The notes below the pieces were generated by a model that worked only from the letters and a program-made list of their open reading frames with translations, was not told the DNA's origin and ran no database searches. A stretch of 64,000 bases of DNA, from contig CAYNRK010000006.1 in NCBI GenBank assembly GCA_964399675.1, positions 1,886 through 65,885 on the forward strand, read 5' to 3'. A program made the translations under genes and the position numbers. Within the stretch, counting starts at the first letter, position 1. Every line of letters starts with the position of its first letter. The stretch is from an uncultured Gammaproteobacteria bacterium. Its GTDB lineage: Bacteria; Patescibacteriota; Patescibacteriia; UBA9934; GWF2-40-263. Of this stretch, positions 1 to 64,000 are shown piece after piece.

Positions 1-1259
1 CTTACTAAAAGTTCCTCTGCTCTCATTGGCTCAGCCATCACATCTTTAACCACTTTTTCCATTCTGGCAGACTGGGAACCTTTGATCAAAACTATATCAC
101 CTTTATTAATTTCTCTATCAAGCCACCGCCCGGCTTCCACAGGATCTTCAAAGTGTTCTGTATGATCCTTAGGAATCCCTGCTTCAATTGCGCCACGGCG
201 AATATCGCGCGACATCTCTCCAACTGTTAGCAACAAATCTGTTCCTGCCTCAGCTGCTCGCATCCCAAGCATTCTGTGCTCCTCCTCTGTGTATTGTCCA
301 AGCTCGGCCATGTGTCCTAAAACAGCAATCCGTTTTGCACTTTCCTCAGGTGAAAATGCATTAAGCACTTCAAGAGCCGCTGCCATAGAAGCCGGTGCTG
401 CGTTATAAGAATCATCCAAAATTAACGAACCTTTAATACCGGGGATCGGCATCATTCTGCCTGGTTCATGTTTCACTTTATTAACCGCACGCGAAATTTT
501 ATCATTTTCAATACCAAAATGTTTTGCAACAGCAATTGCCGCAAGAATGGACTTAACCGCTGCTTTGCCTAAGATATTATGAATCTCAAGATTTATTGTG
601 TTATGTGCTGAAGTTTCTACCGTAACATTAACAGTTGAAAATTGTTCGCCGGGCTCAAATGAAAAGTCCTGTCGAGTTGATAACTGATAATCAACCGCTT
701 TAACATCAGCGCTTGCAGAAAATCCAAACTTCACAATAGGCGCGTGTGCATGTTTTGATGCACCAATAATTCTCTTATCATCGCCATTTAAAACTACAAG
801 TCCATTATCCGGTACATACTCAAGTAGGTGTGCTTTTTCTTCCAACAGTTCATTAACGGAACGAAAGTTCTCAACATGAACAGGAGAAATTTCTGTCATG
901 ACCGCAACGTTTGGCTGAGCGATTTGACCCAGATAACTCATGTCACCGGGATTATCAATTCCATACTCAAGAACAAAAACTTGTGGAACTTTTTTTGGTT
1001 TTAGAAAGAGAACTCTTAACCAGCCAAAAATTGATCTACCGGGCGACTTACAACCCAGAATCGTCAGTGGAACACCAAACTCGTTATTGTAATTTTCAAT
1101 AGTAGTTCCAACTGTAAATTTTTGTGACATAAGCGCCACAATGGCATTTCTGGTTGAAGTCTTGCCAACTGACCCTGTAACAGCAATCACGATTGGCTTA
1201 TGCTCTTGGATCAGTTTTATTGCCTTTTTTCTGATTTGTTCTTGAATGAGTTTTTTCAT
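1..1259 (-). CDS. murF: UDP-MurNAc-tripeptide--D-Ala-D-Ala ligase (MurF-like Mur ligase); the window edge cuts off the C-terminus
   Basis: The reverse-strand ORF starts at the ATG at 1259-1257 (MKKLIQEQIRKK...). It has the P-loop VTGSVGKTST and the LILDDSYNA motif typical of MurF and lies directly downstream of ftsI on the same strand. It is missing from the ORF track because it runs off the window. Confidence 0.7.
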   Translation of the reverse strand, partial: MKKLIQEQIRKKAIKLIQEHKPIVIAVTGSVGKTSTRNAIVALMSQKFTVGTTIENYNNEFGVPLTILGCKSPGRSIFGWLRVLFLKPKKVPQVFVLEYGIDNPGDMSYLGQIAQPNVAVMTEISPVHVENFRSVNELLEEKAHLLEYVPDNGLVVLNGDDKRIIGASKHAHAPIVKFGFSASADVKAVDYQLSTRQDFSFEPGEQFSTVNVTVETSAHNTINLEIHNILGKAAVKSILAAIAVAKHFGIENDKISRAVNKVKHEPGRMMPIPGIKGSLILDDSYNAAPASMAAALEVLNAFSPEESAKRIAVLGHMAELGQYTEEEHRMLGMRAAEAGTDLLLTVGEMSRDIRRGAIEAGIPKDHTEHFEDPVEAGRWLDREINKGDIVLIKGSQSARMEKVVKDVMAEPMRAEELLV

Positions 1260-1294
1260 ATCTTTGAATGATTTGTCATCTCCAAGAATTATTC

Positions 1295-1386
1295 TGTCAT
1301 CTCGACTAAGCGAGCAAAGCGAGCGCACGGAGAGATCTCGCATATTCGAGATCCCTCGGCTCGGCTTTGCCTCGCTCGGGATGACA
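1295..1386. repeat. Family-A palindromic intergenic repeat, copy 1 (about 92 bp, ends TGTCATCTCGAC ... TCGCTCGGGATGACA)
   Basis: It shares ends and a central GAGATCT/AGATCTC core with the copies at 34254-34348 and 35904-35994. It lies between ftsI and murF. Confidence 0.6.
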
Positions 1387-1409
1387 CAATGATACGGTAT
1401 TACAATTTA

Positions 1410-3182
1410 TTATTCTAAATTTCTTACTGGAGGAATCTCAAAGTACTGTAGCAGAAATTCGGCCAAATCCCCAAACAATGGAGCGGCCGTAGATTCTGCC
1501 CATATAACATCTTTTGGATTATCAATTCTTACAATCATTGCAAACTTTGGATTTTCAACAGGACCAAATCCGACAAATGAACCAATTGTGTAATCCTCGC
1601 TATACCCTATTCCGTCTTTTTTCGGCACCTGCGCGGTTCCTGTTTTCCCTGCAATATAATATCCATCAACACCTGCCCGACGCCCATGCCCGCGTTCAAT
1701 CACAGAAACCAACATGGCACCTAACAGACGAGAAGTTTTTGAATCAATAACTTGGGCAATGTCTTTGGAAGAAGTTTTCTCAATTGTTCCATCAGAATGA
1801 CGAACCTCCTCAACAATGTATGGACGTTTAAGCACGCCCCCATTGGCAATCGCGGCAAAGGCTGAAACTATTTGAATTGGTGTTGTTGTGATCCCTTGTC
1901 CAAATGTAGCTGTGGCTGAATAAATCTCTGATTCATTTTCAAGAGAAGAAACATCTCCGGTAAGTTCTTTTTCAAGTTCTATCTCAGTTTTTTTTCCAAA
2001 TCCAAATTTGGAAACATATTCTTTAAACACATCTGTACCCATTTGTCGCATTGAAAAAATCATCCCTGTATTAATTGATTCTTCCAAAACCTTTGTCATA
2101 TCAACCAACCCATAAGATTTACCTTCTGCGTTTCCCAAAGGCTTTGGCCAACCATCAACCATAACGGATCCGGTGTCTTTAAACTGTGTTGTTGGAGTTA
2201 CTGCTTCAACATCAAGCGCAGCTGCCATGGTTATTGGTTTAAAAATTGAACCAGGCTCATAAGCATCAAAAATAGCCGGATTGTTAAATGAATTGATATC
2301 ATCGATTTCAAAATAAGTATTTGGATCAAAATCAGGCGCACCGCACATGGCTAAAATTTTTCCAGAATGCGGTTCCATAATAATGACAGATCCGGAATCC
2401 GCACCGTGTTTTTTAACGGATTTTTCAAGTGTTGAGCAGGCTTTGTATTGAATAGTGCGATCAAGAGTCAATACCAAATCAACACCATCAACAGCAGGTT
2501 CAATAGACCGCTCAGCAACAGCAATAAGTCGCCCGGCAATGTCGCGCTCAGATTGAATAAATCCTGTTGTGCCGGCAAGAAGTTTGTTGAAATATCCCTC
2601 AAGCCCATATTTCCCGGACTTGGAACCATCTTCATTTGAACCCAAAAAACCAATCACATGTCCGCTCATAAAAGGTTCGGGATAGATGCGAGTTTCCTCT
2701 CGAACATAATTTATACCGGGCAAATCTAATTCCAGAAGTTTTGCAAGCAATTCATCTGAGACTTCTCGTTCAATAGGTTCATAAGGATCGTCCTTTTGAT
2801 CTAAACGTTTTTCAAGCGCCTCGATCTTGTCAATATCATAATCAAAAATCTCAGCAAGTGCCTCTGCAGTGTCATCTGCTCGATCAATGTGTCGCGGATC
2901 AGCGTAAACAAAAGCGAGACGCTGGTTGGTTGCAATTGGAACCAACTTTTCGTCTTTAAGATCGTGAATGTAAATGCTGCCGCGTTCAGGATTTAATTCT
3001 TGAAAAATCTCATGTTGTCCGCTTGCAACAGCTTCATAAAAACCATGATCAATTACTTGTAAAATAATTAAACGAATTCCAATTGCACACGCAAACAAAA
3101 GTACGCATATTCGAAATGCTTCAATGCGCCAATCATTTGATTTCGATTGTTTTTTCTTCCAGCTCGGTTCTCTTTTACTCAT
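1410..3182 (-). CDS. ftsI: Peptidoglycan D,D-transpeptidase (FtsI/PBP2-type penicillin-binding protein)
   Basis: It has an N-terminal TM segment and the motifs SIFKP (SxxK), SIN-like and KTGTA. It is 590 aa and sits in a dcw-type position upstream of murF. Confidence 0.8.
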
Positions 3183-4392
3183 ACAAAATATCTAACCCAA
3201 ATCCAAAGAGTGATCCCCTTCCAGTAGGACTTCTCCCGGCAAGCACTTCCTCACCATCTGAAATTCCATCCCCATCTGTATCTGGATTGTTTGGATTAGA
3301 CCTATAAAAAATTTCTAAAATGTCTGTAAGCCCATCTCCATCCGCATCAAAATTTGCCTCAACTTTTTGTACTGGCAAACGCACATTAACTGAAGATATT
3401 ATATTTTGATTTAAACGAGATACGGAAGATTGTGTTAAAGCTTCCGGTAGGTTTGCTAAAATCGTTGCTAAAATATCTTTGAATTTAATAGGTTGTTCTG
3501 GTTTCTTAACAGTGACTGATTTATTAAATTCAGAAAGCTCAACTTTGATATCAATTGGAACAAGATCAGATGATGCTTCTGTTGTAAAAGCACCTGCTGC
3601 TTGAACGCGATACAATAAATGGTCCTCAACACCGATCCACAATCTCATTGTTAACCGTTCCAATTGTGCAGCACGACGATTTACAAAAAGACGTTCAGCA
3701 TCTGTTGGCTCTCTACCTTCTTTTGCTCGAACCAGATCTAACAAAAACGACTGTAATGCTTCTTTATCAAATCGCGCATCCAAAATTCTTACTTTCTTTT
3801 CATCTATTGTTTCTGTTAGACCATCAAACGTAACTAAGAAAATGTCAGCGAATCTTAAAACATAACGAAAACGTTCGATTGCTTTTGGCGTCCAAACAGA
3901 TGTTGATGTTGATGCTTCCATTGGTAAATCAATCCCTGGTAGGATTGATCCCCAGGATCTAAGCTCGCCTGGCTCAAAAACAATCCAGGTTTCTTCTTTT
4001 TCAAATTCCACTCCAGAAATTTCCGGTGCTGGTGCACGATAGGTTAGATAAATCTTTTGGTCTTTTGAACGAATCTCGCCGGAAAGGTCTGTAAAGTTTT
4101 CAGTTCTTGTTAAATGCTTAGCATCAAATGTTGTTTTATGCTCAATCTTGGTTAGATCAGAAATGTAAACATCTGATGTTGTGAAAACGGTTGTAATATC
4201 CCGAACAGCATCTCCTTGACGCGTCCAACCAAACAAAGATTCCTGATGAAAACTTTCAAGCTCAGACATGGCAATCAACATTTTCTTCATCTCCACTTCC
4301 GGATGAAATTCAGAAAACACAACCCAAGATGCAAATGTTACAGATAACACCACTGCCACGCCAATTAAAATAAAAATAAGGCTTTTATGCAT
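3175..4392 (-). CDS. Hypothetical membrane-anchored protein with a C-terminal DxDxDG (thrombospondin-3-like Ca-binding) repeat region
   Basis: I chose the start at ATG 4392 ([17 protein letters not shown]). The ORF-track N-terminal extension to 4482 is encoded by MITE copy 1. The C-terminus reads DADGDGLTD...[12 protein letters not shown]. Confidence 0.5.
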
Positions 4393-4544
4393 GAGACCGT
4401 TGAAATACTCCAGTGCGAGGTCAAAGTGAGGAATTTTTTTCAGAGATCGTTTCAGGATGACGAGGCGATATGGACATATCATTGAGGAATCATAAAACGA
4501 TCTCTGGGAAAAATAACCGCTTTGGAGCCGTGCTGGAGTATTTC
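4393..4544. mobile_element. Family-C MITE-like element, copy 1 (about 152 bp, 21-bp TIR GAGACCGTTGAAATACTCCAG, nested inner 12-bp inverted repeat)
   Basis: It is near-identical to 15517-15677. The terminal inverted repeats and an internal CAGAGATCGTTT...AAACGATCTCTG palindrome are visible. Confidence 0.65.
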
Positions 4545-4587
4545 AACGGTCTCCATAGCCCTATTTTACCTTTTTGTATCGATTTCG

Positions 4588-5040
4588 TTAAATTTCTGAA
4601 ATATCATCTTCTGAGAGAATTTTTCCAAAATACACACCAGCCTCTCCGGTATTCTCATTGCTTATCAAACGCAATGTTTGACCGTCTTTTGATTGATAGT
4701 CTGTAAACAAATAACGATCATCCTCTTCTGTTTCTGAATCGCCTTCAATTGCAGTTACGTTACCTGCATCCTCGTAATTAAATTCGAATTCCTTTCCCTG
4801 ATACAAAATCACATCAGATGGTTCAACCTCGTCGTGAACGCGATCAAAAAGGATAAGTTCCTCGGTATCAGGCGCAACAGAAAGAAGTCCTTCATTATCA
4901 TTGTAAAGCCAAAATATTTTTGTTCCATCATCAAGCGTTACTTCTGCACGGCCCATGTATTGGAACGGTTGATTTAAAACGCTGACTGATTCGCCAAGCT
5001 CTGTTAAAAGAAGTTGTGAAATATTCATAAATTGAATCAC
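4588..5040 (-). CDS. Hypothetical acidic protein (150 aa)
   Basis: It is a clean ORF with host-like AT-rich composition. I recognise no motif. Confidence 0.4.
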   Translation of the reverse strand: MIQFMNISQLLLTELGESVSVLNQPFQYMGRAEVTLDDGTKIFWLYNDNEGLLSVAPDTEELILFDRVHDEVEPSDVILYQGKEFEFNYEDAGNVTAIEGDSETEEDDRYLFTDYQSKDGQTLRLISNENTGEAGVYFGKILSEDDISEI

Positions 5041-5209
5041 CGGAGAAATTCCTCCTTAGTTTTGTATTCTTCGCCGATTATACTCACAAGTTGAAAATAA
5101 GTAAATCCTGTTTTCCCCAAATTTTTTTATTTTCAAATATGTGTAATTTTTTGACTATTTTTAGCCAAAACCACTTATCCTTCCGAAGCTCCAAAGGAGC
5201 GAAGGAGGG

Positions 5210-5238
5210 TTGACAAAAGTGCATTTTTGTGGTATCAT
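5210..5238 (+). promoter_or_regulatory. Sigma70-type promoter TTGACA-17-TATCAT for cassette 1
   Basis: TTGACA is at 5210-5215, the spacer is exactly 17 nt, and TATCAT is at 5233-5238. Confidence 0.5.
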
Positions 5239-5281
5239 TTTGCGTCATCCTGATTTCGATTGGGATACGCTCTGGGCCTTG

Positions 5282-5362
5282 GTCGAGCTCAACTCGACCT
5301 TGTAGCCCACTTTCCAACCGGGTCTTGTCGAGCTCAGCTCGACTCAGTGCCCCTTTCCAACA
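5282..5362 (+). promoter_or_regulatory. Two tandem copies of a hairpin-forming leader unit (GTCGAGCTCARCTCGAC + GCCCmCTTTCCAAC) in the 5' UTR of cassette 1
   Basis: Units are at 5282-5319 and 5327-5364. Each begins with a near-perfect palindrome and the second is followed by the SD AGGAGG at 5362-5367. Confidence 0.45.
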
Positions 5363-5372
5363 GGAGGAGACC

Positions 5373-6170
5373 ATGGGTCTTCGAACCAACGAGCGACTGG
5401 ATGACCTATGCACCACCGGGAGCTTGCTCTGGGAGCACGTCAAGGATCCGAGAGAGCCCGGACGAGACGGCCTGCTCAAGCGCGCGTTCCGTGTCGCGGA
5501 GTACAGGAACGTCGTGATCGAGCTGCCGGCCGGCGCCGTCGTCGAGCTGGTTGACACCGAGTTCGAGGGTGCCGGCACCTACTTCCACACCGAGGTCTTC
5601 GGAGTCAATCTGCACTTCCGGGACGGGCTCAAGCCCACGGCTGGTGAAGTCGTGATCTGCGACGTCCAGATCTACCTCGAGACCTGGGAGCCGGACTGGA
5701 GCGAGTTGAGCGAGGCCGAGCGGCGCAGGAGGCGTGGCTATCGGAACTACAAGTTCAAGCTCAACGCGACCCCGTGTGCCAAGTCGGACGCCCAGGCAAG
5801 GATGCGCTTGCACATCCGTGACGTGAACGCGGATGGCTACACGCGCATGCACAAGGACATCACAGGGGACGGAGAGCGCTTCGCGCACATGTCCCCGGAC
5901 TGGAAGCCGGACGGCTCCAAGCCCTGGGCCAGGAACCAGGACCTCCAGCTCCTGCAGATCCGGACCAAGGCCGGCAAGGGCGGTGGCAGTGGCAAGGCCG
6001 ACAAACCGGAGACCAAGGCCGGCAAGGGCAAGGGCAACGGCAAGGACAAGCCGCCGCAGAGGACCGAAGCCCAGGTCGTGCGTGAGGTCGACGGCGAGGC
6101 CAGGACGTCCATGCGCGACCTCTTGCGCAACGTCGTCCTTCCCACCACGACCACCCCCTCGGGCTCCTGA
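5373..6170 (+). CDS. Hypothetical protein, strongly GC-rich foreign gene (266 aa, Lys/Gly-rich C-terminal tail)
   Basis: ATG at 5373 lies 5 nt after AGGAGG. GC is about 65% by eye against an AT-rich host, with GC3-rich codons. The antisense ORFs here are high-GC artifacts. Confidence 0.6.
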   Translation: MGLRTNERLDDLCTTGSLLWEHVKDPREPGRDGLLKRAFRVAEYRNVVIELPAGAVVELVDTEFEGAGTYFHTEVFGVNLHFRDGLKPTAGEVVICDVQIYLETWEPDWSELSEAERRRRRGYRNYKFKLNATPCAKSDAQARMRLHIRDVNADGYTRMHKDITGDGERFAHMSPDWKPDGSKPWARNQDLQLLQIRTKAGKGGGSGKADKPETKAGKGKGNGKDKPPQRTEAQVVREVDGEARTSMRDLLRNVVLPTTTTPSGS

Positions 6171-6198
6171 GCCGCAAGGCTCTTCCCGCAAGGGATCT

Positions 6199-6247
6199 GA
6201 CGCCGCCAGCAACTCTCGCTGGCGGCGTCTTAATTTTCAAAAATTTT
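6199..6247 (+). terminator. Intrinsic terminator of cassette 1
   Basis: A perfect 12-bp stem GACGCCGCCAGC-aactctc-GCTGGCGGCGTC is followed by TTAATTTTCAAAAATTTT. Confidence 0.6.
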
Positions 6248-6252
6248 CCATC

Positions 6253-6445
6253 AACCTCCGACGAACCCCCAGGCCACCACCAACAGGTACGTTGTATAAT
6301 TTCGCCAGCACGAGCGAAGCGAGTCTGCCGAAATTATACAACGTGACTGTCCCCCATAATTCTCTACGAAGTCTGCCCGCAGCTCAGCTGCGGGCAGACT
6401 TTTCTAACCCCCCCCTTAATCCCCCCTTGAAAAGGGGGGAACTTC
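6253..6445. repeat. Family-B leader-like repeat, copy 1 (orphaned): CCTCCGACGAAC..., a long perfect hairpin ACGTTGTATAATTTCG/CGAAATTATACAACGT, and a G/C-rich distal hairpin
   Basis: It aligns with 44600-44775 and 48171-48400. On the minus strand it reads extended -10 (TTGTATAAT), hairpin, then GGAGG. Confidence 0.6.
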
Positions 6446-6447
6446 GA

Positions 6448-6975
6448 TTAAATCTTATACAAATACAAATTTGGTGAACCTTTGATCTCGTCAACTTTTA
6501 CAGAATCCCATTCAGGAATTGGCCAAACATAACTTACAACTTTGGTGCCCGGCTTTAACTCCTTTTCCAACTTTGGTTTAATTTTTTTGTAAGTTTCAGG
6601 CATTAAAAAAAGATAGACTGCTGTGTAGTCAGAAAGATCATGAGCAAATGCATTTGATAAAACTATTCTTACTTGACTATGTTTTCCAAAAAAATTCTGA
6701 AACTTTCCAATTAAAACTTGCAAAATGGAAAGCTCCACTCCGGTCGAAGCTGCGCCTGTATTTTTTGAAAGATGCCTGCAAACCCTGCCGTTTCCGCAAC
6801 CTAACTCAACAAACCGATCGTCTTTATTAAGTTCTAACAAATTCTCAATACGTTTTAAATCACGTTTCCACGTTGGCACCCATGGCGCTCCTGAAATCCC
6901 AGCGTATGCTGCTGAGATAAGTAGAATCATGAATATAACAAAAAGAAAAGTCCACATAATAAACAAGAATAACAC
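6448..6975 (-). CDS. Class I SAM-dependent methyltransferase with an N-terminal TM anchor
   Basis: It has the motif I VELGCGNG. It is a paralog of 15696-16238 and both end in LYLYKI. Confidence 0.6.
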   Translation of the reverse strand: MLFLFIMWTFLFVIFMILLISAAYAGISGAPWVPTWKRDLKRIENLLELNKDDRFVELGCGNGRVCRHLSKNTGAASTGVELSILQVLIGKFQNFFGKHSQVRIVLSNAFAHDLSDYTAVYLFLMPETYKKIKPKLEKELKPGTKVVSYVWPIPEWDSVKVDEIKGSPNLYLYKI

Positions 6976-7040
6976 AGGTTCACTTGATCGATAAGATCAT
7001 TTCGTTTATCATCTTTATCATTAAACTTAAAAATAAAATC

Positions 7041-7778
7041 ATGAAACCTTTTTTGATATTACAACTAAGACCTGAAAACCCAACATCTGATAATGAATTT
7101 GAGGCAATTGTAAATTTTAGCGGCCTTGATGAATCAGAAACTCATAGAATTAGAATGGAACAAGGTGGTCTGCCAGAAATAAATCTTAATGATTATTCTG
7201 GAATCATTGTTGGAGGCGGGCCATGGAACGTAAGCGATGATCAATCAAAAAAATCTAAAGAACAAAAAAACGCAGAAGTTTGGCTTGATAAATTAATTGA
7301 TGAAGTTATTGAAAAAGATTTTCCATTTCTTGGAGCTTGCTATGGATTTGGTGCGCTGGCCATAAAAAATAACGGCGTGGTAAATAAGGAACAATACACT
7401 GAGGAACCTAGTGCTATTGATATTACACTGACAGATGAAGCAAAAAACGACCCTTTGTTGCAAGGGCTTCCTGAAACATTTCGCGCAATGGTTGGTCACA
7501 AAGAATCTTGTCAAAAACTTCCTGAAAATGCTGTCTGGCTTGCCAGGGCTGAGGCATGTCCTTATGAAATGTTTCGTATTGGAAAAAATATTTACGCAAC
7601 GCAGTTCCATCCTGAACTAGAAACAGAGGGTTTTTGTCTTCGTGTTGAAATTTATAAAAATGCTGGCTATTTTCCACCAGAGGATGCTGAAAAATTAAAA
7701 GAAGAAGCAAGAAAAGAAAACATCATTGTGCCAATGATGCTATTAAAAAAGTTTATTGATACTTATCGATCTGAATAA
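7041..7778 (+). CDS. Class I glutamine amidotransferase-like protein
   Basis: The start is ATG at 7041 (MKPFLIL). It has the GATase1 nucleophile elbow GACYGFGA and a His later (FHPE). Confidence 0.55.
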   Translation: MKPFLILQLRPENPTSDNEFEAIVNFSGLDESETHRIRMEQGGLPEINLNDYSGIIVGGGPWNVSDDQSKKSKEQKNAEVWLDKLIDEVIEKDFPFLGACYGFGALAIKNNGVVNKEQYTEEPSAIDITLTDEAKNDPLLQGLPETFRAMVGHKESCQKLPENAVWLARAEACPYEMFRIGKNIYATQFHPELETEGFCLRVEIYKNAGYFPPEDAEKLKEEARKENIIVPMMLLKKFIDTYRSE

Positions 7779-8179
7779 TTAGAAATAAATCTAAAACAAG
7801 TTCCAATACAAATTGCTATAAGCAAAGAAATAATTGCTCTGACAACAAAAAATCTTACACTAAAATAATCTGCCTCAATAAAAAATCTTGCAGGGCCAAT
7901 AAGAGTCTGACCTGTAATAAACGCAGCAATTATACTCAATGGCATGCCTTTTTTATTAAGGTCTCTTAAAAGCGGAAGGTAAGCTAAAATTGGTCCAGGT
8001 GTTGCAACCCCAACAGCAGAAGCTTCAACAATGTTCTTTTCGTTTTCAACAAAAATTGCCTTTATCTTTTTTCTTGGCAAATAAACGCTAATAATTTGTG
8101 AAACAATAATCGCAATAATAACAACTGGCAAAATGTCAATGAAATTTTCTATTGCAGTTTTAAACAATTCAAAAATCAT
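7763..8179 (-). CDS. Putative permease, C-terminal half (polytopic membrane protein)
   Basis: It is a 138-aa hydrophobic ORF translationally coupled to 8176-8589. Confidence 0.4.
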   Translation of the reverse strand: MIFELFKTAIENFIDILPVVIIAIIVSQIISVYLPRKKIKAIFVENEKNIVEASAVGVATPGPILAYLPLLRDLNKKGMPLSIIAAFITGQTLIGPARFFIEADYFSVRFFVVRAIISLLIAICIGTCFRFISNYSDR

Positions 8180-8589
8180 AAAAACATTTCAAGTAAGAAA
8201 CCACCAAGGGTTATGAAAATCACACTAAGAATCATTCTGGTGCTGTAAAATTTAATTCCAAAATATTTAATTTCCGCAATATCTCTAATAACAGACTCGC
8301 TAATTGTTTCTCCTGCAATCAATGCAAAAACAACTCCAAAAGAAGCCCCCTTTAAAAACAAAGCGTATGCAATTGGATATGTAACATATCTTGGAATTGG
8401 AAGAACTACTCCCAAAAACGCTGCTATTGGAATTGCAATCCAAACACTATTTCCAAGCAATATGTTCAAAGAACCTTCAGGTAAATATATTTCGATAATT
8501 GCCCCAGCAAAAACTGCAACAAAAAATATGGGCAAAATAAAACCCAATTCTTTTATGGACCCTGTTGCAATTGCTTTGACTTTACTCAT
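8176..8589 (-). CDS. Putative permease, N-terminal half (polytopic membrane protein)
   Basis: It is hydrophobic throughout (137 aa). It overlaps the next ORF by 4 nt (ATGA), which suggests a two-part permease or a split gene. Confidence 0.4.
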   Translation of the reverse strand: MSKVKAIATGSIKELGFILPIFFVAVFAGAIIEIYLPEGSLNILLGNSVWIAIPIAAFLGVVLPIPRYVTYPIAYALFLKGASFGVVFALIAGETISESVIRDIAEIKYFGIKFYSTRMILSVIFITLGGFLLEMFL

Positions 8590-8607
8590 TAAACCATTAT
8601 ATCAAAT

Positions 8608-9615
8608 TTAATAATCTAGACCTTCTCTAGCCTTCACCCCTGAATAAAAATAATGATTTCGAAGTTTCATTTCAGTAACAAGATGAGCTGCATCTAAAAA
8701 CTCTTGCGGAGCATTGCGGCCGGTCATAATAAGCTCGGTTGTTTTTGGTTTAAGAGAAAGGATTTCTAACACTTCTTTAACTGACAGCATATTGAGATCT
8801 GTTGTTGAATTGATTTCGTCCATAATCACAAGATCATAATTTTGTTCAAACATTTTTTTGACTTCTTCCAGTCCCCGCCTTGCTTCTGCTTTATCAATGT
8901 CCTGAATTGAAAAATCAAACCTGCCGGTTTTTGGATCAATTCTGTCGCGGCCGGTTGCCAAATAATCAATTTTATTTTTTTCTAAAGCACTGCGCTCTGA
9001 GTAATGCGCTTCCCCACCCTTATCAAAATATACGATCCCAACTTTCTTTCCCGCACCTGTTGCGCGAATTGCTGTTCCCAAACTAGCAGTTGTTTTTCCT
9101 TTTCCATTTCCAGTATAAATTTGAATTAATCCGTAACCTTTGTGGCCTTTTATTGATTCTCCGGAACTTATTAACAAACCTTCACTCTCCTGAATTTTTC
9201 TTGCTGCTCGTGCGGGTTTCTCCTGAATGTCATCAGGTAAAGGCTTGCGAAGATCGATCCAGGTAAATTCATTGTGCTCGTGCGACAACTTAACCTCAAC
9301 ATCCTGAATTGGAAGAACGTAAAAAATTCCAATGATTGGTTCGTTTTCAACATCACCCTTAACTCCCCAAAGATCCACATGAACCGGTCTTGCATTTGTT
9401 GGATCGATTGTAATTCCAGTTTCCTCAAAGACTTCACGTTTCAGACAATCTCCTGGTTTTTCACTTTTGTCCATACGCCCGCCAGGCAATGTCCATTCTT
9501 TTGTCCGCCAATGCACACCTTCCCCACTTTCACGAATAAACAAAACTTTTCCTTGCGGATTCATTAGCAGTACTTTATTAGCAACGTATTTTTTTTCCAT
9601 ATATTTCTTTTGCAA
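8608..9615 (-). CDS. Fusion protein: N-terminal NUDIX hydrolase plus C-terminal cob(I)alamin adenosyltransferase (CobA/CobO/BtuR family)
   Basis: The Nudix box is GGRMDKSEKPGDCLKREVFEETGI. The C-terminal half has the P-loop GNGKGKTTASLG and a VIMDEI...MTGR architecture typical of CobA/CobO. Confidence 0.6.
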   Translation of the reverse strand: MQKKYMEKKYVANKVLLMNPQGKVLFIRESGEGVHWRTKEWTLPGGRMDKSEKPGDCLKREVFEETGITIDPTNARPVHVDLWGVKGDVENEPIIGIFYVLPIQDVEVKLSHEHNEFTWIDLRKPLPDDIQEKPARAARKIQESEGLLISSGESIKGHKGYGLIQIYTGNGKGKTTASLGTAIRATGAGKKVGIVYFDKGGEAHYSERSALEKNKIDYLATGRDRIDPKTGRFDFSIQDIDKAEARRGLEEVKKMFEQNYDLVIMDEINSTTDLNMLSVKEVLEILSLKPKTTELIMTGRNAPQEFLDAAHLVTEMKLRNHYFYSGVKAREGLDY

Positions 9616-9680
9616 AGTGTAGCAAAAAACAAGCTTAAATTAAATCCACAACCACAATCTAATCTTACATACCAAATCAC

Positions 9681-9706
9681 ATTTAAGTGACGGCCGTAAC
9701 TTAAAT
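9681..9706. promoter_or_regulatory. 26-bp near-perfect palindrome ATTTAAGTGACGGCCGTAACTTAAAT about 70 bp upstream of the Nudix-CobO gene
   Basis: It has dyad symmetry and sits in the promoter region. This is a candidate operator. Confidence 0.3.
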
Positions 9707-9890
9707 GAAACTTTTAAAATTTTTTAAATTCAAAATACTCTCCCTTCCATAAACGGTTGGGAGATTTTTGTTGAGTTTTGAAATCCGTGGGCCTGGCGTA
9801 GTGCGTTGTACGGGACCATACGTAATACCTGTGGAGTAAACACAGAAAATAAGATACGCTGGTGATGACATTTTTTAATAATCACAGCGT

Positions 9891-10280
9891 ATGACAATAG
9901 CAATAGATGTTTCAATATTAGAATTATTTCTACCAAAAGGAACCATGGACTGGTTCGATATTGTAGAAAGTAAAAACACAGACAATGAAGTCTGTATTAT
10001 TTTAGAAGAAAAAAATATACCACCGCTTTTACCAGAACAGAAAGATAAAAAAATAACCTCAAAAGGTTTTTACAGCATCACCATTACAGACTTTCCAATA
10101 AGAGGAAAAAGGACGTCGCTCACATTTAGGCGTAGAAGATGGAGGGTTGAAGGCCAACAAGAACTTCTCAAACGAGACATTCAGCTCTGTGCTCCGGGAA
10201 CACAGCTTGAAAAAGAATTTGCTTCTTTTTTAAAAGAACAAAGCGGAGAAGTCCGCCATCTCTTTGACGAGTATTGCTGA
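9891..10280 (+). CDS. IS transposase, N-terminal part (orfA)
   Basis: It is a 129-aa ORF. The downstream ORF overlaps it by 17 nt in the +1 frame. Confidence 0.5.
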   Translation: MTIAIDVSILELFLPKGTMDWFDIVESKNTDNEVCIILEEKNIPPLLPEQKDKKITSKGFYSITITDFPIRGKRTSLTFRRRRWRVEGQQELLKRDIQLCAPGTQLEKEFASFLKEQSGEVRHLFDEYC

Positions 10281-11247
10281 GTGGTGCTGTTTGGAAGCTA
10301 AACTCTTCGAACGTCAGTACAAAGACCACCTGAGTAATTACAAAACATGGAACCAGAAGTCACATGCTGACAAATGGCTACTCTTTGAACAAAACATCAG
10401 CTCACATTTAAGTCTGGATGAGGTGTCCATCTCAAACGGGGAGCTGTATACAATACTCACCAACAAAGCAGCCAAAGGAGGTAAAGGGTCTTTGGTTGTT
10501 ATATGCAAAGGAACCAAAACAGAAGATATTGTTAAGGTTTTTAAACGTATTCCATCAATTGAAAGGCAAAGAGTTCTTGAAGTCACCTTAGACTTCTGTC
10601 CAAGTATGGAAAAGTCTGTAAGGCATGCTTTCCCTAATGCCCGAGTTACAAGCGACCGTTTTCATGTTCAAAAGATTGTTACAGAAGCATTGCAGGATAT
10701 GCGCATTGAACTTCGACATAAAGCACTGAAATCTGAAAACAGAGAAGTTGAAAAAGCACGAAAGAAGTGTAAGAAACAAGGTAAGCAATACAAACAACCT
10801 AAGCTAAAAACATACTCAAACGGAGATACAAAGAAACAACTTTTAGCCAGAAGCAGATATCTTCTTTTCAAACCAAAGAGTAAATGGACAGACAACCAAA
10901 AAGAAAGGGCTGTTATTTTGTTTGAAACATTTCCTGAATTAGAAAGTGCTTACAATCTTTCAATGATGTTTAGGAACGTATATGAACAAGCTAAAACAAA
11001 AAAAGAAGCCAAACGGCTACTTTCAAACTGGTACAGCAAGGTTGAAAAAAAAGACTTCCCACATTTCATCACTACTGCCGAATACATTCAAAACCATGAA
11101 GAGACAATCCTTAACTATTTTCCAAACAGATCTACCAATGCTTCTGCTGAATCTTTCAATGCAAAGCTTAAAGGTTTCAGAGCACTGGTCAGAGGGGTAA
11201 GAGACAAGAAGTTTTTTCTTTATAGGGTTTCTAAGATTTGGGGGTAG
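10264..11247 (+). CDS. IS transposase, DDE catalytic part (ISL3-like, orfB); the transposase is frameshifted and possibly inactive
   Basis: It reads DEVSISNGELYTIL...VTSDRFHVQKIV...NASAESFNAKLK, which resembles the DDE_Tnp_ISL3 pattern. ISL3 transposases are normally one ORF. Confidence 0.55.
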   Translation: MTSIAEWCCLEAKLFERQYKDHLSNYKTWNQKSHADKWLLFEQNISSHLSLDEVSISNGELYTILTNKAAKGGKGSLVVICKGTKTEDIVKVFKRIPSIERQRVLEVTLDFCPSMEKSVRHAFPNARVTSDRFHVQKIVTEALQDMRIELRHKALKSENREVEKARKKCKKQGKQYKQPKLKTYSNGDTKKQLLARSRYLLFKPKSKWTDNQKERAVILFETFPELESAYNLSMMFRNVYEQAKTKKEAKRLLSNWYSKVEKKDFPHFITTAEYIQNHEETILNYFPNRSTNASAESFNAKLKGFRALVRGVRDKKFFLYRVSKIWG

Positions 11248-11396
11248 TCCACAGGAATTGCGTATGATCCGTTGTACGGTTTATCACCCAGTACAATAGG
11301 GGTGCAAATCCCCTCAGGTCCACGGATTTCAGAATTTGACTTAAGCTAAAATTTATGTCACTCTTTTTTTGGTTGATAAGCCGTACAAACACTATT

Positions 11397-11432
11397 GTCA
11401 GAAAACAAAAACCTCCGTTATCGGAGGTTTTT
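11397..11432. terminator. Bidirectional intrinsic terminator (AAAAACCTCCGTTATCGGAGGTTTTTGTT) after nrdJ
   Basis: An 8-bp stem is flanked by an A-run and a T-run, 30 nt past the nrdJ stop. Confidence 0.6.
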
Positions 11433-11459
11433 GTTATTTGATATCGACTTAATTTTTCT

Positions 11460-14400
11460 TTAACTACACCCACTTGTTGCTCCACAGTTCAAACATTTAT
11501 AACACGCTGCATTGCGAACCATTATGGAACCGCATGTATCGCATGCAGGTGCATCGGACTGATTATCAAATGTTTGAGTGTGAGCGCCTTGTTTTTCAAA
11601 TAATTTTGTTTGTTCAACAGCATCGTCTGATTCTTCTATCTTAATCAATGGTGTAATATCTTCAGCTTTTACATCACCAGCCACTTCATCCTCCTCAGCA
11701 ACATTTATACCTAAAGAAAGTTGTGCTTCTCGTGACAAAAACTTAATTGCAATCCAACGGAAAATGTAATCTGTAATAGACTTTGCAATACGAATTTGCG
11801 GATTGTTTGTGTAACCGGATGGCTCAAAGCGCATGTGCACGAACTTGTTAACCAAAACTTCGAGTGGCACACCATATTGCAAACCAATAGAAACAGAAGT
11901 TGCAAAACTATCCATTAACCCTGAAATTACAGATCCTTCTTTTGACATTGTTACAAATATCTCACCAGGCATTCCATCATCATACAAACCAACAGTAATA
12001 TATCCTTCGTAATTTCCAACAGAAAACTTGTGCGTTATAGATTTACGCTCGTCTGAAAGCCGTCTGCGTCGGAGTTTTCGCTCTTGCATAGTCAATTCTC
12101 TAGGCTCCTCCTTTTCGCCCAGGCTAAAGCCTGGGGCTACCTCCTCTTTAACCTCTCGGACATCTCGAACCTCTTTTTTATTAGCAGCCTTTGCATCACT
12201 TTCCTTTGAAGTTGTTAAAGCCTGTTGTCGTTTGGAACCGTCTCTATAAATCGCAATTGCTTTGAGCCCAAGCTTCCATCCTTGCATATACACATCAGCT
12301 ATATCCTGTGGAGTTGCCTCATGTGGCATGTTCACGGTTTTGGAAATTGCGCCGGAAATAAACGGTTGAACAGCAGCCATCATTTTTAAATGCCCATTGT
12401 AATGAATCGTTCGCTCGCCATTAGCTGGCTTAAACGCACAATCAAATACTGGCAAATGCTCCTCTTTTATATGCGGTGCGTGTTCAATTGTGTCTGTTTC
12501 CTCGATATAAGCCAAAATTTCCTTTTGTTCTGTTTCTGTATATCCTAACTTTTGAAGCGCCTCTGGCACAGTACCATTAACCATCTTTAACATTCCACCA
12601 CCAACTAACCATTTATACTTCACAAGCGCAATGTCTGGCTCAATACCTGTTGTATCACAATCCATTAAAAATGAAATAGTGCCTGTTGGAGCCAAAACGG
12701 AAATTTGAGCATTTCTAAGTCCATACTTGCTTCCATGTTCAACAACATTATCCCAAGCCTTTTTCGATTCTGTTAACAAATCCGCTGAAACTCCTTCTGA
12801 AGTCATTTCATAAGCTGCGTCACGATGCATGCGCATAACATCAATGCACGGCTTTTCGTTCTGTTTAAATCCAGTAAAAGCACCAAGCTTTTCTGCAATT
12901 TTAGTAGATTGATAATAACAATGTCCGCTTTGAAGCGAAGTAATTGCCGCTGCCAGATTTCGCCCTTCATCAGAATCATAAGCCAGCCCATCACCCATCA
13001 AAAGCGCCCCTAGGTTTGCATAACCAATTCCAACCGGTCTGTAATCTAAACTGTTTTGTTCAATAGCAGGAGTTGGATAAACAGCATTCCCAATAATTAT
13101 CTCCATAGCTGTGATGATAATTTCATTGGCTTTTTTAAATGCCTCAACATCAAAAACCATTTCACCATTTACTGACTTTCGAAACTTAAGAAGATTAAGC
13201 GAAGCAAGATTACAAGCACTGTCATCAAGGAACATGTATTCAGAACAAGGATTGGATGCATTGATTCGGTCGGTATTTTTACATGTGTGCCAGTCATTAA
13301 TGGTTGTGTCGTATTGCATTCCAGGATCTCCACACAACCAAGCTGCTTCGGCAATCTTGCCCATTAGTTCTTTTGCATTGTATTTTAGACTTGGCTTGCC
13401 GGTTAACACTTCTTTTGTTTCCCATTCATCGCCATTTTCAACAGCTTGCATAAACTCATCATTCACACGAACAGAGTTGTTTGCGTTTTGAAAATAAATG
13501 GAAGAATAAGCTGGACCATCAATCGAACCATCATAACCGGCGTCCATAAGTGTCCAAGCCTTTTTTTCTTCCTCAACCTTGCATGTAATAAATTCTTCAA
13601 TGTCTGGATGATCAATATTAAGAATAACCATTTTGGCAGCTCTTCGTGTTTTTCCACCACTCTTGATCACACCAGCAAATGAATCCAATCCTTTCATAAA
13701 AGACACTGGACCCGAAGCGCGCCCATTGCTTCCACCAAGATATTCTTGTTTTGATCGTAATTTTGAAAGGTTTGATCCAGCACCTGAGCCACCTTTGAAC
13801 AACATGCCTTCTGTAACACACAAATTGAGAATGGATCGCATGTCATCATGAACCGAATTTATAAAACACGCAGAGCATTGTTGAGGTCTTGTTGTCCCAA
13901 CATTAAACCAAACAGGCGAATTAAATGCAGCTTTCTGATTAACTAAAATGTGATGAAGCTCAGCCTCAAACGCGTCTGAGTCTTCCTTTGTTTCAAAATA
14001 TCCATCCTTGCGTCCCCAATTTGAAATCGTTGTTGCAACACGTGAAACTATCTGTTTGACTGAATGTTCACGATCATCTTTTCCAACTGTTCCAAAAAAG
14101 TATTTCGCAACCACAATATTTGTTGCTGTTTGAGACCAGGTTTTTGGTACCTCAACATCTTTTTGTTCAAAAACCAACTCGCCTTTAAAATCAGTGATTG
14201 TTGCATCCCGTGTTTCCCATTCAATCTCATCATATGGATGCACGCCTTCTTTTGTAAAATATCGATCTACTTTAATGCCTTTACCATATTGATCTTCCTT
14301 TGCATTATCGCGAGAACTTGAGCGATAACCTAAATATTTTTTTGAAACATGAATCAAATTGTTATCAACAAATGTTAAATTCACAATCTCTCGCACATCA

Positions 14401-14669
14401 GCAAACGACGGCGTGCTGTGTCCATCAAACTGACGAGTTAGTCTTGTTATAACTTGTGAAACCATTCGATCAGTAAGCAATGAATCTTTTACACCTGCCA
14501 CCAAACAGGCCTCACGAATCGAAACGAATAATTTTTGTTTATCAAAATCTTGCTCAGAACCATCTCGTTTTTTAACACTCTTCACAGATGTCATAAATTC
14601 CCATACAGAATCTGAAATCTTAGCTGTGTCCGTTTGAGTGGTTCGGACTTTGTTGGTGGCTTGATCCAT
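11460..14669 (-). CDS. nrdJ: Class II (adenosylcobalamin-dependent) ribonucleotide reductase with an N-terminal ATP-cone and a C-terminal Cys4 zinc ribbon
   Basis: It is 1069 aa. ATP-cone-like N-terminus (KRDGSEQDFDKQKLF). Class II core blocks (...CNLASLNL...; ...VLAPTGTIS...). It ends CDTCGSIMVRNAACYKCLNCGATSGCS. Confidence 0.8.
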   Translation of the reverse strand: MDQATNKVRTTQTDTAKISDSVWEFMTSVKSVKKRDGSEQDFDKQKLFVSIREACLVAGVKDSLLTDRMVSQVITRLTRQFDGHSTPSFADVREIVNLTFVDNNLIHVSKKYLGYRSSSRDNAKEDQYGKGIKVDRYFTKEGVHPYDEIEWETRDATITDFKGELVFEQKDVEVPKTWSQTATNIVVAKYFFGTVGKDDREHSVKQIVSRVATTISNWGRKDGYFETKEDSDAFEAELHHILVNQKAAFNSPVWFNVGTTRPQQCSACFINSVHDDMRSILNLCVTEGMLFKGGSGAGSNLSKLRSKQEYLGGSNGRASGPVSFMKGLDSFAGVIKSGGKTRRAAKMVILNIDHPDIEEFITCKVEEEKKAWTLMDAGYDGSIDGPAYSSIYFQNANNSVRVNDEFMQAVENGDEWETKEVLTGKPSLKYNAKELMGKIAEAAWLCGDPGMQYDTTINDWHTCKNTDRINASNPCSEYMFLDDSACNLASLNLLKFRKSVNGEMVFDVEAFKKANEIIITAMEIIIGNAVYPTPAIEQNSLDYRPVGIGYANLGALLMGDGLAYDSDEGRNLAAAITSLQSGHCYYQSTKIAEKLGAFTGFKQNEKPCIDVMRMHRDAAYEMTSEGVSADLLTESKKAWDNVVEHGSKYGLRNAQISVLAPTGTISFLMDCDTTGIEPDIALVKYKWLVGGGMLKMVNGTVPEALQKLGYTETEQKEILAYIEETDTIEHAPHIKEEHLPVFDCAFKPANGERTIHYNGHLKMMAAVQPFISGAISKTVNMPHEATPQDIADVYMQGWKLGLKAIAIYRDGSKRQQALTTSKESDAKAANKKEVRDVREVKEEVAPGFSLGEKEEPRELTMQERKLRRRRLSDERKSITHKFSVGNYEGYITVGLYDDGMPGEIFVTMSKEGSVISGLMDSFATSVSIGLQYGVPLEVLVNKFVHMRFEPSGYTNNPQIRIAKSITDYIFRWIAIKFLSREAQLSLGINVAEEDEVAGDVKAEDITPLIKIEESDDAVEQTKLFEKQGAHTQTFDNQSDAPACDTCGSIMVRNAACYKCLNCGATSGCS

Positions 14670-14822
14670 AATGATAATGAAAAGGGTTTCAAAATTTTAT
14701 TTTAAATAATGCATAAGCCGCAAGATCGTAAATTTTGAGTCAACCTAATTTGGGCAGACTAAAAACAATCCCTATGGGATCATTTCTATTACTCCTGGAA
14801 GCCTATATTCCCCTCCCCGCGG

Positions 14823-14872
14823 CGCACCACTACATGTTGTGGTCTAAGTTAATTGTATACCACTATATATTG
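14823..14872. promoter_or_regulatory. Two NrdR-box-like palindromes (CACCACTACATGTTGTGG and ACCACTATATATTGTGTG), centres about 32 bp apart, upstream of nrdJ
   Basis: They match the NrdR box consensus acaCwAtATaTwGtgt and the characteristic tandem spacing of about three helical turns. They lie 155-200 bp upstream of the nrdJ start. Confidence 0.5.
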
Positions 14873-14924
14873 TGTGTCAAAGAAATGGCTTATCCACAGT
14901 TTTTTGCGACACTTGGCACTCGAA

Positions 14925-15503
14925 CTAGAAACCCATGGTCAAATTGATGTTTGGTTTCTCTTGTTGTTTTAGCTCAAAATCCACTGGAATAGCTCGACGC
15001 CCACCCAATCTATCATTGTAAGCCAGCGCCTTATACTTAAGTCCGTATTCATAGACATCACGAGTTGCACGCACGTCTTCTATACAATAATCCTTGATCT
15101 TTTGAATCTCACCTTGCTTCCACCACTCAACAGCCATTAGCCCATGAGCGGTCTTCCCTTTCCCAACCGTTGCCTTGGCAACATCATCAAGCTTTAATCG
15201 AAATCCAAGAGCCTTATGAATTTCCGCCAAAATATCCAGGTTTGGAAAGGTTAGAAAATCACCACTGTAATAATTATTCATGATTGGAAGATCAAAATGG
15301 ATTTGGTTGTATCCGATAATCCGATCAGCGTGTTCTAGCCGTGGCCATAAATCTGGCAGCTCGTGAACTTCAAAAGCTTCAAAAGTATCAGTCTCATAAA
15401 AATAACAGCCGATCACTGATATCTTCAAAGCTTTTAAGTTAAAACCTCCAACATCGTTGAAGGTATTTTGTGTTTCAATATCTAGAACAACCTCTTTTTT
15501 CAT
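14925..15503 (-). CDS. DEDDy-type 3'-5' exonuclease (DnaQ/RNase D-like fold)
   Basis: I chose the start at ATG 15503 (MKKEVVLDIETQ). The Exo I motif is LDIET, Exo II is GYNQIHFDLPI and Exo III is YCIEDVRATRDVY. The ORF-track extension comes from MITE copy 2. Confidence 0.6.
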   Translation of the reverse strand: MKKEVVLDIETQNTFNDVGGFNLKALKISVIGCYFYETDTFEAFEVHELPDLWPRLEHADRIIGYNQIHFDLPIMNNYYSGDFLTFPNLDILAEIHKALGFRLKLDDVAKATVGKGKTAHGLMAVEWWKQGEIQKIKDYCIEDVRATRDVYEYGLKYKALAYNDRLGGRRAIPVDFELKQQEKPNINLTMGF

Positions 15504-15516
15504 AACCACAATATTA

Positions 15517-15677
15517 GAGACTGTTGGAATACTCCAGTGCGAGATCAAAGTGAGAAATTTTTTTCAGAAATAGTTTCAGGACGACGAGACGATATGGACA
15601 TATCGTTGAGGAATCATGAAACTATTTCTGGGAAAAATAGCCGCTTTGGAGCCGTGCTGGAGTATTTCAACGGTCTC
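15517..15677. mobile_element. Family-C MITE-like element, copy 2
   Basis: It is near-identical to 4393-4544, including the TIRs GAGACTGTTGGAATACTCCAG / CTGGAGTATTTCAACGGTCTC. Confidence 0.65.
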
Positions 15678-15695
15678 TAGTATAACATAGGATTT

Positions 15696-16238
15696 TTAAA
15701 TTTTGTAAAGATACAATTTTTCTGATCCAAATTGGACTTTATCAATAAGTTTCAAGGTTGGAAACGTGAATTGACGTGAGACAATTCGTGTTCCTGGGGG
15801 AAAGGTTTTTTTAAAAGTTGGTTCCAGTTTCTTGTTTACTTCATTAAAAAGATAAACAAAAATTACATCAGCTTTTGGAAATTTCTGAGAAAAAATATTC
15901 CCTTGATGAATTTTGACTTGATCTGACACTTTTTGAATTCGGCACTTTATAGAGCCAAGCATGCACAAAAGTTTTAATCGCTCAATCCCCACTCCTTTGG
16001 TTCCATGATATTTTGCTGCATGAATTAAAAACGACCCATCACCACACCCAAGATCTAATATTGTGTCATCTGGATGAATATCTCCAAGCTTGCAAATGGC
16101 ATCTGCCATCTTCCCTTTTGTCTTTACAAACGGAACGGTTTTGTGGCCTTGATAAATCATGTAAACAGCAAGGATCCCAATTGCAAGAGCAAGTAACTCT
16201 ATAAATAAAGCAAGAAGCAAACCAAGTTCAGAATTCAT
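15696..16238 (-). CDS. Membrane-anchored class I SAM-dependent methyltransferase (paralog of 6448-6975)
   Basis: The start is ATG at 16238 (MNSELGLLLALFIELL, TM). It has the motif I LDLGCGDG and the same C-terminal LYLYKI as its paralog. Confidence 0.6.
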   Translation of the reverse strand: MNSELGLLLALFIELLALAIGILAVYMIYQGHKTVPFVKTKGKMADAICKLGDIHPDDTILDLGCGDGSFLIHAAKYHGTKGVGIERLKLLCMLGSIKCRIQKVSDQVKIHQGNIFSQKFPKADVIFVYLFNEVNKKLEPTFKKTFPPGTRIVSRQFTFPTLKLIDKVQFGSEKLYLYKI

Positions 16239-16245
16239 AATTGTT

Positions 16246-17244
16246 CTAAAAAATTTCTTTAGCCGCTTGCCAAAGTCTTGGCTCGCCTGATTTATAAAGT
16301 TTGTACCACCATTCAGCTCCCCAAAGATATGCTTCGCTAAGTCCTGCGTCTTTTGCAAACTGCACATTCGTTTCAAACATTTCTTTATTAAAAGCTTTGT
16401 ACCATTCCTTTATTTCACGATTTTCAATTGACTCAGGGAACCAAGGTTCAGCCTGAAGCTCTGAAACAATAACTTTGTCTACAACATCATTGACAAGACC
16501 GGCGCGGAACAAATAAAACTTTGGGCTGATTGGATAAACAAAATATCCAAAAAAGTCATTCCATGTTTGACGATACATTGAAAGACCTAACACGTCTGCC
16601 AACTTTGCAGAATCGCGCCAAGGACCAATCTCACCACTAACAGTGATTTGAATTGGTCTGTTATCAAGTCTGCGCACCAGATCCACGCGCTCCTGGAGTT
16701 GTTCAGGAGTAATCGTAGGACATTCTCCAAATGGGAAAAAAGGTTCATTTTCCACTTGCCACCTAACAATTGCGGAAGAATCTTTATATCGATTCACTGC
16801 GCGTTCCAAAAACTGCAATACTGCTGCATGTTGTTGTTGTGCACTTAACATTTCCGCCCAGTCCGGAATATAACATTCAGGCCAGCGCGGAACTTTCATT
16901 CCAACCACAATCGTTAAATCAACATCATTCTTTTCAGAATACTTAACTAACCAATCAACTTTTTCCCATGAATACTTCCCCTGCTCACGTTCAACATCTG
17001 ACCAATACAAAGGCAAGCGCACATATGTTACTTCTAACTCATTGATAATTGCTTTGTATGTTTCCTGAACATCTAGTTTGAGCTGTTCTGTATACTTTGT
17101 TGAAAAAGTAACACCAAAAATCGGATCACTGTCAGGAATTTGATTTATCCATTTTGCCCCAAATGTAAAAACAAGAAGCGTCACAGCCCCCATTAAAATA
17201 AGAAACAAGACAAGATGTTTGGAATGTTTTTTGTGGATGTTCAT
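16246..17244 (-). CDS. Membrane-anchored glycoside hydrolase of clan GH-A (GH5-like)
   Basis: It has an N-terminal TM and the RWQVENEP catalytic acid/base motif characteristic of GH5/clan A. Confidence 0.55.
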   Translation of the reverse strand: MNIHKKHSKHLVLFLILMGAVTLLVFTFGAKWINQIPDSDPIFGVTFSTKYTEQLKLDVQETYKAIINELEVTYVRLPLYWSDVEREQGKYSWEKVDWLVKYSEKNDVDLTIVVGMKVPRWPECYIPDWAEMLSAQQQHAAVLQFLERAVNRYKDSSAIVRWQVENEPFFPFGECPTITPEQLQERVDLVRRLDNRPIQITVSGEIGPWRDSAKLADVLGLSMYRQTWNDFFGYFVYPISPKFYLFRAGLVNDVVDKVIVSELQAEPWFPESIENREIKEWYKAFNKEMFETNVQFAKDAGLSEAYLWGAEWWYKLYKSGEPRLWQAAKEIF

Positions 17245-17250
17245 GCTTAA

Positions 17251-18825
17251 TTAAATTTCCTCTCGTTTTTCGCGCAAAAACGCAAGCCAGCTTTCTGTGA
17301 TCTCAATACTGGCCTTAAACGGAGCTTCAATAATGAAGTCAAAAAAGAACAAAAAGATGTTAATTTTTGGAGCACGAATCGAAATCCAACGCCCAACCCG
17401 AACAAGTGGAACAAAGAGAATGTCGGAAATCGTTCCAAAAAATCCTCGTGAAGAATCAAGGACCACGAGTTCTCGTCTTGTATTTCTAATACGTAATCCA
17501 AAGTAAGCCACAAGAGAGAGGAAGAAAATAAAGAAAAAGATGGAAAGTGCGTTGAAATTGATATACAGCAATGCTTGGATCACAAGCCCAATGGTTACAA
17601 GAAACACAACTAAATACAAAAGGTTGAAGATGAAAAACATTGGACCTCGAAAGGCGCGTTTGCGTTTAAACACTAAAGCGAAATCATCAGAAATTCCAAG
17701 AAGTCCGTGGACTTCATCAAGAATATGTTTATTATTTTTCTTTTTTGCGATTCGAACAGTCAGCCCTATTACTGCAAGCAACAGCGGCGGGAATAAAATA
17801 TTTACAAGTAATGGAAAGTAATCAGTGGTGTGCAAAACAAAAAGTTCGTATGGATATTCAACAAGCACAGCCAGGATTGATTTTGTCAACAAAAGGAAAA
17901 AAGCTGCGCGAACCACTGTGCGTCTTAATCGAACACGGTGCGCCTTATACCTTACTCTTGCCGCTTCAGTAATTGCACTATCAAGCGTTGGTTTATCTCC
18001 AACTGCAACTGCTTGTTGAAATGCCTGAGGATTATCTTCAGCAATATCTGCAAGAAGTCGGAAAACAATGGCATGACGACGAACAAATCTATGAATGGCG
18101 TCTGATCCTGAATGGAAAATCTGATCCTCAACAGACTTGATAACTTTTGGAAGATTCATGTGAATCTCTTTAACAACTGAATCGCCTGCTTTTGCTTTTC
18201 GCCAATCCGGATAATAAAGCGTTAAAAGTCTGTAACGAAGAGTGGCTGTGTTTGATTTAAGAACAGTTCTGTGAACAGCAATGTAAAGTTGCAACTCCTG
18301 GTCTTTTTCAGCAATTACATTTGTCTGCCAGGTAATACGCTTTTTAAGTTCTTGATAAGCATAACTTGCAAGTGCTTCATCAGAACATGGTGGCCCAAGT
18401 CGATACTCAAGTTCAGTGGAAATCACATCAAGCAACCAAACATAAGTCTCTTGATCTTCTTTTGACTCTTCTTCAAGTCCTTCAAAAATCGGTTTGTATT
18501 TTTCTAAAATATCAGCAACAACTTCAATTTTACTTGTTGGGATTTTTTTGTTTGGCAAGTACTTTGCCCAAATAAGTTCTTTAAGCAGCTTCTCAGCCAA
18601 GAGCTTTTTATCTTCATCAGCAAGTCGACGCTTTAAAATTCGTTTAATTGCATTGCGGCGCAACAAATGTTCTTCATCATACTCAAGTGTGTTACGAATC
18701 GTTTCATAAACCGAAGCAGCCACTGAAACAGTTTCAGAAACTTTAATAACATCTTCTTCTGTTTTCTGTTCCTCGTGTTGCATCTGGGTAATAGTTGAGA
18801 TCAGATGCTCAAGTACTTTGTTCAT
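17251..18825 (-). CDS. Hypothetical protein with a large cytoplasmic N-terminal domain and a C-terminal multi-TM region (524 aa)
   Basis: It is a long clean ORF. Hydrophobic helices cluster in the last about 200 aa. Confidence 0.45.
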   Translation of the reverse strand: MNKVLEHLISTITQMQHEEQKTEEDVIKVSETVSVAASVYETIRNTLEYDEEHLLRRNAIKRILKRRLADEDKKLLAEKLLKELIWAKYLPNKKIPTSKIEVVADILEKYKPIFEGLEEESKEDQETYVWLLDVISTELEYRLGPPCSDEALASYAYQELKKRITWQTNVIAEKDQELQLYIAVHRTVLKSNTATLRYRLLTLYYPDWRKAKAGDSVVKEIHMNLPKVIKSVEDQIFHSGSDAIHRFVRRHAIVFRLLADIAEDNPQAFQQAVAVGDKPTLDSAITEAARVRYKAHRVRLRRTVVRAAFFLLLTKSILAVLVEYPYELFVLHTTDYFPLLVNILFPPLLLAVIGLTVRIAKKKNNKHILDEVHGLLGISDDFALVFKRKRAFRGPMFFIFNLLYLVVFLVTIGLVIQALLYINFNALSIFFFIFFLSLVAYFGLRIRNTRRELVVLDSSRGFFGTISDILFVPLVRVGRWISIRAPKINIFLFFFDFIIEAPFKASIEITESWLAFLREKREEI

Positions 18826-18840
18826 ATTTTTTCTTAATTG

Positions 18841-19500
18841 CTAAAGTGAGGCTGCTTGCATTTCTTTTTTTATTTGAAGCTGAATTTCTACTTGAGTTTT
18901 ACCTCGTTCTGCCAACTCTTCTGCTCTTTCAAAAATTGTTTTTACAAATCTTGGATCAGTGCCAAGAAGAATGCTCCAATCAAACAAATCGGCCTCACGA
19001 GCCCCTTCTTCATCCTGATGCATAAAATGAATTGTATATTCTTTTTCAGACACAGACCAACCAACAGAAAACATTAATATTCCATCCTGATCGTGTCGAC
19101 GAAGATAGCGACGGTAAACCTCATAATCATCAATTACGTATCTTTCAAGAGAATCAACACTGAGACCTTGCAATGTATCTTGATTCTCGTTTAGCCCTTC
19201 AACTATATCTCTTGCAACAATTGCATTGTCACCAATTGACACTTCCGCCTCTGAGTGAACCGGAAACTCACCTGGTTTAGTGCCGCCGTTAAATTTAACA
19301 ACAAACACTTCCTTGTCTTCATCCCACTCAATCTCAATCTGATGGGTACCAATCTGAATTGTCTCATAAAAATCAGAATCTTCTTCATGACCAAGTTCGT
19401 CATCAACAAATTGTTGATCTTTAACAGCCTGTTCTAAAAGTCTTGCTTCTTCAGGTGACCTGTCTGCTGGTTTACCCGAAGCTTCTCTAAATCTTGGCAT
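18841..19500 (-). CDS. Hypothetical acidic protein, short paralog of 19505-20692
   Basis: The start is ATG at 19500 (MPRFREASGKP). It shares the modules ...QIGTHQIEIEWDEDKEVF... and ...YTIHFMHQDEE... with its neighbour. Confidence 0.45.
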   Translation of the reverse strand: MPRFREASGKPADRSPEEARLLEQAVKDQQFVDDELGHEEDSDFYETIQIGTHQIEIEWDEDKEVFVVKFNGGTKPGEFPVHSEAEVSIGDNAIVARDIVEGLNENQDTLQGLSVDSLERYVIDDYEVYRRYLRRHDQDGILMFSVGWSVSEKEYTIHFMHQDEEGAREADLFDWSILLGTDPRFVKTIFERAEELAERGKTQVEIQLQIKKEMQAASL

Positions 19501-19504
19501 AATA

Positions 19505-20692
19505 TTAAAGCTTAGGAAGCTCTTCTTCGATAATTTTATAAATCTCACCTTGCCCCTTGCCTTGTTCTGAAAGCTCTACAGCCCTGTCAAATGCACGCTT
19601 TGCTTTTTGTGGTCGTTCACCAAGCTTGATATCAGGACTTGTAAATACATAATCTATTTCCAAATCCTGATTTTTTAAAAGAAAGTGGAGAATATATTCA
19701 TCTGTACGAGCACACCAATAAACATTAAGCAATGTTTCTCCATCTTTTTCATATCTCTCAAAATAACGACCATATTGATCTTTGGCTTCTTTAATAAATT
19801 TTTCTAATTGCAATCCGTTTTCACACTCAGGGTCGTCTTCAGTCAAAGCATCACAAACATCCTTCACAACCTCTAAATTGTCGCCTAAATTAACTTTTCG
19901 ATTGGTACTTAAGTCTTTCGTCGTTATTGTTGCCACATATTCACCTCTCTGCTCATCCCATGTTATTTCAATCTCAAAATCTCCAACTTGTAAAAACTCC
20001 TCATATTCTGGATCTGTTTCATGACCAAGCACTGAGTCAACAAAAATCCGATCTATAACTTCAGCTTTTATTTTCAAAACACTTTCAAGTATTTCTGAAA
20101 ACTCATCATTATTACTTATCCATTGAATTCTTTTGGAAAATTCTTCCATTACTGCCCTTGGTACTGTTTCGACCGTTCCATAACTGACTGGAAATATTGC
20201 CTTTGAAAAAATTTCGGTGGTGTTTGAAACCTCACAAAAATACGCCTCCTTTTCATCGTCAAAACCAATTTTAATTTTAACATCATTGTGCTCAACTGTT
20301 TCTGAATAAGAAGCAGGATCTTCTGATTCAATTAATCCAACAAACTCTAAATTAAAATCAATGTCTGAGAGCCCAAGAACATGATCTTCTAACATTTTAA
20401 AAACTTCCAGTGCGGTATCAGGAATACCTCCATACGTTTCTTCAGCTATTTTGAGTGCTTTGATTTCCCTAACACAATAATGAGCAACCTCTTCGGTTTC
20501 AATAGGAATAATCACTGATTCATCCTCAATTCTTTTATCACGTATCTCACAGAAAAACTGACCCCTTCTTGAATCCCAACCAACAGTAAACGTTGCAAAA
20601 AGTGTGTTTATCACTTCTGGTGAAAATTCTTTTCTTTCTTCTTCAGCTTCTTCTGAGCCACGAGAACCCCATTCAGGTCTTGGTGTTGGCAT
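19505..20692 (-). CDS. Hypothetical acidic protein with two internal copies of the module found in 18841-19500
   Basis: The start is ATG at 20692 (MPTPRPEW). Both paralogs start with the identical AATATTATGCC context. Confidence 0.45.
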   Translation of the reverse strand: MPTPRPEWGSRGSEEAEEERKEFSPEVINTLFATFTVGWDSRRGQFFCEIRDKRIEDESVIIPIETEEVAHYCVREIKALKIAEETYGGIPDTALEVFKMLEDHVLGLSDIDFNLEFVGLIESEDPASYSETVEHNDVKIKIGFDDEKEAYFCEVSNTTEIFSKAIFPVSYGTVETVPRAVMEEFSKRIQWISNNDEFSEILESVLKIKAEVIDRIFVDSVLGHETDPEYEEFLQVGDFEIEITWDEQRGEYVATITTKDLSTNRKVNLGDNLEVVKDVCDALTEDDPECENGLQLEKFIKEAKDQYGRYFERYEKDGETLLNVYWCARTDEYILHFLLKNQDLEIDYVFTSPDIKLGERPQKAKRAFDRAVELSEQGKGQGEIYKIIEEELPKL

Positions 20693-20696
20693 AATA

Positions 20697-22055
20697 TTAA
20701 ACAATAAGTGGTAAAGGATGAAGCTCGCTTGGGCGGCCAAGTACAAGATCTTCGATACGGTACACCCCATGCGTTGGTGCTTCAATATAGCCGTTCCAGG
20801 CCATGCGCGCCATGCCCCCTGAGTTTATCCAATCAAATAACCACTCATTTGTATAGCGTGCATCGTTCATTGGAACTCCACCACCAACATAATCAAGCCA
20901 AATACGGTTAAATTCCTCTTGTGAGCCGATTGGCGGGGCCATAACGACCGCAATGCCCAAACCGGTATAAAAAGACAACTCAGACGGTTTTGTCCACAAA
21001 ATATCAGTTGTTTTCAAAATCTCGTTAAAGCCCGAAAAGTATTCAGTGCGGCAATCAAACTCTGGTACAAGCACCCATTCTCCAAGCTCTCTTTTAAGCC
21101 CAGCGTCTTGCACTGCTTTTCGATAAAAACGAGCTGCGTCTTTTCTTACACCAGCAACAAGATTTAATCTGATTTGATGTTGTCGAATTTTTTGTCTTAA
21201 GCTTTTTAAAATCTTAACTCCAAGTTGACGCTGCGCTCCTGCTCCTCCAACACTGTATGTGACTGTTAATGGATGTTCGTTTTTTTTATTTTTGCCTCGA
21301 GCTTTTCCTAATTCACCTTTCAATGTTTTTGAATATCGATCCATAAAAATTCCTTGTGGATCAAGATTGGCTATTCTGCTCATTAAAAGATCCTTAAGTA
21401 CGGTTGACTTTGCTCCACCAATTAATTCTTTTGGCAATGGAAAACCTGTTGCAAAAATATTTTCATCTCGAACACCATACAACTTTAATCTTTCAACCAC
21501 ACGTCCATTGCTGGCTAAATACTTAATACGGCTTGAGTGCGGATGCATGGGTGCCCATGCGCGCGAGATATCAGCATCAGTTGTTAAGCACCAAATGTCT
21601 CCGGGATAATCATAGTAATCTGCAAAAAATGCTGGAATAAAAAAAGTTGTAACAAGCGGTAATGGATTCTCTGCAAGCTTATCAACCAAATGTTGTCCCA
21701 ATCCATTCTTGATCATATGAAAAATCTGCTTGACCTGAATGCTTGGCTTTGACAAATCTCGACGCGGATAAAACTTTGGAATCTGTTGCCAATGATCAAG
21801 TGCTTCAAAGAAAAAATCACCAATCACTGGAATTGGTTTAAGTCTGGAAATTGTTTCATAAATCTCCCGGCTCTGTTGCCAGAGCTTTTTGTCATGTTTT
21901 GGAATGCCTTTGTAATCATTGGCGGAAATAACCTCACCGCCACCAAGACTGCGAAGCGTGTGCGCTGCGCGCGAATGTCCGTATCCCATGTTCACATCAA
22001 CTACATAAGCTTTTTTTTCTCCTTTGTGTTTGTGAGTGTGATTTTTTTTCGGCAT
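20697..22055 (-). CDS. Glycosyltransferase, MGDG-synthase/UgtP-like (GT28-type)
   Basis: The N-terminal motif is VVDVNMGYGHSRAAHTL (G-x-GH). The size and a C-terminal GT-B-like region fit. The start is taken at ATG 22055, abutting the LOG gene. Confidence 0.4.
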   Translation of the reverse strand: MPKKNHTHKHKGEKKAYVVDVNMGYGHSRAAHTLRSLGGGEVISANDYKGIPKHDKKLWQQSREIYETISRLKPIPVIGDFFFEALDHWQQIPKFYPRRDLSKPSIQVKQIFHMIKNGLGQHLVDKLAENPLPLVTTFFIPAFFADYYDYPGDIWCLTTDADISRAWAPMHPHSSRIKYLASNGRVVERLKLYGVRDENIFATGFPLPKELIGGAKSTVLKDLLMSRIANLDPQGIFMDRYSKTLKGELGKARGKNKKNEHPLTVTYSVGGAGAQRQLGVKILKSLRQKIRQHQIRLNLVAGVRKDAARFYRKAVQDAGLKRELGEWVLVPEFDCRTEYFSGFNEILKTTDILWTKPSELSFYTGLGIAVVMAPPIGSQEEFNRIWLDYVGGGVPMNDARYTNEWLFDWINSGGMARMAWNGYIEAPTHGVYRIEDLVLGRPSELHPLPLIV

Positions 22056-22056
22056 A

Positions 22057-22788
22057 CTAAAAAAAGGTTCGCTCTTTTGATTTTGAAATAATCTCAAAAG
22101 CTTCTTCTGCTGTATCAACAATTTTAACAAGCTTTAAATCTTTTGCAGAAACTGTTTTGTATTGTTTTAATTGAACAGTATCAACCCATTTGAATAACCC
22201 TTCCCAAAAATCTTTTCCAACACAAACAATCGGTGTCTTTTGCATCTTCTTTGTTTGTACAAGTGTAATGATTTCAAAAAACTCATCCAATGTTCCAAAA
22301 CCTCCTGGAAAATAAACATATGCTTGCGCAGATGCAGCAAGCATGACTTTTCGAGTAAAGAAATAATGAAAACCACGACCGCGTGTAACAAACTTGTTAA
22401 TTCGCTGCTCAAACGGAAGTTGGATATTAAGACCGATTGATTCTCCTCCTCCCTGTTTTGCCCCCTTGTTTCCTCCTTCCATAATCCCGGGTCCGCCACC
22501 GGTAATAATTGTAAAACCTTTTTCTGCCAAGAGTTTCCCGAGTTTTACTGATTCTTTATACCACCTGTTTGTTGGTTTAAATCTAGCTGAGCCAAAAAAC
22601 GTAACTTCCCGACATGACTCTGACAAAAATTGAAATCCCTCTACAAACTCAGCCATTATTCGAAAAATTCTCCAAGTAATCTCATGAATGTGCGTTGGTT
22701 CTAATTTTTGATCATCTGCTGCAAGCGGCAACCTACAGACGTGATCTTTTGATCCATGAACCGGATCTTTGTGTGATTTTGATGACAT
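22057..22788 (-). CDS. LOG-family protein (cytokinin riboside 5'-monophosphate phosphoribohydrolase-like Rossmann protein)
   Basis: It has the PGGFGTLDEFFE motif and the GGGPGIMEG glycine-rich loop. Confidence 0.65.
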   Translation of the reverse strand: MSSKSHKDPVHGSKDHVCRLPLAADDQKLEPTHIHEITWRIFRIMAEFVEGFQFLSESCREVTFFGSARFKPTNRWYKESVKLGKLLAEKGFTIITGGGPGIMEGGNKGAKQGGGESIGLNIQLPFEQRINKFVTRGRGFHYFFTRKVMLAASAQAYVYFPGGFGTLDEFFEIITLVQTKKMQKTPIVCVGKDFWEGLFKWVDTVQLKQYKTVSAKDLKLVKIVDTAEEAFEIISKSKERTFF

Positions 22789-22807
22789 ATTGGTTTATTT
22801 TAACACA

Positions 22808-23341
22808 CTAAAGCAGATATTGCTTTAAAGCTTTTCTATGTGATTTATGTTGTGGACAAAAGAATTCTACAGCCTTCCAAAAGGTTTTTGAATGATTGAA
22901 GTGAACAGAGTGACAAAGTTCATGAACAATAATATAGTCAGCCAACTCTTTGGGAAGAAGCGAGAGTTTGTAATGAAATCCAAGCGAGCCGCTTGTTGAA
23001 CAACTCCCCCATTGTGCTTTATAGTTTCTTAATTTTATTGACTTGACTTCAAATTGAAACCGCTCTGAATGAGTGCTAATACACTCTTCAATTAATTCCA
23101 AAGTTTGTTCTTTGATTTTTTCTATTGAGATCCCTTGGTGTGTAAGATGAATTTTTTTCTTAAATTTTTGTGATTTAGAAACCTGACGATTAATCCAATC
23201 AATATTCTTGTTAATAAATCGTTTGATTTGTTCTTCTGATGGCGGCCGTCTTTTTGGAACAACCATTTCACATCGCCCATCCCAATGCACAACAATACTA
23301 ATATTTTTAGCACGAGAACTCTGCCTAACCGGAATGTTCAT
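22808..23341 (-). CDS. YgjP-like metal-dependent hydrolase (DUF45/WLM-type zinc metallopeptidase fold)
   Basis: The HELCHSVHFNHSKTFW motif (HExxH...NHS) is present. Confidence 0.6.
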   Translation of the reverse strand: MNIPVRQSSRAKNISIVVHWDGRCEMVVPKRRPPSEEQIKRFINKNIDWINRQVSKSQKFKKKIHLTHQGISIEKIKEQTLELIEECISTHSERFQFEVKSIKLRNYKAQWGSCSTSGSLGFHYKLSLLPKELADYIIVHELCHSVHFNHSKTFWKAVEFFCPQHKSHRKALKQYLL

Positions 23342-23367
23342 AGATGTTAATTATATCAGAAACAGAC

Positions 23368-23458
23368 GTGCCACCAGGAGACTCTCTCCTGGTGGCACTC
23401 TTAACAGGAATTGAAAAAGCACTAAGGGTGTTACCGGGATAGTCCTTCCCGGTAACAC
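23368..23458. other. Two perfect hairpins (GTGCCACCAGGAG-agactctc-TCCTGGTGGCAC at 23368-23398 and GTGTTACCGGGA-tagtcc-TTCCCGGTAACAC at 23428-23458) in the DUF45 5' leader / divergent intergenic
   Basis: The stems are 12-13 bp and perfect. The second is followed by CCCCTTGTTTTG on the plus strand. Confidence 0.5.
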
Positions 23459-23467
23459 CCCCTTGTT

Positions 23468-23496
23468 TTGACAAAAACCAAATTTTTATGTAATTT
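23468..23496 (+). promoter_or_regulatory. Sigma70-type promoter TTGACA-17-TAATTT
   Basis: The -35 is a perfect consensus and the spacer is 17 nt. It is followed by AAAAGGGG and the ATG at 23530. Confidence 0.5.
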
Positions 23497-23529
23497 TCTC
23501 TTGTTCTTCCAGAACAAAAGGGGTACAGG

Positions 23530-23736
23530 ATGTTGGATCTCACGCTTGGACAAACACACCGTCTCCAGCACATGGGCCAGAACGCAGTAATGGCCGCAGT
23601 CGAAGGACTTGGTCTTCAAAGGAGAGATGTTGACCTCCTCTTCATCACAGACCAGCTTCAACAACTTCTCAACGACGCAGTGCTTGGTGTGGTAACGCAA
23701 GCCGTTCGCCAGTCTCTGCCTGACGCTCCGAGGTAG
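23530..23736 (+). CDS. Small hypothetical protein (68 aa) with moderately elevated GC
   Basis: The ORF has its own promoter and a weak SD. Its composition is higher in GC than the flanks and I recognise no motif. Confidence 0.35.
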   Translation: MLDLTLGQTHRLQHMGQNAVMAAVEGLGLQRRDVDLLFITDQLQQLLNDAVLGVVTQAVRQSLPDAPR

Positions 23737-23828
23737 TTCGCCTGAACAACCTCATTTTCTTTTTAACCAACCAGACTAGACAAAAAAAATCAAAATTGTT
23801 ATAGTTCCTGCGCATTAAACTTACACCT

Positions 23829-24077
23829 ATGTCAAAATCCTGCATTATCACAGGCAAAAAGACCCGAACCGGATACAATGTGTCAAAATCCAATCGTCGA
23901 ACAAAGCGGAAACTAAAGCCAAATTTGCAAAAGAAGCGGCTTCTGAATCCTGCAACAGGACGAATGGTCACGGTCATAATCTCAACTTCTGGAATGCGAA
24001 CCCTTAAAAAGTGGGATCGCGAAGGAAAAAAATACGACCTGGCACAAATCAAAAAACAAGGGTCATTGTCAAAGTAA
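23829..24077 (+). CDS. rpmB: 50S ribosomal protein L28
   Basis: MSKSCIITGKKTRTGYNVSKSNRRTKRKLKPNLQKKR... is the classic L28 pattern. Confidence 0.8.
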   Translation: MSKSCIITGKKTRTGYNVSKSNRRTKRKLKPNLQKKRLLNPATGRMVTVIISTSGMRTLKKWDREGKKYDLAQIKKQGSLSK

Positions 24078-24078
24078 A

Positions 24079-24108
24079 ACACCCTCGCTCAGAGGGTGTT
24101 TTCGATTT
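24079..24108. terminator. Bidirectional intrinsic terminator between rpmB and hflX
   Basis: AACACCCTC-gctcag-AGGGTGTT is followed by a T-rich run. Confidence 0.55.
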
Positions 24109-25210
24109 CCTTTACCAATCCTTCCAATCCATCCTTTTTTTCAGCTGAAATCCAAATGTGATCTTGATCAAACAATTTTTCATCAATTCTCTTCATGTCT
24201 TTTTTAGAAATCTGATCAATCTTATTTAAAACTAAAAGCTGTGGCTTTTCATTAATTCCCAACTTTTCCAAAATATCATCCACTACTTTCATTTGTTGAA
24301 ACATATGCTCGTCTGAGGCATCAACAACATGAAGCAAAATATTAGCCTCAACAGACTCGGACAAAGTTGATGCAAACGCTTTTAAAAGTTCAGGTGGAAG
24401 TTGTTTTATAAATCCAATTGTGTCTGAAACAAGACATGTTTTTCTTTTCCCTGGCAAAAATAATTCGCCAACGCGAGTATCAAGCGTTGCAAACAATTCA
24501 TCTGCCACGTATTCCTTGCGTCCAGTAAGTGAATTGAGCAAAGTTGTTTTTCCAGCATTGGTGTACCCAACAATTGCAACTGTTTTTAAATTTCTTCTTG
24601 TTCGAGAATCACGCTGCAGCTTTCGACCCTTTTCATACTTTTCCAATTTCTTTTTGATCTTTCGTTCTTTTTCTTTTAAGTGACGTTTCATTCGCTCAAC
24701 GTTTGTCTCACCAACCCCAACTGTTCCAATTCCACCGGCTTGACGCGAAAGCTCCATTCCCATACCAAAAATTCGTGGGCCCATGTGACGAATACTTGCA
24801 AGTTCAATCTCTAGCTTTGCTTCAGTGGTTTGTGCATGCTTTGCAAAAATTTTTAAAATAAGATCAATCCTGTCCCAAACCTGAATGTTAACTTTTCCAA
24901 GCACTTCTGAGAGCTCATAAACTTGCCTGGGTTTTAAACGATCATTAATAATCAAAAGCGACACCCCCTTTTCCTCTCCTTCTTCTGCAAGCTCGTGCAC
25001 CTTTCCGGTTCCAATAAATGTTCTCGGATGTGGTGCAAAACGTTTCTGCCATTTTTTAACAATCACAATTCCGCCGTAAGTATTTACAAGTTCTTCAAGT
25101 TCAAGCATCCGATCCATTGCATGCTCCTTTAACATGCGTGGATGAATGAGATCGATTAGAATGGCTTTTTGTTCTTTCTTCATGAAAGAATCATAGCATA
25201 AAAGAAACAT
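24089..25210 (-). CDS. hflX: GTPase HflX
   Basis: It has the G1 motif GYTNAGKTTLLN, G3 DTIGFI and G4 NKID, with an N-terminal HflX-type domain. An alternative start is MKKEQK at 25183. Confidence 0.7.
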   Translation of the reverse strand: MFLLCYDSFMKKEQKAILIDLIHPRMLKEHAMDRMLELEELVNTYGGIVIVKKWQKRFAPHPRTFIGTGKVHELAEEGEEKGVSLLIINDRLKPRQVYELSEVLGKVNIQVWDRIDLILKIFAKHAQTTEAKLEIELASIRHMGPRIFGMGMELSRQAGGIGTVGVGETNVERMKRHLKEKERKIKKKLEKYEKGRKLQRDSRTRRNLKTVAIVGYTNAGKTTLLNSLTGRKEYVADELFATLDTRVGELFLPGKRKTCLVSDTIGFIKQLPPELLKAFASTLSESVEANILLHVVDASDEHMFQQMKVVDDILEKLGINEKPQLLVLNKIDQISKKDMKRIDEKLFDQDHIWISAEKKDGLEGLVKEIENTL

Positions 25211-25263
25211 CCGCCGTCGCTCCGTTGGAGCTATGGCGGACAGGCCCGACCAGAAGGCCAGGC

Positions 25264-25638
25264 TTAGAAAGAGTCGGGGTTGGCGAGAATTCTGAGATTC
25301 CCCAAAAGAGGAGTATAGAGCTGTCGGACTGAATCTGGTTCCAAAGTCCGATGCACTTCACCTACGCACACCATCTCGAGAAGGTTCACTCTTCCCGAGC
25401 TGTCACGGACCAAGGTTGCTGCTGTGTCGTAGTCCTTGCGTTCCACAAGGTAGCGCAGTGCGTACCAGACAAAGCTGATCTCGCCAAGCAGCAGAACCCT
25501 GTGCGCAGGCTCGAGCCTTGGGGCTTTGCTTTTCGATGCGGCGAGAAGCGAGTGGTCGAGAACCTGTCCAGGTTCCTTTTCCAGGATTTGCATCACGTCT
25601 CGAAGGGTTTCTGCTGTGACCTTATCTTGATGACTCAT
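25264..25638 (-). CDS. Hypothetical protein (124 aa), GC-elevated cassette 3
   Basis: ATG at 25638 lies 5 nt after GGAG. It has its own promoter and terminator. GC is about 54% by eye against about 38% in the flanks. Confidence 0.5.
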   Translation of the reverse strand: MSHQDKVTAETLRDVMQILEKEPGQVLDHSLLAASKSKAPRLEPAHRVLLLGEISFVWYALRYLVERKDYDTAATLVRDSSGRVNLLEMVCVGEVHRTLEPDSVRQLYTPLLGNLRILANPDSF

Positions 25639-25668
25639 CACAACTCCGGTTGCATTCAACAAGAAAAG

Positions 25669-25697
25669 AGGTTACATGAAAAATCTCTTTGTGTCAA
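25669..25697 (-). promoter_or_regulatory. Promoter TTGACA-17-TAACCT (minus strand) for cassette 3
   Basis: The reverse complement of 25692-25697 is TTGACA. The spacer is exactly 17 nt and the -10 is TAACCT. Confidence 0.45.
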
Positions 25698-25699
25698 TC

Positions 25700-25732
25700 A
25701 AAAAACCCAGAACTTGAGTCTGGGCTTTTTTT
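25700..25732. terminator. Bidirectional intrinsic terminator downstream of hupB
   Basis: AAAAAACCCAGAACTTGAGTCTGGGCTTTTTTT. Confidence 0.6.
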
Positions 25733-25774
25733 CCGATTGCGAGTTTTCCACAGCCGGATTTGAATTTTCTCTAT

Positions 25775-26056
25775 CTAGAGCACTGCTTCCTTAGCAGCCT
25801 TTGCTACTCGGAATTTGACGACCGTTTTTGCTGGAATGTGAATTGATTCACCGGTCATGGGGTTTCGTCCCATGCGGGCAGCTCGGTCCTTTTTGACGAG
25901 CTTTCCAAGCCCTGGGAGTGGAAATTCCCCATTATTTACTACTTCTCGGTAGGCAAGCTCAACGAACTTGTCCCAATGCTCTGAGGCTTCCTTCTTTGAA
26001 ACCCCCAACATTTCAGCCAAAGCATTCACGAATTGGCTTTTGGTCAATTTTGGCAT
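25775..26056 (-). CDS. hup: DNA-binding protein HU
   Basis: It is 93 aa and reads MPKLTKSQFVNALAE...GRNPMTGESIHIPAKTVVKFRV, the HU/IHF fold signature. Confidence 0.8.
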   Translation of the reverse strand: MPKLTKSQFVNALAEMLGVSKKEASEHWDKFVELAYREVVNNGEFPLPGLGKLVKKDRAARMGRNPMTGESIHIPAKTVVKFRVAKAAKEAVL

Positions 26057-26123
26057 AATTGTGGAAAACTTAGGAATTACGATGATTATATTAACATAAC
26101 CCTTATTTTTTGGGAATATGCAA

Positions 26124-26519
26124 TTATCTTTGTTGTGTAAAGTATTCTCTAGCCTTTTTTAAATCACCAACAATGATTGTTGCCATTTCTTCTTCACCGG
26201 GAAACGGAATTAACTCACGAACCTTGTCTAATAAAACTACGTTCAGATTTTTCCCTGTTAACTCAATGTTTTTATCAAGTAAATGAACTTCCATTTTCAA
26301 ACGATAGCCAGAACGCCCATCATTTATACAAACAAGAGATGGATGCATAATCCCATCAACTTCTGTTTCTCCTACATAAACCCCAAGAGCTGGAATTATC
26401 ACGCCTTGCTCTACGGCAATGTTTGCTGTTGGACATCCAAGTTTTGTAGCCCTTCCTTCTCCTTTTTCAACTCTGCCACTAAATGAAATTTGTTGCATAT
26501 TATTTGTAAAAACGAACAT
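26124..26519 (-). CDS. Riboflavin kinase domain protein (standalone RibF C-terminal domain)
   Basis: GRVEKGEGRATKLGCPTANI matches the RFK G-x-V-x-x-G-x-x-x-G...PTAN motif. Confidence 0.6.
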   Translation of the reverse strand: MFVFTNNMQQISFSGRVEKGEGRATKLGCPTANIAVEQGVIIPALGVYVGETEVDGIMHPSLVCINDGRSGYRLKMEVHLLDKNIELTGKNLNVVLLDKVRELIPFPGEEEMATIIVGDLKKAREYFTQQR

Positions 26520-26558
26520 CTACCAGCGTATCTGATATTTCTATATGCTGCAACTATT

Positions 26559-27167
26559 TCAATGGTCTCTCATTATTTCCTTAACATGCCCGATTGCCTT
26601 AATTACAATTTTGTTCATGTCCTCATAACTAAGCTGTTTGATTGCACGAGAAATTGGAATCCACTTTGCATCTTTAACATGCTGAGTTGGATCAGGTGAA
26701 AGCTTTGCGTTTTCCAATGTATCAAACAAAAAGTAATGGATGTCTTTATGGATAAGGGTTCCTCTCTTTTCAAATTGATCACGAAACCAAATATCAATAG
26801 TGCCTAGGTCTTCTAAAAACCGAATCTCTTGAAGCCCAAGCTCTTCCAATGTTTCACGCGCAGCAGCTTCCTCTATGTCCTCGCCTTTTTCAACATGACC
26901 TTTTGGAAATGTCCACTTTCCATAACTATCCTGCATCATTGCAAACCAAACTCGTCTACCCTTTCTTTTAAACACAACACCACCAGCTGAAACTTCTTTT
27001 TCTGCTTGCTGTTTTTTGGTTGAAGATCGAGTCGTTTTCTTTTTTGTCTTTGTGTCAACTGATTTTCTATTAACTTTAGATCGATGACTTACTCTAGTCG
27101 ACTTCCTCTGTTTCGTACGTCCCGAGGATGACTTCGATCGCTGTGTTTTTTTGCGGGTCAATGCCAT
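26559..27167 (-). CDS. NUDIX hydrolase with a basic N-terminal extension
   Basis: The Nudix box is GHVEKGEDIEEAAARETLEELG. The start is uncertain. ATG at 27167 would overlap ctpA by about 74 nt, so a later non-ATG start is possible. Confidence 0.55.
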   Translation of the reverse strand: MALTRKKTQRSKSSSGRTKQRKSTRVSHRSKVNRKSVDTKTKKKTTRSSTKKQQAEKEVSAGGVVFKRKGRRVWFAMMQDSYGKWTFPKGHVEKGEDIEEAAARETLEELGLQEIRFLEDLGTIDIWFRDQFEKRGTLIHKDIHYFLFDTLENAKLSPDPTQHVKDAKWIPISRAIKQLSYEDMNKIVIKAIGHVKEIMRDH

Positions 27168-28356
27168 TTTGATAGTTTTCAATAGTAAATGGTATTTCAA
27201 TGTCAGGATCAATTCCTGTTTCATTGATGCTTCGACCTTTTGGTGTGTACCAGGTTGCAATCGTGAGTTTTACAGCTGATCCATCTTTGAGCATTCTATA
27301 ATCTTGTACTGATCCTTTTCCAAATGTTGTTACTCCAATAAGCTCGGCTAAATCATAATCTTGAAGAGCTCCTGCAACGATTTCTGATCCGGAAGCACTT
27401 CCATTGTTAACAAGTACAATCGTCTTAATGTCGCTAAGACGAGGGGCTGTTGCTCCCTTAAATGATTTGGCACTGGTTTTTGCGCGCTCAATCACAACCG
27501 GCTGATACCCAACCCAAGCGGACGCAATATCAATTGCAGCCGTAAGCAGTCCGCCGGGATTACTTCTTAGATCCAAAACAATTCCTTTAACATTCTGTGC
27601 AAGCGCCTCTTGCACTGCTTCATTAAACAAAGGCACAGTGTCATCGTTAAACGTAGTGATGTCTATTTCCATTATGTTATTCTCGTCTATCTCCCATTTC
27701 ACACTATCTATCACAATAGTGTCACGAATGATTGTGAGCTCAAATAATGAATCCAAACCATTTCTGCTAACTGACAAAACAACGCGCGTTCCTTTTTCTC
27801 CACGTATTTTTGTGACAGCTTCTTCAATTGACATTCCACTGGTCTCAGCCCCATCTATGAGAACAATCCAATCTCCAGGCAGTGCGCCAGCACGTTCTGC
27901 CGGTGAGTTTTTAAGTGGTGCAACAATCTGCAACTTTTCATCCTTGATTCCAATCTCTGCTCCAATACCTTCAAAAGAGCCGTTTAGATTTGCCAAAAAT
28001 TTACCGGACTGTTCAGGGTCAAGAAAAACAGAGTAAGGGTCATCAAGGCCGGAAAGCATTCCTTTTAGCGCGCCATAATAGAGGTCTTTGTCTGAAACCG
28101 GTTGATCATAAAATTTTTCTTTTACAAGATTCCACACATCCCAAAATATATCGAAATCAACATCATTTGCACGCGAAGTAATTAATGAACTTTTATTAAT
28201 AATCTGCCCTTCACCATCTGGCACAATTTCACGCACAGCTTTTTGCTTTCCAATAAAAATTCCCAAACTAAATGCGGCTATCACAAGCAATGCACATAGA
28301 AGAATAACTATCGGTCGTGGAAGCCTTGGTTTTTGTTTTATAAATCGTGAGTTCAT
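27094..28356 (-). CDS. ctpA: Carboxyl-terminal processing protease (S41 family) with a PDZ domain
   Basis: There is a PDZ (GDWIVLIDG), an S41 catalytic block VNNGSASGSEIVAGALQD and LRSNPGG. Confidence 0.75.
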   Translation of the reverse strand: MNSRFIKQKPRLPRPIVILLCALLVIAAFSLGIFIGKQKAVREIVPDGEGQIINKSSLITSRANDVDFDIFWDVWNLVKEKFYDQPVSDKDLYYGALKGMLSGLDDPYSVFLDPEQSGKFLANLNGSFEGIGAEIGIKDEKLQIVAPLKNSPAERAGALPGDWIVLIDGAETSGMSIEEAVTKIRGEKGTRVVLSVSRNGLDSLFELTIIRDTIVIDSVKWEIDENNIMEIDITTFNDDTVPLFNEAVQEALAQNVKGIVLDLRSNPGGLLTAAIDIASAWVGYQPVVIERAKTSAKSFKGATAPRLSDIKTIVLVNNGSASGSEIVAGALQDYDLAELIGVTTFGKGSVQDYRMLKDGSAVKLTIATWYTPKGRSINETGIDPDIEIPFTIENYQNGIDPQKNTAIEVILGTYETEEVD

Positions 28357-28423
28357 ACCGCATAGGATACCGATTATGAAAACCCTTGTCGAGCTTACCT
28401 AAGTATGCGTACAATATCGCCAT

Positions 28424-29755
28424 ATGCCCAAACATTGGCGACACATTATCTTTTTCCTCTTTGTTCTTGCTTTTTTTATTTCCGCACCGCTTATTGTTTT
28501 ATACACGGCCGGATATCGTTATCATTTTGGAACAAACCAAATCGTACAAACAGGCGTGTTATCAGTTGCTTCTGTACCCCGTTCATCAAATGTAATAATT
28601 GACGGTCAAACAACATCTGAAAAAACACCTGTTGTGTTTGATGATATTTTCCCAGGAGAACATGTTGTTCAAATAGAAAAAGCCGGCTATACAGCCTGGC
28701 AAAAAACAGTTCGTGTAGAAAGCAGAAAGACATCGTTTGCAACAGACGCTGTTCTGTTCTTAAATCAAGTACCCATTAAACAAAATGACCAATCGATTAT
28801 TAAAGGCTCAGTAAATCCAAATCAAACAAGTCTTGCTTATCTTGTAAAAACCAAAACATTCTTGGAACTTCGGGTAATGGAAAATCCCGATCAAGAAGCA
28901 AGGCTGCTTTTAAGAGTGTCTTATGATCCGCATGCAAAGTATGTTCTTGATTGGTCAAAAAATGGTAACCATTTGCTTTTTGATGTTCAGCGCGGACCTT
29001 TACATGAACTTACGCTTATATCACTTATCACCGGCTCGGTTACTGAAGTAAATATTAGTGAGCGTATTTCCAGTTATTGGTGGGATGTGGGAGCAGACGA
29101 AATGCTTTATGTGCGTGGACGTTTTTCTTTGTTTACCTTAAATGCAAACGCAGGCGAACAAACCAGACTGGCACATAATTACATGGCAAGAACATATAAT
29201 GGAAATGAACTCGTGGTTACGCCTTCAAAAAATCAAACAACTGTTTCATTGTCTCAACCGGATGGCAGTTCTAAAATTCTGGCGTACATTCCATTTGGGG
29301 AATATGCTTTTGAAACCGTTCGTGAAGAACTTGTGTTGCTCAGTGAGAAACAAAGTAAAAAAATTGTTCTTTTAAATCCAAAAGATCAGCAGCCAATTCT
29401 TTTTCAAGCAGATGCTAATTTATGGAAGTGGAATAATGAACAAGAACTTCTTGTCTACACTGATGGTTTTGAAATTCAAGTGTTTGATACAAAATCTAAC
29501 AAAAATTATACAGTCACAAGGTCTAGCTCTCGTTTTGACTTTGTCACATGGCACCCTGACCACAACATTCTTTTTGTTGAACAAGACAATACGTTATTTA
29601 CAACCGAATATTTTGGTTCGGAAAAAAATCAAACCCACCTTACTGATGGATTTGATCTTGAACACATTTGGTTTTCAAAAAACAATGATGATTTATTTTT
29701 TGTAACAGTTGAGAATGATCAGCAAGCAATTTATACTCGACACTTACAAAAATAA
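28424..29755 (+). CDS. Membrane-anchored PEGA-domain protein with a C-terminal beta-propeller-like region
   Basis: It has an N-terminal TM. The PEGA-like segment is SNVIIDGQTTSEKTPVVFDDIFPGEHVVQIEKAGYTAWQ. Confidence 0.5.
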   Translation: MPKHWRHIIFFLFVLAFFISAPLIVLYTAGYRYHFGTNQIVQTGVLSVASVPRSSNVIIDGQTTSEKTPVVFDDIFPGEHVVQIEKAGYTAWQKTVRVESRKTSFATDAVLFLNQVPIKQNDQSIIKGSVNPNQTSLAYLVKTKTFLELRVMENPDQEARLLLRVSYDPHAKYVLDWSKNGNHLLFDVQRGPLHELTLISLITGSVTEVNISERISSYWWDVGADEMLYVRGRFSLFTLNANAGEQTRLAHNYMARTYNGNELVVTPSKNQTTVSLSQPDGSSKILAYIPFGEYAFETVREELVLLSEKQSKKIVLLNPKDQQPILFQADANLWKWNNEQELLVYTDGFEIQVFDTKSNKNYTVTRSSSRFDFVTWHPDHNILFVEQDNTLFTTEYFGSEKNQTHLTDGFDLEHIWFSKNNDDLFFVTVENDQQAIYTRHLQK

Positions 29756-29773
29756 TCTTACTGCGCTTTCAGT

Positions 29774-30856
29774 CTATAACTCAACAAAGCTATTGTCTCC
29801 TAAAATGAGTCGATGGCCGGTTTTTGGATGACTCCGACGGTAATCAACCAATGAAGCGTTGAGCCCAATAAGACTATTAACTATCCGACGTGTTGTATCA
29901 ATAGTTGCGCCATCAAAAACAATGGAATGTTCAACTTCTGTGTGTGTGATTGTGACGTTGTTTCCAATGGCTGAGTAAGGGCCAATATAACTTGAAGTTA
30001 CAACACAATTCTCTCCAATTACAACCGGACCGCGAATAAGTGTGTCCGGACTTATTGTTGAACCTTTCCCAATGCTTACCAAACCTTGAACTTGCGCATT
30101 CTCTGGCACATTGCAATCAACACAAAAATCTTCACGACTCAGATCATCCATGATAAGTGCGTTCCCTTCAATCAGAGCGTCCGGTGTTCCAGTATCTTTC
30201 CACCAACCTGTAATCTCTTCATGTCCGGTTTTTCCATTTCGAATATACCAAGTGATAATATCAGTGATCTCGTACTCACCTCGTCCTGAGGGCTGTAATG
30301 TTTTAAAAGCTTCAAAAAACTTTTCATCAAATAAATAAATACCTGTTACAGCATACGGTGATGGGGGGTCTTTTGGTTTTTCAACAGTGCGTCTGAGTGT
30401 TCCGTCGTTATCAAACTCAGCAACTCCAAATCTTTGAGGGTCTTTTACATGGGACAGTGCAATCATGCAATCAAGATCCTCATTTTGAAATCGGTCAACA
30501 AATCGATTAATACTTCCGAGAATTATATTATCTCCCAAGAAAAACAAAAATCTTTCTCCTCGCAAATGTTCTTCAGCGTTTGCTACAACGTGTGCCAGAC
30601 CTTTGGCACCGCCGCGTTGTTCAACATATTTAATTTGAGCTCCAAATTCAGATCCGTTTCCAAACGCCTCGTACATCATTTCAATCTCACCTGGATTCAC
30701 ATTGATAATAAGATCTTTGATTCCAGCATTTGTAATTTTCTTAATGACATACCAAAGCATTGGCTTATTTGCCATTGGAATCAGGTGCTTGTTTCTAGTC
30801 CATGTGATGGGGCGAAGTCTTGTTGCATGCCCACCTGCTGCAATAAGTGCTTTCAT
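29774..30856 (-). CDS. rmlA: Glucose-1-phosphate thymidylyltransferase, long form (nucleotidyltransferase + left-handed beta-helix)
   Basis: It reads MKALIAAGGHATRLRPIT...KHLIP (the sugar-nucleotidyl transferase signature). It is 360 aa with C-terminal hexapeptide-like repeats. Confidence 0.7.
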   Translation of the reverse strand: MKALIAAGGHATRLRPITWTRNKHLIPMANKPMLWYVIKKITNAGIKDLIINVNPGEIEMMYEAFGNGSEFGAQIKYVEQRGGAKGLAHVVANAEEHLRGERFLFFLGDNIILGSINRFVDRFQNEDLDCMIALSHVKDPQRFGVAEFDNDGTLRRTVEKPKDPPSPYAVTGIYLFDEKFFEAFKTLQPSGRGEYEITDIITWYIRNGKTGHEEITGWWKDTGTPDALIEGNALIMDDLSREDFCVDCNVPENAQVQGLVSIGKGSTISPDTLIRGPVVIGENCVVTSSYIGPYSAIGNNVTITHTEVEHSIVFDGATIDTTRRIVNSLIGLNASLVDYRRSHPKTGHRLILGDNSFVEL

Positions 30857-30952
30857 AAAATATAAGTCAAAATTACATTGGCCACTTTACGCCTTTGAAA
30901 AACAAGCGTCAATAAGTTGCTTGACGAACTTTGGGGTTCATAAAAAGACACC

Positions 30953-30981
30953 TTGACGCAATCAAGAAAATAAATTACTCT
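30953..30981 (+). promoter_or_regulatory. Candidate promoter TTGACG-17-TACTCT for cassette 4
   Basis: The -35 is near-consensus and the spacer is 17 nt. A second TTGACG lies at 30921. Confidence 0.3.
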
Positions 30982-31019
30982 TCTTTTCTGACGGACTGGC
31001 TGTCACCACGGAGGAACTC

Positions 31020-31634
31020 ATGACTGTCTGGATCTCGCTCGAAGAAGCAAGAAAAAGGCTTGGCGATGACGTTGTCATCTGCCTGGAGCCCGAAGGAGTG
31101 CCTGACATCGAGGATGAAGGGAGACCTGAAAGAAAGAGCCTGGCTGACAAGCTTCCTGGGCTCTGGGTGTTCGATCCGAGAACGGGTCGGATCCAGCGCG
31201 GAGACGGCAAGTTCCACGCAGCCGGAGTGGTCAAGCACCCGGGCGGCTGGAACCTGGCCGCGGTCATCGAGGAGCCGAGCGTGGAACCGCCCGAAGAGGG
31301 TCCACACGTAGTCGGTCACGTGATCGTGGAGGTCAACCCGCGTGGGTTCGTGCGCAGACGGCTGGGCAAAGGCCTCAGCGGCGCGATCCACGAGCTCATG
31401 CCAAGCTCGATCAGCAAGGGCGAAGGTGCTGGTGAGGAGGAAGAACCGGTCGGCTACTTCGAGGCCAACTGCCAGCGCATCTGCGGCTCGATCGCGGTGT
31501 ATCTGCGTGAGGTCGACTTCCCGGACGACGAAGGCATGACTCCGGAGAGGTTCCGGAAGTGCTCCGAGGACGGACGTTCGCTCAGCGCGCTCGCAGTCGC
31601 TGGTCTGCTGCACGGGAGCCCTGTCACGGGCTAG
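31020..31634 (+). CDS. Hypothetical protein (204 aa), GC-rich cassette 4
   Basis: ATG lies 5 nt after GGAGGA. Codons are GC3-rich (about 65% GC by eye). The antisense 221-aa ORF is a GC artifact. Confidence 0.55.
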   Translation: MTVWISLEEARKRLGDDVVICLEPEGVPDIEDEGRPERKSLADKLPGLWVFDPRTGRIQRGDGKFHAAGVVKHPGGWNLAAVIEEPSVEPPEEGPHVVGHVIVEVNPRGFVRRRLGKGLSGAIHELMPSSISKGEGAGEEEEPVGYFEANCQRICGSIAVYLREVDFPDDEGMTPERFRKCSEDGRSLSALAVAGLLHGSPVTG

Positions 31635-31663
31635 AAACACTCGACACTCAACATCTCTCTCCT

Positions 31664-31691
31664 ACGGGCTTCCCCAGCCCGTTTTCATTTT
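31664..31691 (+). terminator. Intrinsic terminator of cassette 4
   Basis: ACGGGC-ttcccca-GCCCGT is followed by TTTCATTTT. Confidence 0.5.
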
Positions 31692-31815
31692 GAAAATTGA
31701 ACCAGGTGCATAAGCATCAAAAATAACTGTCACCAAATAGATCCATAATTTACATTACAAAAGAAGCTGGCGAGCAAAGAATTCTGTGCACAAACAAAAA
31801 CAACCCTTTCGGAAC

Positions 31816-31837
31816 AATCCTAACGATCGTTAGGATT
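31816..31837. promoter_or_regulatory. Perfect 22-bp palindrome AATCCTAACGATCGTTAGGATT abutting the stop codon of the wHTH/Cas2-like gene
   Basis: It is exactly self-complementary. A near-identical copy lies at the gene's start (32365-32386). Confidence 0.6.
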
Positions 31838-31838
31838 G

Positions 31839-32357
31839 TTAGAGAATTTTTCCCTCCACCACCTTCGCCCATTCTCCAATTCCAATCTCATCAAGGAGCT
31901 GCCTCATCTCATCGGTAACAGCCTTTCTTGTTCCCCAAATACTTTTTTGAATTTGTACAAAACCAGCTTTCTTTAAATATTTACGAAAAAGATCACGAGT
32001 TTTTCGAACATCTTCTGGAATGTCAAAGATGATCAGACAGTATTCATCATCAAAGAGTTCGTTTTGTTCTAAAAGAATTCTGTCTTTCAATGACTGTACT
32101 AGACCCTTTTTTGTTAATTGAAACTCAATACGGTCGCCTTTTTCTAGTATTTCAATTAGACCCCTTTCAATGAGTTGATACTCAAGCTCGAGATGATTTA
32201 TCTTCGCTTTTCTTTTCCTATAAAAATCAAATTCCCGAGCCATTGCTCTGACACCAGTACCTGAACACGGGTAGGAATAAGGATGCGATTTTTCCAATCT
32301 TTGTATTCTGTTAGTCAACTTTTGAAGTTGATATCGAGTATTTGGAATTTTAGACAT
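31839..32357 (-). CDS. Putative transcriptional regulator: N-terminal winged-helix-like region plus a C-terminal Cas2/VapD-like domain (paralog of 49589-50134)
   Basis: The ATG start is at 32357 (MSKIPNT). The C-terminal pattern YCLIIFDIPEDVRKTRDLFRKYLKKAGFVQIQKSIWGT resembles the Cas2 beta1-alpha1 core. Its composition is AT-rich like the host. Cognate palindromes lie at both ends. Confidence 0.45.
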   Translation of the reverse strand: MSKIPNTRYQLQKLTNRIQRLEKSHPYSYPCSGTGVRAMAREFDFYRKRKAKINHLELEYQLIERGLIEILEKGDRIEFQLTKKGLVQSLKDRILLEQNELFDDEYCLIIFDIPEDVRKTRDLFRKYLKKAGFVQIQKSIWGTRKAVTDEMRQLLDEIGIGEWAKVVEGKIL

Positions 32358-32364
32358 AAGCAAA

Positions 32365-32386
32365 AATCCTAACGATCGTTATGATT
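32365..32386. promoter_or_regulatory. Second copy of the 22-bp palindrome (AATCCTAACGATCGTTATGATT), 8 bp upstream of the regulator start codon
   Basis: It differs by one base from 31816-31837. It overlaps the expected RBS/promoter and is a likely autoregulatory operator. Confidence 0.55.
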
Positions 32387-32530
32387 TCTCTGAAACAGTG
32401 TGGGAAGAGCTAAACGAAAAACTCCCCACCACTACTAATGGAAGGGAGTATTTATTATAATTACATATTAGCAATTTTTTTTGAATCTGTCAATGTGTAT
32501 GACAACTAATTTTCATAAAAAAACAAAATT

Positions 32531-32567
32531 CAGATAACAAGAAAACCACCAGGACAATACCTTGGTG
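32531..32567 (-). terminator. Intrinsic terminator of cassette 5 (minus strand)
   Basis: The stem CCACCAAGG/CCTGGTGG is followed by TTTTCTTGTT on the minus strand. Confidence 0.45.
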
Positions 32568-32581
32568 GCCGTACGTCTTGC

Positions 32582-33307
32582 TCAGACGAGCAAGGACATG
32601 ACTGCGCGCATGTGACCGCTGAGAAAGCCAGCTGCCCTTGCTTCGCGCAGGACACTGCGAGTGATCCAGGCGAAGTTCTCGGGCTGACCGGTCTTTTTGA
32701 CTTCTTGGTTGACCAGACCCTCATCAGCCACACGAATGTGTCCGTACTTGTTGACCTTTTCGAAGTGTCGACCCCCGTCTTCGACTGCGTCCTCCCAGGC
32801 AATATGCGACGCCCATCCCACCTTCTGTGGAGATAGAACCAGGTCAGCAAACGGAACAGGCTTGATGGGCCGACCTCCACGATCCAGCTCCCCTTGCAGT
32901 GCCTTGCGATGATGATCCAGATTGGATTGTGAGAACTGCACTGGTGGGGCAACAAGGACTCGTGTGTTGCGACCTTGGGGCACTTCGATTCCAATGTTGC
33001 CTGGCTCAGCAAGCATGCGCACAAGGATCCTGTTGGGCTCGTGCACGATCAAGGCAACGAACCCCTTTCCAACCGTGAAAAGCATGGGCTGCTTCCAGCT
33101 CGCAACCTCTCGACCGGCCGCACCGGCGATCCTTACACCACGCACGCTGTAGAAGCGTCCATCAGGACGCATGAGCCCGGCGTCGGAAACCTTCCAGTCT
33201 GGCCTGAGCCACGAAATGGAGCATTCTTCCGACGCCATTGCCAGCGCATCCGCACGCTTATGAGCGAAAGTGAAAAAAGACGGCATATTGGTAAAGGTCT
33301 TAACCAT
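32582..33307 (-). CDS. Hypothetical protein (241 aa), GC-rich cassette 5
   Basis: ATG at 33307 lies 8 nt after AAGGAGA. GC is about 62% by eye. It is inserted within the dTDP-sugar gene cluster. Confidence 0.55.
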   Translation of the reverse strand: MVKTFTNMPSFFTFAHKRADALAMASEECSISWLRPDWKVSDAGLMRPDGRFYSVRGVRIAGAAGREVASWKQPMLFTVGKGFVALIVHEPNRILVRMLAEPGNIGIEVPQGRNTRVLVAPPVQFSQSNLDHHRKALQGELDRGGRPIKPVPFADLVLSPQKVGWASHIAWEDAVEDGGRHFEKVNKYGHIRVADEGLVNQEVKKTGQPENFAWITRSVLREARAAGFLSGHMRAVMSLLV

Positions 33308-33333
33308 GATCACTGTCTCCTTGCTGAAAAGAA

Positions 33334-33362
33334 AAATTAGCAGTCTTTATCAAAATTGTCAA
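33334..33362 (-). promoter_or_regulatory. Promoter TTGACA-17-TAATTT (minus strand) for cassette 5
   Basis: The reverse complement of 33357-33362 is TTGACA. The spacer is 17 nt and the -10 TAATTT is identical to the -10 at 23491. Confidence 0.5.
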
Positions 33363-33363
33363 T

Positions 33364-33391
33364 CAAAAAAGAGCCGTTCGGCTCTTTTTTA
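33364..33391. terminator. Bidirectional intrinsic terminator after rmlD
   Basis: AAAAAAGAGCCGTTCGGCTCTTTTTT. Confidence 0.6.
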
Positions 33392-33401
33392 TTTATTTAT
33401 T

Positions 33402-34259
33402 TTATTCTCCCCTTTTTGCTTTTGCGTACTTTTCTAATGTGTCTCTTAATGCCTCTTGTACAGATCTCATTGCTATTCCAAATTCTCCCAATCGCGTGCT
33501 TTTCAAAAAGTTGTTTGACCGTCCTTTCTTTGCCAACCCTTGTTTTACTAAATCATCATTTGAAATCCATTCACACGAATGATTCTGATCCACTAATTCC
33601 TTATACAATCCAAGCAGCTCTCTGTGTCTCATGGTTCCTGGATTAGTAACATGGAAAATTCCTTCGGCTCGTTTGCTAAGAAGCTGATAAAAAACATCAA
33701 CCATATCATCAACAATTGAAACTGAATTTTCAACATCAATTACTTTTTCAAAACCCGCGAGCTTATCAATCAAATTTCCTGAAGATGGCTTCCAATCTAT
33801 TGGCATACGAATTCGTCCGATCCCAACATTAGGAAGTGTTGAAAGAACCAAGTCAGCTGCAAACTTTGCTCGTGAATAAACAGGACGCGGGTTTCCAAAA
33901 TCATCCTCGCGCCATGCATTATCTTCGTGCGGCGAGTGTCCATAAAAAATACATCCGGAACCAATGTGCAGCAAATACTTCCCTGTCTCTGCACACGCTT
34001 GCGCAAGCATAATAGGAAGCACAGTGTTTCCTTCAATCGTTTCCAGTTGATGATCTTCACACCAGTCCACGTTTGGTTTTCCTTTTACACCAGCCGCATT
34101 AAAAACAACATCCGGCTGCGTTCTGTTAATTTCATCAATTGCGTCCTGCACGCTCTTTACGTTCACGGGCGAAATAAAAGCTTCATCCCCCCAAGCCTCC
34201 TTACAACGATTACCAATGTAACCGTTTCCAAAAATCAAAATTTTCATAGTTTTTGTCAT
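33402..34259 (-). CDS. rmlD: dTDP-4-dehydrorhamnose reductase-like NAD(P)-dependent reductase
   Basis: The start is ATG at 34259 (MTKTMKILIFG) or 34247. It has an N-terminal Rossmann fold and the YSRAK (YxxxK) motif. It is adjacent to rmlB. The ORF-track N-terminal extension reads through repeat A2. Confidence 0.6.
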   Translation of the reverse strand: MTKTMKILIFGNGYIGNRCKEAWGDEAFISPVNVKSVQDAIDEINRTQPDVVFNAAGVKGKPNVDWCEDHQLETIEGNTVLPIMLAQACAETGKYLLHIGSGCIFYGHSPHEDNAWREDDFGNPRPVYSRAKFAADLVLSTLPNVGIGRIRMPIDWKPSSGNLIDKLAGFEKVIDVENSVSIVDDMVDVFYQLLSKRAEGIFHVTNPGTMRHRELLGLYKELVDQNHSCEWISNDDLVKQGLAKKGRSNNFLKSTRLGEFGIAMRSVQEALRDTLEKYAKAKRGE

Positions 34260-34348
34260 TTCGAGCGAGCTAGGTGAGCCGAGAAATCTCGCATTCCAGA
34301 TCTCTCCGCTCCCCACGATCCTTCGGATCGGGGTCGGTCGAGATGACA
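34254..34348. repeat. Family-A palindromic repeat, copy 2 (fills the rmlB-stop/rmlD-start gap exactly)
   Basis: The ends are TGTCATTTCGAGCGA ... TCGGTCGAGATGACA. Confidence 0.6.
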
Positions 34349-34353
34349 TGCTG

Positions 34354-35358
34354 TTATCTTAAATTATATTGCTGTTTGTAATAATCTTTATAAGCACCTG
34401 AACGGCATCTATCAATCCACTCTTGATTGTCTTTTAACCATTGCACTGTTTGACCCAATCCTTCATCAAAATTTACTTTTGGTTCCCAGCCAAGTTCTGT
34501 TCTTAACTTCTGACTGTTTAATGCATATCGTCGATCATGCCCGGCCCGATCTTTTACATATTCAATATGAGATTCATCTCGTCCTGTAAGTCCAATCATC
34601 TTTCTTACAATATCCAGGTTTGGCACGCGATACCCTGTTCCAATGTTATAAGCTTCGCCAAGGTTGCCTTTTTGCGCAATCAAGTCAATTGCCCTGCAAT
34701 GATCTTCTGTAAAAATCCATTCACGGATTTGCATTCCATCTCCATAAACAGGAACGATTTTACCATTAAATAAATTGGATGTAAACAATGGGATCAGCTT
34801 TTCAGGAAATTGATATGGGCCATAAAAATTAACAGAGTGAGTGATAATAACCGGAGTTCCATAAGTTATTGCATAAGCGTGGCACATATGATCAGCCGCA
34901 GCTTTTGAAGCCGAGTATGGGCTTCTTGGCTCAAATGGCGAACCCTCTTCTGACTCCCCTTCCATAACAGCGCCATAAACTTCGTCTGTTGAAATGTGAA
35001 CCATACGAGGAATGTTGTGTTTGCGAACACCCTCAAGCAATGTGTAAACGCCATAGATATTTGTATCAACAAATGCACGAGGTTCTAAAATTGATCGATC
35101 AACATGAGTCTCAGCAGCATAGTTGATAATCAGATCAACGCCTTTTGATAAAACCTGGTCCACATCATTTTCGTTTGCAATATCACCTTTTACAAATTGA
35201 TAACGCTTGTCGTTTTCAATCTCTTTGAGATTTTCAAGATTTCCAGCGTAAGTTAGTTTGTCAAAGTTAACAACTTCAACATCGTCATATTTTTTTAACA
35301 AATAGTGGATCATGTTTGTTCCCATGAATCCAGCTCCTCCGGTGATCAATATTTTCAT
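34354..35358 (-). CDS. rmlB: dTDP-glucose 4,6-dehydratase
   Basis: It reads MKILITGGAGFMGTN..., has the YSASKAAADH catalytic YxxxK and is 334 aa. Confidence 0.8.
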   Translation of the reverse strand: MKILITGGAGFMGTNMIHYLLKKYDDVEVVNFDKLTYAGNLENLKEIENDKRYQFVKGDIANENDVDQVLSKGVDLIINYAAETHVDRSILEPRAFVDTNIYGVYTLLEGVRKHNIPRMVHISTDEVYGAVMEGESEEGSPFEPRSPYSASKAAADHMCHAYAITYGTPVIITHSVNFYGPYQFPEKLIPLFTSNLFNGKIVPVYGDGMQIREWIFTEDHCRAIDLIAQKGNLGEAYNIGTGYRVPNLDIVRKMIGLTGRDESHIEYVKDRAGHDRRYALNSQKLRTELGWEPKVNFDEGLGQTVQWLKDNQEWIDRCRSGAYKDYYKQQYNLR

Positions 35359-35894
35359 ATGTTCAAATGTTTTTTAACCAAATACCAGGATGAGATCACT
35401 GTTCCGTCCCAAATATCTCCACTCTGAATTGCTTCATCGATTTGTTCTGCTGTCATTTCAATAATATCTATCTCTTCATTGTCTTCTAATTTTTGTTTTG
35501 CTGGCTCAAGATCTGTTGCCAAATAAACTATTCCCCGTTCTTTTGAAATAGATGGAGCTGATGCTTTCCACCCGATTCTAACGATTTTATTTGGCTTATA
35601 CCCAGCCTCTTCAATGCACTCTCTTACAAATGCCTCATCTGGAGTTTCGTCTTTTTCAATCCCACCAGCTGGAATAGCAACAGAAATCTTGTCAAACAAA
35701 TATCTATATTCTTTAAGCATTATAAAGTTGCCGTTTTCTTTTTGAAGAAAACCTTCAACATACTCTGTGCCGTATGCATTTGCATGATAGTAATATGTTC
35801 GTTTCTGACCATCAACCTCATAATCATCAACTAAAAATCGTATGTGATCGTTTTCAATCACTGGTTCTGTTTTAATTGTTTTCCATTTTTTCAT
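35355..35894 (-). CDS. NUDIX hydrolase (ADP-sugar/NDP-sugar pyrophosphatase-like)
   Basis: The Nudix box is GGIEKDETPDEAFVRECIEEAGY. The start is ATG at 35894. The earlier ATG at 35909 lies inside repeat A3. Confidence 0.6.
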   Translation of the reverse strand: MKKWKTIKTEPVIENDHIRFLVDDYEVDGQKRTYYYHANAYGTEYVEGFLQKENGNFIMLKEYRYLFDKISVAIPAGGIEKDETPDEAFVRECIEEAGYKPNKIVRIGWKASAPSISKERGIVYLATDLEPAKQKLEDNEEIDIIEMTAEQIDEAIQSGDIWDGTVISSWYLVKKHLNI

Positions 35895-35903
35895 ATTCAC
35901 TTC

Positions 35904-35994
35904 TGTCATCCCGAGCGACCCCGGCGCAGCCGGGGGAGCCGAAGGATCTCGAATTTGAGATTTCTCCGCTCGCTAGTGCTCGGTCGAAATGACA
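35904..35994. repeat. Family-A palindromic repeat, copy 3 (overlaps the last codons of the HIT gene)
   Basis: The ends are TGTCATCCCGAGCGA ... GCTCGGTCGAAATGACA, in reverse-complement orientation relative to copy 1. Confidence 0.6.
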
Positions 35995-36389
35995 GATCTA
36001 ATCTGATTAGCGATTTTTTCAAGCTCCTCTGGATCCCCTTGTTTTTGCGGCCACATTTTCAATCCATCATCTTTGAATCTAGGAACAATGTGAACGTGTG
36101 TGTGAAAAACCGATTGCCCAGCTGCCTCGCCAATGTTTGAAGTAACATTTAGTCCGTCAGCATTTGTGATTTTTTGAATTATTGGACCCAACTTTCTAAC
36201 AGTTGCAAAAACATGGTTCATGTCCTCTTCTGAAGATTCAAACATATTTGCTTTTTCGTTTTTTGGAACAACAAGCACATGACCATTGTGCACTGGAAAC
36301 GCATCCAAAAACGCAACCGTGTACTCGTCCTCATAAATGATCTGTGCGGGAATTTCTTTATTTATAATTTTTGTGAAAATAGATGACAT
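35973..36389 (-). CDS. HIT-family hydrolase (histidine triad protein)
   Basis: The HTHVHIVPR histidine triad is present. Confidence 0.7.
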   Translation of the reverse strand: MSSIFTKIINKEIPAQIIYEDEYTVAFLDAFPVHNGHVLVVPKNEKANMFESSEEDMNHVFATVRKLGPIIQKITNADGLNVTSNIGEAAGQSVFHTHVHIVPRFKDDGLKMWPQKQGDPEELEKIANQIRSVISTEH

Positions 36390-36398
36390 ATTTATATT

Positions 36399-36516
36399 TG
36401 GATCGCTTCTGGATCGCTACCCGGTAGTCTGGATCGCTACCCGGTAGTCTGGATCGCTACCCGGTAGCGGTTTAAGCCTTTAAAAATGGGCCCAGACCGC
36501 TATCGGGTAGCGATTC
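36399..36516. repeat. Three perfect tandem copies of the 20-bp unit TGGATCGCTACCCGGTAGTC (the last copy ends in CG) plus one inverted partner (CTATCGGGTAGCGATT); each unit contains the near-palindrome GCTACCCGGTAGC
   Basis: I read the direct repeats at 36410-36469, the partial unit at 36400 and the inverted copy at 36500-36516. The array lies in the HIT gene's upstream region. Confidence 0.6.
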
Positions 36517-36518
36517 TT

Positions 36519-36884
36519 TTATTTTGATCTTAAAAGTCCAAGAAAAAATAATGGAATGATGAGCCCCAAAAGACTCACGAAAAATCGATTTGTACCAAGC
36601 CCCTCACCAGTAAGCCAGATTATCATAGATAAAAATATTCCAAAAGCAACAGCAACCAGCAATTGAATCTTTGGCCGATCTTGATAAGTTCTGACCGAAA
36701 TTGACCACCAGTAGCCAAACACCAAACTAAAAAACAGAAAAATATGCACTGAAAAATATCTTGCAACAAAGCCGGATCGTATTGTGTCAAAAAGCCAAAA
36801 AGTAACATAAGAAACCAGGCTTGTTAAAAATCCTGTTTTTGCAATCTGCGCCTGCCACTTTCCTTTTTTTAAAAACATATTCAA
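36519..36884 (-). CDS. Small polytopic membrane protein (121 aa)
   Basis: The ORF is hydrophobic and overlaps the upstream gene by 4 nt. Confidence 0.4.
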   Translation of the reverse strand: MNMFLKKGKWQAQIAKTGFLTSLVSYVTFWLFDTIRSGFVARYFSVHIFLFFSLVFGYWWSISVRTYQDRPKIQLLVAVAFGIFLSMIIWLTGEGLGTNRFFVSLLGLIIPLFFLGLLRSK

Positions 36885-38299
36885 TCTTTAAGAAATCTCA
36901 TTATATCTAAAAATCTAAATGGGCTCCGTTTCCAAATAACGTTTATCTCTTTTATTTGCAAGCTTGCGCCAAGTTCTGCAATTCCAGGAGTTGAAAAAGT
37001 AATCTTCCAACTTTTTTTATCCATTAAGAGCTCGTCTTTTTTAAAACTTGCTTTTGCAACATTCCAATCTCCACGTTGTTCTGGTTTTTTGTACTGAGCA
37101 AAAATATAATCAACTTCAAGTGCATCCAAATCTGTATTGTAGAGCAAGCGAACAGGATCAGGATTAAAATATTGATCTGAGGAAAACGATATCATGCCAT
37201 CAATAAAAATTTCCGTGTTTGATTTTGGAACTGTTATTGGGACCACTCCAAAATGCGGAATGCTCGCGCGATACAAAACATACGGTTCATTCATTTCCAC
37301 AAACTCACCAGCAAGCTTAATGACCTGCACTCCTTCAGCGTTTCTTGTTTGAAAAGAAGGATGCTTTCCATTTGTCCAAAAACTCACAGACCTTGCAGGC
37401 TCACGATACCCAACTTCATCTCCCAAATAAACTCGATTCAAAAATGCAATATGTTGCTGTGTGGTTTTTATGTTTCTGACAAAAATATCTCGATTTATAT
37501 TTAGCACAACTTTATAAACTCCTTCTGACAATCCTTCTCTTTCAAGTGTTATCCGCCTGAGTTCTGACGGCTTTGCATTTGCACTTATATTACCGTCATC
37601 TTTTTCTTTTGCATCTGTTACAGGCTGGCCGTCTTCATTAAACACAACAATCGATACTGGATCTTGTCCATCTTCCCGATTCATATCCATGTATTCAAAA
37701 ACAAAATTCAGCTTTTCGTTTTTAATGTAAGTTTTAAATTCGTGATGACCGCGAAGTGTTGCAGCAATGGTTTGGGTTTTAAACGTAGGTTGATACTGTA
37801 AATCTCGATAGGGCTGTTCCAACTCTGCTCGATAGGTTGCGATTGTTTTTCTGGATGATGAATCTGACAAAAATTCATCAATCGATTCAAATTGCTTTTC
37901 TCTTTGCAAAAGAACCTGTCCATCTGATTCGATTCGATCCCAATTTGATTCATCAATAATCTTGTTTTCAAGCGAAGTAAAAGTGTATGCTTCGGGTTTT
38001 GTTGATGCAAGTCCGCCAAGTTCAATAATTGGCACGCTGTTGTTTTTATAGACGATCTCAAGTTCTATCTCATCAAAGTCGCGGTGCGGGTGCAAAAAGA
38101 AAAAAACCGGATCATCAATAATTGTATTACCATTTTCAACTCGACTATCCGGAAGCAACTGATCAACAAAAGCGGATCTGTCTGTTACATCATGTTTTGT
38201 CACAAACTCACCGCTTATTACCAACTCCTTATTAAACAACCAACCAAGAACCGCAAGCGGAATGATTATGATTATAAATTGTACGAGTTTAACCTTCAT
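36881..38299 (-). CDS. Hypothetical membrane-anchored extracytoplasmic protein (472 aa)
   Basis: It has an N-terminal TM and is in an operon with GT-C and CDP-alcohol phosphatidyltransferase genes. Confidence 0.45.
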   Translation of the reverse strand: MKVKLVQFIIIIIPLAVLGWLFNKELVISGEFVTKHDVTDRSAFVDQLLPDSRVENGNTIIDDPVFFFLHPHRDFDEIELEIVYKNNSVPIIELGGLASTKPEAYTFTSLENKIIDESNWDRIESDGQVLLQREKQFESIDEFLSDSSSRKTIATYRAELEQPYRDLQYQPTFKTQTIAATLRGHHEFKTYIKNEKLNFVFEYMDMNREDGQDPVSIVVFNEDGQPVTDAKEKDDGNISANAKPSELRRITLEREGLSEGVYKVVLNINRDIFVRNIKTTQQHIAFLNRVYLGDEVGYREPARSVSFWTNGKHPSFQTRNAEGVQVIKLAGEFVEMNEPYVLYRASIPHFGVVPITVPKSNTEIFIDGMISFSSDQYFNPDPVRLLYNTDLDALEVDYIFAQYKKPEQRGDWNVAKASFKKDELLMDKKSWKITFSTPGIAELGASLQIKEINVIWKRSPFRFLDIMRFLKD

Positions 38300-39870
38300 T
38301 TCTTAAATAGTTTATAAAGGGATTCTTTATCAAATGTTTTTTCTTTTTTGATTTGTAATCCAAGCTTTTTTAATTTTCTTTGATTCAAGTACTCCAAATC
38401 TTCGTCTGGAAAAGTTATTCCATAATAATAAAGTGAATGTGATTCAACAATAGCCGGCATAAGAGAATAGGTTTGATCTGATCGAAGTGGATACAAAACA
38501 TTTCTGTATGGGAAAAAGAGTTTGTCTGATCGATCAACAATAATTATTGAATCATTGGGTGTTTGTGCAAGAATCTCATTACGAATCTCTTTTGATGCTT
38601 GGAGTGTTTTTGAAACACGAATCAATCCATCTTGCCCAGCAGAAAACGTTGCAAAAACATTTAAGCAAAAAACCGCTGCAAGAATGGCGATAAGAACCGG
38701 TGTGTGGAAAGTTTTTCTTTGAGCTTGTTGAGAAATCCAAACAAGCGCATATGCAATAAATGGAATTGAGAAGATATAAAGTGGAAGCCAGTAACGGACA
38801 TAAGAATTTGCAATGGTGATTTGGGTTGGATCAGGATTATCAAAAAAGACCCAGCTTCCATAAAACAAAACCAACCAAACACACGCAGCTGTTCCAATCA
38901 AGAAAAATAACCATCGATGAACACGTTTCTTTTTTTCCTTTTGTTGCAAAAAAACTGAAACACCCACAAGAGCCAAAAGAGACAGCCACCAAAAAAGCAC
39001 AAAGCCATAATTTCTAAAATGTTGTTTGGCTATGCGAGGGTGAAGCCCGAACGGGAATAAACTCGAGCTTTGGTCAACAAGTTCTTCTGTTGTGCTTGCT
39101 ACCGAATCCTCAATAGTGTAGCCGCTATTGAAAATCCCGTTAAAGGTTACTTGATTGAAAAAAAGAATAATGGCAACACCCAAAACTAAACCAATGATTG
39201 CTTGCGTAACATTTTTTCGATTCCAATACTTGTAAAACAGCAAAGCTATTATGAACGTTGCAGGAAGCACCCATAATGCTTCTGAAGTTCTGACAAAAAT
39301 AGACAAACCAATAAACAGTCCGCCCAGAAAGAAATTCTTTCTATGTTCAACAAAGAAAAAATAGAGGGCAATCACGAGCAAGCAGACAAACAAAACATTA
39401 TGCATTAACCCGCGGGCACTGTAATACCAAATCGCAGGATGAAACAAAAAAAGAAGTGAGCTTACAAATGCAACATCTTTTTTAAACCAAACCTCCATTA
39501 ATCGATAAAAAAGCCATGCTGTTGCAATAACAATAAGCGGCGTTAAGATAGCAAGAATAGATGATCCGAAAATTGAAGCTATAACACCATATAAAACAGG
39601 TAGCCCCAAAAAACTTCCCGGCAACAACTTCCCTTCATATGAGACAACACTGCGAGGACGAATTGCGTTATCAAAATATTCGTTAATGGGTGAAGAGGCC
39701 TGAAGCGATCCGGTCTCTGCAAATTGTTTTGCAAAAAAAGCATTGGCGGTTTCATCCGGAGAAATGTAGATGTTTCCATTTTGCGCAAGAATTAAAGAGC
39801 TGATAAAAAATACAACCGCACAAGCGGCAAAAATCCATATTCTTTGTTTGTTCATTTTTTTAAGCACCAT
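38296..39870 (-). CDS. GT-C fold membrane glycosyltransferase (ArnT/PMT-like)
   Basis: It has 11 or more predicted TM helices. An N-terminal SPDET (DE-type) loop motif is present and the layout is ArnT-like. Confidence 0.5.
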   Translation of the reverse strand: MVLKKMNKQRIWIFAACAVVFFISSLILAQNGNIYISPDETANAFFAKQFAETGSLQASSPINEYFDNAIRPRSVVSYEGKLLPGSFLGLPVLYGVIASIFGSSILAILTPLIVIATAWLFYRLMEVWFKKDVAFVSSLLFLFHPAIWYYSARGLMHNVLFVCLLVIALYFFFVEHRKNFFLGGLFIGLSIFVRTSEALWVLPATFIIALLFYKYWNRKNVTQAIIGLVLGVAIILFFNQVTFNGIFNSGYTIEDSVASTTEELVDQSSSLFPFGLHPRIAKQHFRNYGFVLFWWLSLLALVGVSVFLQQKEKKKRVHRWLFFLIGTAACVWLVLFYGSWVFFDNPDPTQITIANSYVRYWLPLYIFSIPFIAYALVWISQQAQRKTFHTPVLIAILAAVFCLNVFATFSAGQDGLIRVSKTLQASKEIRNEILAQTPNDSIIIVDRSDKLFFPYRNVLYPLRSDQTYSLMPAIVESHSLYYYGITFPDEDLEYLNQRKLKKLGLQIKKEKTFDKESLYKLFKK

Positions 39871-40438
39871 AAGTGAACAAACTAATTACTGCCATCACAA
39901 CAGCAATCGATAGCGTGCCGATCGAAATTGGAATAAATAAATCAAGTCCAGCCCACAGCGCAATAAGCAGAAGACACACGCCAAGGACTTGCAAAAACAT
40001 TTTTGTTTTTCCAAAAACATTTGCGCTGATTTTTTTTCCTTCCAATCGTTGAAAGTATGCACCAAGAATAATCAATGACTCAACAATAATTATCACTAAA
40101 CCAAAAATTACGTTTACATACTTAGTGACAACAATAAGTACAACCAGTCCAATAAATAATTTGTCAGCGATTGGGTCATACAATGTACCCCAATCTGTAA
40201 TCTGTTTTCTAAGACGCGCAAGCGAACCATCAATCGCGTCTGTAAACGCGATTAGAATAAAAATCGGTATTCCAATTCCAAACTGTTCGGTCATCAAAAA
40301 CCACATCACTATTGGCACGCACAGCATGCGAAATATAGTGATCATGTTTGGCGTAATGAATTTTGGAATCAGCGGAATGATCGTATACCGCATGATGTGA
40401 TCATGCGGATAGAGCTTGTATGGATCTCGCTGCTTCAT
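39860..40438 (-). CDS. CDP-alcohol phosphatidyltransferase family protein
   Basis: The signature D-x2-DG-x2-AR...G-x3-D-x3-D is present as DAIDGSLARL...GTLYDPIADK. Confidence 0.65.
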   Translation of the reverse strand: MKQRDPYKLYPHDHIMRYTIIPLIPKFITPNMITIFRMLCVPIVMWFLMTEQFGIGIPIFILIAFTDAIDGSLARLRKQITDWGTLYDPIADKLFIGLVVLIVVTKYVNVIFGLVIIIVESLIILGAYFQRLEGKKISANVFGKTKMFLQVLGVCLLLIALWAGLDLFIPISIGTLSIAVVMAVISLFTYGA

Positions 40439-40471
40439 ACTGTGCTACAATAATTAACGAAATATTCTTTT

Positions 40472-42583
40472 ATGCGAGTTCTCTCTTCAGCCTACTTTAC
40501 CACTTCCTCTGTGCTTTTCCTAGCGCTTTTTGTTTTAAATACTTTTGTTTGGAAAAATCCATGGGCGGGTATTATTCTGTTGATTTTTTTCTTTATTAGG
40601 TACGGTTCGCTTGTTGGAAAACAATTAAGCCCGGATGAACCCTCTGCGCACTGGTGGCTTGGATCATTTATAATTTTGTCATGCGTAAGCATTTTTGGAT
40701 CTTTGGCATATTATATTTGGAGCATGCCTGCTGCCCTATTCCAAATTCTTGCAATTCTCATTATCGGATTTGCGCATTTAAAAACCAAACACCATATAAA
40801 AAATCCGTTCCGTCATGTTCATAAACTTTTTAAAATAAAAGAGCACAAACTCCCTCAAGCAACATTGATATCCTCGGCCATTATTTTATTTCTGGTCTTT
40901 TTTATTTTACTTTACCTTGGAGATCACCAAATCGTTGATGCAGTACGATCACAATGGGAACGCATGGACTCTTCTCTTTTCTTGCTAATGGGATTGAGTC
41001 TGTTTTTGTTATTTGGCCTACTAATGCGAGGCAAAGAAAAATCAATGGTTCTTGTGTTGGTGTCTGTTGTTTTGTTTGCTTTTGTTTCTGTTGCTGCAAT
41101 AGCTTTTCCAATCGGTTTTGGATTTGACACATTTATTCATGAAGCAACGGTTACTCACATTGCAGAATTTGGCACAATCAGCCCAAAGCCATTTTATTAT
41201 ATTGGCCAATATTCAATTGTACTTTTTTTGCATCACGCATTTTCCTTACCACTTGAAATCATCAATACTTATCTTGTTCCGGTATTAACCGCCTTATTTC
41301 TCCCATCTGTTTGGTTCTTTGCTGCTGCGCACATGCTTAAGAAAAAACAAGATGCAATGGCAACGCTCATGGGGCTGTTCCTTTTACCGCTTTCGCTTTT
41401 TATAATTTCAACACCTCAAGCGCTTGCCAACCTTTGGATCTTGCTCACAATCCTTATGAGCATTCCGATCTTGTTGGGCAAACCTGTTCTTAAAAGGCTG
41501 TGGCTTATTGTTCCGGTATTAAGCGCGCTGTTCATCCACCCAATCGCCGGGATTCCGATTGTCTTGTATGTTACATTATTATTTTTACATCCTGAAGATC
41601 AGCCCACGCAATGGAAACAAAAAGCTAAAACATTATTCTGGCTTATTGCAGCTTTGGCAGCAATAGTTTTACCACTCAGCTTTCTTGTAAACTCAGTCCT
41701 TGCCGGAAACGGACCTTCTCTTGATCTGTCTGGATTTAGCTTTTCTAGTATTTTGAATCTTAATATCTTTTTTGAAAATCGATTTAATCCAATTCTTGAT
41801 TTTGTTTATTTGTATGGTTTTAATGCATCGCTCATTCTCTTTTTGATTGCCGGCTTTGCATGGTTTGAATATAAAAAAGATCTGCCTCAACGATTTTCCA
41901 TAACACTAATTATGGCAGCTGCGCTGTTGGTGAACTTCATTCTGATGAAAACAATTGTAGACTTTTCATTTTTGATTGATTACGAACGCCTTAACTATGC
42001 AAACCGTTTGGTGCCCTTGATGATCTTTTTCCTTGTGCCGTATCTGCTTCTTGGATTTGGACATTTTGTAATGAACATTCGATCGCGTCCAATAGCGATC
42101 AAAGCGTTTTCAATTGTGCTCTTAGCAACAATTGGCACAAGTGCGTTTTATCTTGCTTATCCACGTCGCGATGCATATGCAACAAGTCATGGATTCAATG
42201 TTGGCCAGGCTGATATTAAAACGGTTCATGAAATTGAAAACTGGTCTAATAATGAACCATATCTTGTTCTTGCCAATCAATCTGTTTCTGCAGCAGCAAT
42301 ATCGGAAATTGATTTTCGTTACTATAACAATCTGTTTTTCTATCCAATACCAACCGGCGGTGATCTTTATCAAAAATTTTTGAGCATGAATGATCATCCT
42401 ACACGCGACATAGCAAAAGAAGCTCTGAAGCTTGTGCCAATGCACGGAGATGTAAATATGCTTTACTATGTTGTAAACACCTACTGGTGGCAAGCGCCCA
42501 GAATAATTGAAACAGCAAAAACAACCGCCAATGAATGGCGGTCGGTTGATAATGTTGTTTTTATCTTCCGTTACGATTTTTAA
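40472..42583 (+). CDS. Large polytopic membrane protein (703 aa), possibly a GT-C-like glycosyltransferase or polymerase
   Basis: It has many TM helices over the first about 560 aa and a soluble C-terminal domain. Confidence 0.4.
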   Translation: MRVLSSAYFTTSSVLFLALFVLNTFVWKNPWAGIILLIFFFIRYGSLVGKQLSPDEPSAHWWLGSFIILSCVSIFGSLAYYIWSMPAALFQILAILIIGFAHLKTKHHIKNPFRHVHKLFKIKEHKLPQATLISSAIILFLVFFILLYLGDHQIVDAVRSQWERMDSSLFLLMGLSLFLLFGLLMRGKEKSMVLVLVSVVLFAFVSVAAIAFPIGFGFDTFIHEATVTHIAEFGTISPKPFYYIGQYSIVLFLHHAFSLPLEIINTYLVPVLTALFLPSVWFFAAAHMLKKKQDAMATLMGLFLLPLSLFIISTPQALANLWILLTILMSIPILLGKPVLKRLWLIVPVLSALFIHPIAGIPIVLYVTLLFLHPEDQPTQWKQKAKTLFWLIAALAAIVLPLSFLVNSVLAGNGPSLDLSGFSFSSILNLNIFFENRFNPILDFVYLYGFNASLILFLIAGFAWFEYKKDLPQRFSITLIMAAALLVNFILMKTIVDFSFLIDYERLNYANRLVPLMIFFLVPYLLLGFGHFVMNIRSRPIAIKAFSIVLLATIGTSAFYLAYPRRDAYATSHGFNVGQADIKTVHEIENWSNNEPYLVLANQSVSAAAISEIDFRYYNNLFFYPIPTGGDLYQKFLSMNDHPTRDIAKEALKLVPMHGDVNMLYYVVNTYWWQAPRIIETAKTTANEWRSVDNVVFIFRYDF

Positions 42584-42587
42584 GTAG

Positions 42588-42636
42588 CAAGACTATTTTC
42601 CGACGATCGTCGGAAAATAGTCTTGTTTTTGTTTTG
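42588..42636 (+). terminator. Intrinsic terminator with a perfect 17-bp stem (CAAGACTATTTTCCGACGA/TCGTCGGAAAATAGTCTTG)
   Basis: It is followed by TTTTTGTTTTG. Confidence 0.65.
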
Positions 42637-42671
42637 CAAAAGCTCGGCCACGTCGCTCAAGAGCGACGTGG

Positions 42672-42700
42672 TTGACAATTTGAGGTTTTCAAGACATAAT
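42672..42700 (+). promoter_or_regulatory. Promoter TTGACA-17-CATAAT for cassette 6, preceded by the hairpin CCACGTCGCTC-aaga-GCGACGTGG
   Basis: The -35 is a perfect consensus, the spacer is 17 nt, and the hairpin abuts the -35. Confidence 0.45.
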
Positions 42701-42745
42701 CAATCGTCACAAAAACGTGGCAAAAGTGAGAAAGGAGGGCTTGTT

Positions 42746-43345
42746 GTGAGCCAGTTCTTTTCAGTGGCCGCGAACGTTTTGATCGTCGTGGTCATGGTGA
42801 TCTACTTCAAACAGGTTGTGAAAGGGGTTTCAGTCCCGAACCCATCGGCCTGGCTTATCTGGATCATCATTGGGCTCATGAATATGGTGAGCTACTTCCT
42901 GGTCGTGCGCGGTGATCTGTGGCAATCGTTGATCACCATTGTTACCTTCGCAGGTTTCATATTCATCTTTGTTTATGCCACAGTGAAAGGAAAATTCGCC
43001 GGCTTTAGCAAAGCGGACATGTTCTATTTCATCCCGGCTCTTGTGGTCGGAGTGATATGGCAGACAACCGGCAATGCAGATCTTGCAAACATCAGTTTGC
43101 AAATCGTGTACCTCCTCTCTTACCTCCCGATCGTACACGGACTACTCAGTCATAGACTCCGCGAAAAGTCACTGCCCTGGAATCTGGCGTCGATATCCTA
43201 CTGCCTGATGATTCTGGCCATTGTGACCGCTGACTCCTGGCGCTGGATTGCGCTCGTCCATCCAATTGCCAATGGAATCGTCGGAAACGGCAGCGTTATC
43301 CTGGCCATCCATCTGCAAGCACGAAAAACTCGGAAGGCAAAGTAA
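42746..43345 (+). CDS. Hypothetical 6-TM membrane protein (199 aa), GC-elevated cassette 6
   Basis: The GTG start lies 7 nt after AAGGAGG. GC is about 52% by eye. Confidence 0.45.
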   Translation: MSQFFSVAANVLIVVVMVIYFKQVVKGVSVPNPSAWLIWIIIGLMNMVSYFLVVRGDLWQSLITIVTFAGFIFIFVYATVKGKFAGFSKADMFYFIPALVVGVIWQTTGNADLANISLQIVYLLSYLPIVHGLLSHRLREKSLPWNLASISYCLMILAIVTADSWRWIALVHPIANGIVGNGSVILAIHLQARKTRKAK

Positions 43346-43396
43346 GCCGCCCGTCAGCCTCGTTGGAGAATCAAATCTCCCACGGGGTGTTTCTTT

Positions 43397-44599
43397 TTAA
43401 AGAGGAAACAACTTTTCCAACTCGTCCACGTACTTTTTAACTGAATGCTTTTCAGCTTCCTTTTGAATCTTTTCTGTCCAATCCCAATACTTTTCTTTAT
43501 TATCAATCAAATCTTGAATCTTGCGCACAAGGTTTTTTTTATTTCCCGGTTCAAACAACCAACCGTTCTCCCCGTCTTTTACAAGCTCAGGAATACCTCC
43601 GATGCTTGCGGCAAGCACAGGCACACCAACACAGAAACTTTCATAAATAATCGTTGGTGAATTTTCATAACAGATTGATGGCAAAACCATTACGTCAGAG
43701 AAGGCAAGAAGTTTATTTAGATTGCCCATTGAAACAAAACCATGTCGATGAATACGAGAATCACGTCTACACCATTCATTTACATATTCTTCCAGTGATC
43801 CTGTTCCTGCAATATATAACTCAACTTCATCGCCAAAATCATTCATTGCTTCTAAAAGGAGAGTGATCCCCTTGTGCATTTCAAGCTGTCCAACAAACAC
43901 CAACCGCACCGGACCTGGAATTCGCTCTTTTCTCATTGCTTGTATTTTGAGCGAAACTGGATTTGGAATAACTTTAACATCAACTTTTTTGAACATGCCC
44001 CTTTCTTTATAAAACTGTGCCAAAAACCTTGAGGGTGAAATAAAAACATTTGGCAAGCCAAAGACTTTCTCAATCGTGCGCTCATACCAAGTCCGAAACA
44101 ACGATTCATTTAGCCAAGTTTTTTCATTTCCATACATAAGCAATCCGCTTGGCACTGAAAGTTGAACATCATGAAGAGTGTGAATGTGAAAAATTTTCTT
44201 TTTCTGAATGGTCTTGGATATTTTCAAACCAATCCCCTTTAAATTGTGAGTGATAATAATATCTGGCTTTTCCTTTTCAATTACTAATTTCATTGCTTTG
44301 GCAGGCAACGGACTAAAAAGATCAATCAAATGCCACAGTGCTCGAACTAAAAATGGCTTATTGCCCTCTGTTAAATGATAAAGATTCAGAGGATAAAACC
44401 TATAAACATCTTCTATTTGTCTTTCAGTAATCTGTGGAAAAAGACTTGAAATACCACTGTACTTTTTTGTACTAAGCACAAACACTTTGTGACCACGGCT
44501 ATACAACTCATCAGCAATTCTTTGTGCAACAAGCTCGGCCCCGCCCCTGACCATTGGTGGATATAGATTTGAAACAATACCAATTTTCATATTTTTCAT
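43397..44599 (-). CDS. Glycosyltransferase family 4 (GT-B, group 1)
   Basis: The start is ATG at 44599 (MKNMKIGIV). The C-terminal E-x7-E block is ENSPTIIYESFCVGVPVLAA. The ORF-track extension covers repeat B2. Confidence 0.65.
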   Translation of the reverse strand: MKNMKIGIVSNLYPPMVRGGAELVAQRIADELYSRGHKVFVLSTKKYSGISSLFPQITERQIEDVYRFYPLNLYHLTEGNKPFLVRALWHLIDLFSPLPAKAMKLVIEKEKPDIIITHNLKGIGLKISKTIQKKKIFHIHTLHDVQLSVPSGLLMYGNEKTWLNESLFRTWYERTIEKVFGLPNVFISPSRFLAQFYKERGMFKKVDVKVIPNPVSLKIQAMRKERIPGPVRLVFVGQLEMHKGITLLLEAMNDFGDEVELYIAGTGSLEEYVNEWCRRDSRIHRHGFVSMGNLNKLLAFSDVMVLPSICYENSPTIIYESFCVGVPVLAASIGGIPELVKDGENGWLFEPGNKKNLVRKIQDLIDNKEKYWDWTEKIQKEAEKHSVKKYVDELEKLFPL

Positions 44600-44775
44600 A
44601 ATCCTCCGACGAACCATCAGGTTATCATCAACAGGTACGTTGGATAATTTCGCCAGCACGAGCGATAGCGAGTCTGCCGAAATTATACAACGTGACTGTC
44701 CTTCAAAGTTCTCTACGGAGATTGCTTCGCCCCTTTTCACGAAAGGGGGCTCGCAACGACGCAGGGGGCAATGAC
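44600..44775. repeat. Family-B leader-like repeat, copy 2 (immediately upstream of the GT4 start codon)
   Basis: It reads AATCCTCCGACGAAC...ACGTTGGATAATTTCG...CGAAATTATACAACGT...GCCCCTTTTCACGAAAGGGGGC. Confidence 0.6.
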
Positions 44776-44781
44776 GCAAAG

Positions 44782-45948
44782 CTAATAAGATCGATTGCTC
44801 TGTTGAGACAAGACTGAACAATAAGTTTGTTCAAGCTTGGTAATCAAAGGATCCCAGTGAAATTCTGCTTCTGCTCTGGCGCGTGCTGATGCGCCGAGTC
44901 GCTTTCGCAAATCTGTTTGTTCAAGCAAAAGCAAAATCGCTTTTTTAAGCTCCTCTTCATCACCTGCCGGAACAAGCAACCCCGTATTCCCATCTTGCAC
45001 CACTGTTCTTACTCCTGGCAAGTCTGAGGCAATTGTTGGAATCCCACTTGCTGCAGCTTCGAGTGCAACCAAACCAAATGCTTCAGCACGTTGCGTTGAT
45101 GGAAAAACATGAATGTCTGAACCACTGTAATACTTAGGCAAATCCTTATCTGAAACATTACCAACAAAAACAACGTGATCAAAAAGACCCAACTTCTCCG
45201 CTGTTGCTGCATAGCTTTGCTGAAGGCTTCCGGAACCAACAATCAACAATTTCCAATCATAAGATTTTAAACTGGAAAGTGTTTGCAAAAGAATTGGTAG
45301 GCCTTTGAAGTGATGTGCAGGATCAAGACCGCCAACAAATAAAAGAACTGGAGTTGTTTTTTTAATATTATGACTTTCTTTTATAAAAACATTGTCGCTT
45401 GGACGAAATCGTTCCAAATCAATTCCAAACGGATGAATCTCTAATCGATCCATAGCGCCATGTACATCTGCAAGCGCGGACGATTCTGCATAATCTTTTG
45501 TGCTGGCAAGTATACGATCCACACGCCCAATTAACCATGGAAACAAAAGTCGTCTATGCATTCCAAAAACCGCACCCTTAACACCGGAAGCAACTGCATC
45601 CATATGATACGAGAGAACTAATCCTTGATCCTTTCGCATGGCCTTTCGCACAACAACCGGTTCAGCACCTCCAAAAAACGGATAGTGAAGATGAACCAAA
45701 TCAAAACCTGACAAGCGTTTGTAAAGCGATGGCATTACCCCAGCATTTCCAACATGAATCAAACTTGGAATACGATGGATATGTTTTGGATCCTCAACCT
45801 CCTGTTTTTTCGTTGTAAAAACATGGACATTATATCCTCTGTCTCTTAGACGCTCTGTGTACTCAAACGCAACATTCCCCATCCCACCCCGATATGGTGG
45901 ATAAGTACAAACAACTTGAGCGATTTTGATTTGTTTTTGTTCTACCAC
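44782..45948 (-). CDS. Glycosyltransferase family 4
   Basis: It reads QRAEAFGLVALEAAASGIPTIASDLPG and has GT-B architecture. Confidence 0.65.
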   Translation of the reverse strand: MVEQKQIKIAQVVCTYPPYRGGMGNVAFEYTERLRDRGYNVHVFTTKKQEVEDPKHIHRIPSLIHVGNAGVMPSLYKRLSGFDLVHLHYPFFGGAEPVVVRKAMRKDQGLVLSYHMDAVASGVKGAVFGMHRRLLFPWLIGRVDRILASTKDYAESSALADVHGAMDRLEIHPFGIDLERFRPSDNVFIKESHNIKKTTPVLLFVGGLDPAHHFKGLPILLQTLSSLKSYDWKLLIVGSGSLQQSYAATAEKLGLFDHVVFVGNVSDKDLPKYYSGSDIHVFPSTQRAEAFGLVALEAAASGIPTIASDLPGVRTVVQDGNTGLLVPAGDEEELKKAILLLLEQTDLRKRLGASARARAEAEFHWDPLITKLEQTYCSVLSQQSNRSY

Positions 45949-46994
45949 ACAATAAATTGTTTTAATATCGACCAGATGATTTGAAGCACGGGGTTTCCAA
46001 TTTCCTCAACAACTTTACTTGATGTTTCTTGATGATCAATCTTTCCTGTAAAAATTGACACAATCTTTTCATCACTAACTTTTCTAATAATTTTTGAGCG
46101 CTTACGAGACTTAAACACGTAAACCCAAGTGCTTGGTTTTAGAAATTGAAAATAAACAAATAACTTTTCTTTGATCCAACCGCCTTTTATTGCAAAAAAC
46201 AAAAGCGCAATTTCCATTACAAACAAGAATGGCAAAAGAACCAAAATCGTTCCGCACTTAAGATGCGAAAAATGAACTAAAATTCTATTTCGTTCCATCC
46301 AATAAAACTTTGTAATGGATCGCTTGAATTCATAATCATGAAAAGCAATCGATTTCATTGATAGAACGTTTTTGAATCCAGCCAAACGAATTCTCCAACC
46401 AAGTTCCAAATCCTCGTGATAGAGAAACAAAAACGGATCAAGAAGACCAACTTGTTTTAAAACTGTTGCTCTGTACAAAACCGCTGCTCCACTTGCGTAT
46501 GCAATTTCTTCCCCGTCTTTGCGATCAACATCAGACACTTTTGCACCGTTGTCTCTGACAAAACCAAAACCCAAAAAATGAACCATGCCACCTGTTGAGT
46601 TTAAAACATTTTCTTGCCTCCAAAGTTTCATTACTGACTGAACTGATCCAATCTCTTTATCTGACTCAGCAAGTGCAACTGCTTCTTTAATTGCTTGGGG
46701 TTCAAGTTTTAAATCATTATTGTGAAGATAAATATAATCAGCACCCTCAAGAAGTGCGTGTTCGGTTCCCAAATTATTTCCACCAGCAAATCCCAGATTC
46801 TTTCCACTTGGAAAAAATGTAATACCATCCATTTTTCTTAAAACCTCTTGCGACCCATCTTTTGAATCATTATCAACCACAATAATTTCCAACCTGTCTT
46901 TTGGATAGTCAAGATTGTCTAAAGCAGAAAAAACCTCTTTAAGGTATTTTTTTCCATTATAAGATAGGTAAATTATCGCAACTTTTGGAAGCAT
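45942..46994 (-). CDS. Glycosyltransferase family 2 with a C-terminal membrane region
   Basis: It has an N-terminal GT-A domain with VDNDSKDGS (DxD) and TM helices in the C-terminal third. Confidence 0.6.
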   Translation of the reverse strand: MLPKVAIIYLSYNGKKYLKEVFSALDNLDYPKDRLEIIVVDNDSKDGSQEVLRKMDGITFFPSGKNLGFAGGNNLGTEHALLEGADYIYLHNNDLKLEPQAIKEAVALAESDKEIGSVQSVMKLWRQENVLNSTGGMVHFLGFGFVRDNGAKVSDVDRKDGEEIAYASGAAVLYRATVLKQVGLLDPFLFLYHEDLELGWRIRLAGFKNVLSMKSIAFHDYEFKRSITKFYWMERNRILVHFSHLKCGTILVLLPFLFVMEIALLFFAIKGGWIKEKLFVYFQFLKPSTWVYVFKSRKRSKIIRKVSDEKIVSIFTGKIDHQETSSKVVEEIGNPVLQIIWSILKQFIVW

Positions 46995-46995
46995 A

Positions 46996-47160
46996 GATTT
47001 TTAATTGAAATAGATTCGAAATGCGGAAATAGATTGAAATATGTAGAAATATGTGGAAATAAGGTTGTGTTCAATCTATTTCTACTTATTTCAATTAGTT
47101 TCCATTTATTTCTATCTATTTCCGTACTCTGAATTCGTTTCCACCTATTTCTACTTATAA
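46996..47160. repeat. Array of helically phased GAAATA(G/T) direct repeats followed by mirrored TATTTC repeats (a long imperfect inverted repeat) upstream of the GT2 gene
   Basis: There are about 6 forward and about 7 reverse copies at about 10-11-bp spacing. The left half is the approximate reverse complement of the right half. Confidence 0.5.
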
Positions 47161-47492
47161 ATCTCCTCATCAACCTCCTCAATCGCCAATTTTCTCACTA
47201 ATTTTGTAATCTCCTGTTCAATAGCCTCCATTTTAACAAACATCCGAAACACCAAAAAGAACAAACCAATAATTGAAAGGTAAATAATCAGATCAGCTCC
47301 TCGACCAACACCAACCAATCGAGCCAGCACATCAGAAGTCTGTGGCAAAAGCGTTACAACAGAAGCTGCAATCCAAAAAACAACCCAAAACAAAAGCCAG
47401 GCTATTGTAAGCCCTCCCTTTTTGAATTGCGTAATTGTCCTTGTTATGGCAAAGAGCGCAAACGCAACAATTAATCCTTGAATGATTGACAT
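47151..47492 (-). CDS. Small membrane protein, DUF2304-like partner of the GT2 polyprenyl-phosphate glycosyltransferase
   Basis: It is 113 aa with 3 TM helices and lies immediately downstream of the DPM1-like GT2 with 1-nt spacing, as is typical for this pairing. Confidence 0.45.
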   Translation of the reverse strand: MSIIQGLIVAFALFAITRTITQFKKGGLTIAWLLFWVVFWIAASVVTLLPQTSDVLARLVGVGRGADLIIYLSIIGLFFLVFRMFVKMEAIEQEITKLVRKLAIEEVDEEIYK

Positions 47493-47493
47493 A

Positions 47494-48159
47494 TCACATC
47501 ATGATTCTACGCAAGACTAATTTTACAAGAGTTTTAATTCCAACAAAAAATCCCTGACCTTTTGAAAGTGAGTACTCAGTGTAGATTGCTTTTATTGGAA
47601 CTTCTTTTAGAACAAGTTTGTTGCGCTTAGTTTCAGCAATAATTTCTGAGGAAACTTCCATGCGATTTGTTTGCAGCTCAATCTTTGAAAGCGCAAACTC
47701 TGTAAACGCACGATATCCGGATTGACTATCAGACACCCAGGCACCAAACAAAACAAAAGTTGTTAAGTTCCCAAGAATCTGAGCAACCTGTCTGTACCAT
47801 GGCATTCCAACTCTGGTTTTCATTCTTGTTCCAATCACAACATCCGCCCCTTTTTCTATTGCATGTACAAACTTGTTTATCTCTGATGGATCGTGTTGGC
47901 CATCAGCATCCAATGTGACAACAACCTCAGCATTTCGTTTTTTTGCCATTTCAAAACCAGTACCAATCGCTGCACCCAACCCCCTATTTATCACATGACT
48001 AACAACAACAGCACCTTGCACACGAGCAATCTGCGCAGTCCGATCAGTTGACCCATCATCCACCACCACAACCTCATCAACAAAATCCCGCGTTCCTTTC
48101 AGAACCTCGGCAATCGTTGTTTCTTCATTGTAAGCAGGAATAACTGCAATAATTTTCAT
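47494..48159 (-). CDS. GT2 polyprenyl-phosphate glycosyltransferase (DPM1/GtrB-like)
   Basis: It reads MKIIAVIPAYNEE...VVVVDDGSTDRT and is 221 aa. Confidence 0.65.
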   Translation of the reverse strand: MKIIAVIPAYNEETTIAEVLKGTRDFVDEVVVVDDGSTDRTAQIARVQGAVVVSHVINRGLGAAIGTGFEMAKKRNAEVVVTLDADGQHDPSEINKFVHAIEKGADVVIGTRMKTRVGMPWYRQVAQILGNLTTFVLFGAWVSDSQSGYRAFTEFALSKIELQTNRMEVSSEIIAETKRNKLVLKEVPIKAIYTEYSLSKGQGFFVGIKTLVKLVLRRIMM

Positions 48160-48170
48160 AGATTGATCTT

Positions 48171-48400
48171 AATCCTCCGACGAACTCTCAGTATCTCCAC
48201 AACAGGTACGTTGTATATAATTTCGCCAGCACGGAACAAAGTGAGTACTGCCGAAATTATATACAACGTGACTGTCCCCCATAATTCTTTACGAAGATTG
48301 CTTCGCTTCGCTCGCAATGACACAAGGTGCAGGACACGAGGGAATTCTTTACGGAGATTGCTTCGCCCCGTTTCACGAAAGGGGGCTCGCAACGACGCAT
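48171..48400. repeat. Family-B leader-like repeat, copy 3 (with an internal duplication), immediately upstream of the GT2 start
   Basis: The perfect hairpin arms are ACGTTGTATATAATTTCG / CGAAATTATATACAACGT. The 2-nt TA insertion is present in both arms. Confidence 0.6.
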
Positions 48401-48458
48401 GGAAAAGTAGCAAAGACGCAGAGGGAGAGCGAGGACGCAGTGTGATTAGGCAGTATGA

Positions 48459-49475
48459 TTAAATCGACGTCAGCAGAATCTTATTTGCTTTCATATATTC
48501 AATAGTCTTCTTCAACCCATCTTCAAGCCTCACAAGCGGGAACCACCCCAAATCTTTGGCCTTGTTAATCCTTGGAAGCGACAGCTCTGATAAAAACTCA
48601 AAATCCTCACCCTTAACAATCTTTGACGAGCTTGTGGTCATTTGAATTATCATCTGAGCAACTTCATTAAGAGACAGGTCAATATCACTTCCTAAGTTTA
48701 CTGGGCCTGGATATTCCAGGGCGTTCATAAGCCGTGCAATTCCATCAACAATATCACTTACATAAGCGAGTGATGTACGGAAATCTTTTCCACCATTTAG
48801 AACCAGATCCTTTCCATCCAGGGCGTTTAAAATAAAATCCGGAATCATATGACCATCAAAAAGAGGCATGCGCGGTCCATAGGTTCTAAAGATGCGAGCT
48901 ATACGAATATCAATTGCGTGCACTTGTCTGTATGTCTCAAACATTGTTTCAGAAAATCTCTTGCCTTCGTCATAACACGCTCGAACTGACAAGTGATCCA
49001 CGATCCCTTTTGCATCTTCTTGAACATGTGCTTTTGTATCTGTTCGTGCTCCATAAACAACAGAACTTGATGCAAGCAAAATCTTTGCGCGATACTTTTT
49101 TGCAAGCTCTAAAACATGATAATTCCCAAGAGAGTTTGAAAGTAATGTTTGAACTTTAAACTCATTAAACTTTTTAATTGATGTTGGGCATGCAAAATGA
49201 TAGATCTCTTGAATACCTTGAAACGGAAGTTTGAATGCAGCAAGTTCTGAATGGCTTTCAAGATCAAACACCTCATTAACATCTAATCTAATGAATCGAA
49301 AGTCTGGGTGTTGTAAAAGACCACTGATATTACTGTGATCGCTGGTTGAAAAATTATCAACGCAAATCACACGATGACCCTCTTTGAGCAAATGCTCACA
49401 CAAATGGGATCCAATAAAACCAGCCCCACCGGTAACAAGTATGTTATTTTTTTCAAATGTAAGTGCTTGTGGCAT
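48459..49475 (-). CDS. NAD-dependent epimerase/dehydratase (UDP-glucuronate decarboxylase/UXS-like)
   Basis: It has VTGGAGFIGSHLCEHL and the YDEGKR (YxxxK) motif, and is 338 aa. Confidence 0.6.
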   Translation of the reverse strand: MPQALTFEKNNILVTGGAGFIGSHLCEHLLKEGHRVICVDNFSTSDHSNISGLLQHPDFRFIRLDVNEVFDLESHSELAAFKLPFQGIQEIYHFACPTSIKKFNEFKVQTLLSNSLGNYHVLELAKKYRAKILLASSSVVYGARTDTKAHVQEDAKGIVDHLSVRACYDEGKRFSETMFETYRQVHAIDIRIARIFRTYGPRMPLFDGHMIPDFILNALDGKDLVLNGGKDFRTSLAYVSDIVDGIARLMNALEYPGPVNLGSDIDLSLNEVAQMIIQMTTSSSKIVKGEDFEFLSELSLPRINKAKDLGWFPLVRLEDGLKKTIEYMKANKILLTSI

Positions 49476-49564
49476 ATGTTCAATTATAGCAGGGGCTGGG
49501 CACTGGGCGCTAGGGGCTGGGCACCCGGACGAGCGTCCGTTACCTCACACACTCCTTACGGCGT

Positions 49565-49596
49565 ACATTATTTCCGCATATGAGAATTTTATGTCC
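49565..49596. promoter_or_regulatory. Degenerate copy of the 30-bp palindrome ACATTATTTYC-n8-GAAAATAATGT at the 3' end of the second wHTH/Cas2-like gene
   Basis: It reads ACATTATTTCCGCATATGAGAATTTTATGTCC. Confidence 0.4.
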
Positions 49597-50134
49597 ATTC
49601 ATTTCCAACAATGACTTTCACCCACTTGTCTATTCCAAGCAATTGAGAAATCGCAACTAGCTCATCTGCAACATCTTTATTCGTTGACAAAACACTTAAC
49701 TGAAATTTTTTAAATCCCACTGAGTAAAGAAAGTGACGCCAGCTGTCTCGAGCCTTGGATGCACCGTTTGGGAAATCAAACATTACAAAACAAACCTGAT
49801 CATTTGGAAGCTCGATATCTTTTGTTCGAACTAGTTGTTTAAGATGTTGAACCAATGCATGCGAGGAAATCTCCACCAACATCTTGTTGCCAACTTTCTT
49901 TGACTCAATCCATTTTTTCTCTTGAAGATCTTTTATTACCCGTCTTTTTTCACGGTCGGCCTGAATCTGTTCCCACACTTCATCAGGCAACCTTGTCGAA
50001 TGCATGTATCGAGGACCAGCATAAGGTGGAACAAAAGTAACTACTTTTCCCATTAAATCTAAACCTCCAAGTAGTAACTCGATAACTTCTTCCTTTACTG
50101 TTTTCGATTCATTATCAATCCTAGGTCTTGCCAT
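49589..50134 (-). CDS. Putative regulator, wHTH + Cas2/VapD-like C-terminal domain (paralog of 31839-32357)
   Basis: Its C-terminal VCFVMFDFPNGASKARDSWRHFLYSVGFKKFQLSVL parallels LIIFDIPEDVRKTRDLFRKYLKKAGFVQIQKSIW in the paralog. Confidence 0.45.
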   Translation of the reverse strand: MARPRIDNESKTVKEEVIELLLGGLDLMGKVVTFVPPYAGPRYMHSTRLPDEVWEQIQADREKRRVIKDLQEKKWIESKKVGNKMLVEISSHALVQHLKQLVRTKDIELPNDQVCFVMFDFPNGASKARDSWRHFLYSVGFKKFQLSVLSTNKDVADELVAISQLLGIDKWVKVIVGNEWT

Positions 50135-50138
50135 ATGT

Positions 50139-50169
50139 ACATTATTTTCTCATATGGGAAAATAATGTA
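50139..50169. promoter_or_regulatory. 30-bp palindrome ACATTATTTTC-tcatatgg-GAAAATAATGT between the regulator start and the NUDIX gene
   Basis: The 11-bp arms are perfect. It lies 5 bp upstream of the regulator ATG. Confidence 0.55.
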
Positions 50170-50185
50170 CAAGAGTTTTTGATCA

Positions 50186-50647
50186 TTATTTCAGATATCC
50201 CAACTTTTTAAAAAGTTTAATTGATGGCGGAGTCAATTTTAATTTTTTAAGCTCATCGATTTGAGTCCAGCTATGAGTTACCAGATCGTCTTCTAGTTTA
50301 ATCTCAATCTCGTCTGCATTTTTGTCATTAATCACGATCTTGAATACATTAAAAACCATCTCACAGACCACATCCTCACCAGTACCCTTAAGGGTCTTTT
50401 CACATTCACCTCGACCAGAATCATCGACTAATTCAATCTCATACAACGAGATATCGATTCCGGTTTCTTCTTTTACTTCACGAATCAAAGCAGACTCTTT
50501 GTCTTCACCTTGATCAATACCTCCACCGGGGATATGCCAACTATCAGAATAGACACCTCCTTTATTAGGATCTTTCATTCCCTGAAACAGCTTTCCGTCT
50601 TTTGAAAAAATAAGTGCTGCTACAATATCTCTTTTAATTCGTTTCAT
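50186..50647 (-). CDS. NUDIX hydrolase
   Basis: The Nudix box is GGGIDQGEDKESALIREVKEETGI. Confidence 0.65.
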   Translation of the reverse strand: MKRIKRDIVAALIFSKDGKLFQGMKDPNKGGVYSDSWHIPGGGIDQGEDKESALIREVKEETGIDISLYEIELVDDSGRGECEKTLKGTGEDVVCEMVFNVFKIVINDKNADEIEIKLEDDLVTHSWTQIDELKKLKLTPPSIKLFKKLGYLK

Positions 50648-50677
50648 AATTTTCTGAATAGCTTATTGATCTGTGTG

Positions 50678-50708
50678 CATTGTTTTCTCATATGGGAAAA
50701 TAATGTCC
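50678..50708. promoter_or_regulatory. Second near-perfect copy of the 30-bp palindrome (CATTGTTTTCTCATATGGGAAAATAATGTCC) upstream of the NUDIX gene
   Basis: It shares the same core as 50139-50169. Confidence 0.5.
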
Positions 50709-50748
50709 ACAGTTCAGGCTATCTTTGACGGGTTGTCTTTGGATTAAT

Positions 50749-52824
50749 TCAAAGCCCCCAGGAAGCTGAGTTTATCCCGTTTCTGTCAGACTTGTTATTG
50801 GCAAAAAAAGTTCCAATCAGTTTAGCGTAACCATTGTAAACACGAATATGTGGGCCGCCCCCTGGTCCGGCAGCTGTAACAATTGAAGCTCCGGGCCATT
50901 CGCTTAGATTTCCAACTGACAAACGAACTCCACCACGAAAATTTTTATCATAGGCAAAAAAAGTCCCCAGCCATGTTCCCTGTCCATCATAAATCTGAAC
51001 CTGTGGACCGCCGCCGTTATCCGTTCCAGTTACAATCTCATCATCACCATCTCCATCCAAATCCCCGCTTGCCACAAAAATCCCTTTATCATAAGTCTTT
51101 GCGTAAGCATAAAATTCACTTATCAGTTCTGCATCAATAGAGTACACGTGCACCAAAGGTTCCATTTCTGAACCATGGCCAATAATAATCTCATCTTTTC
51201 CATTTCCATCAACATCTCCAAGAGCCACTCGCGTACTCAGCTCCCTGTTGTCTTCGGTACTAAATACAAACGATGAAACCAATGCACCTTGCCAGGTCAA
51301 TACTTTTACTCCACCACCTATTGCACCATCCGTGCTCACTGCAATCTCTTCTTTTCCATTTCCATTTACATCCCCGGTTGCAACAAAAAAACCATTATAC
51401 TCTTCCTCTTCATAAGCAAAAAAACTATTTAGTTCTTTTCCAATTAAACTAAAAATCTTGACTTGTGCTTTTGCCTGTGACGGAACAGTAATAATTTCTT
51501 CAACTCCATCCCCAGTCACATCTCCCATTGCCAAACGCACACCTGTTTGCAAATCTTCATACGCATCAAACTCATACAAAAACTCTCCAGAATTAGTGTG
51601 CACACGAATCATTGAACTATCTTGTTCAGACGATACGGCAATAAGATGAGATGATTGAGTAGTGCCAGGACTTACTAATTTTTTTTCGTCCTCATCAGCG
51701 AACGCGTCTGATATCTCCATTGCTTTTGCAATATTTAATCTGCCAGCCCCAAGCTGTCCGGAAAACTGAGGAGTTAAATTAATTGGATCAACAGAGAGCT
51801 GCAAAACAGTCTTTATATCTTTTGGTGTAAGCGAGGGATGATACCCCTTAAGAAGTGCGGCTGCCCCTGAAATAAGCGGTGCTGCCACAGATGTTCCTGA
51901 CCAACCGTTTTGATAAAAACCATCTGCAAAAAGCAACAAAGACTCATCTTGATAAACCGTACTGAATATTTCCTCACCAGGCGCTGAAATATCTGTGCAC
52001 TCATTGCCATAATTTGAAAATGAAGATTTGCTTGTTTGACGAGTGGTCGAGGCAACACCAATGATCCAATCATGCTCTGCCAGCTCACCATAACAAACCG
52101 GATAAATTGGTGTTGAGTTAATATTAGTCCCAGGTTCGTCGGCGTTTCCAACCGCTGCTACAACAACGATTCCGGCATCATATGCATCTTGTAATGCTAA
52201 ACGTAAATGCGGATCTGAATCAAAACCAGTAAAACTCAAGTTGATTACATGTGCACCGTTTTCCATTGCATATTGCACTCCTTTAGCAGCTTGCAGCGAA
52301 TTGCCCACACCTTCATCATCCAAAATTCTCACAGACATAAGCTGCACATTCCAATTTACTCCCGCGATTCCCAAGTTGTTATTACCTTTTGCACCGATCA
52401 AACCAGCGATTATTGTTCCATGAGAAATTGCTTTCTCATCAAAACTTTGACCAAAGTCTGGTGTGGCATGTTCATTGTCCTCAATAAAATTCCAACCATT
52501 CACATCGTCAACATATCCATTTTTATCATTATCAATTCCATCTCCTGCAACCTCGTCTTCATTAATCCAAATATTATCAATAAGGTCTGGGTGATCCATA
52601 TCGATCCCGGTATCAAGAACTGCAACAACAACACCTGAATCCCCTGTTGCTATATCCCAGGCTGCCGGTGCATCAATCTCATTCAGATACCACTGATTTT
52701 CAAAAAGCGAATCGTTTGGAGTTAATGCAGAAACAGGTATTGCCAAAACAAAAAGCAGACAAATAATTATGCCCTTTAAAAAAACTTTTTGTAATTGCAT
52801 ATCTGCGATGTTTTTAAAAATCAT
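50749..52824 (-). CDS. Secreted subtilisin-like serine protease (S8) with C-terminal FG-GAP repeats
   Basis: The catalytic triad blocks are VAVLDTGID, HGTIIAGLI and GTSVAAPLISGAAA. The repeats read GDVTGDGVEEII, GDVNGNGKEEIAV and GDLDGDGDDEIV. Confidence 0.75.
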   Translation of the reverse strand: MIFKNIADMQLQKVFLKGIIICLLFVLAIPVSALTPNDSLFENQWYLNEIDAPAAWDIATGDSGVVVAVLDTGIDMDHPDLIDNIWINEDEVAGDGIDNDKNGYVDDVNGWNFIEDNEHATPDFGQSFDEKAISHGTIIAGLIGAKGNNNLGIAGVNWNVQLMSVRILDDEGVGNSLQAAKGVQYAMENGAHVINLSFTGFDSDPHLRLALQDAYDAGIVVVAAVGNADEPGTNINSTPIYPVCYGELAEHDWIIGVASTTRQTSKSSFSNYGNECTDISAPGEEIFSTVYQDESLLLFADGFYQNGWSGTSVAAPLISGAAALLKGYHPSLTPKDIKTVLQLSVDPINLTPQFSGQLGAGRLNIAKAMEISDAFADEDEKKLVSPGTTQSSHLIAVSSEQDSSMIRVHTNSGEFLYEFDAYEDLQTGVRLAMGDVTGDGVEEIITVPSQAKAQVKIFSLIGKELNSFFAYEEEEYNGFFVATGDVNGNGKEEIAVSTDGAIGGGVKVLTWQGALVSSFVFSTEDNRELSTRVALGDVDGNGKDEIIIGHGSEMEPLVHVYSIDAELISEFYAYAKTYDKGIFVASGDLDGDGDDEIVTGTDNGGGPQVQIYDGQGTWLGTFFAYDKNFRGGVRLSVGNLSEWPGASIVTAAGPGGGPHIRVYNGYAKLIGTFFANNKSDRNGINSASWGL

Positions 52825-54837
52825 CTACGGATTCCAAATTGCAATTGTTCCCCCAAAACGATTTAAAGAATCAAATGCGAAAAAGCCTCCAATGGCATTT
52901 CCTTGCGTGTTAAATACACGAACATGTGGACCTCCTGATTGAAATGGAATTGTAAAAATTTCCTCATGTCCATTTTGATCTATGTCAGCAATACCAACTT
53001 GTACACCTCCTTTAAAATTTGCATCATAAGCAAGAAATGATCGCTGATATTTTCCAAACTGATCAAAAATCATGACCACTGGTTCACTATACTGACCTGC
53101 TGAGACAATAATCTCATTATCTCCATCCATATCAATGTCTCCAATAGAAGTTGCAAATCCGCGCATTGTTTCATTACCTAATTCAAACTCTCGAACATAT
53201 CTACCATTTCCATCAAAAATTCGTACTCGTTGATCCGTGCCCGAGCCAAGGCTCATTACAAGTTCTGATTCAACATCATCGTCAACATTCCCAACTGAAA
53301 CATGTATTGCGTGCGGTGTGCGACCAAAAGGGAAAAAAGAGCCTTTTAGTTGTCCGCGGTTATTAAAAATTCTCACCTGACCATTTCCACCCTGATCAGA
53401 AGTAACAATAATTTCATCTATTCCATCTCCATTAACATCACCTGAGGCTACAAAAATTCCAAGTCTGTCCCCAGGATCCAGGGCAAAAAACTGTCCAAGA
53501 ACTTTTCCATTAAGATCAAAAATCCTCACCTGCGGACCACCGCCCGGACCGGCCCCTGTAATCATTTCCTCCACGCCATTACCATTTATATCTCCCATTG
53601 CCAACCTGACGCCACCATGAAACTCCGGATGATACGCATAGAAAACACTTTTTATTTCGCCTGCTCCATTAACTCGTTTTACAACAGGATCCGAGCCGCG
53701 ACCCTGAGAAACAACAAAAGATCCTGATGGTGTGACCGAGCGTGCTCGTCCATAAGTTGCCCCGCCACCAGTAAACCCAGCAGCAAACTCAATCGCCCTT
53801 TTAACATTTAATCTCCCGGCGCCTAAACTTATGCGTGCATTAACAGAAGTTTCTTTTACCGGATCAACAGCTAGTTTCAAAATGGATCGAACTTGATTTG
53901 GTGTAAGTGATGGATACAAAGAACGAAGTTGTGCAGCTGCAGCAGCAACCATTGGTGCTGCAACCGAAGTTCCTTCCCATGGCGAACCATACGCAGTGGA
54001 AAGCAACAAAACAGCCGGGTCGTGATACACCGCACCAAAAACATTTGTTCCGGGCGCGGAAAGATCAACGCAGTGTGTTCCAAAATTTGAAAACGATGCT
54101 TTTTTATCTTTCTTGTTAGTGGCTGCAACTCCTATTATAACATTCTTTTCAAGATGCTGATCCATGCACGCAGGATAAATTAGGTCAATGTCTGTATTTA
54201 AATTTCCGTTTCCAATGGCCGAGACTATGACCACACCTTGTTCATGTGCCCACTCAATCGTTTGAAGTAAACGTTCGTCAAGTTCTGTTGTTGTAAAACT
54301 CAAATTAATCACGTCCGCTCCGTTGTTAACAGCGTACTCAATAGCACTGCGAACACTCAATGTACTACCCGCCCCATTTTCATCCAGAATACGAAGCGGC
54401 ATGATTCGAACGTTTTGAGCAATCCCAGCAATACCAACATCGTTTGAAGTTTGTGCGGCAATGATTCCTGAAATAAGAGTACCGTGAGAAATAACAGAAT
54501 CTTTCAATGGGTTTTCAATATTTGGTGAAGGATCAGGATCAGAATCAACAAAATCCCAACCAAACGCATCATCTTCAAAACCATTCCGATCATTATCAAT
54601 TCCATCCCCATTAATTTCATCTTCGTTTCTCCAATATCTTCCAATCAAATCTTCGTGATCCAAATCAAACCCAGCATCCAAAACAGCCACAATCGCTTGG
54701 TGCGAACCCAAAGCATGATCTGTGGCTTTTATCTGGTCGAGATACCACTGTTCAGATAAAAACAAATCAGTCGCAGCAATTGCCTGCGCTGGGTTAAGCA
54801 AAAAAGTCAAAATGAGAAAAAAATAAAATACCCTCAT
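52825..54837 (-). CDS. Secreted subtilisin-like serine protease (S8) with C-terminal FG-GAP repeats (paralog)
   Basis: The blocks are VAVLDAGFD, HGTLISGII and GTSVAAPMVAAAAA. There are multiple GD-x-NGDG-x-EII repeats. Confidence 0.75.
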   Translation of the reverse strand: MRVFYFFLILTFLLNPAQAIAATDLFLSEQWYLDQIKATDHALGSHQAIVAVLDAGFDLDHEDLIGRYWRNEDEINGDGIDNDRNGFEDDAFGWDFVDSDPDPSPNIENPLKDSVISHGTLISGIIAAQTSNDVGIAGIAQNVRIMPLRILDENGAGSTLSVRSAIEYAVNNGADVINLSFTTTELDERLLQTIEWAHEQGVVIVSAIGNGNLNTDIDLIYPACMDQHLEKNVIIGVAATNKKDKKASFSNFGTHCVDLSAPGTNVFGAVYHDPAVLLLSTAYGSPWEGTSVAAPMVAAAAAQLRSLYPSLTPNQVRSILKLAVDPVKETSVNARISLGAGRLNVKRAIEFAAGFTGGGATYGRARSVTPSGSFVVSQGRGSDPVVKRVNGAGEIKSVFYAYHPEFHGGVRLAMGDINGNGVEEMITGAGPGGGPQVRIFDLNGKVLGQFFALDPGDRLGIFVASGDVNGDGIDEIIVTSDQGGNGQVRIFNNRGQLKGSFFPFGRTPHAIHVSVGNVDDDVESELVMSLGSGTDQRVRIFDGNGRYVREFELGNETMRGFATSIGDIDMDGDNEIIVSAGQYSEPVVMIFDQFGKYQRSFLAYDANFKGGVQVGIADIDQNGHEEIFTIPFQSGGPHVRVFNTQGNAIGGFFAFDSLNRFGGTIAIWNP

Positions 54838-54871
54838 AACGAAGGCATTTTAACAAAATTGAGCAAAATGT

Positions 54872-56401
54872 CTAAAAATTATCATTTAAACTAAGCACTG
54901 ATGCTTTTGCATCATCAACCACATAATCATCTGCAGATTCAATTGACTCACCAAAACTATAGTTTCCATAAAACGCGTCCGGAATGTCATCGATTTGTTT
55001 GTTCCAATCTGTGCCATATAAATCTATTGCAATTTCTTCTGAAGCAATTGCACGAAGCTGCCCGCCCTTTGAAACCGTATACACAGTTGGCACACTTAAA
55101 AACTTAACCATTTTTGTACCTGGATGATAAGTAACATTCTTTCCAAGTGTAAGTGAAGCCATAAAATCTGTTGAAACTTCTACAACTGAATCAAAATTCT
55201 CATACCAAGTGAAGTAAATTTTTTCATTTGGAAACGCATGACGCTTTCCATCACTTGAGTAAAAGTAAACTGCCCGACACGGATCGGTTTCATCGCTTGC
55301 AACAGAACAATATGTTTTTATAAGTTGCCCTGGAAGTGCTTCTGGAATTTCTGTTTCAGTCTCGGTCTCTATTTCCTCTTCTGGATCAGGAATCACTTCT
55401 ATCACTTCTGGCACATATTTATATACAAGTGATGTTACATCATAATCAGAACCCGCTGCCCAAATCTGGCCGTCTGCATCATGAAACACATCGTAAAAAA
55501 TATAGTTGGTGTCGGAATAAGTATCAACATCCCAAGTCACACCACCATCCAATGAAACAACCAGAATTTTTTCACCGGCTATTGCGATGTTTTGACCAAA
55601 CGACTCAACAGCCAATAAATTTTCATTTCCAATTCCTGAAATTGAAATTGACGACCATGTCAATCCCCGGTCTGAAGTCTTTAGTACAGAACCCTGGCTT
55701 CCAACTGAAAATCCAACTGAATCGTCAAGAAAAGAAATGCTGTTCAAATTCTCATACGTTCCACTTATAATTTCAGCCCAACTCATAGAGTTCGATGTAA
55801 AAAATATTTTTCCATCATCTCCAACAACCCAACCATCTCCGTTGTCTTTTACAAAGACATCATTAAGATCCACAGAACTGCTGGTAGAAGTTAAAGACCA
55901 CGTCTTACTTGTTTCAACATAATAGTAAACTGTTCCGTCTGCTCCAACAAAGAAACCCACTGTGCCATTTACGTCAATTGCGTTTATGTCTTGGGTTGTT
56001 AAAAGCGATATGTTCTGCCATGTCAAACCATTATCAACTGAGCTTAATGCAGAACCATCCTCACCAACGGCAAGAATCTTTCCGTCTGGCAATAATCCAA
56101 AATCAAAATAAAATTTCGTTGATTCACTTACTCCTTCGTTCCAATTCTGACCATCTTCTGAATAAATTGTTTTTCCAGAATTACCGGTTCCTAAATAATT
56201 TGAACCGCTTTGAAAAAACGCTCGCATGCTTTGAATGTCGCCTTCTGATTGAGACACCCAGTCGCCGGCGGCGTGAGCTGAAAGCGAACCGAGAAACAAA
56301 AGAACAAAAGAACAAAAGAAAAATAATATAGGGTAGCCCCAGGCTTTAGCCTGGGTGTGATTGTTTTGCATATTAATAAAAGTATAACACATTTCCTTCA
56401 T
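54872..56401 (-). CDS. Secreted BNR/Asp-box beta-propeller protein with a C-terminal about 150-aa domain shared with the neighbouring giant protein
   Basis: The Asp-boxes are SVDNGLTWQ, SDRGLTWS and SLDGGVTWD. Its C-terminal YFYSSDGKRHAFPNEKIYFTWYENF... matches the N-terminus of 56608-60405. Confidence 0.55.
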   Translation of the reverse strand: MKEMCYTFINMQNNHTQAKAWGYPILFFFCSFVLLFLGSLSAHAAGDWVSQSEGDIQSMRAFFQSGSNYLGTGNSGKTIYSEDGQNWNEGVSESTKFYFDFGLLPDGKILAVGEDGSALSSVDNGLTWQNISLLTTQDINAIDVNGTVGFFVGADGTVYYYVETSKTWSLTSTSSSVDLNDVFVKDNGDGWVVGDDGKIFFTSNSMSWAEIISGTYENLNSISFLDDSVGFSVGSQGSVLKTSDRGLTWSSISISGIGNENLLAVESFGQNIAIAGEKILVVSLDGGVTWDVDTYSDTNYIFYDVFHDADGQIWAAGSDYDVTSLVYKYVPEVIEVIPDPEEEIETETETEIPEALPGQLIKTYCSVASDETDPCRAVYFYSSDGKRHAFPNEKIYFTWYENFDSVVEVSTDFMASLTLGKNVTYHPGTKMVKFLSVPTVYTVSKGGQLRAIASEEIAIDLYGTDWNKQIDDIPDAFYGNYSFGESIESADDYVVDDAKASVLSLNDNF

Positions 56402-56440
56402 TGCTAACCCCCTCTAACTCCCCCTTGAAAAGGGGGAGAA

Positions 56441-56474
56441 TTTTCAAACCAAAATCCGCATCATAGATGCGGAT
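56441..56474 (-). terminator. Intrinsic terminator of the giant surface-protein gene
   Basis: The perfect stem ATCCGCATC-tat-GATGCGGAT is followed by TTTTGGTTTG on the minus strand. Confidence 0.55.
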
Positions 56475-56607
56475 AATGGCTCCTTAAGATCCCAGTTTCG
56501 GTAAGCCTAGGATCGCGGCATCAGCGTTGATCCGAATCGCTTGTGAAACGTGTGGACGGTTAAAGATTTGAGATGTTCCTGGGCGAACCAGTACTAATCA
56601 TGATCGA

Positions 56608-59600
56608 CTATTTAGTCCAGGTTTCAGCACCAAGAGGAAGGTTCTTAACTTTGTAGCTTGAGAACCAGTCACCTCCATCGGTGTCACCTGAGTAGTCTGC
56701 CATATTATCTTGGTGGGTCGAACTTGAGAAGTCAGACCAGATAATATTCTTGAGCACTGCGTCTGCATCAGCTGTTTCTGAACAGTCGTTTGAAGACTCA
56801 GCGAGCAACTGATCAATAGTTGCCACTTCTGTGTCATCGTTCAAACAAACAAGTGTTGTAAGATTTGTGTTACTTGTATCACCTGTCAGATACATTGAGA
56901 AGTAGTCTGTGTTGTTTGAAGATGATGCGTCAGTTACGTTGAATCCTTGTGGTGTTCCACGGACAACATAAGTAACAGTCTCACCAGCACTGATAACCTC
57001 TTCAGTGGCCCATGAGATAAATAGGTCTTCGTCACCCTCAAGCAATCCGCTTGTAGACTCGACCGTATTTGCATCCTCTTCTTGCAACAGAACGCTATCT
57101 GTAATATCAGATCCATTCTTATACAACTTCATGGATTCGACCTCAAGTGTGTCTCCAGCACCACCACCATCAGTCCAACTAACTGTAAAGTTCACTTGCT
57201 TAAGAGCAATAGAACCTTGTGAGTCGGCTGTTACGGTGAACTTGTAAAGATCAGTTGCCTGGCCGTTTACAAGAGTGCTGTTTGTTAGATCAACATGTGA
57301 GAATGTTGGAAGACTCTTCCATACACGAATCTCATTACCATCACGGTCTGTTGCAGCAGCTGATTGCTGTACACCCTGACCGTTGGCGTAGGTTACTGAG
57401 TCAAGTGTAAGTGCTGAGTTTGCAGCAACTGATGCACCACCGGATCCAATGGTTCCAAACAATAGTTTACCGGTTAGAACCTTATAGGAGTTGGTTGGCA
57501 CTTCAATACTTAGACCTGAGATAAGAGCTGCACCGTTTGCAACACTGTCCCCGCTAGTCTGGTTAAAGACTGCTGTTCCAAGCAATTCGTCTCCATCATA
57601 TAGACGTGCCTCTGTTGGCACACCTACAGCACCAGAAGCAACTGAGAGTTGAACTTTGCTGATTGTGAAGGAGTCGTTTGTTGCTGTAAATCGGTACTTA
57701 GCAGCTGTTACTTCTTGTCCACCAGCAGTTGCAAATGCAACTGGTGAAGAACCGTCAAGAGATGTTGCAAAGGTACCAGAACTCATATAAGTGATGGTCT
57801 GACCTTCTTTGTCTGATCCACTTACAGAAGCAGCGGCCTCAGATGTTGTTCCGCTTACATCAAGCTCTGCTTTCAATGTGTCCGCACCGTCAGTTCCGTC
57901 GGCTGCGTCATCTCCTACGTCAGCGTAAGCATCAACGTAGATTGTTTCACCTTTAGCAAGTAGGTAGTTGATTGACCAACTGTTTGCTGTTGTAACAGTC
58001 CCCTTAATTGTTGAGGTTGTCTGATCTCCAGCAGGACCATACTTAATGTAAAGGTTTGTGTAGTCAGCAGTTGCAAGTGCTGCACCTGCGTCATCGTCAG
58101 CATCAAAGTCAACGTTGATTGTGTTGAGGTTGATGTCTTCTGTTGTTCCAGCGTATACAGTCCATGAACCTACCTTGTACTCAACAAGAGGGTCTACAAC
58201 TGTTTGGTTAGCATAAGCTGTGTTCTTAGCAACAGTAAGGGCTCCTTGCTTAATTGTAAGCTGGTTAGCACTTACAGCTGCAGCAGGTCGACTTACGTAA
58301 TCTCCGGTTGTCATTCTATATACGTTGTTTGTAGCTGCGTGTGCAGGAATAGAAGCGGTAATCTTATCCTCTGCATCAGCAGTTGCTGTAATACTATCTG
58401 TTCCGTCGTTGTCGTAAACGTCAGCGCGGACTTCAAGTGTTACTGGTGTTCCTGGGTACACAACAAGGGATGAACCAAATGTGTACTCAGTGTATGCAGT
58501 TGCTTGAGAGTCCTCATTCAGTGTTGATGTGCTTCCGACTTGTGTGCCATCAGCATAAACAGCACCGTTTCGAAGACTTCCAATATCGTCGTCTGCAGCA
58601 TCATTAGTGTCAACAGCAGTGAATGTAAAGCGCAAGCTTTCGATCTTCAAATTCTCACCAAAAGCTTTTACTTCATACTTACCAAGTGTTGCACCGGATG
58701 CGGTGTTTGTTATGTCTCCAGATGGAGATGTTGACATCTTTGTGAACGTCAATGTTCCACTGTTTACTGTTTGTGCACCAGCTGAACGTGCGCTAAATGT
58801 TGTACTGTTAGCCAAAACTAGATCAGCTTGACCATAGTCTTCGTCAACAAATACAGCGTCAGCTGCATCACGCAATGTCATGGTGATTGTACGACCAGAT
58901 CCACCAGTGACGTCTGCTAGTACTTTTACTACATGGTTTCCAGTATTCAATCTAACTGGATCGGCTGATAAATCAAAGGTGACATAGCCATCGCCATTTT
59001 GTTGTGCAACAGCTGAACCTTTCATTACACCAGCAACATACAAACGGAAGTTTCCAACATCAGCTTTAGCAATAGAGCCGATGTTTCGGAATCGAAGTGT
59101 GTGCAATAAAGCTTCGTTTGTTGTCACACTTACTGTGTTCTGCCATACATTCAAGTCAGCTTGTGCATCAACACTTGCCGCTGATGGGGTTGTGCTTGAA
59201 GCAAAAGAAATTGAAGTAAATGTACTTGGAGCAGAAGCAATTGTGTGTGTTGCGCCTGAAATTGGGAATGAACCTGCTGCAGCGTATGAACCGGAGAATC
59301 CGATATCAGATGCTGCTGCGAGTTGTACACCAACTGTTTGGCCAGATGTGCTTGCTGCAATGTTTGATCGAACAGAAACTGTCAAGGTTGATCCTGCTGG
59401 GACTGTAAAGAGTCCTGCTGAATCATTCCAAGTAGCTCTTCCACTTGATAGTGTTGCTGAATCACTTGTTCGGACCCAACCTTCAAACAAATACATGTTA
59501 GAAGTTGTACTATCTGATGAAACACCTGTTCGGTTTACTGCAAAACTTGTTACTACGACGTCAGCACTTGTTGAGTTTGTGAAGTCATAAGAAGCAAGAT

Positions 59601-60405
59601 GTGCAAGACCTTGGCTTTCAAGCAATGTTGAAGCTGATGGTGAGCTTGCTGAGAGACCGACTGAAACGTCTTGTGACTCTGCATAAGTTGTTGTCTCAAC
59701 CATTTGAGCTGCGTCAGTCAAGTTTGACTCCTTAGCTGCAAGGTCGGTTCCTGAAGTAAGTCCTGAAAGGCTAACTCCAGTTCCTGAGAGGACGAATCCG
59801 CTCTGGTATCCGTTTGCTGACATACCAGCGCTTGACACTTTACGTGCTGAACCGTCGGTAATCAGGTAATTGTCGGTTCCATCTGACCAAAGCATTCCTT
59901 CGTATCCGTCAGAAGCGTCAGTCAATGAATCTCCAACCGTGTAGTCTACGAAGAATACATCTGGAACATCATCGATGAACGTGTTCCAACTGTCTCCGGC
60001 AAGGCCGACTGCAGTTGCCTCATCCTCAACCCAATGGATTGATCCGTCTGAGGAAGTTGCATAAACCTTGTCATCACTCGAAATTTTAACCCATCGTGCA
60101 CCAGGTCGGTAAACAATGTTTCCTGCGAGTGTGATGTCTGCGAGCTCTTCGTCTGTAATAGTTACAACGCCACTAAAGTCGCTGTACCATGTGAAGAACG
60201 TCTTTTCGTTTGGAAAAGAATATCGTTGACCATCTGAACCGTAGTAATAAACAGTTGAAAGGGTCTCACCCTTAATCAAGTCGCCGAATGAAGCGGCTGC
60301 AGCTTGTTGTGGGATGAATGCTGTGAGCCCAACAGTCCAAAAGACCATTGCTGCACCAACAGCGAGAACGACTGTATTCTTTGCCAATCGTAATGAATTA
60401 CTCAT
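56608..60405 (-). CDS. Giant secreted Ser/Thr/Ala-rich surface protein (1265 aa; S-layer or adhesin-like with repeated beta-sandwich-like segments)
   Basis: It has a signal peptide/TM (MSNSLRLAKNTVVLAVGAAMVFWTV) and low-complexity T/S/A/G/V-rich repeats. Its N-terminal domain is homologous to the C-terminus of the upstream BNR protein. Confidence 0.6.
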   Translation of the reverse strand: MSNSLRLAKNTVVLAVGAAMVFWTVGLTAFIPQQAAAASFGDLIKGETLSTVYYYGSDGQRYSFPNEKTFFTWYSDFSGVVTITDEELADITLAGNIVYRPGARWVKISSDDKVYATSSDGSIHWVEDEATAVGLAGDSWNTFIDDVPDVFFVDYTVGDSLTDASDGYEGMLWSDGTDNYLITDGSARKVSSAGMSANGYQSGFVLSGTGVSLSGLTSGTDLAAKESNLTDAAQMVETTTYAESQDVSVGLSASSPSASTLLESQGLAHLASYDFTNSTSADVVVTSFAVNRTGVSSDSTTSNMYLFEGWVRTSDSATLSSGRATWNDSAGLFTVPAGSTLTVSVRSNIAASTSGQTVGVQLAAASDIGFSGSYAAAGSFPISGATHTIASAPSTFTSISFASSTTPSAASVDAQADLNVWQNTVSVTTNEALLHTLRFRNIGSIAKADVGNFRLYVAGVMKGSAVAQQNGDGYVTFDLSADPVRLNTGNHVVKVLADVTGGSGRTITMTLRDAADAVFVDEDYGQADLVLANSTTFSARSAGAQTVNSGTLTFTKMSTSPSGDITNTASGATLGKYEVKAFGENLKIESLRFTFTAVDTNDAADDDIGSLRNGAVYADGTQVGSTSTLNEDSQATAYTEYTFGSSLVVYPGTPVTLEVRADVYDNDGTDSITATADAEDKITASIPAHAATNNVYRMTTGDYVSRPAAAVSANQLTIKQGALTVAKNTAYANQTVVDPLVEYKVGSWTVYAGTTEDINLNTINVDFDADDDAGAALATADYTNLYIKYGPAGDQTTSTIKGTVTTANSWSINYLLAKGETIYVDAYADVGDDAADGTDGADTLKAELDVSGTTSEAAASVSGSDKEGQTITYMSSGTFATSLDGSSPVAFATAGGQEVTAAKYRFTATNDSFTISKVQLSVASGAVGVPTEARLYDGDELLGTAVFNQTSGDSVANGAALISGLSIEVPTNSYKVLTGKLLFGTIGSGGASVAANSALTLDSVTYANGQGVQQSAAATDRDGNEIRVWKSLPTFSHVDLTNSTLVNGQATDLYKFTVTADSQGSIALKQVNFTVSWTDGGGAGDTLEVESMKLYKNGSDITDSVLLQEEDANTVESTSGLLEGDEDLFISWATEEVISAGETVTYVVRGTPQGFNVTDASSSNNTDYFSMYLTGDTSNTNLTTLVCLNDDTEVATIDQLLAESSNDCSETADADAVLKNIIWSDFSSSTHQDNMADYSGDTDGGDWFSSYKVKNLPLGAETWTK

Positions 60406-60552
60406 AATTTGTTTTTTCCTTTTTCCCGTATAGGGATTAGTTTCAAATTAGTAGACAGCGACGCAAAACGCCTCGACCTTTTTAGCTAACTACGAATTAA
60501 TAAGGTGACCTCTCCATTACAATTTAATGAAGAAGTGAAGAAAGCATCGTTC

Positions 60553-61413
60553 TTATTGAACGAGACTCATTTCAAGTTCTTTTAACACTTGGAACGCGCG
60601 TCTGTAAGCACTCTCTTTTTGTAATGCTTTTGCAAGCTCAATTTTCTTTGTTTGTTCTGTGCTTAACTTAATCTCATCATAAGCTGCAAGCTGCTTATTA
60701 AATTCCGTTTCAAGCTCCTTTGCTGAATCTTCGTCTTGTGAAACTTCATGTGTTGTAATAATAACTTCTACTGCCTGCTCTTTTGTGTTATCAATAATCT
60801 CCTGAACTTCTGCCACCTCTTCCTCTGTAAGACCGGCTGAAGCCTGAACTGTTGTTTTATAAACCTCGGTTTTGCGACCTACCACTTTTGCAAGTTCAGC
60901 ATTTTCTCCACCCATCTCCTCTTTAATATTAACTACATTTTGTTTAAACTTTGAAACAGCAAGCTGAATGGCTTGAACACGATCTGATCGTGTGGATGCT
61001 GAAAGCGTAACCATTTCTTCAAGACGACGATTAGCAAATTCGATTTGAAGCTCTGTATTTTGTTCTGGTGTAAGAGCGATTGCTAATCTTACACGCTCCA
61101 TACTTAGTTTAACCGGATACAGCCTTTCACCCGGAAGAGCTTGATAGGAAGCGTTGACTGCTGAAAACCAACCAGTGAACAAAAGAACGAACACAGCAAG
61201 ACTTGCTGCCATTGGCTTAAGTGCTGCGTGTGCAAATTGCCAAATATAATATTCGGTATAATCTCTAAATCCGTAAGAAGTCTTTTCGTTGTTTTTTGGA
61301 AAATCAAAATCTCCCGCAAACTTGTTCCACATCTTTGCAGTATCAATACCACCACCAAGTTCTGGTGCATCTTTCATTGACTCTAGTAGTTTTGTAAATT
61401 CATGATCTTTCAT
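60553..61413 (-). CDS. Putative anti-sigma factor (single TM, coiled-coil extracytoplasmic domain)
   Basis: It overlaps the ECF sigma gene by 14 nt (ATGA coupling) and has a TM at about aa 60-80. Confidence 0.45.
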   Translation of the reverse strand: MKDHEFTKLLESMKDAPELGGGIDTAKMWNKFAGDFDFPKNNEKTSYGFRDYTEYYIWQFAHAALKPMAASLAVFVLLFTGWFSAVNASYQALPGERLYPVKLSMERVRLAIALTPEQNTELQIEFANRRLEEMVTLSASTRSDRVQAIQLAVSKFKQNVVNIKEEMGGENAELAKVVGRKTEVYKTTVQASAGLTEEEVAEVQEIIDNTKEQAVEVIITTHEVSQDEDSAKELETEFNKQLAAYDEIKLSTEQTKKIELAKALQKESAYRRAFQVLKELEMSLVQ

Positions 61414-61948
61414 AAAGATCTTTGAGTTTTTTGAATGCTCTGTGCAACATCACTGCTGTTGCATTGTCTGTCTTTCCAATGTGTTGGGCAATATCTTTAA
61501 CGCGATAACCATCTAAATGTCTCATTACAATTACCTCTTGTTCTTCTTCTGGAAGCTTTTTAATGAGTTTGAGCATGAACCCTGCGTCTACCTGATCCAT
61601 TATTCTCTCAGCAGTGACTTTAGACGGAATTGGTAAAGGTTCTCCGGTTTCGTACTCAATTGAAGTTATTTCAACTTTTGAATGTTTTCTGTAGTGCTCA
61701 GCAACAGTGTTTCTGGCGATTGTGTAAAGAAGTCCGGAAAAATGTTTTACCTCTGTGCGAGTGATGTAATTCCATGTCTGAATGAGCACCTCAGAATAAC
61801 AGTCTTCTGCATCGTGTGTTCTACGTAATCTCATCGACAAAAAACGCATGAGTGCGCTGCTATGCTTATCAACCAAGCTGGCAAATGCTGACTTGTCGTT
61901 GAAAGCTCTAATTCTCAGCAATAGAAATTGTTCTCTCTTGTCAGACAC
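61400..61948 (-). CDS. ECF-type RNA polymerase sigma-70 factor
   Basis: It has region 2 (YSEVLIQTWNYI) and region 4 HTH (VKDIAQHIGKTDNATAVMLHRAFKKL). It is 182 aa with a GTG start. Confidence 0.65.
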   Translation of the reverse strand: MSDKREQFLLLRIRAFNDKSAFASLVDKHSSALMRFLSMRLRRTHDAEDCYSEVLIQTWNYITRTEVKHFSGLLYTIARNTVAEHYRKHSKVEITSIEYETGEPLPIPSKVTAERIMDQVDAGFMLKLIKKLPEEEQEVIVMRHLDGYRVKDIAQHIGKTDNATAVMLHRAFKKLKDLYERS

Positions 61949-62148
61949 AGTGTTGAAGTTAATGAAAAAGTATTACAGAACGAAGGAAGAATACGCTAAC
62001 CTAAGATAAAAATCAAGGGCAACACATGACAAACTTGACAAACTACTATTTTTTGGCTACACTAGTGTGGACAAACAACATTATCCACACAGTGTCACCT
62101 GGTGACAGTAACCAGGTTACACCTTTAACACCTCATTACAATACATTT

Positions 62149-62439
62149 ATGAAACCAGTTATTCGACTTTCTGTCTCTGAAGCAGCCAAACTGTTTGGTG
62201 TAAGCCAAAGAACGGTTCGTCGTGCAATCAAAGACCAAGAAATCACGTATGTGGTAGTTCAGGGTCGATACAAAATCAACTTTGAATCACTTCTCCGTTG
62301 GTCACAGCGCACAACAACCATTCGAAACAAAAGAGACAAACATGGGATTGGTCAGTTTGTAAACCAGTGGAACATGAAAAACAAACTATTCTCACCAAAC
62401 CCAAAAAGTATTGATCAAGCCGGGGAGGAAGCAAATTAA
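62149..62439 (+). CDS. Small HTH DNA-binding protein (excisionase/MerR-like helix-turn-helix)
   Basis: The start is ATG at 62149 (MKPVIRLSVSEAAKLFGVSQRTVRRAIKDQEI). The upstream part of the ORF-track ORF contains a TTGACA-17-TACACT promoter-like sequence instead. Confidence 0.5.
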   Translation: MKPVIRLSVSEAAKLFGVSQRTVRRAIKDQEITYVVVQGRYKINFESLLRWSQRTTTIRNKRDKHGIGQFVNQWNMKNKLFSPNPKSIDQAGEEAN

Positions 62440-62444
62440 TTTCT

Positions 62445-64000
62445 ATGAAGCGCTCTCTGATCATTTTTCTGGTCAGCGTCATTCTGTACGGGCTTATTCC
62501 GGGACAAACACTTGCTTTTACAGATGACAAAGAGTTCGTTCGAACAGCGAACTATTTTTTGTTATCTGGAAAACATTTAGAGGGCGAAACGCGCGTTCAA
62601 ACACTTGCTTCATTTGACTTACTTGTAATCCCTGTTGAAGCTCAAATTTATAACAAACCATTTTTTACTCACGCGCGTCAGCTCAATCCAGATATTATCA
62701 TTCTACCTTATATTGCAACTGTGAGTTGGAACGATCTTTATTGGAACGATCCTCTTCACCAAAAACTTTACAAAGGCATAACAAATGACATGTGGCTAAA
62801 AAACGGATCTGGAAAACAAACATCTGTCTGGTCAAATACACGCGCCCTTAATCTAAACACCAAATGGAAAACTCACCTTGCCCACTTTGTAAAAAATAGT
62901 GTTCTGTCCTCTGGGCTTTGGGATGGTGTTTTTTATGATGAGGTTCAAGACTCAATTAGCTGGCTGGGATCGGTTGATGTTAACAAAGATGGTAACAATG
63001 ATTCACGATCTCAAGCAGACTCGCTTTGGGCAAAAAATTATAAGGAACTATTTTCAATTACACGAAGCTTACTTGGTGACAATGAAATTATTGTGATTAA
63101 CGGAAGCTCAAACAAAGAATTTGCTCCGTACTTAAACGGACGCATGTTTGAAACTTTTTCATCTAATAATTCCAAAATGTCTGACTGGAGCGAGCAAGCC
63201 GGCGAGTACCTTGAACTGGAAAAAGACGCTGGATTTGAACCAATCAATATCCTCAACGTAAACACAGGAAATACTGGAAACAAAAATGATTATCAAAAAG
63301 TTCGATTCGGAATCACCACCACTCTTTTGGGAGATGGTTATTTCTCTTTTGATCACGGAACACAAAGCCATGCTCAAACCTGGACCTATGACGAGTTCAC
63401 GGCCCATCTAGGGGCCCCAAAAACCTCTCTACACAACACAGTAAATCCTCAAAATGGAACTCTTGCAGCTTCCCTTCTCTATCGCGACTTTGAGCAAGGC
63501 AAGGTTTTGGTTAACGCCACAAACTCAACACAACAAGTTCTTCTTGACGGTGAGTATGAAAAAATCCACGGCACACAGGATCCGTTTGTAAATGATGGTT
63601 CGATTATCTCAGAAGTTACACTTAGCCCAAAGGATGGGATTATTCTTTTGCGTCCAATTGAAAAAATCACCAACTCTACATTTTTGAATGGTTCATTTGC
63701 ACGAATTTTCTCAAAGGACGGGGATACAAAGCGAACCGGTTTCTTTGCGTATGAAAGCTCTCAGCATGGTGGAACACAAGTAAACATGTTTGATCTTGAT
63801 CTTGATGGTAAACTAGAAATGGTAGTTGCTGGAAAAACATGGGTTGAGATTTATGATGACAACGGCGATTTACACGCACGCTTTGCTCCATATACCGAAA
63901 CCTACGACCAAGGTATAAATATATCTGTTGGTGATATTGAAAGTGATGGGTCTATTGAGATTGTAACTGGAACAGAAAATGGTGGCGGCCCGCAAGTTCG
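62445..64000 (+). CDS. Secreted protein with a putative glycoside-hydrolase-like (TIM-barrel-type) domain and C-terminal FG-GAP repeats (partial at the window end)
   Basis: ATG at 62445 follows GGGGAGGAA. There is a signal peptide (MKRSLIIFLVSVILYG) and the terminal repeats read DLDLDGKLEMVVAG and GDIESDGSIEIVTGTENGGGPQV. It is not in the ORF track because it has no stop inside the window. Confidence 0.5.
   Translation, partial: MKRSLIIFLVSVILYGLIPGQTLAFTDDKEFVRTANYFLLSGKHLEGETRVQTLASFDLLVIPVEAQIYNKPFFTHARQLNPDIIILPYIATVSWNDLYWNDPLHQKLYKGITNDMWLKNGSGKQTSVWSNTRALNLNTKWKTHLAHFVKNSVLSSGLWDGVFYDEVQDSISWLGSVDVNKDGNNDSRSQADSLWAKNYKELFSITRSLLGDNEIIVINGSSNKEFAPYLNGRMFETFSSNNSKMSDWSEQAGEYLELEKDAGFEPINILNVNTGNTGNKNDYQKVRFGITTTLLGDGYFSFDHGTQSHAQTWTYDEFTAHLGAPKTSLHNTVNPQNGTLAASLLYRDFEQGKVLVNATNSTQQVLLDGEYEKIHGTQDPFVNDGSIISEVTLSPKDGIILLRPIEKITNSTFLNGSFARIFSKDGDTKRTGFFAYESSQHGGTQVNMFDLDLDGKLEMVVAGKTWVEIYDDNGDLHARFAPYTETYDQGINISVGDIESDGSIEIVTGTENGGGPQV

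Follow-up and report, generated by a model that had tools for sequence, protein, structure and literature searches.

The 1265-aa secreted protein encoded in this stretch of DNA is probably an S-layer-type surface protein, and the segment that it shares with a neighbouring beta-propeller protein is probably a wall-targeting domain through which both proteins bind a common ligand rather than one half of a docking pair; we put the probability of this reading at about 0.6. The main evidence is a positional exchange. In some homologues of the giant protein, the N-terminal slot that holds the shared module here is occupied by SLH repeats or PG_binding_1, which are established wall-binding domains, and we therefore read the module as a wall anchor and the giant as S-layer-type.

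The source organism is an uncultured, ultra-small, Uhrbacteria-like member of the Patescibacteria. The window, meaning the whole 64,000-nt stretch that was analysed, holds the locus at its end. The locus genes are on the minus strand, and the ORF positions given for them in the earlier note were all correct. The features of the region are as follows.

50749..52824, minus: S8/FG-GAP protease paralogue 2, a predicted secreted subtilase with a C-terminal FG-GAP propeller (Pfam: Peptidase_S8, E 1.4e-50; FG-GAP, E 5.9e-17)
52825..54837, minus: S8/FG-GAP protease paralogue 1, a predicted secreted subtilase with a C-terminal FG-GAP propeller (Pfam: Peptidase_S8, E 3.8e-48; FG-GAP, E 1.4e-14)
54872..56401, minus: BNR/Ycf48-like beta-propeller protein, 509 aa, secreted (Pfam: PSII_BNR, E 2.5e-12)
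54875..55321, minus: C-terminal copy of the module, BNR protein aa 361-509, with a conserved Cys pair just before it
56454..56474, minus: intrinsic-terminator-like hairpin 3' of the giant gene, a 9-bp stem and then TTTT
56608..60405, minus: ORF of the giant secreted protein, 1265 aa, a probable S-layer-type surface protein
56611..59667, minus: conserved body of the giant, aa 247-1265, a predicted chain of ~8 beta-sandwich domains (AlphaFold2)
59710..59892, minus: third, degenerate repeat unit, giant aa ~172-232 (hhalign against R1 and R2)
59896..60288, minus: N-terminal copy of the module (R1 and R2), giant aa ~40-170, directly after the signal peptide (BLASTP to the BNR protein C-terminus)
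60459..60480, minus: conserved leader element, comprising the AAGGTCGA motif (60473-60480) and a short hairpin (60459-60475)
60494..60522, minus: sigma70-like promoter candidate of the giant gene, TTGTAA, 17 nt, TAATTC (or ATTAAT with 15 nt), proposed from reading the sequence
60553..61413, minus: single-pass membrane protein, 286 aa, putative anti-sigma factor (Pfam: DUF5667, E 4.3e-11)
61400..61948, minus: ECF-type sigma factor, 182 aa (Pfam: Sigma70_r2 and r4_2; TIGR02937)
62058..62067, no strand: conserved palindrome ACACTAGTGT, a candidate operator between the divergent HTH_17 gene and the sigma gene
62151..62439, plus: small HTH_17 regulator (Pfam: HTH_17, E 3.3e-10)
62445..64000 (window end), plus: GHL15-like putative glycoside hydrolase with C-terminal FG-GAP repeats, secreted (GHL15, E 4.3e-26; FG-GAP_3, E 1.5e-5)

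The GHL15-like protein runs past the window end and is 674 aa at full length in an identical contig. In identical and related contigs the HTH_17 gene is annotated with 92-96 aa. The ATG at 62151 is likely its true start, and the 137-aa ORF beginning at 62026 is probably too long at its 5' end. Glycan-synthesis genes surround the locus, with GT4, GT2 and epimerase genes inside the window and Wzy_C and more GT4 genes beyond it.

A duplicated module on many secreted proteins

The homology proposed in the earlier note between the C-terminus of the BNR protein and the N-terminus of the giant is real and far beyond chance, as residues 378-492 of the former align without gaps to residues 52-166 of the latter at 43% identity (BLASTP, E 8e-30). 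A tblastn search with both copies against the six frames of the window returned no others (next best E 0.2). The shared segment had been put at roughly 150 aa, but its conserved core is ~115-135 aa. The module is an internal duplication of a ~50-aa unit (R1 vs R2, hhalign P 6.5e-4), and in the giant a third unit at ~172-230 is related to both R2 (P 4.3e-5) and R1 (P 2.2e-4), so that R1-R2 and the third unit together make up the exchangeable N-terminal module (aa ~38-246). An acidic linker separates propeller and module in the BNR protein, where AlphaFold2 modelled the module as a duplicated beta-beta-alpha-beta-alpha unit (pLDDT 89.7). Its invariant residues are aromatic and polar (Y, W, N, R and D).

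No credible match to the shared segment was found among the curated families of Pfam and NCBIfam or in a profile search of PDB sequences, and the same holds for the CBM, LysM, SH3b, PG_binding and CW_binding profiles. The match to a known carbohydrate-binding module against which the earlier note had cautioned was among those looked for in these three sources and was not found. SLH (PF00395) was absent from the giant and the BNR protein at E <= 0.01 and from 22 module sequences at E <= 10. The best fold matches in the PDB were weak and fell on EccB periplasmic repeats (E ~0.1, range 0.08-1; TM 0.3), and those in BFVD were small actinophage proteins (TM 0.5-0.7, E 1e-4), with endolysins faint. 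The domain is therefore novel, as had been suggested, in having no curated family, but it is very common in Patescibacteria: it was found in 4,778 cluster representatives, 2,227 of them at E < 1e-30.

The module usually lies at the extreme C-terminus of otherwise unrelated secreted proteins (propellers, Ig arrays, S8 proteases, cellulase), but it can also follow the signal peptide immediately, cupredoxins and the giant being examples. Counted over the 148 best representatives that were newly returned, 134 of 156 domain matches fell at the extreme C-terminus and ~11 lay N-terminal behind the signal peptide. Partner domains include PSII_BNR, Big_13, Big_7, PKD, Big_1, Peptidase_S8, Cellulase, DUF3048, cupredoxin and SH3_3; a stand-alone form also occurs, and some proteins carry two copies (P0150, P0205). 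Unrelated partners and placement at either terminus amount to the promiscuity that is typical of a targeting module. The module represents a real domain family that lacks a curated entry, most likely one of wall anchors; its binding to the wall is inferred here, as are a lattice of the giant and the regulation of its gene.

The invariant Y, W, N, R and D residues resemble sugar-binding sites, and the partners include cellulase, S8 proteases and BNR propellers. Given also that Patescibacteria are often episymbionts according to the literature, the module could be a CBM for foreign glycans, directed at a host or environmental polysaccharide and used for epibiont attachment or enzyme targeting, with the giant as an adhesin. 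We consider this unlikely, as no Pfam CBM was matched, and one would not expect an adhesin with a specific host to keep 35-60% identity in many candidate phyla. Substrate targeting also hardly accounts for the fusion to cupredoxins or for the stand-alone forms. A cupredoxin has nothing to gain from a substrate-binding CBM and needs retention in a cell without an outer membrane, which favours a targeting module, and the fact that SLH and PG_binding_1 take the same position points to the wall of the cell itself.

Exchange of the N-terminal segment in giant homologues

The giant (132 kDa, pI 4.09) has two Cys in 1265 aa and is rich in T, A, S, G, V and D, with T, A and S together making up 35% of its residues. 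Its N-terminal hydrophobic signal ends in AAA directly before ASFG, and JGI calls the gene 6 codons shorter at the 5' end, as a 1259-aa protein. The whole protein matched no family in Pfam or NCBIfam. Full-length homologues at 45-59% identity are present in Uhrbacteria and other Patescibacteria, and homologues are kept in 80 species-level genome loci from many candidate phyla. In the homologue alignment a Trp/Asp-rich C-terminal motif has invariant W1223, D1225, D1246 and W1247.

Among the 120 best homologues, 101 have the module at the N-terminal position when searched with a profile built from relatives, and those without it align only from residue ~247 to the end. Three SLH repeats fill the slot in P0129 (E 1e-24), P0139 (E 7e-31) and P0134 (26.2 bits), PG_binding_1 fills it in P0141, P0146 and P0144 (27.6 bits), and other homologues have a related three-repeat module there. 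The exchange is confined to the first ~246 residues of the giant, and the rest is conserved across many lineages of Patescibacteria. From this positional exchange with SLH and PG_binding_1 we regard the segment as a putative envelope anchor, and the evidence favours the guess of S-layer anchoring that the earlier note had raised with a question mark.

The same note had proposed that the two copies mark a docking or co-assembly pair. The BNR module would then bind the giant's module, or both would attach to one protein scaffold, and accessory proteins would hang on the S-layer instead of the wall. In favour of this, the genes lie side by side, their products carry the module at opposite ends, and in most Uhrbacteria loci with enough downstream flank a BNR orthologue of the same architecture follows the giant; the proteins with two module copies would also suit such an arrangement. 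We nevertheless find docking improbable, because thousands of unrelated proteins carry the module and it also exists on its own, because module-bearing giants outside Uhrbacteria have no second copy within 8 kb, and because the domains that replace it in the giant bind wall polymers and not proteins. Promiscuity and interchange with SLH and PG_binding_1 are thus better explained by a shared wall ligand than by mutual docking.

The body of the giant was modelled by AlphaFold2 (mean pLDDT 89.5) as an all-beta chain of ~8 beta-sandwich domains, like beads on a string. N-terminal SLH anchors and a bead architecture are typical of S-layer proteins (PMC12175726), and the predicted architecture of the giant agrees with that class but is generic, not diagnostic. 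The protein is secreted, large, acidic and Cys-poor, as S-layer proteins are. Foldseek searches with the body returned only generic multi-Ig arrays, pilins and adhesins such as antigen I/II, and no solved S-layer protein specifically like it. This counts against an S-layer identity and would suit a giant that is anchored in the wall as a non-lattice fibre or large adhesin, with the S-layer protein, if any, encoded elsewhere. Such a giant seems to us rather unlikely, since size, composition, few Cys, N-terminal SLH in homologues, a monocistronic gene and near-universal conservation fit S-layer proteins, and a preprint predicts hexagonal lattices for Patescibacteria proteins of the same size, 1131-1274 aa (10.1101/2024.05.28.596244). 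The signal peptide, pI of 4.1, two Cys, T/A/S-rich composition, all-beta fold, own promoter region and terminator, and wide conservation together argue for an S-layer-type protein.

In the S-layer-type reading that we prefer, the giant would carry three ~50-aa alpha/beta units after its signal peptide, followed by the chain of beta-sandwich domains, and the segment shared with the BNR propeller would be the first two of these units. The module would be a non-covalent cell-wall-targeting domain that binds a wall component of the producing cell, peptidoglycan or else a secondary glycopolymer synthesised by the products of the flanking glycosyltransferase genes. It would hold the giant by its N-terminus and accessory exoproteins (propellers, proteases, Ig-array proteins and cupredoxins) by their C-termini, and the BNR protein and the giant would share one ligand with no private docking between them. 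Two observations speak against a wall anchor. Structural likeness to known wall-binding folds is weak, and the module is acidic (pI 4.0-4.4), whereas a basic charge is usual for SLH regions with anionic polymer ligands.

Transcription units and the linked sigma factor

The giant gene has its own promoter region upstream. It also has the terminator hairpin after it, and the BNR-S8-S8 genes therefore form a separate unit. Between the BNR stop codon and the start of protease paralogue 1 there are 34 nt, and paralogue 2 begins right where paralogue 1 stops, start codon against stop codon. Over 681 aa the two proteases share 38.6% identity (E 1e-150), and both show Asp, His and Ser motifs, namely D-(T/A)G (LDAG), SHGT and GTSVAAP; by profile (E 1e-50 and 4e-48) and catalytic motifs both are S8 subtilases. 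In relatives, an S8 protease has the shared module where the FG-GAP propeller stands here. This swap shows only that C-terminal modules are exchangeable, and the earlier idea that FG-GAP repeats form a common surface-attachment scheme is speculation.

The sigma gene overlaps the membrane protein gene by 14 nt. Its product scores 79.1 bits against TIGR02937 (cut-off 42.9) and has only sigma regions 2 and 4 (NCBIfam, Pfam), and on region content and score it is an ECF (group 4) factor. The membrane protein matched DUF5667, with no recognised anti-sigma domain or zinc motif, and is a putative anti-sigma factor. In 48 of 62 species-level loci the giant gene has a sigma homologue on its own strand no more than 3 kb upstream, and in many lineages the membrane protein accompanies it there. 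In all 10 of the more distant sigma-linked loci with extracted ORFs, a protein of the same layout (a short N-terminal part, one hydrophobic helix and a helical remainder) stands between sigma and giant. This synteny shows an evolutionary bond between the giant gene and the pair of sigma factor and membrane protein, and it supports some functional link.

Of 69 upstream regions, 35 contain the 7-mer AGGTCGA, where 1.2 would be expected, and nearly all of these are in loci with an upstream sigma gene. The CGA of AAGGTCGA forms the base of a short hairpin that starts at a fixed offset; hairpin stems differ in sequence between lineages, and their MFE is below that of controls (p 1e-4). The leader holds a conserved AAAGGTCGA-plus-hairpin element along with sigma70-like hexamers. 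A consensus scanner did not call the sigma70-like candidate of the giant gene; its equivalent, TTGATG-N15-17-ATTAAT, is kept in Uhrbacteria upstream regions. The palindrome ACACTAGTGT is kept in most of 23 Uhrbacteria sigma-upstream regions, with C/T variation at one position, and is followed there by a promoter-like pair, TTGATT-N17-TATnnT. Upstream of the giant gene stands AAGGTCGA, and upstream of the sigma gene a related motif, AAAAGTCAA.

The suggestion that the ECF sigma may govern the locus is not supported. In its direct version the sigma factor would use a promoter of ECF type to transcribe the giant gene together with the rest of the locus, with the membrane anti-sigma controlling it. 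The same order and strand of the three genes in distant lineages speak for this, and so does AAGGTCGA, which holds GTC like many ECF -10 elements. We find this version doubtful. A search upstream of 60405 found no ECF-type promoter of fixed spacing; AATTC-like candidates for the -35 partner lie 13-18 nt away, and better-spaced sigma70-like hexamers stand upstream of the motif. At the sigma gene, too, no fixed-spacing ECF pair was found, and the sigma70-like hexamers fit better. Pairing of the CGA into a covariation-conserved hairpin suggests a transcribed element, and association of the motif with sigma may reflect shared ancestry. Within the window, the motif is missing upstream of the BNR, S8 and GHL15 genes, and the terminator of the giant sets the BNR-S8-S8 unit apart. 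What stands is the link to the giant gene, whose expression the upstream sigma factor and membrane protein probably tune.

Likeness to known anchoring systems and implications

The SLH domains of Bacillota (B. anthracis Sap/EA1, BSL proteins) follow the same logic of anchoring as proposed for the module, with one wall module on the N-terminus of the S-layer protein and on many exoproteins in Bacillus and Paenibacillus. Both systems have ~50-aa repeat units followed by a beads-on-a-string beta array, and some homologues of the giant carry genuine SLH repeats in the same slot. The module differs in having no PF00395 match, a predicted mixed beta/alpha fold in place of the SLH helical trimer, two to three units in place of a strict three, and an acidic pI. 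CWB2 of Clostridioides difficile (SlpA and 28 Cwp proteins) is alike in principle, as an S-layer protein and diverse surface proteins, among them proteases and adhesins, share one anchor, which binds a wall polymer encoded near the S-layer locus. No sequence relation to CWB2 was detected, however, and that domain is a three-fold toprim-like alpha/beta unit, whereas the module stands at either terminus with one to three units.

PG_binding_1 (PF01471) occupies the same slot in Staskawiczbacteria-type giants, which implies an equivalent role, but it has an unrelated helical fold and no sequence match to the module in the window. The EccB periplasmic repeats of type VII/ESX systems, for which a peptidoglycan-binding role has been proposed, are also repeated small alpha/beta units in the wall compartment of a Gram-positive-type envelope; the fold match is weak, and there is neither sequence similarity nor T7SS context. 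The SymProFold survey (bioRxiv 10.1101/2024.05.28.596244) covers proteins of the same phylum and size class as the giant, which may or may not belong to its family, and describes a modular pairing of conserved lattice domains with varied anchors, part of which also occur on surface proteins outside the S-layer. In its available text, neither this anchor module nor its distribution and the sigma linkage are mentioned.

It is conceivable, though unlikely, that an ECF sigma factor, a single-pass membrane sensor and an S-layer gene form a conserved three-gene circuit in much of Patescibacteria. The sensor would monitor the wall or the S-layer, the AAAGGUCGA-hairpin leader would take part in its control, and the module would recognise a wall polymer that is specific to this group of bacteria and so organise their surface proteome. 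In that case the module would also offer a handle for labelling or capturing uncultured cells.

Gene content of the locus and its shared module

The genes of the locus and its flanks, with their matches in Pfam and NCBIfam, are as follows.

Genes of the locus and its flanks
61400-61948, reverse strand: sigma factor (Pfam Sigma70_r2/r4_2; NCBIfam ECF superfamily, above cut-off)
60553-61413, reverse strand: membrane protein (Pfam DUF5667), overlapping the sigma gene by 14 nt
56608-60405, reverse strand: giant protein, 1265 aa (nothing in Pfam; no NCBIfam family)
54872-56401, reverse strand: BNR protein, 509 aa (Pfam PSII_BNR, a Ycf48-like propeller)
52825-54837, reverse strand: protease 1 (Pfam Peptidase_S8 and FG-GAP; both proteases are 670-690 aa)
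50749-52824, reverse strand: protease 2 (Pfam Peptidase_S8 and FG-GAP), its start abutting the stop codon of protease 1
divergent from the sigma gene, forward strand: small HTH regulator (Pfam HTH_17)
from 62445 past the window end, forward strand: ORF with GHL15 and FG-GAP_3 (Pfam)
43-50 kb, downstream genes: GT4 and GT2 glycosyltransferases, DUF2304, NAD-dependent epimerase and NUDIX protein (Pfam)

Proteases 1 and 2 are paralogues (38.6% identity, E 1e-150), and the FG-GAP segment of the GHL15 protein is similar to those of both. Glycan-synthesis genes lie on both flanks of the locus. A terminator with a 9-bp stem follows the giant gene at its 3' side; the gene is therefore probably a separate transcription unit. 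Directly 5' of the BNR start codon, over the likely ribosome-binding site, is a perfect hairpin, CTCCCCC-TTTTCAA-GGGGGAG (56402-56450, reverse strand).

One JGI metagenome contig is identical to the window. In related Uhrbacteria, a Wzy_C (O-antigen-ligase-like) and TPR membrane protein is encoded between the giant and BNR genes (contig L002, 11997-14117; contig L003, 11999-14179), and the contig identical to the window has a Wzy_C gene past its GHL15 side. This placement suggests that surface glycan or glycoprotein assembly is tied to the locus. No RNA genes or tRNAs were found within the window. The stretch at 4400-6600 has a GC content of 0.48 against ~0.39 and ORFs that overlap on both strands; it contains repeated GTCGAGCTCA(A/G)CTCGAC palindromes (5282-5343) and a 48-nt tandem repeat (5963-6058) coding for a Lys/Gly-rich peptide. 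An RNA gene was considered for this stretch and rejected, as Rfam at a relaxed threshold returned only a sub-threshold Thr_leader match.

The earlier note described a segment common to the C-terminus of the BNR protein and the N-terminus of the giant, and our comparison confirmed it: BNR residues 378-492 and giant residues 52-166 align without gaps (43% identical, E 8e-30). Searched in all six frames, the window contains no copy beyond these two. The earlier note had also named a match to a known common domain, such as a carbohydrate-binding module, as evidence against docking. Pfam and NCBIfam scans with all locus proteins and 22 module sequences, together with a profile search of PDB sequences, gave no credible match (the best were an antibody heavy chain, E 0.38, and otospiralin); no curated wall- or carbohydrate-binding family matched, and a known-family identity was rejected on these searches.

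AlphaFold2 predicted the module (pLDDT 89.7) as two alike beta-beta-alpha-beta-alpha halves. Compared by profile, the halves are in register (P 6.5e-4), which supports duplication, and giant residues ~172-230 form a third, degenerate unit (P 4e-5 against unit 2). Residues Y15, R23, N28, W35, W102 and Y117 of the module are invariant. Foldseek with the module model retrieved no significant solved neighbour; EccB, through its periplasmic repeats, came nearest (E ~0.1). Small actinophage proteins led the matches to viral models (TM 0.5-0.7), and endolysin matches were faint. A peptidoglycan-binding role has been proposed for the EccB repeats; our literature search for a statement to that effect on EccB1 / PlyPSA turned up no paper. 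The likeness of the module fold to known wall binders is weak, and we count the acidic character of the module as a weak point of the wall-anchor reading.

Distribution of the module and architecture of the giant family

A profile built from 22 copies was searched against 1.84 billion cluster representatives. It matched 4,778 proteins, with E < 1e-30 for 2,227, and all matches with taxon-bearing names are Patescibacteria. Among 148 newly returned best representatives, the module stands at the extreme C-terminus in 134 of 156 domain matches and directly after the signal peptide in ~11; a few copies are internal or doubled. The partners of the module in 76 of these proteins include PSII_BNR (41) and Big_13 (33), as well as Big_7, sortilin/BNR, PKD, Big_1/invasin, Peptidase_S8, GH5 cellulase, DUF3048 and others. 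A second search, biased by length toward shorter proteins, recovered ~260-aa proteins with a signal peptide, the module and a cupredoxin, SH3_3-plus-module proteins and a lone module of 177 aa. The small secreted cupredoxins fused to the module in Patescibacteria are annotated as plastocyanin (proteins P0302, P0311, P0325 and others), which implies that a copper electron carrier is putatively tethered to the wall in organisms usually regarded as fermentative. Several Uhrbacteria encode, 3' of the giant, a second subtilase of ~540 aa that ends in the shared module and has no FG-GAP propeller (L003, 17749-19368; also L012, L018, L020 and L033). Because the module here replaces the propeller of orthologous proteases, the C-terminal modules are interchangeable.

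The giant has a signal peptide, a pI of 4.1 and two cysteines, and Thr, Ala and Ser make up 35% of its residues. Full-length homologues at 45-59% identity occur in Uhrbacteria. With each species represented by a single genome, 80 loci contained relatives; the lineages that have names are Uhr-, Magasanik-, Veblen-, Nomura-, Staskawicz-, Doudna-, Yanofsky-, Lloyd- and Portnoybacteria, among others. In all homologues the aligned part starts at residue ~247 and runs to the C-terminal end; the first ~246 residues are exchangeable. This N-terminal slot holds the shared module in 101 of the 120 best matches; in other proteins it holds three SLH repeats (P0129 and P0139, with P0134 above the Pfam cut-off), PG_binding_1 (P0141, P0146 and P0144) or a module of three ~50-aa repeat units, distantly related to the shared module (hhalign E 1.2e-4).

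Residues 247-1265 are predicted to be all-beta, with about eight sandwich domains in a chain (pLDDT 89.5). A structure search with this body retrieved generic Ig arrays and no solved S-layer protein specifically, and BLASTP self-comparison of the giant found no internal sequence repeats. A C-terminal motif, FIWSD...SH...SSGDW..GY.V.NL.L..ETW.K (window 56611-56760, residues ~1215-1265), is strongly conserved, with W1223, D1225, D1246 and W1247 invariant in the family. The C-terminal region contains neither a sortase signal nor a membrane helix, and the motif may be an assembly or sorting element.

Sigma linkage and the leader of the giant gene

Upstream sequence of 3 kb or more was available for 62 loci; in 48 of these a sigma homologue lies within 3 kb upstream of the giant on the same strand, and these sigma-linked loci include lineages with PG_binding_1 giants. 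Among more distant sigma-linked loci, the intervening ORFs were extracted for ten, and in all ten the gene between sigma and giant encodes a protein with a short N-terminal segment, a single hydrophobic helix and a remainder that is helical. The conserved order of sigma, membrane protein and giant supports a functional link. The stop codon of the membrane protein gene lies within a small hairpin (60547-60563, reverse strand), and related loci have stem-loops of differing sequence at the same place; the window hairpin may partly terminate transcription between the sigma operon and the giant.

The 7-mer AGGTCGA occurs in 35 of 69 regions upstream of the giant against 1.2 expected, almost only in sigma-linked loci, an association that could reflect common descent alone. 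The AAAGGTCGA motif is followed by a hairpin at a fixed offset; the window copy lies at 60459-60480 (reverse strand), with equivalents in L006-L064, and the combination precedes the giant gene in about half of all related loci. Two other window matches of the motif fall within coding or unrelated sequence. The CGA of the motif forms the base of the leader hairpin, whose stems covary while the sequence is wholly lineage-specific, often with a GNRA-type loop, and its folding energies are below those of controls (p 1e-4). Uhrbacteria often have a second, alike AAAGGTTCA-plus-hairpin unit farther downstream in the leader.

Two promoter assignments for AAGGTCGA were rejected as unproven: as a -10 element with an AATTC-like -35, its spacing varies from 13 to 18 nt, and as a -35 element it has no consistent -10. 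Sigma70-like hexamers lie just upstream of the motif (TTGATG-N15-17-ATTAAT in relatives; TTGTAA-N17-TAATTC at 60494-60522 in the window). Because the motif seemingly lies in a transcribed hairpin, has no -35 partner at fixed spacing and is preceded by these hexamers, we did not call an ECF promoter. The earlier proposal that the sigma factor may govern the locus is supported only by synteny; the search for an ECF-type promoter of fixed spacing upstream of the giant found none. Instead, the leader element may stabilise or regulate a highly expressed mRNA as a stem-loop close to its 5' end; it could also serve to bind a protein or as part of a promoter.

Between the divergent HTH_17 and sigma genes (intergenic region 61949-62150) lies the palindrome ACACTAGTGT (62058-62067). 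Most of the 23 Uhrbacteria loci compared have it conserved, one position varying between C and T. It is followed by AAAAGTCAA, a motif related to that in the leader of the giant gene, and by a promoter-like pair, TTGATT-N17-TATnnT. This palindrome is a plausible candidate operator for the HTH_17 protein. The 137-aa HTH ORF called from 62026 is probably over-called, with its true start near 62151.

The locus as a proposed set of wall-anchored proteins

The earlier note read the shared segment as a docking or co-assembly pair. The module occurs at either end of thousands of unrelated exoproteins and is fused to cupredoxins, which points to retention or targeting on the cell's own wall; the same spread argues against a private docking pair and against substrate binding. 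Were the module an ordinary glycan binder, the locus would be merely a cluster of secreted proteins. We favour a shared anchor in place of docking, at a probability of roughly 60%.

The giant's slot is filled, by lineage, with one of two classical wall-binding domains (SLH or PG_binding_1) or with the shared module. A swappable N-terminal slot on a conserved, acidic, bead-like secreted body is the pattern of Gram-positive S-layer proteins, in which bead-like lattice domains follow SLH anchors at the N-terminus (PMC12175726). In the shared-anchor model, the giant would be the S-layer-type protein of the locus, and the BNR propeller, with the same anchor, and the two FG-GAP subtilases would form an operon of wall-associated accessory proteins. 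Glycan-synthesis genes flank S-layer loci of Bacillota as they do here.

A survey preprint predicted hexagonal lattices for Patescibacteria proteins of 1131-1274 aa and described diverse anchors paired with conserved lattice domains, some anchors also occurring on other surface proteins (10.1101/2024.05.28.596244). The giant family was probably already noticed as a candidate S-layer protein, and a cluster look-up found no overlap with the accessions of predicted Patescibacteria S-layer proteins in the ten clusters checked. We found neither the anchor module and its distribution nor the link to the sigma gene described in the literature searched. By analogy the module would function like SLH or CWB2, yet it matches no curated family of wall- or carbohydrate-binding domains. 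The description that fits best is a new anchor-module family, restricted to the phylum, inside a known organisational scheme, and the locus is not a categorically new mechanism.

The bacterial branch of the Patescibacteria, or candidate phyla radiation, is very large and has hardly any cultured members. Their envelope structure has been stated to remain unclear (PMC5220378), and the locus bears on the envelope biology of uncultured bacteria. The conserved order of the sigma, putative sensor and putative S-layer genes would be a rare handle on gene regulation in Patescibacteria. If the module is the general wall anchor of the group, one profile would suffice to pick out the wall-associated surface proteins of any of its genomes, the giant family would stand identified as the S-layer component, and recombinant module could be used as an affinity probe for the cells.
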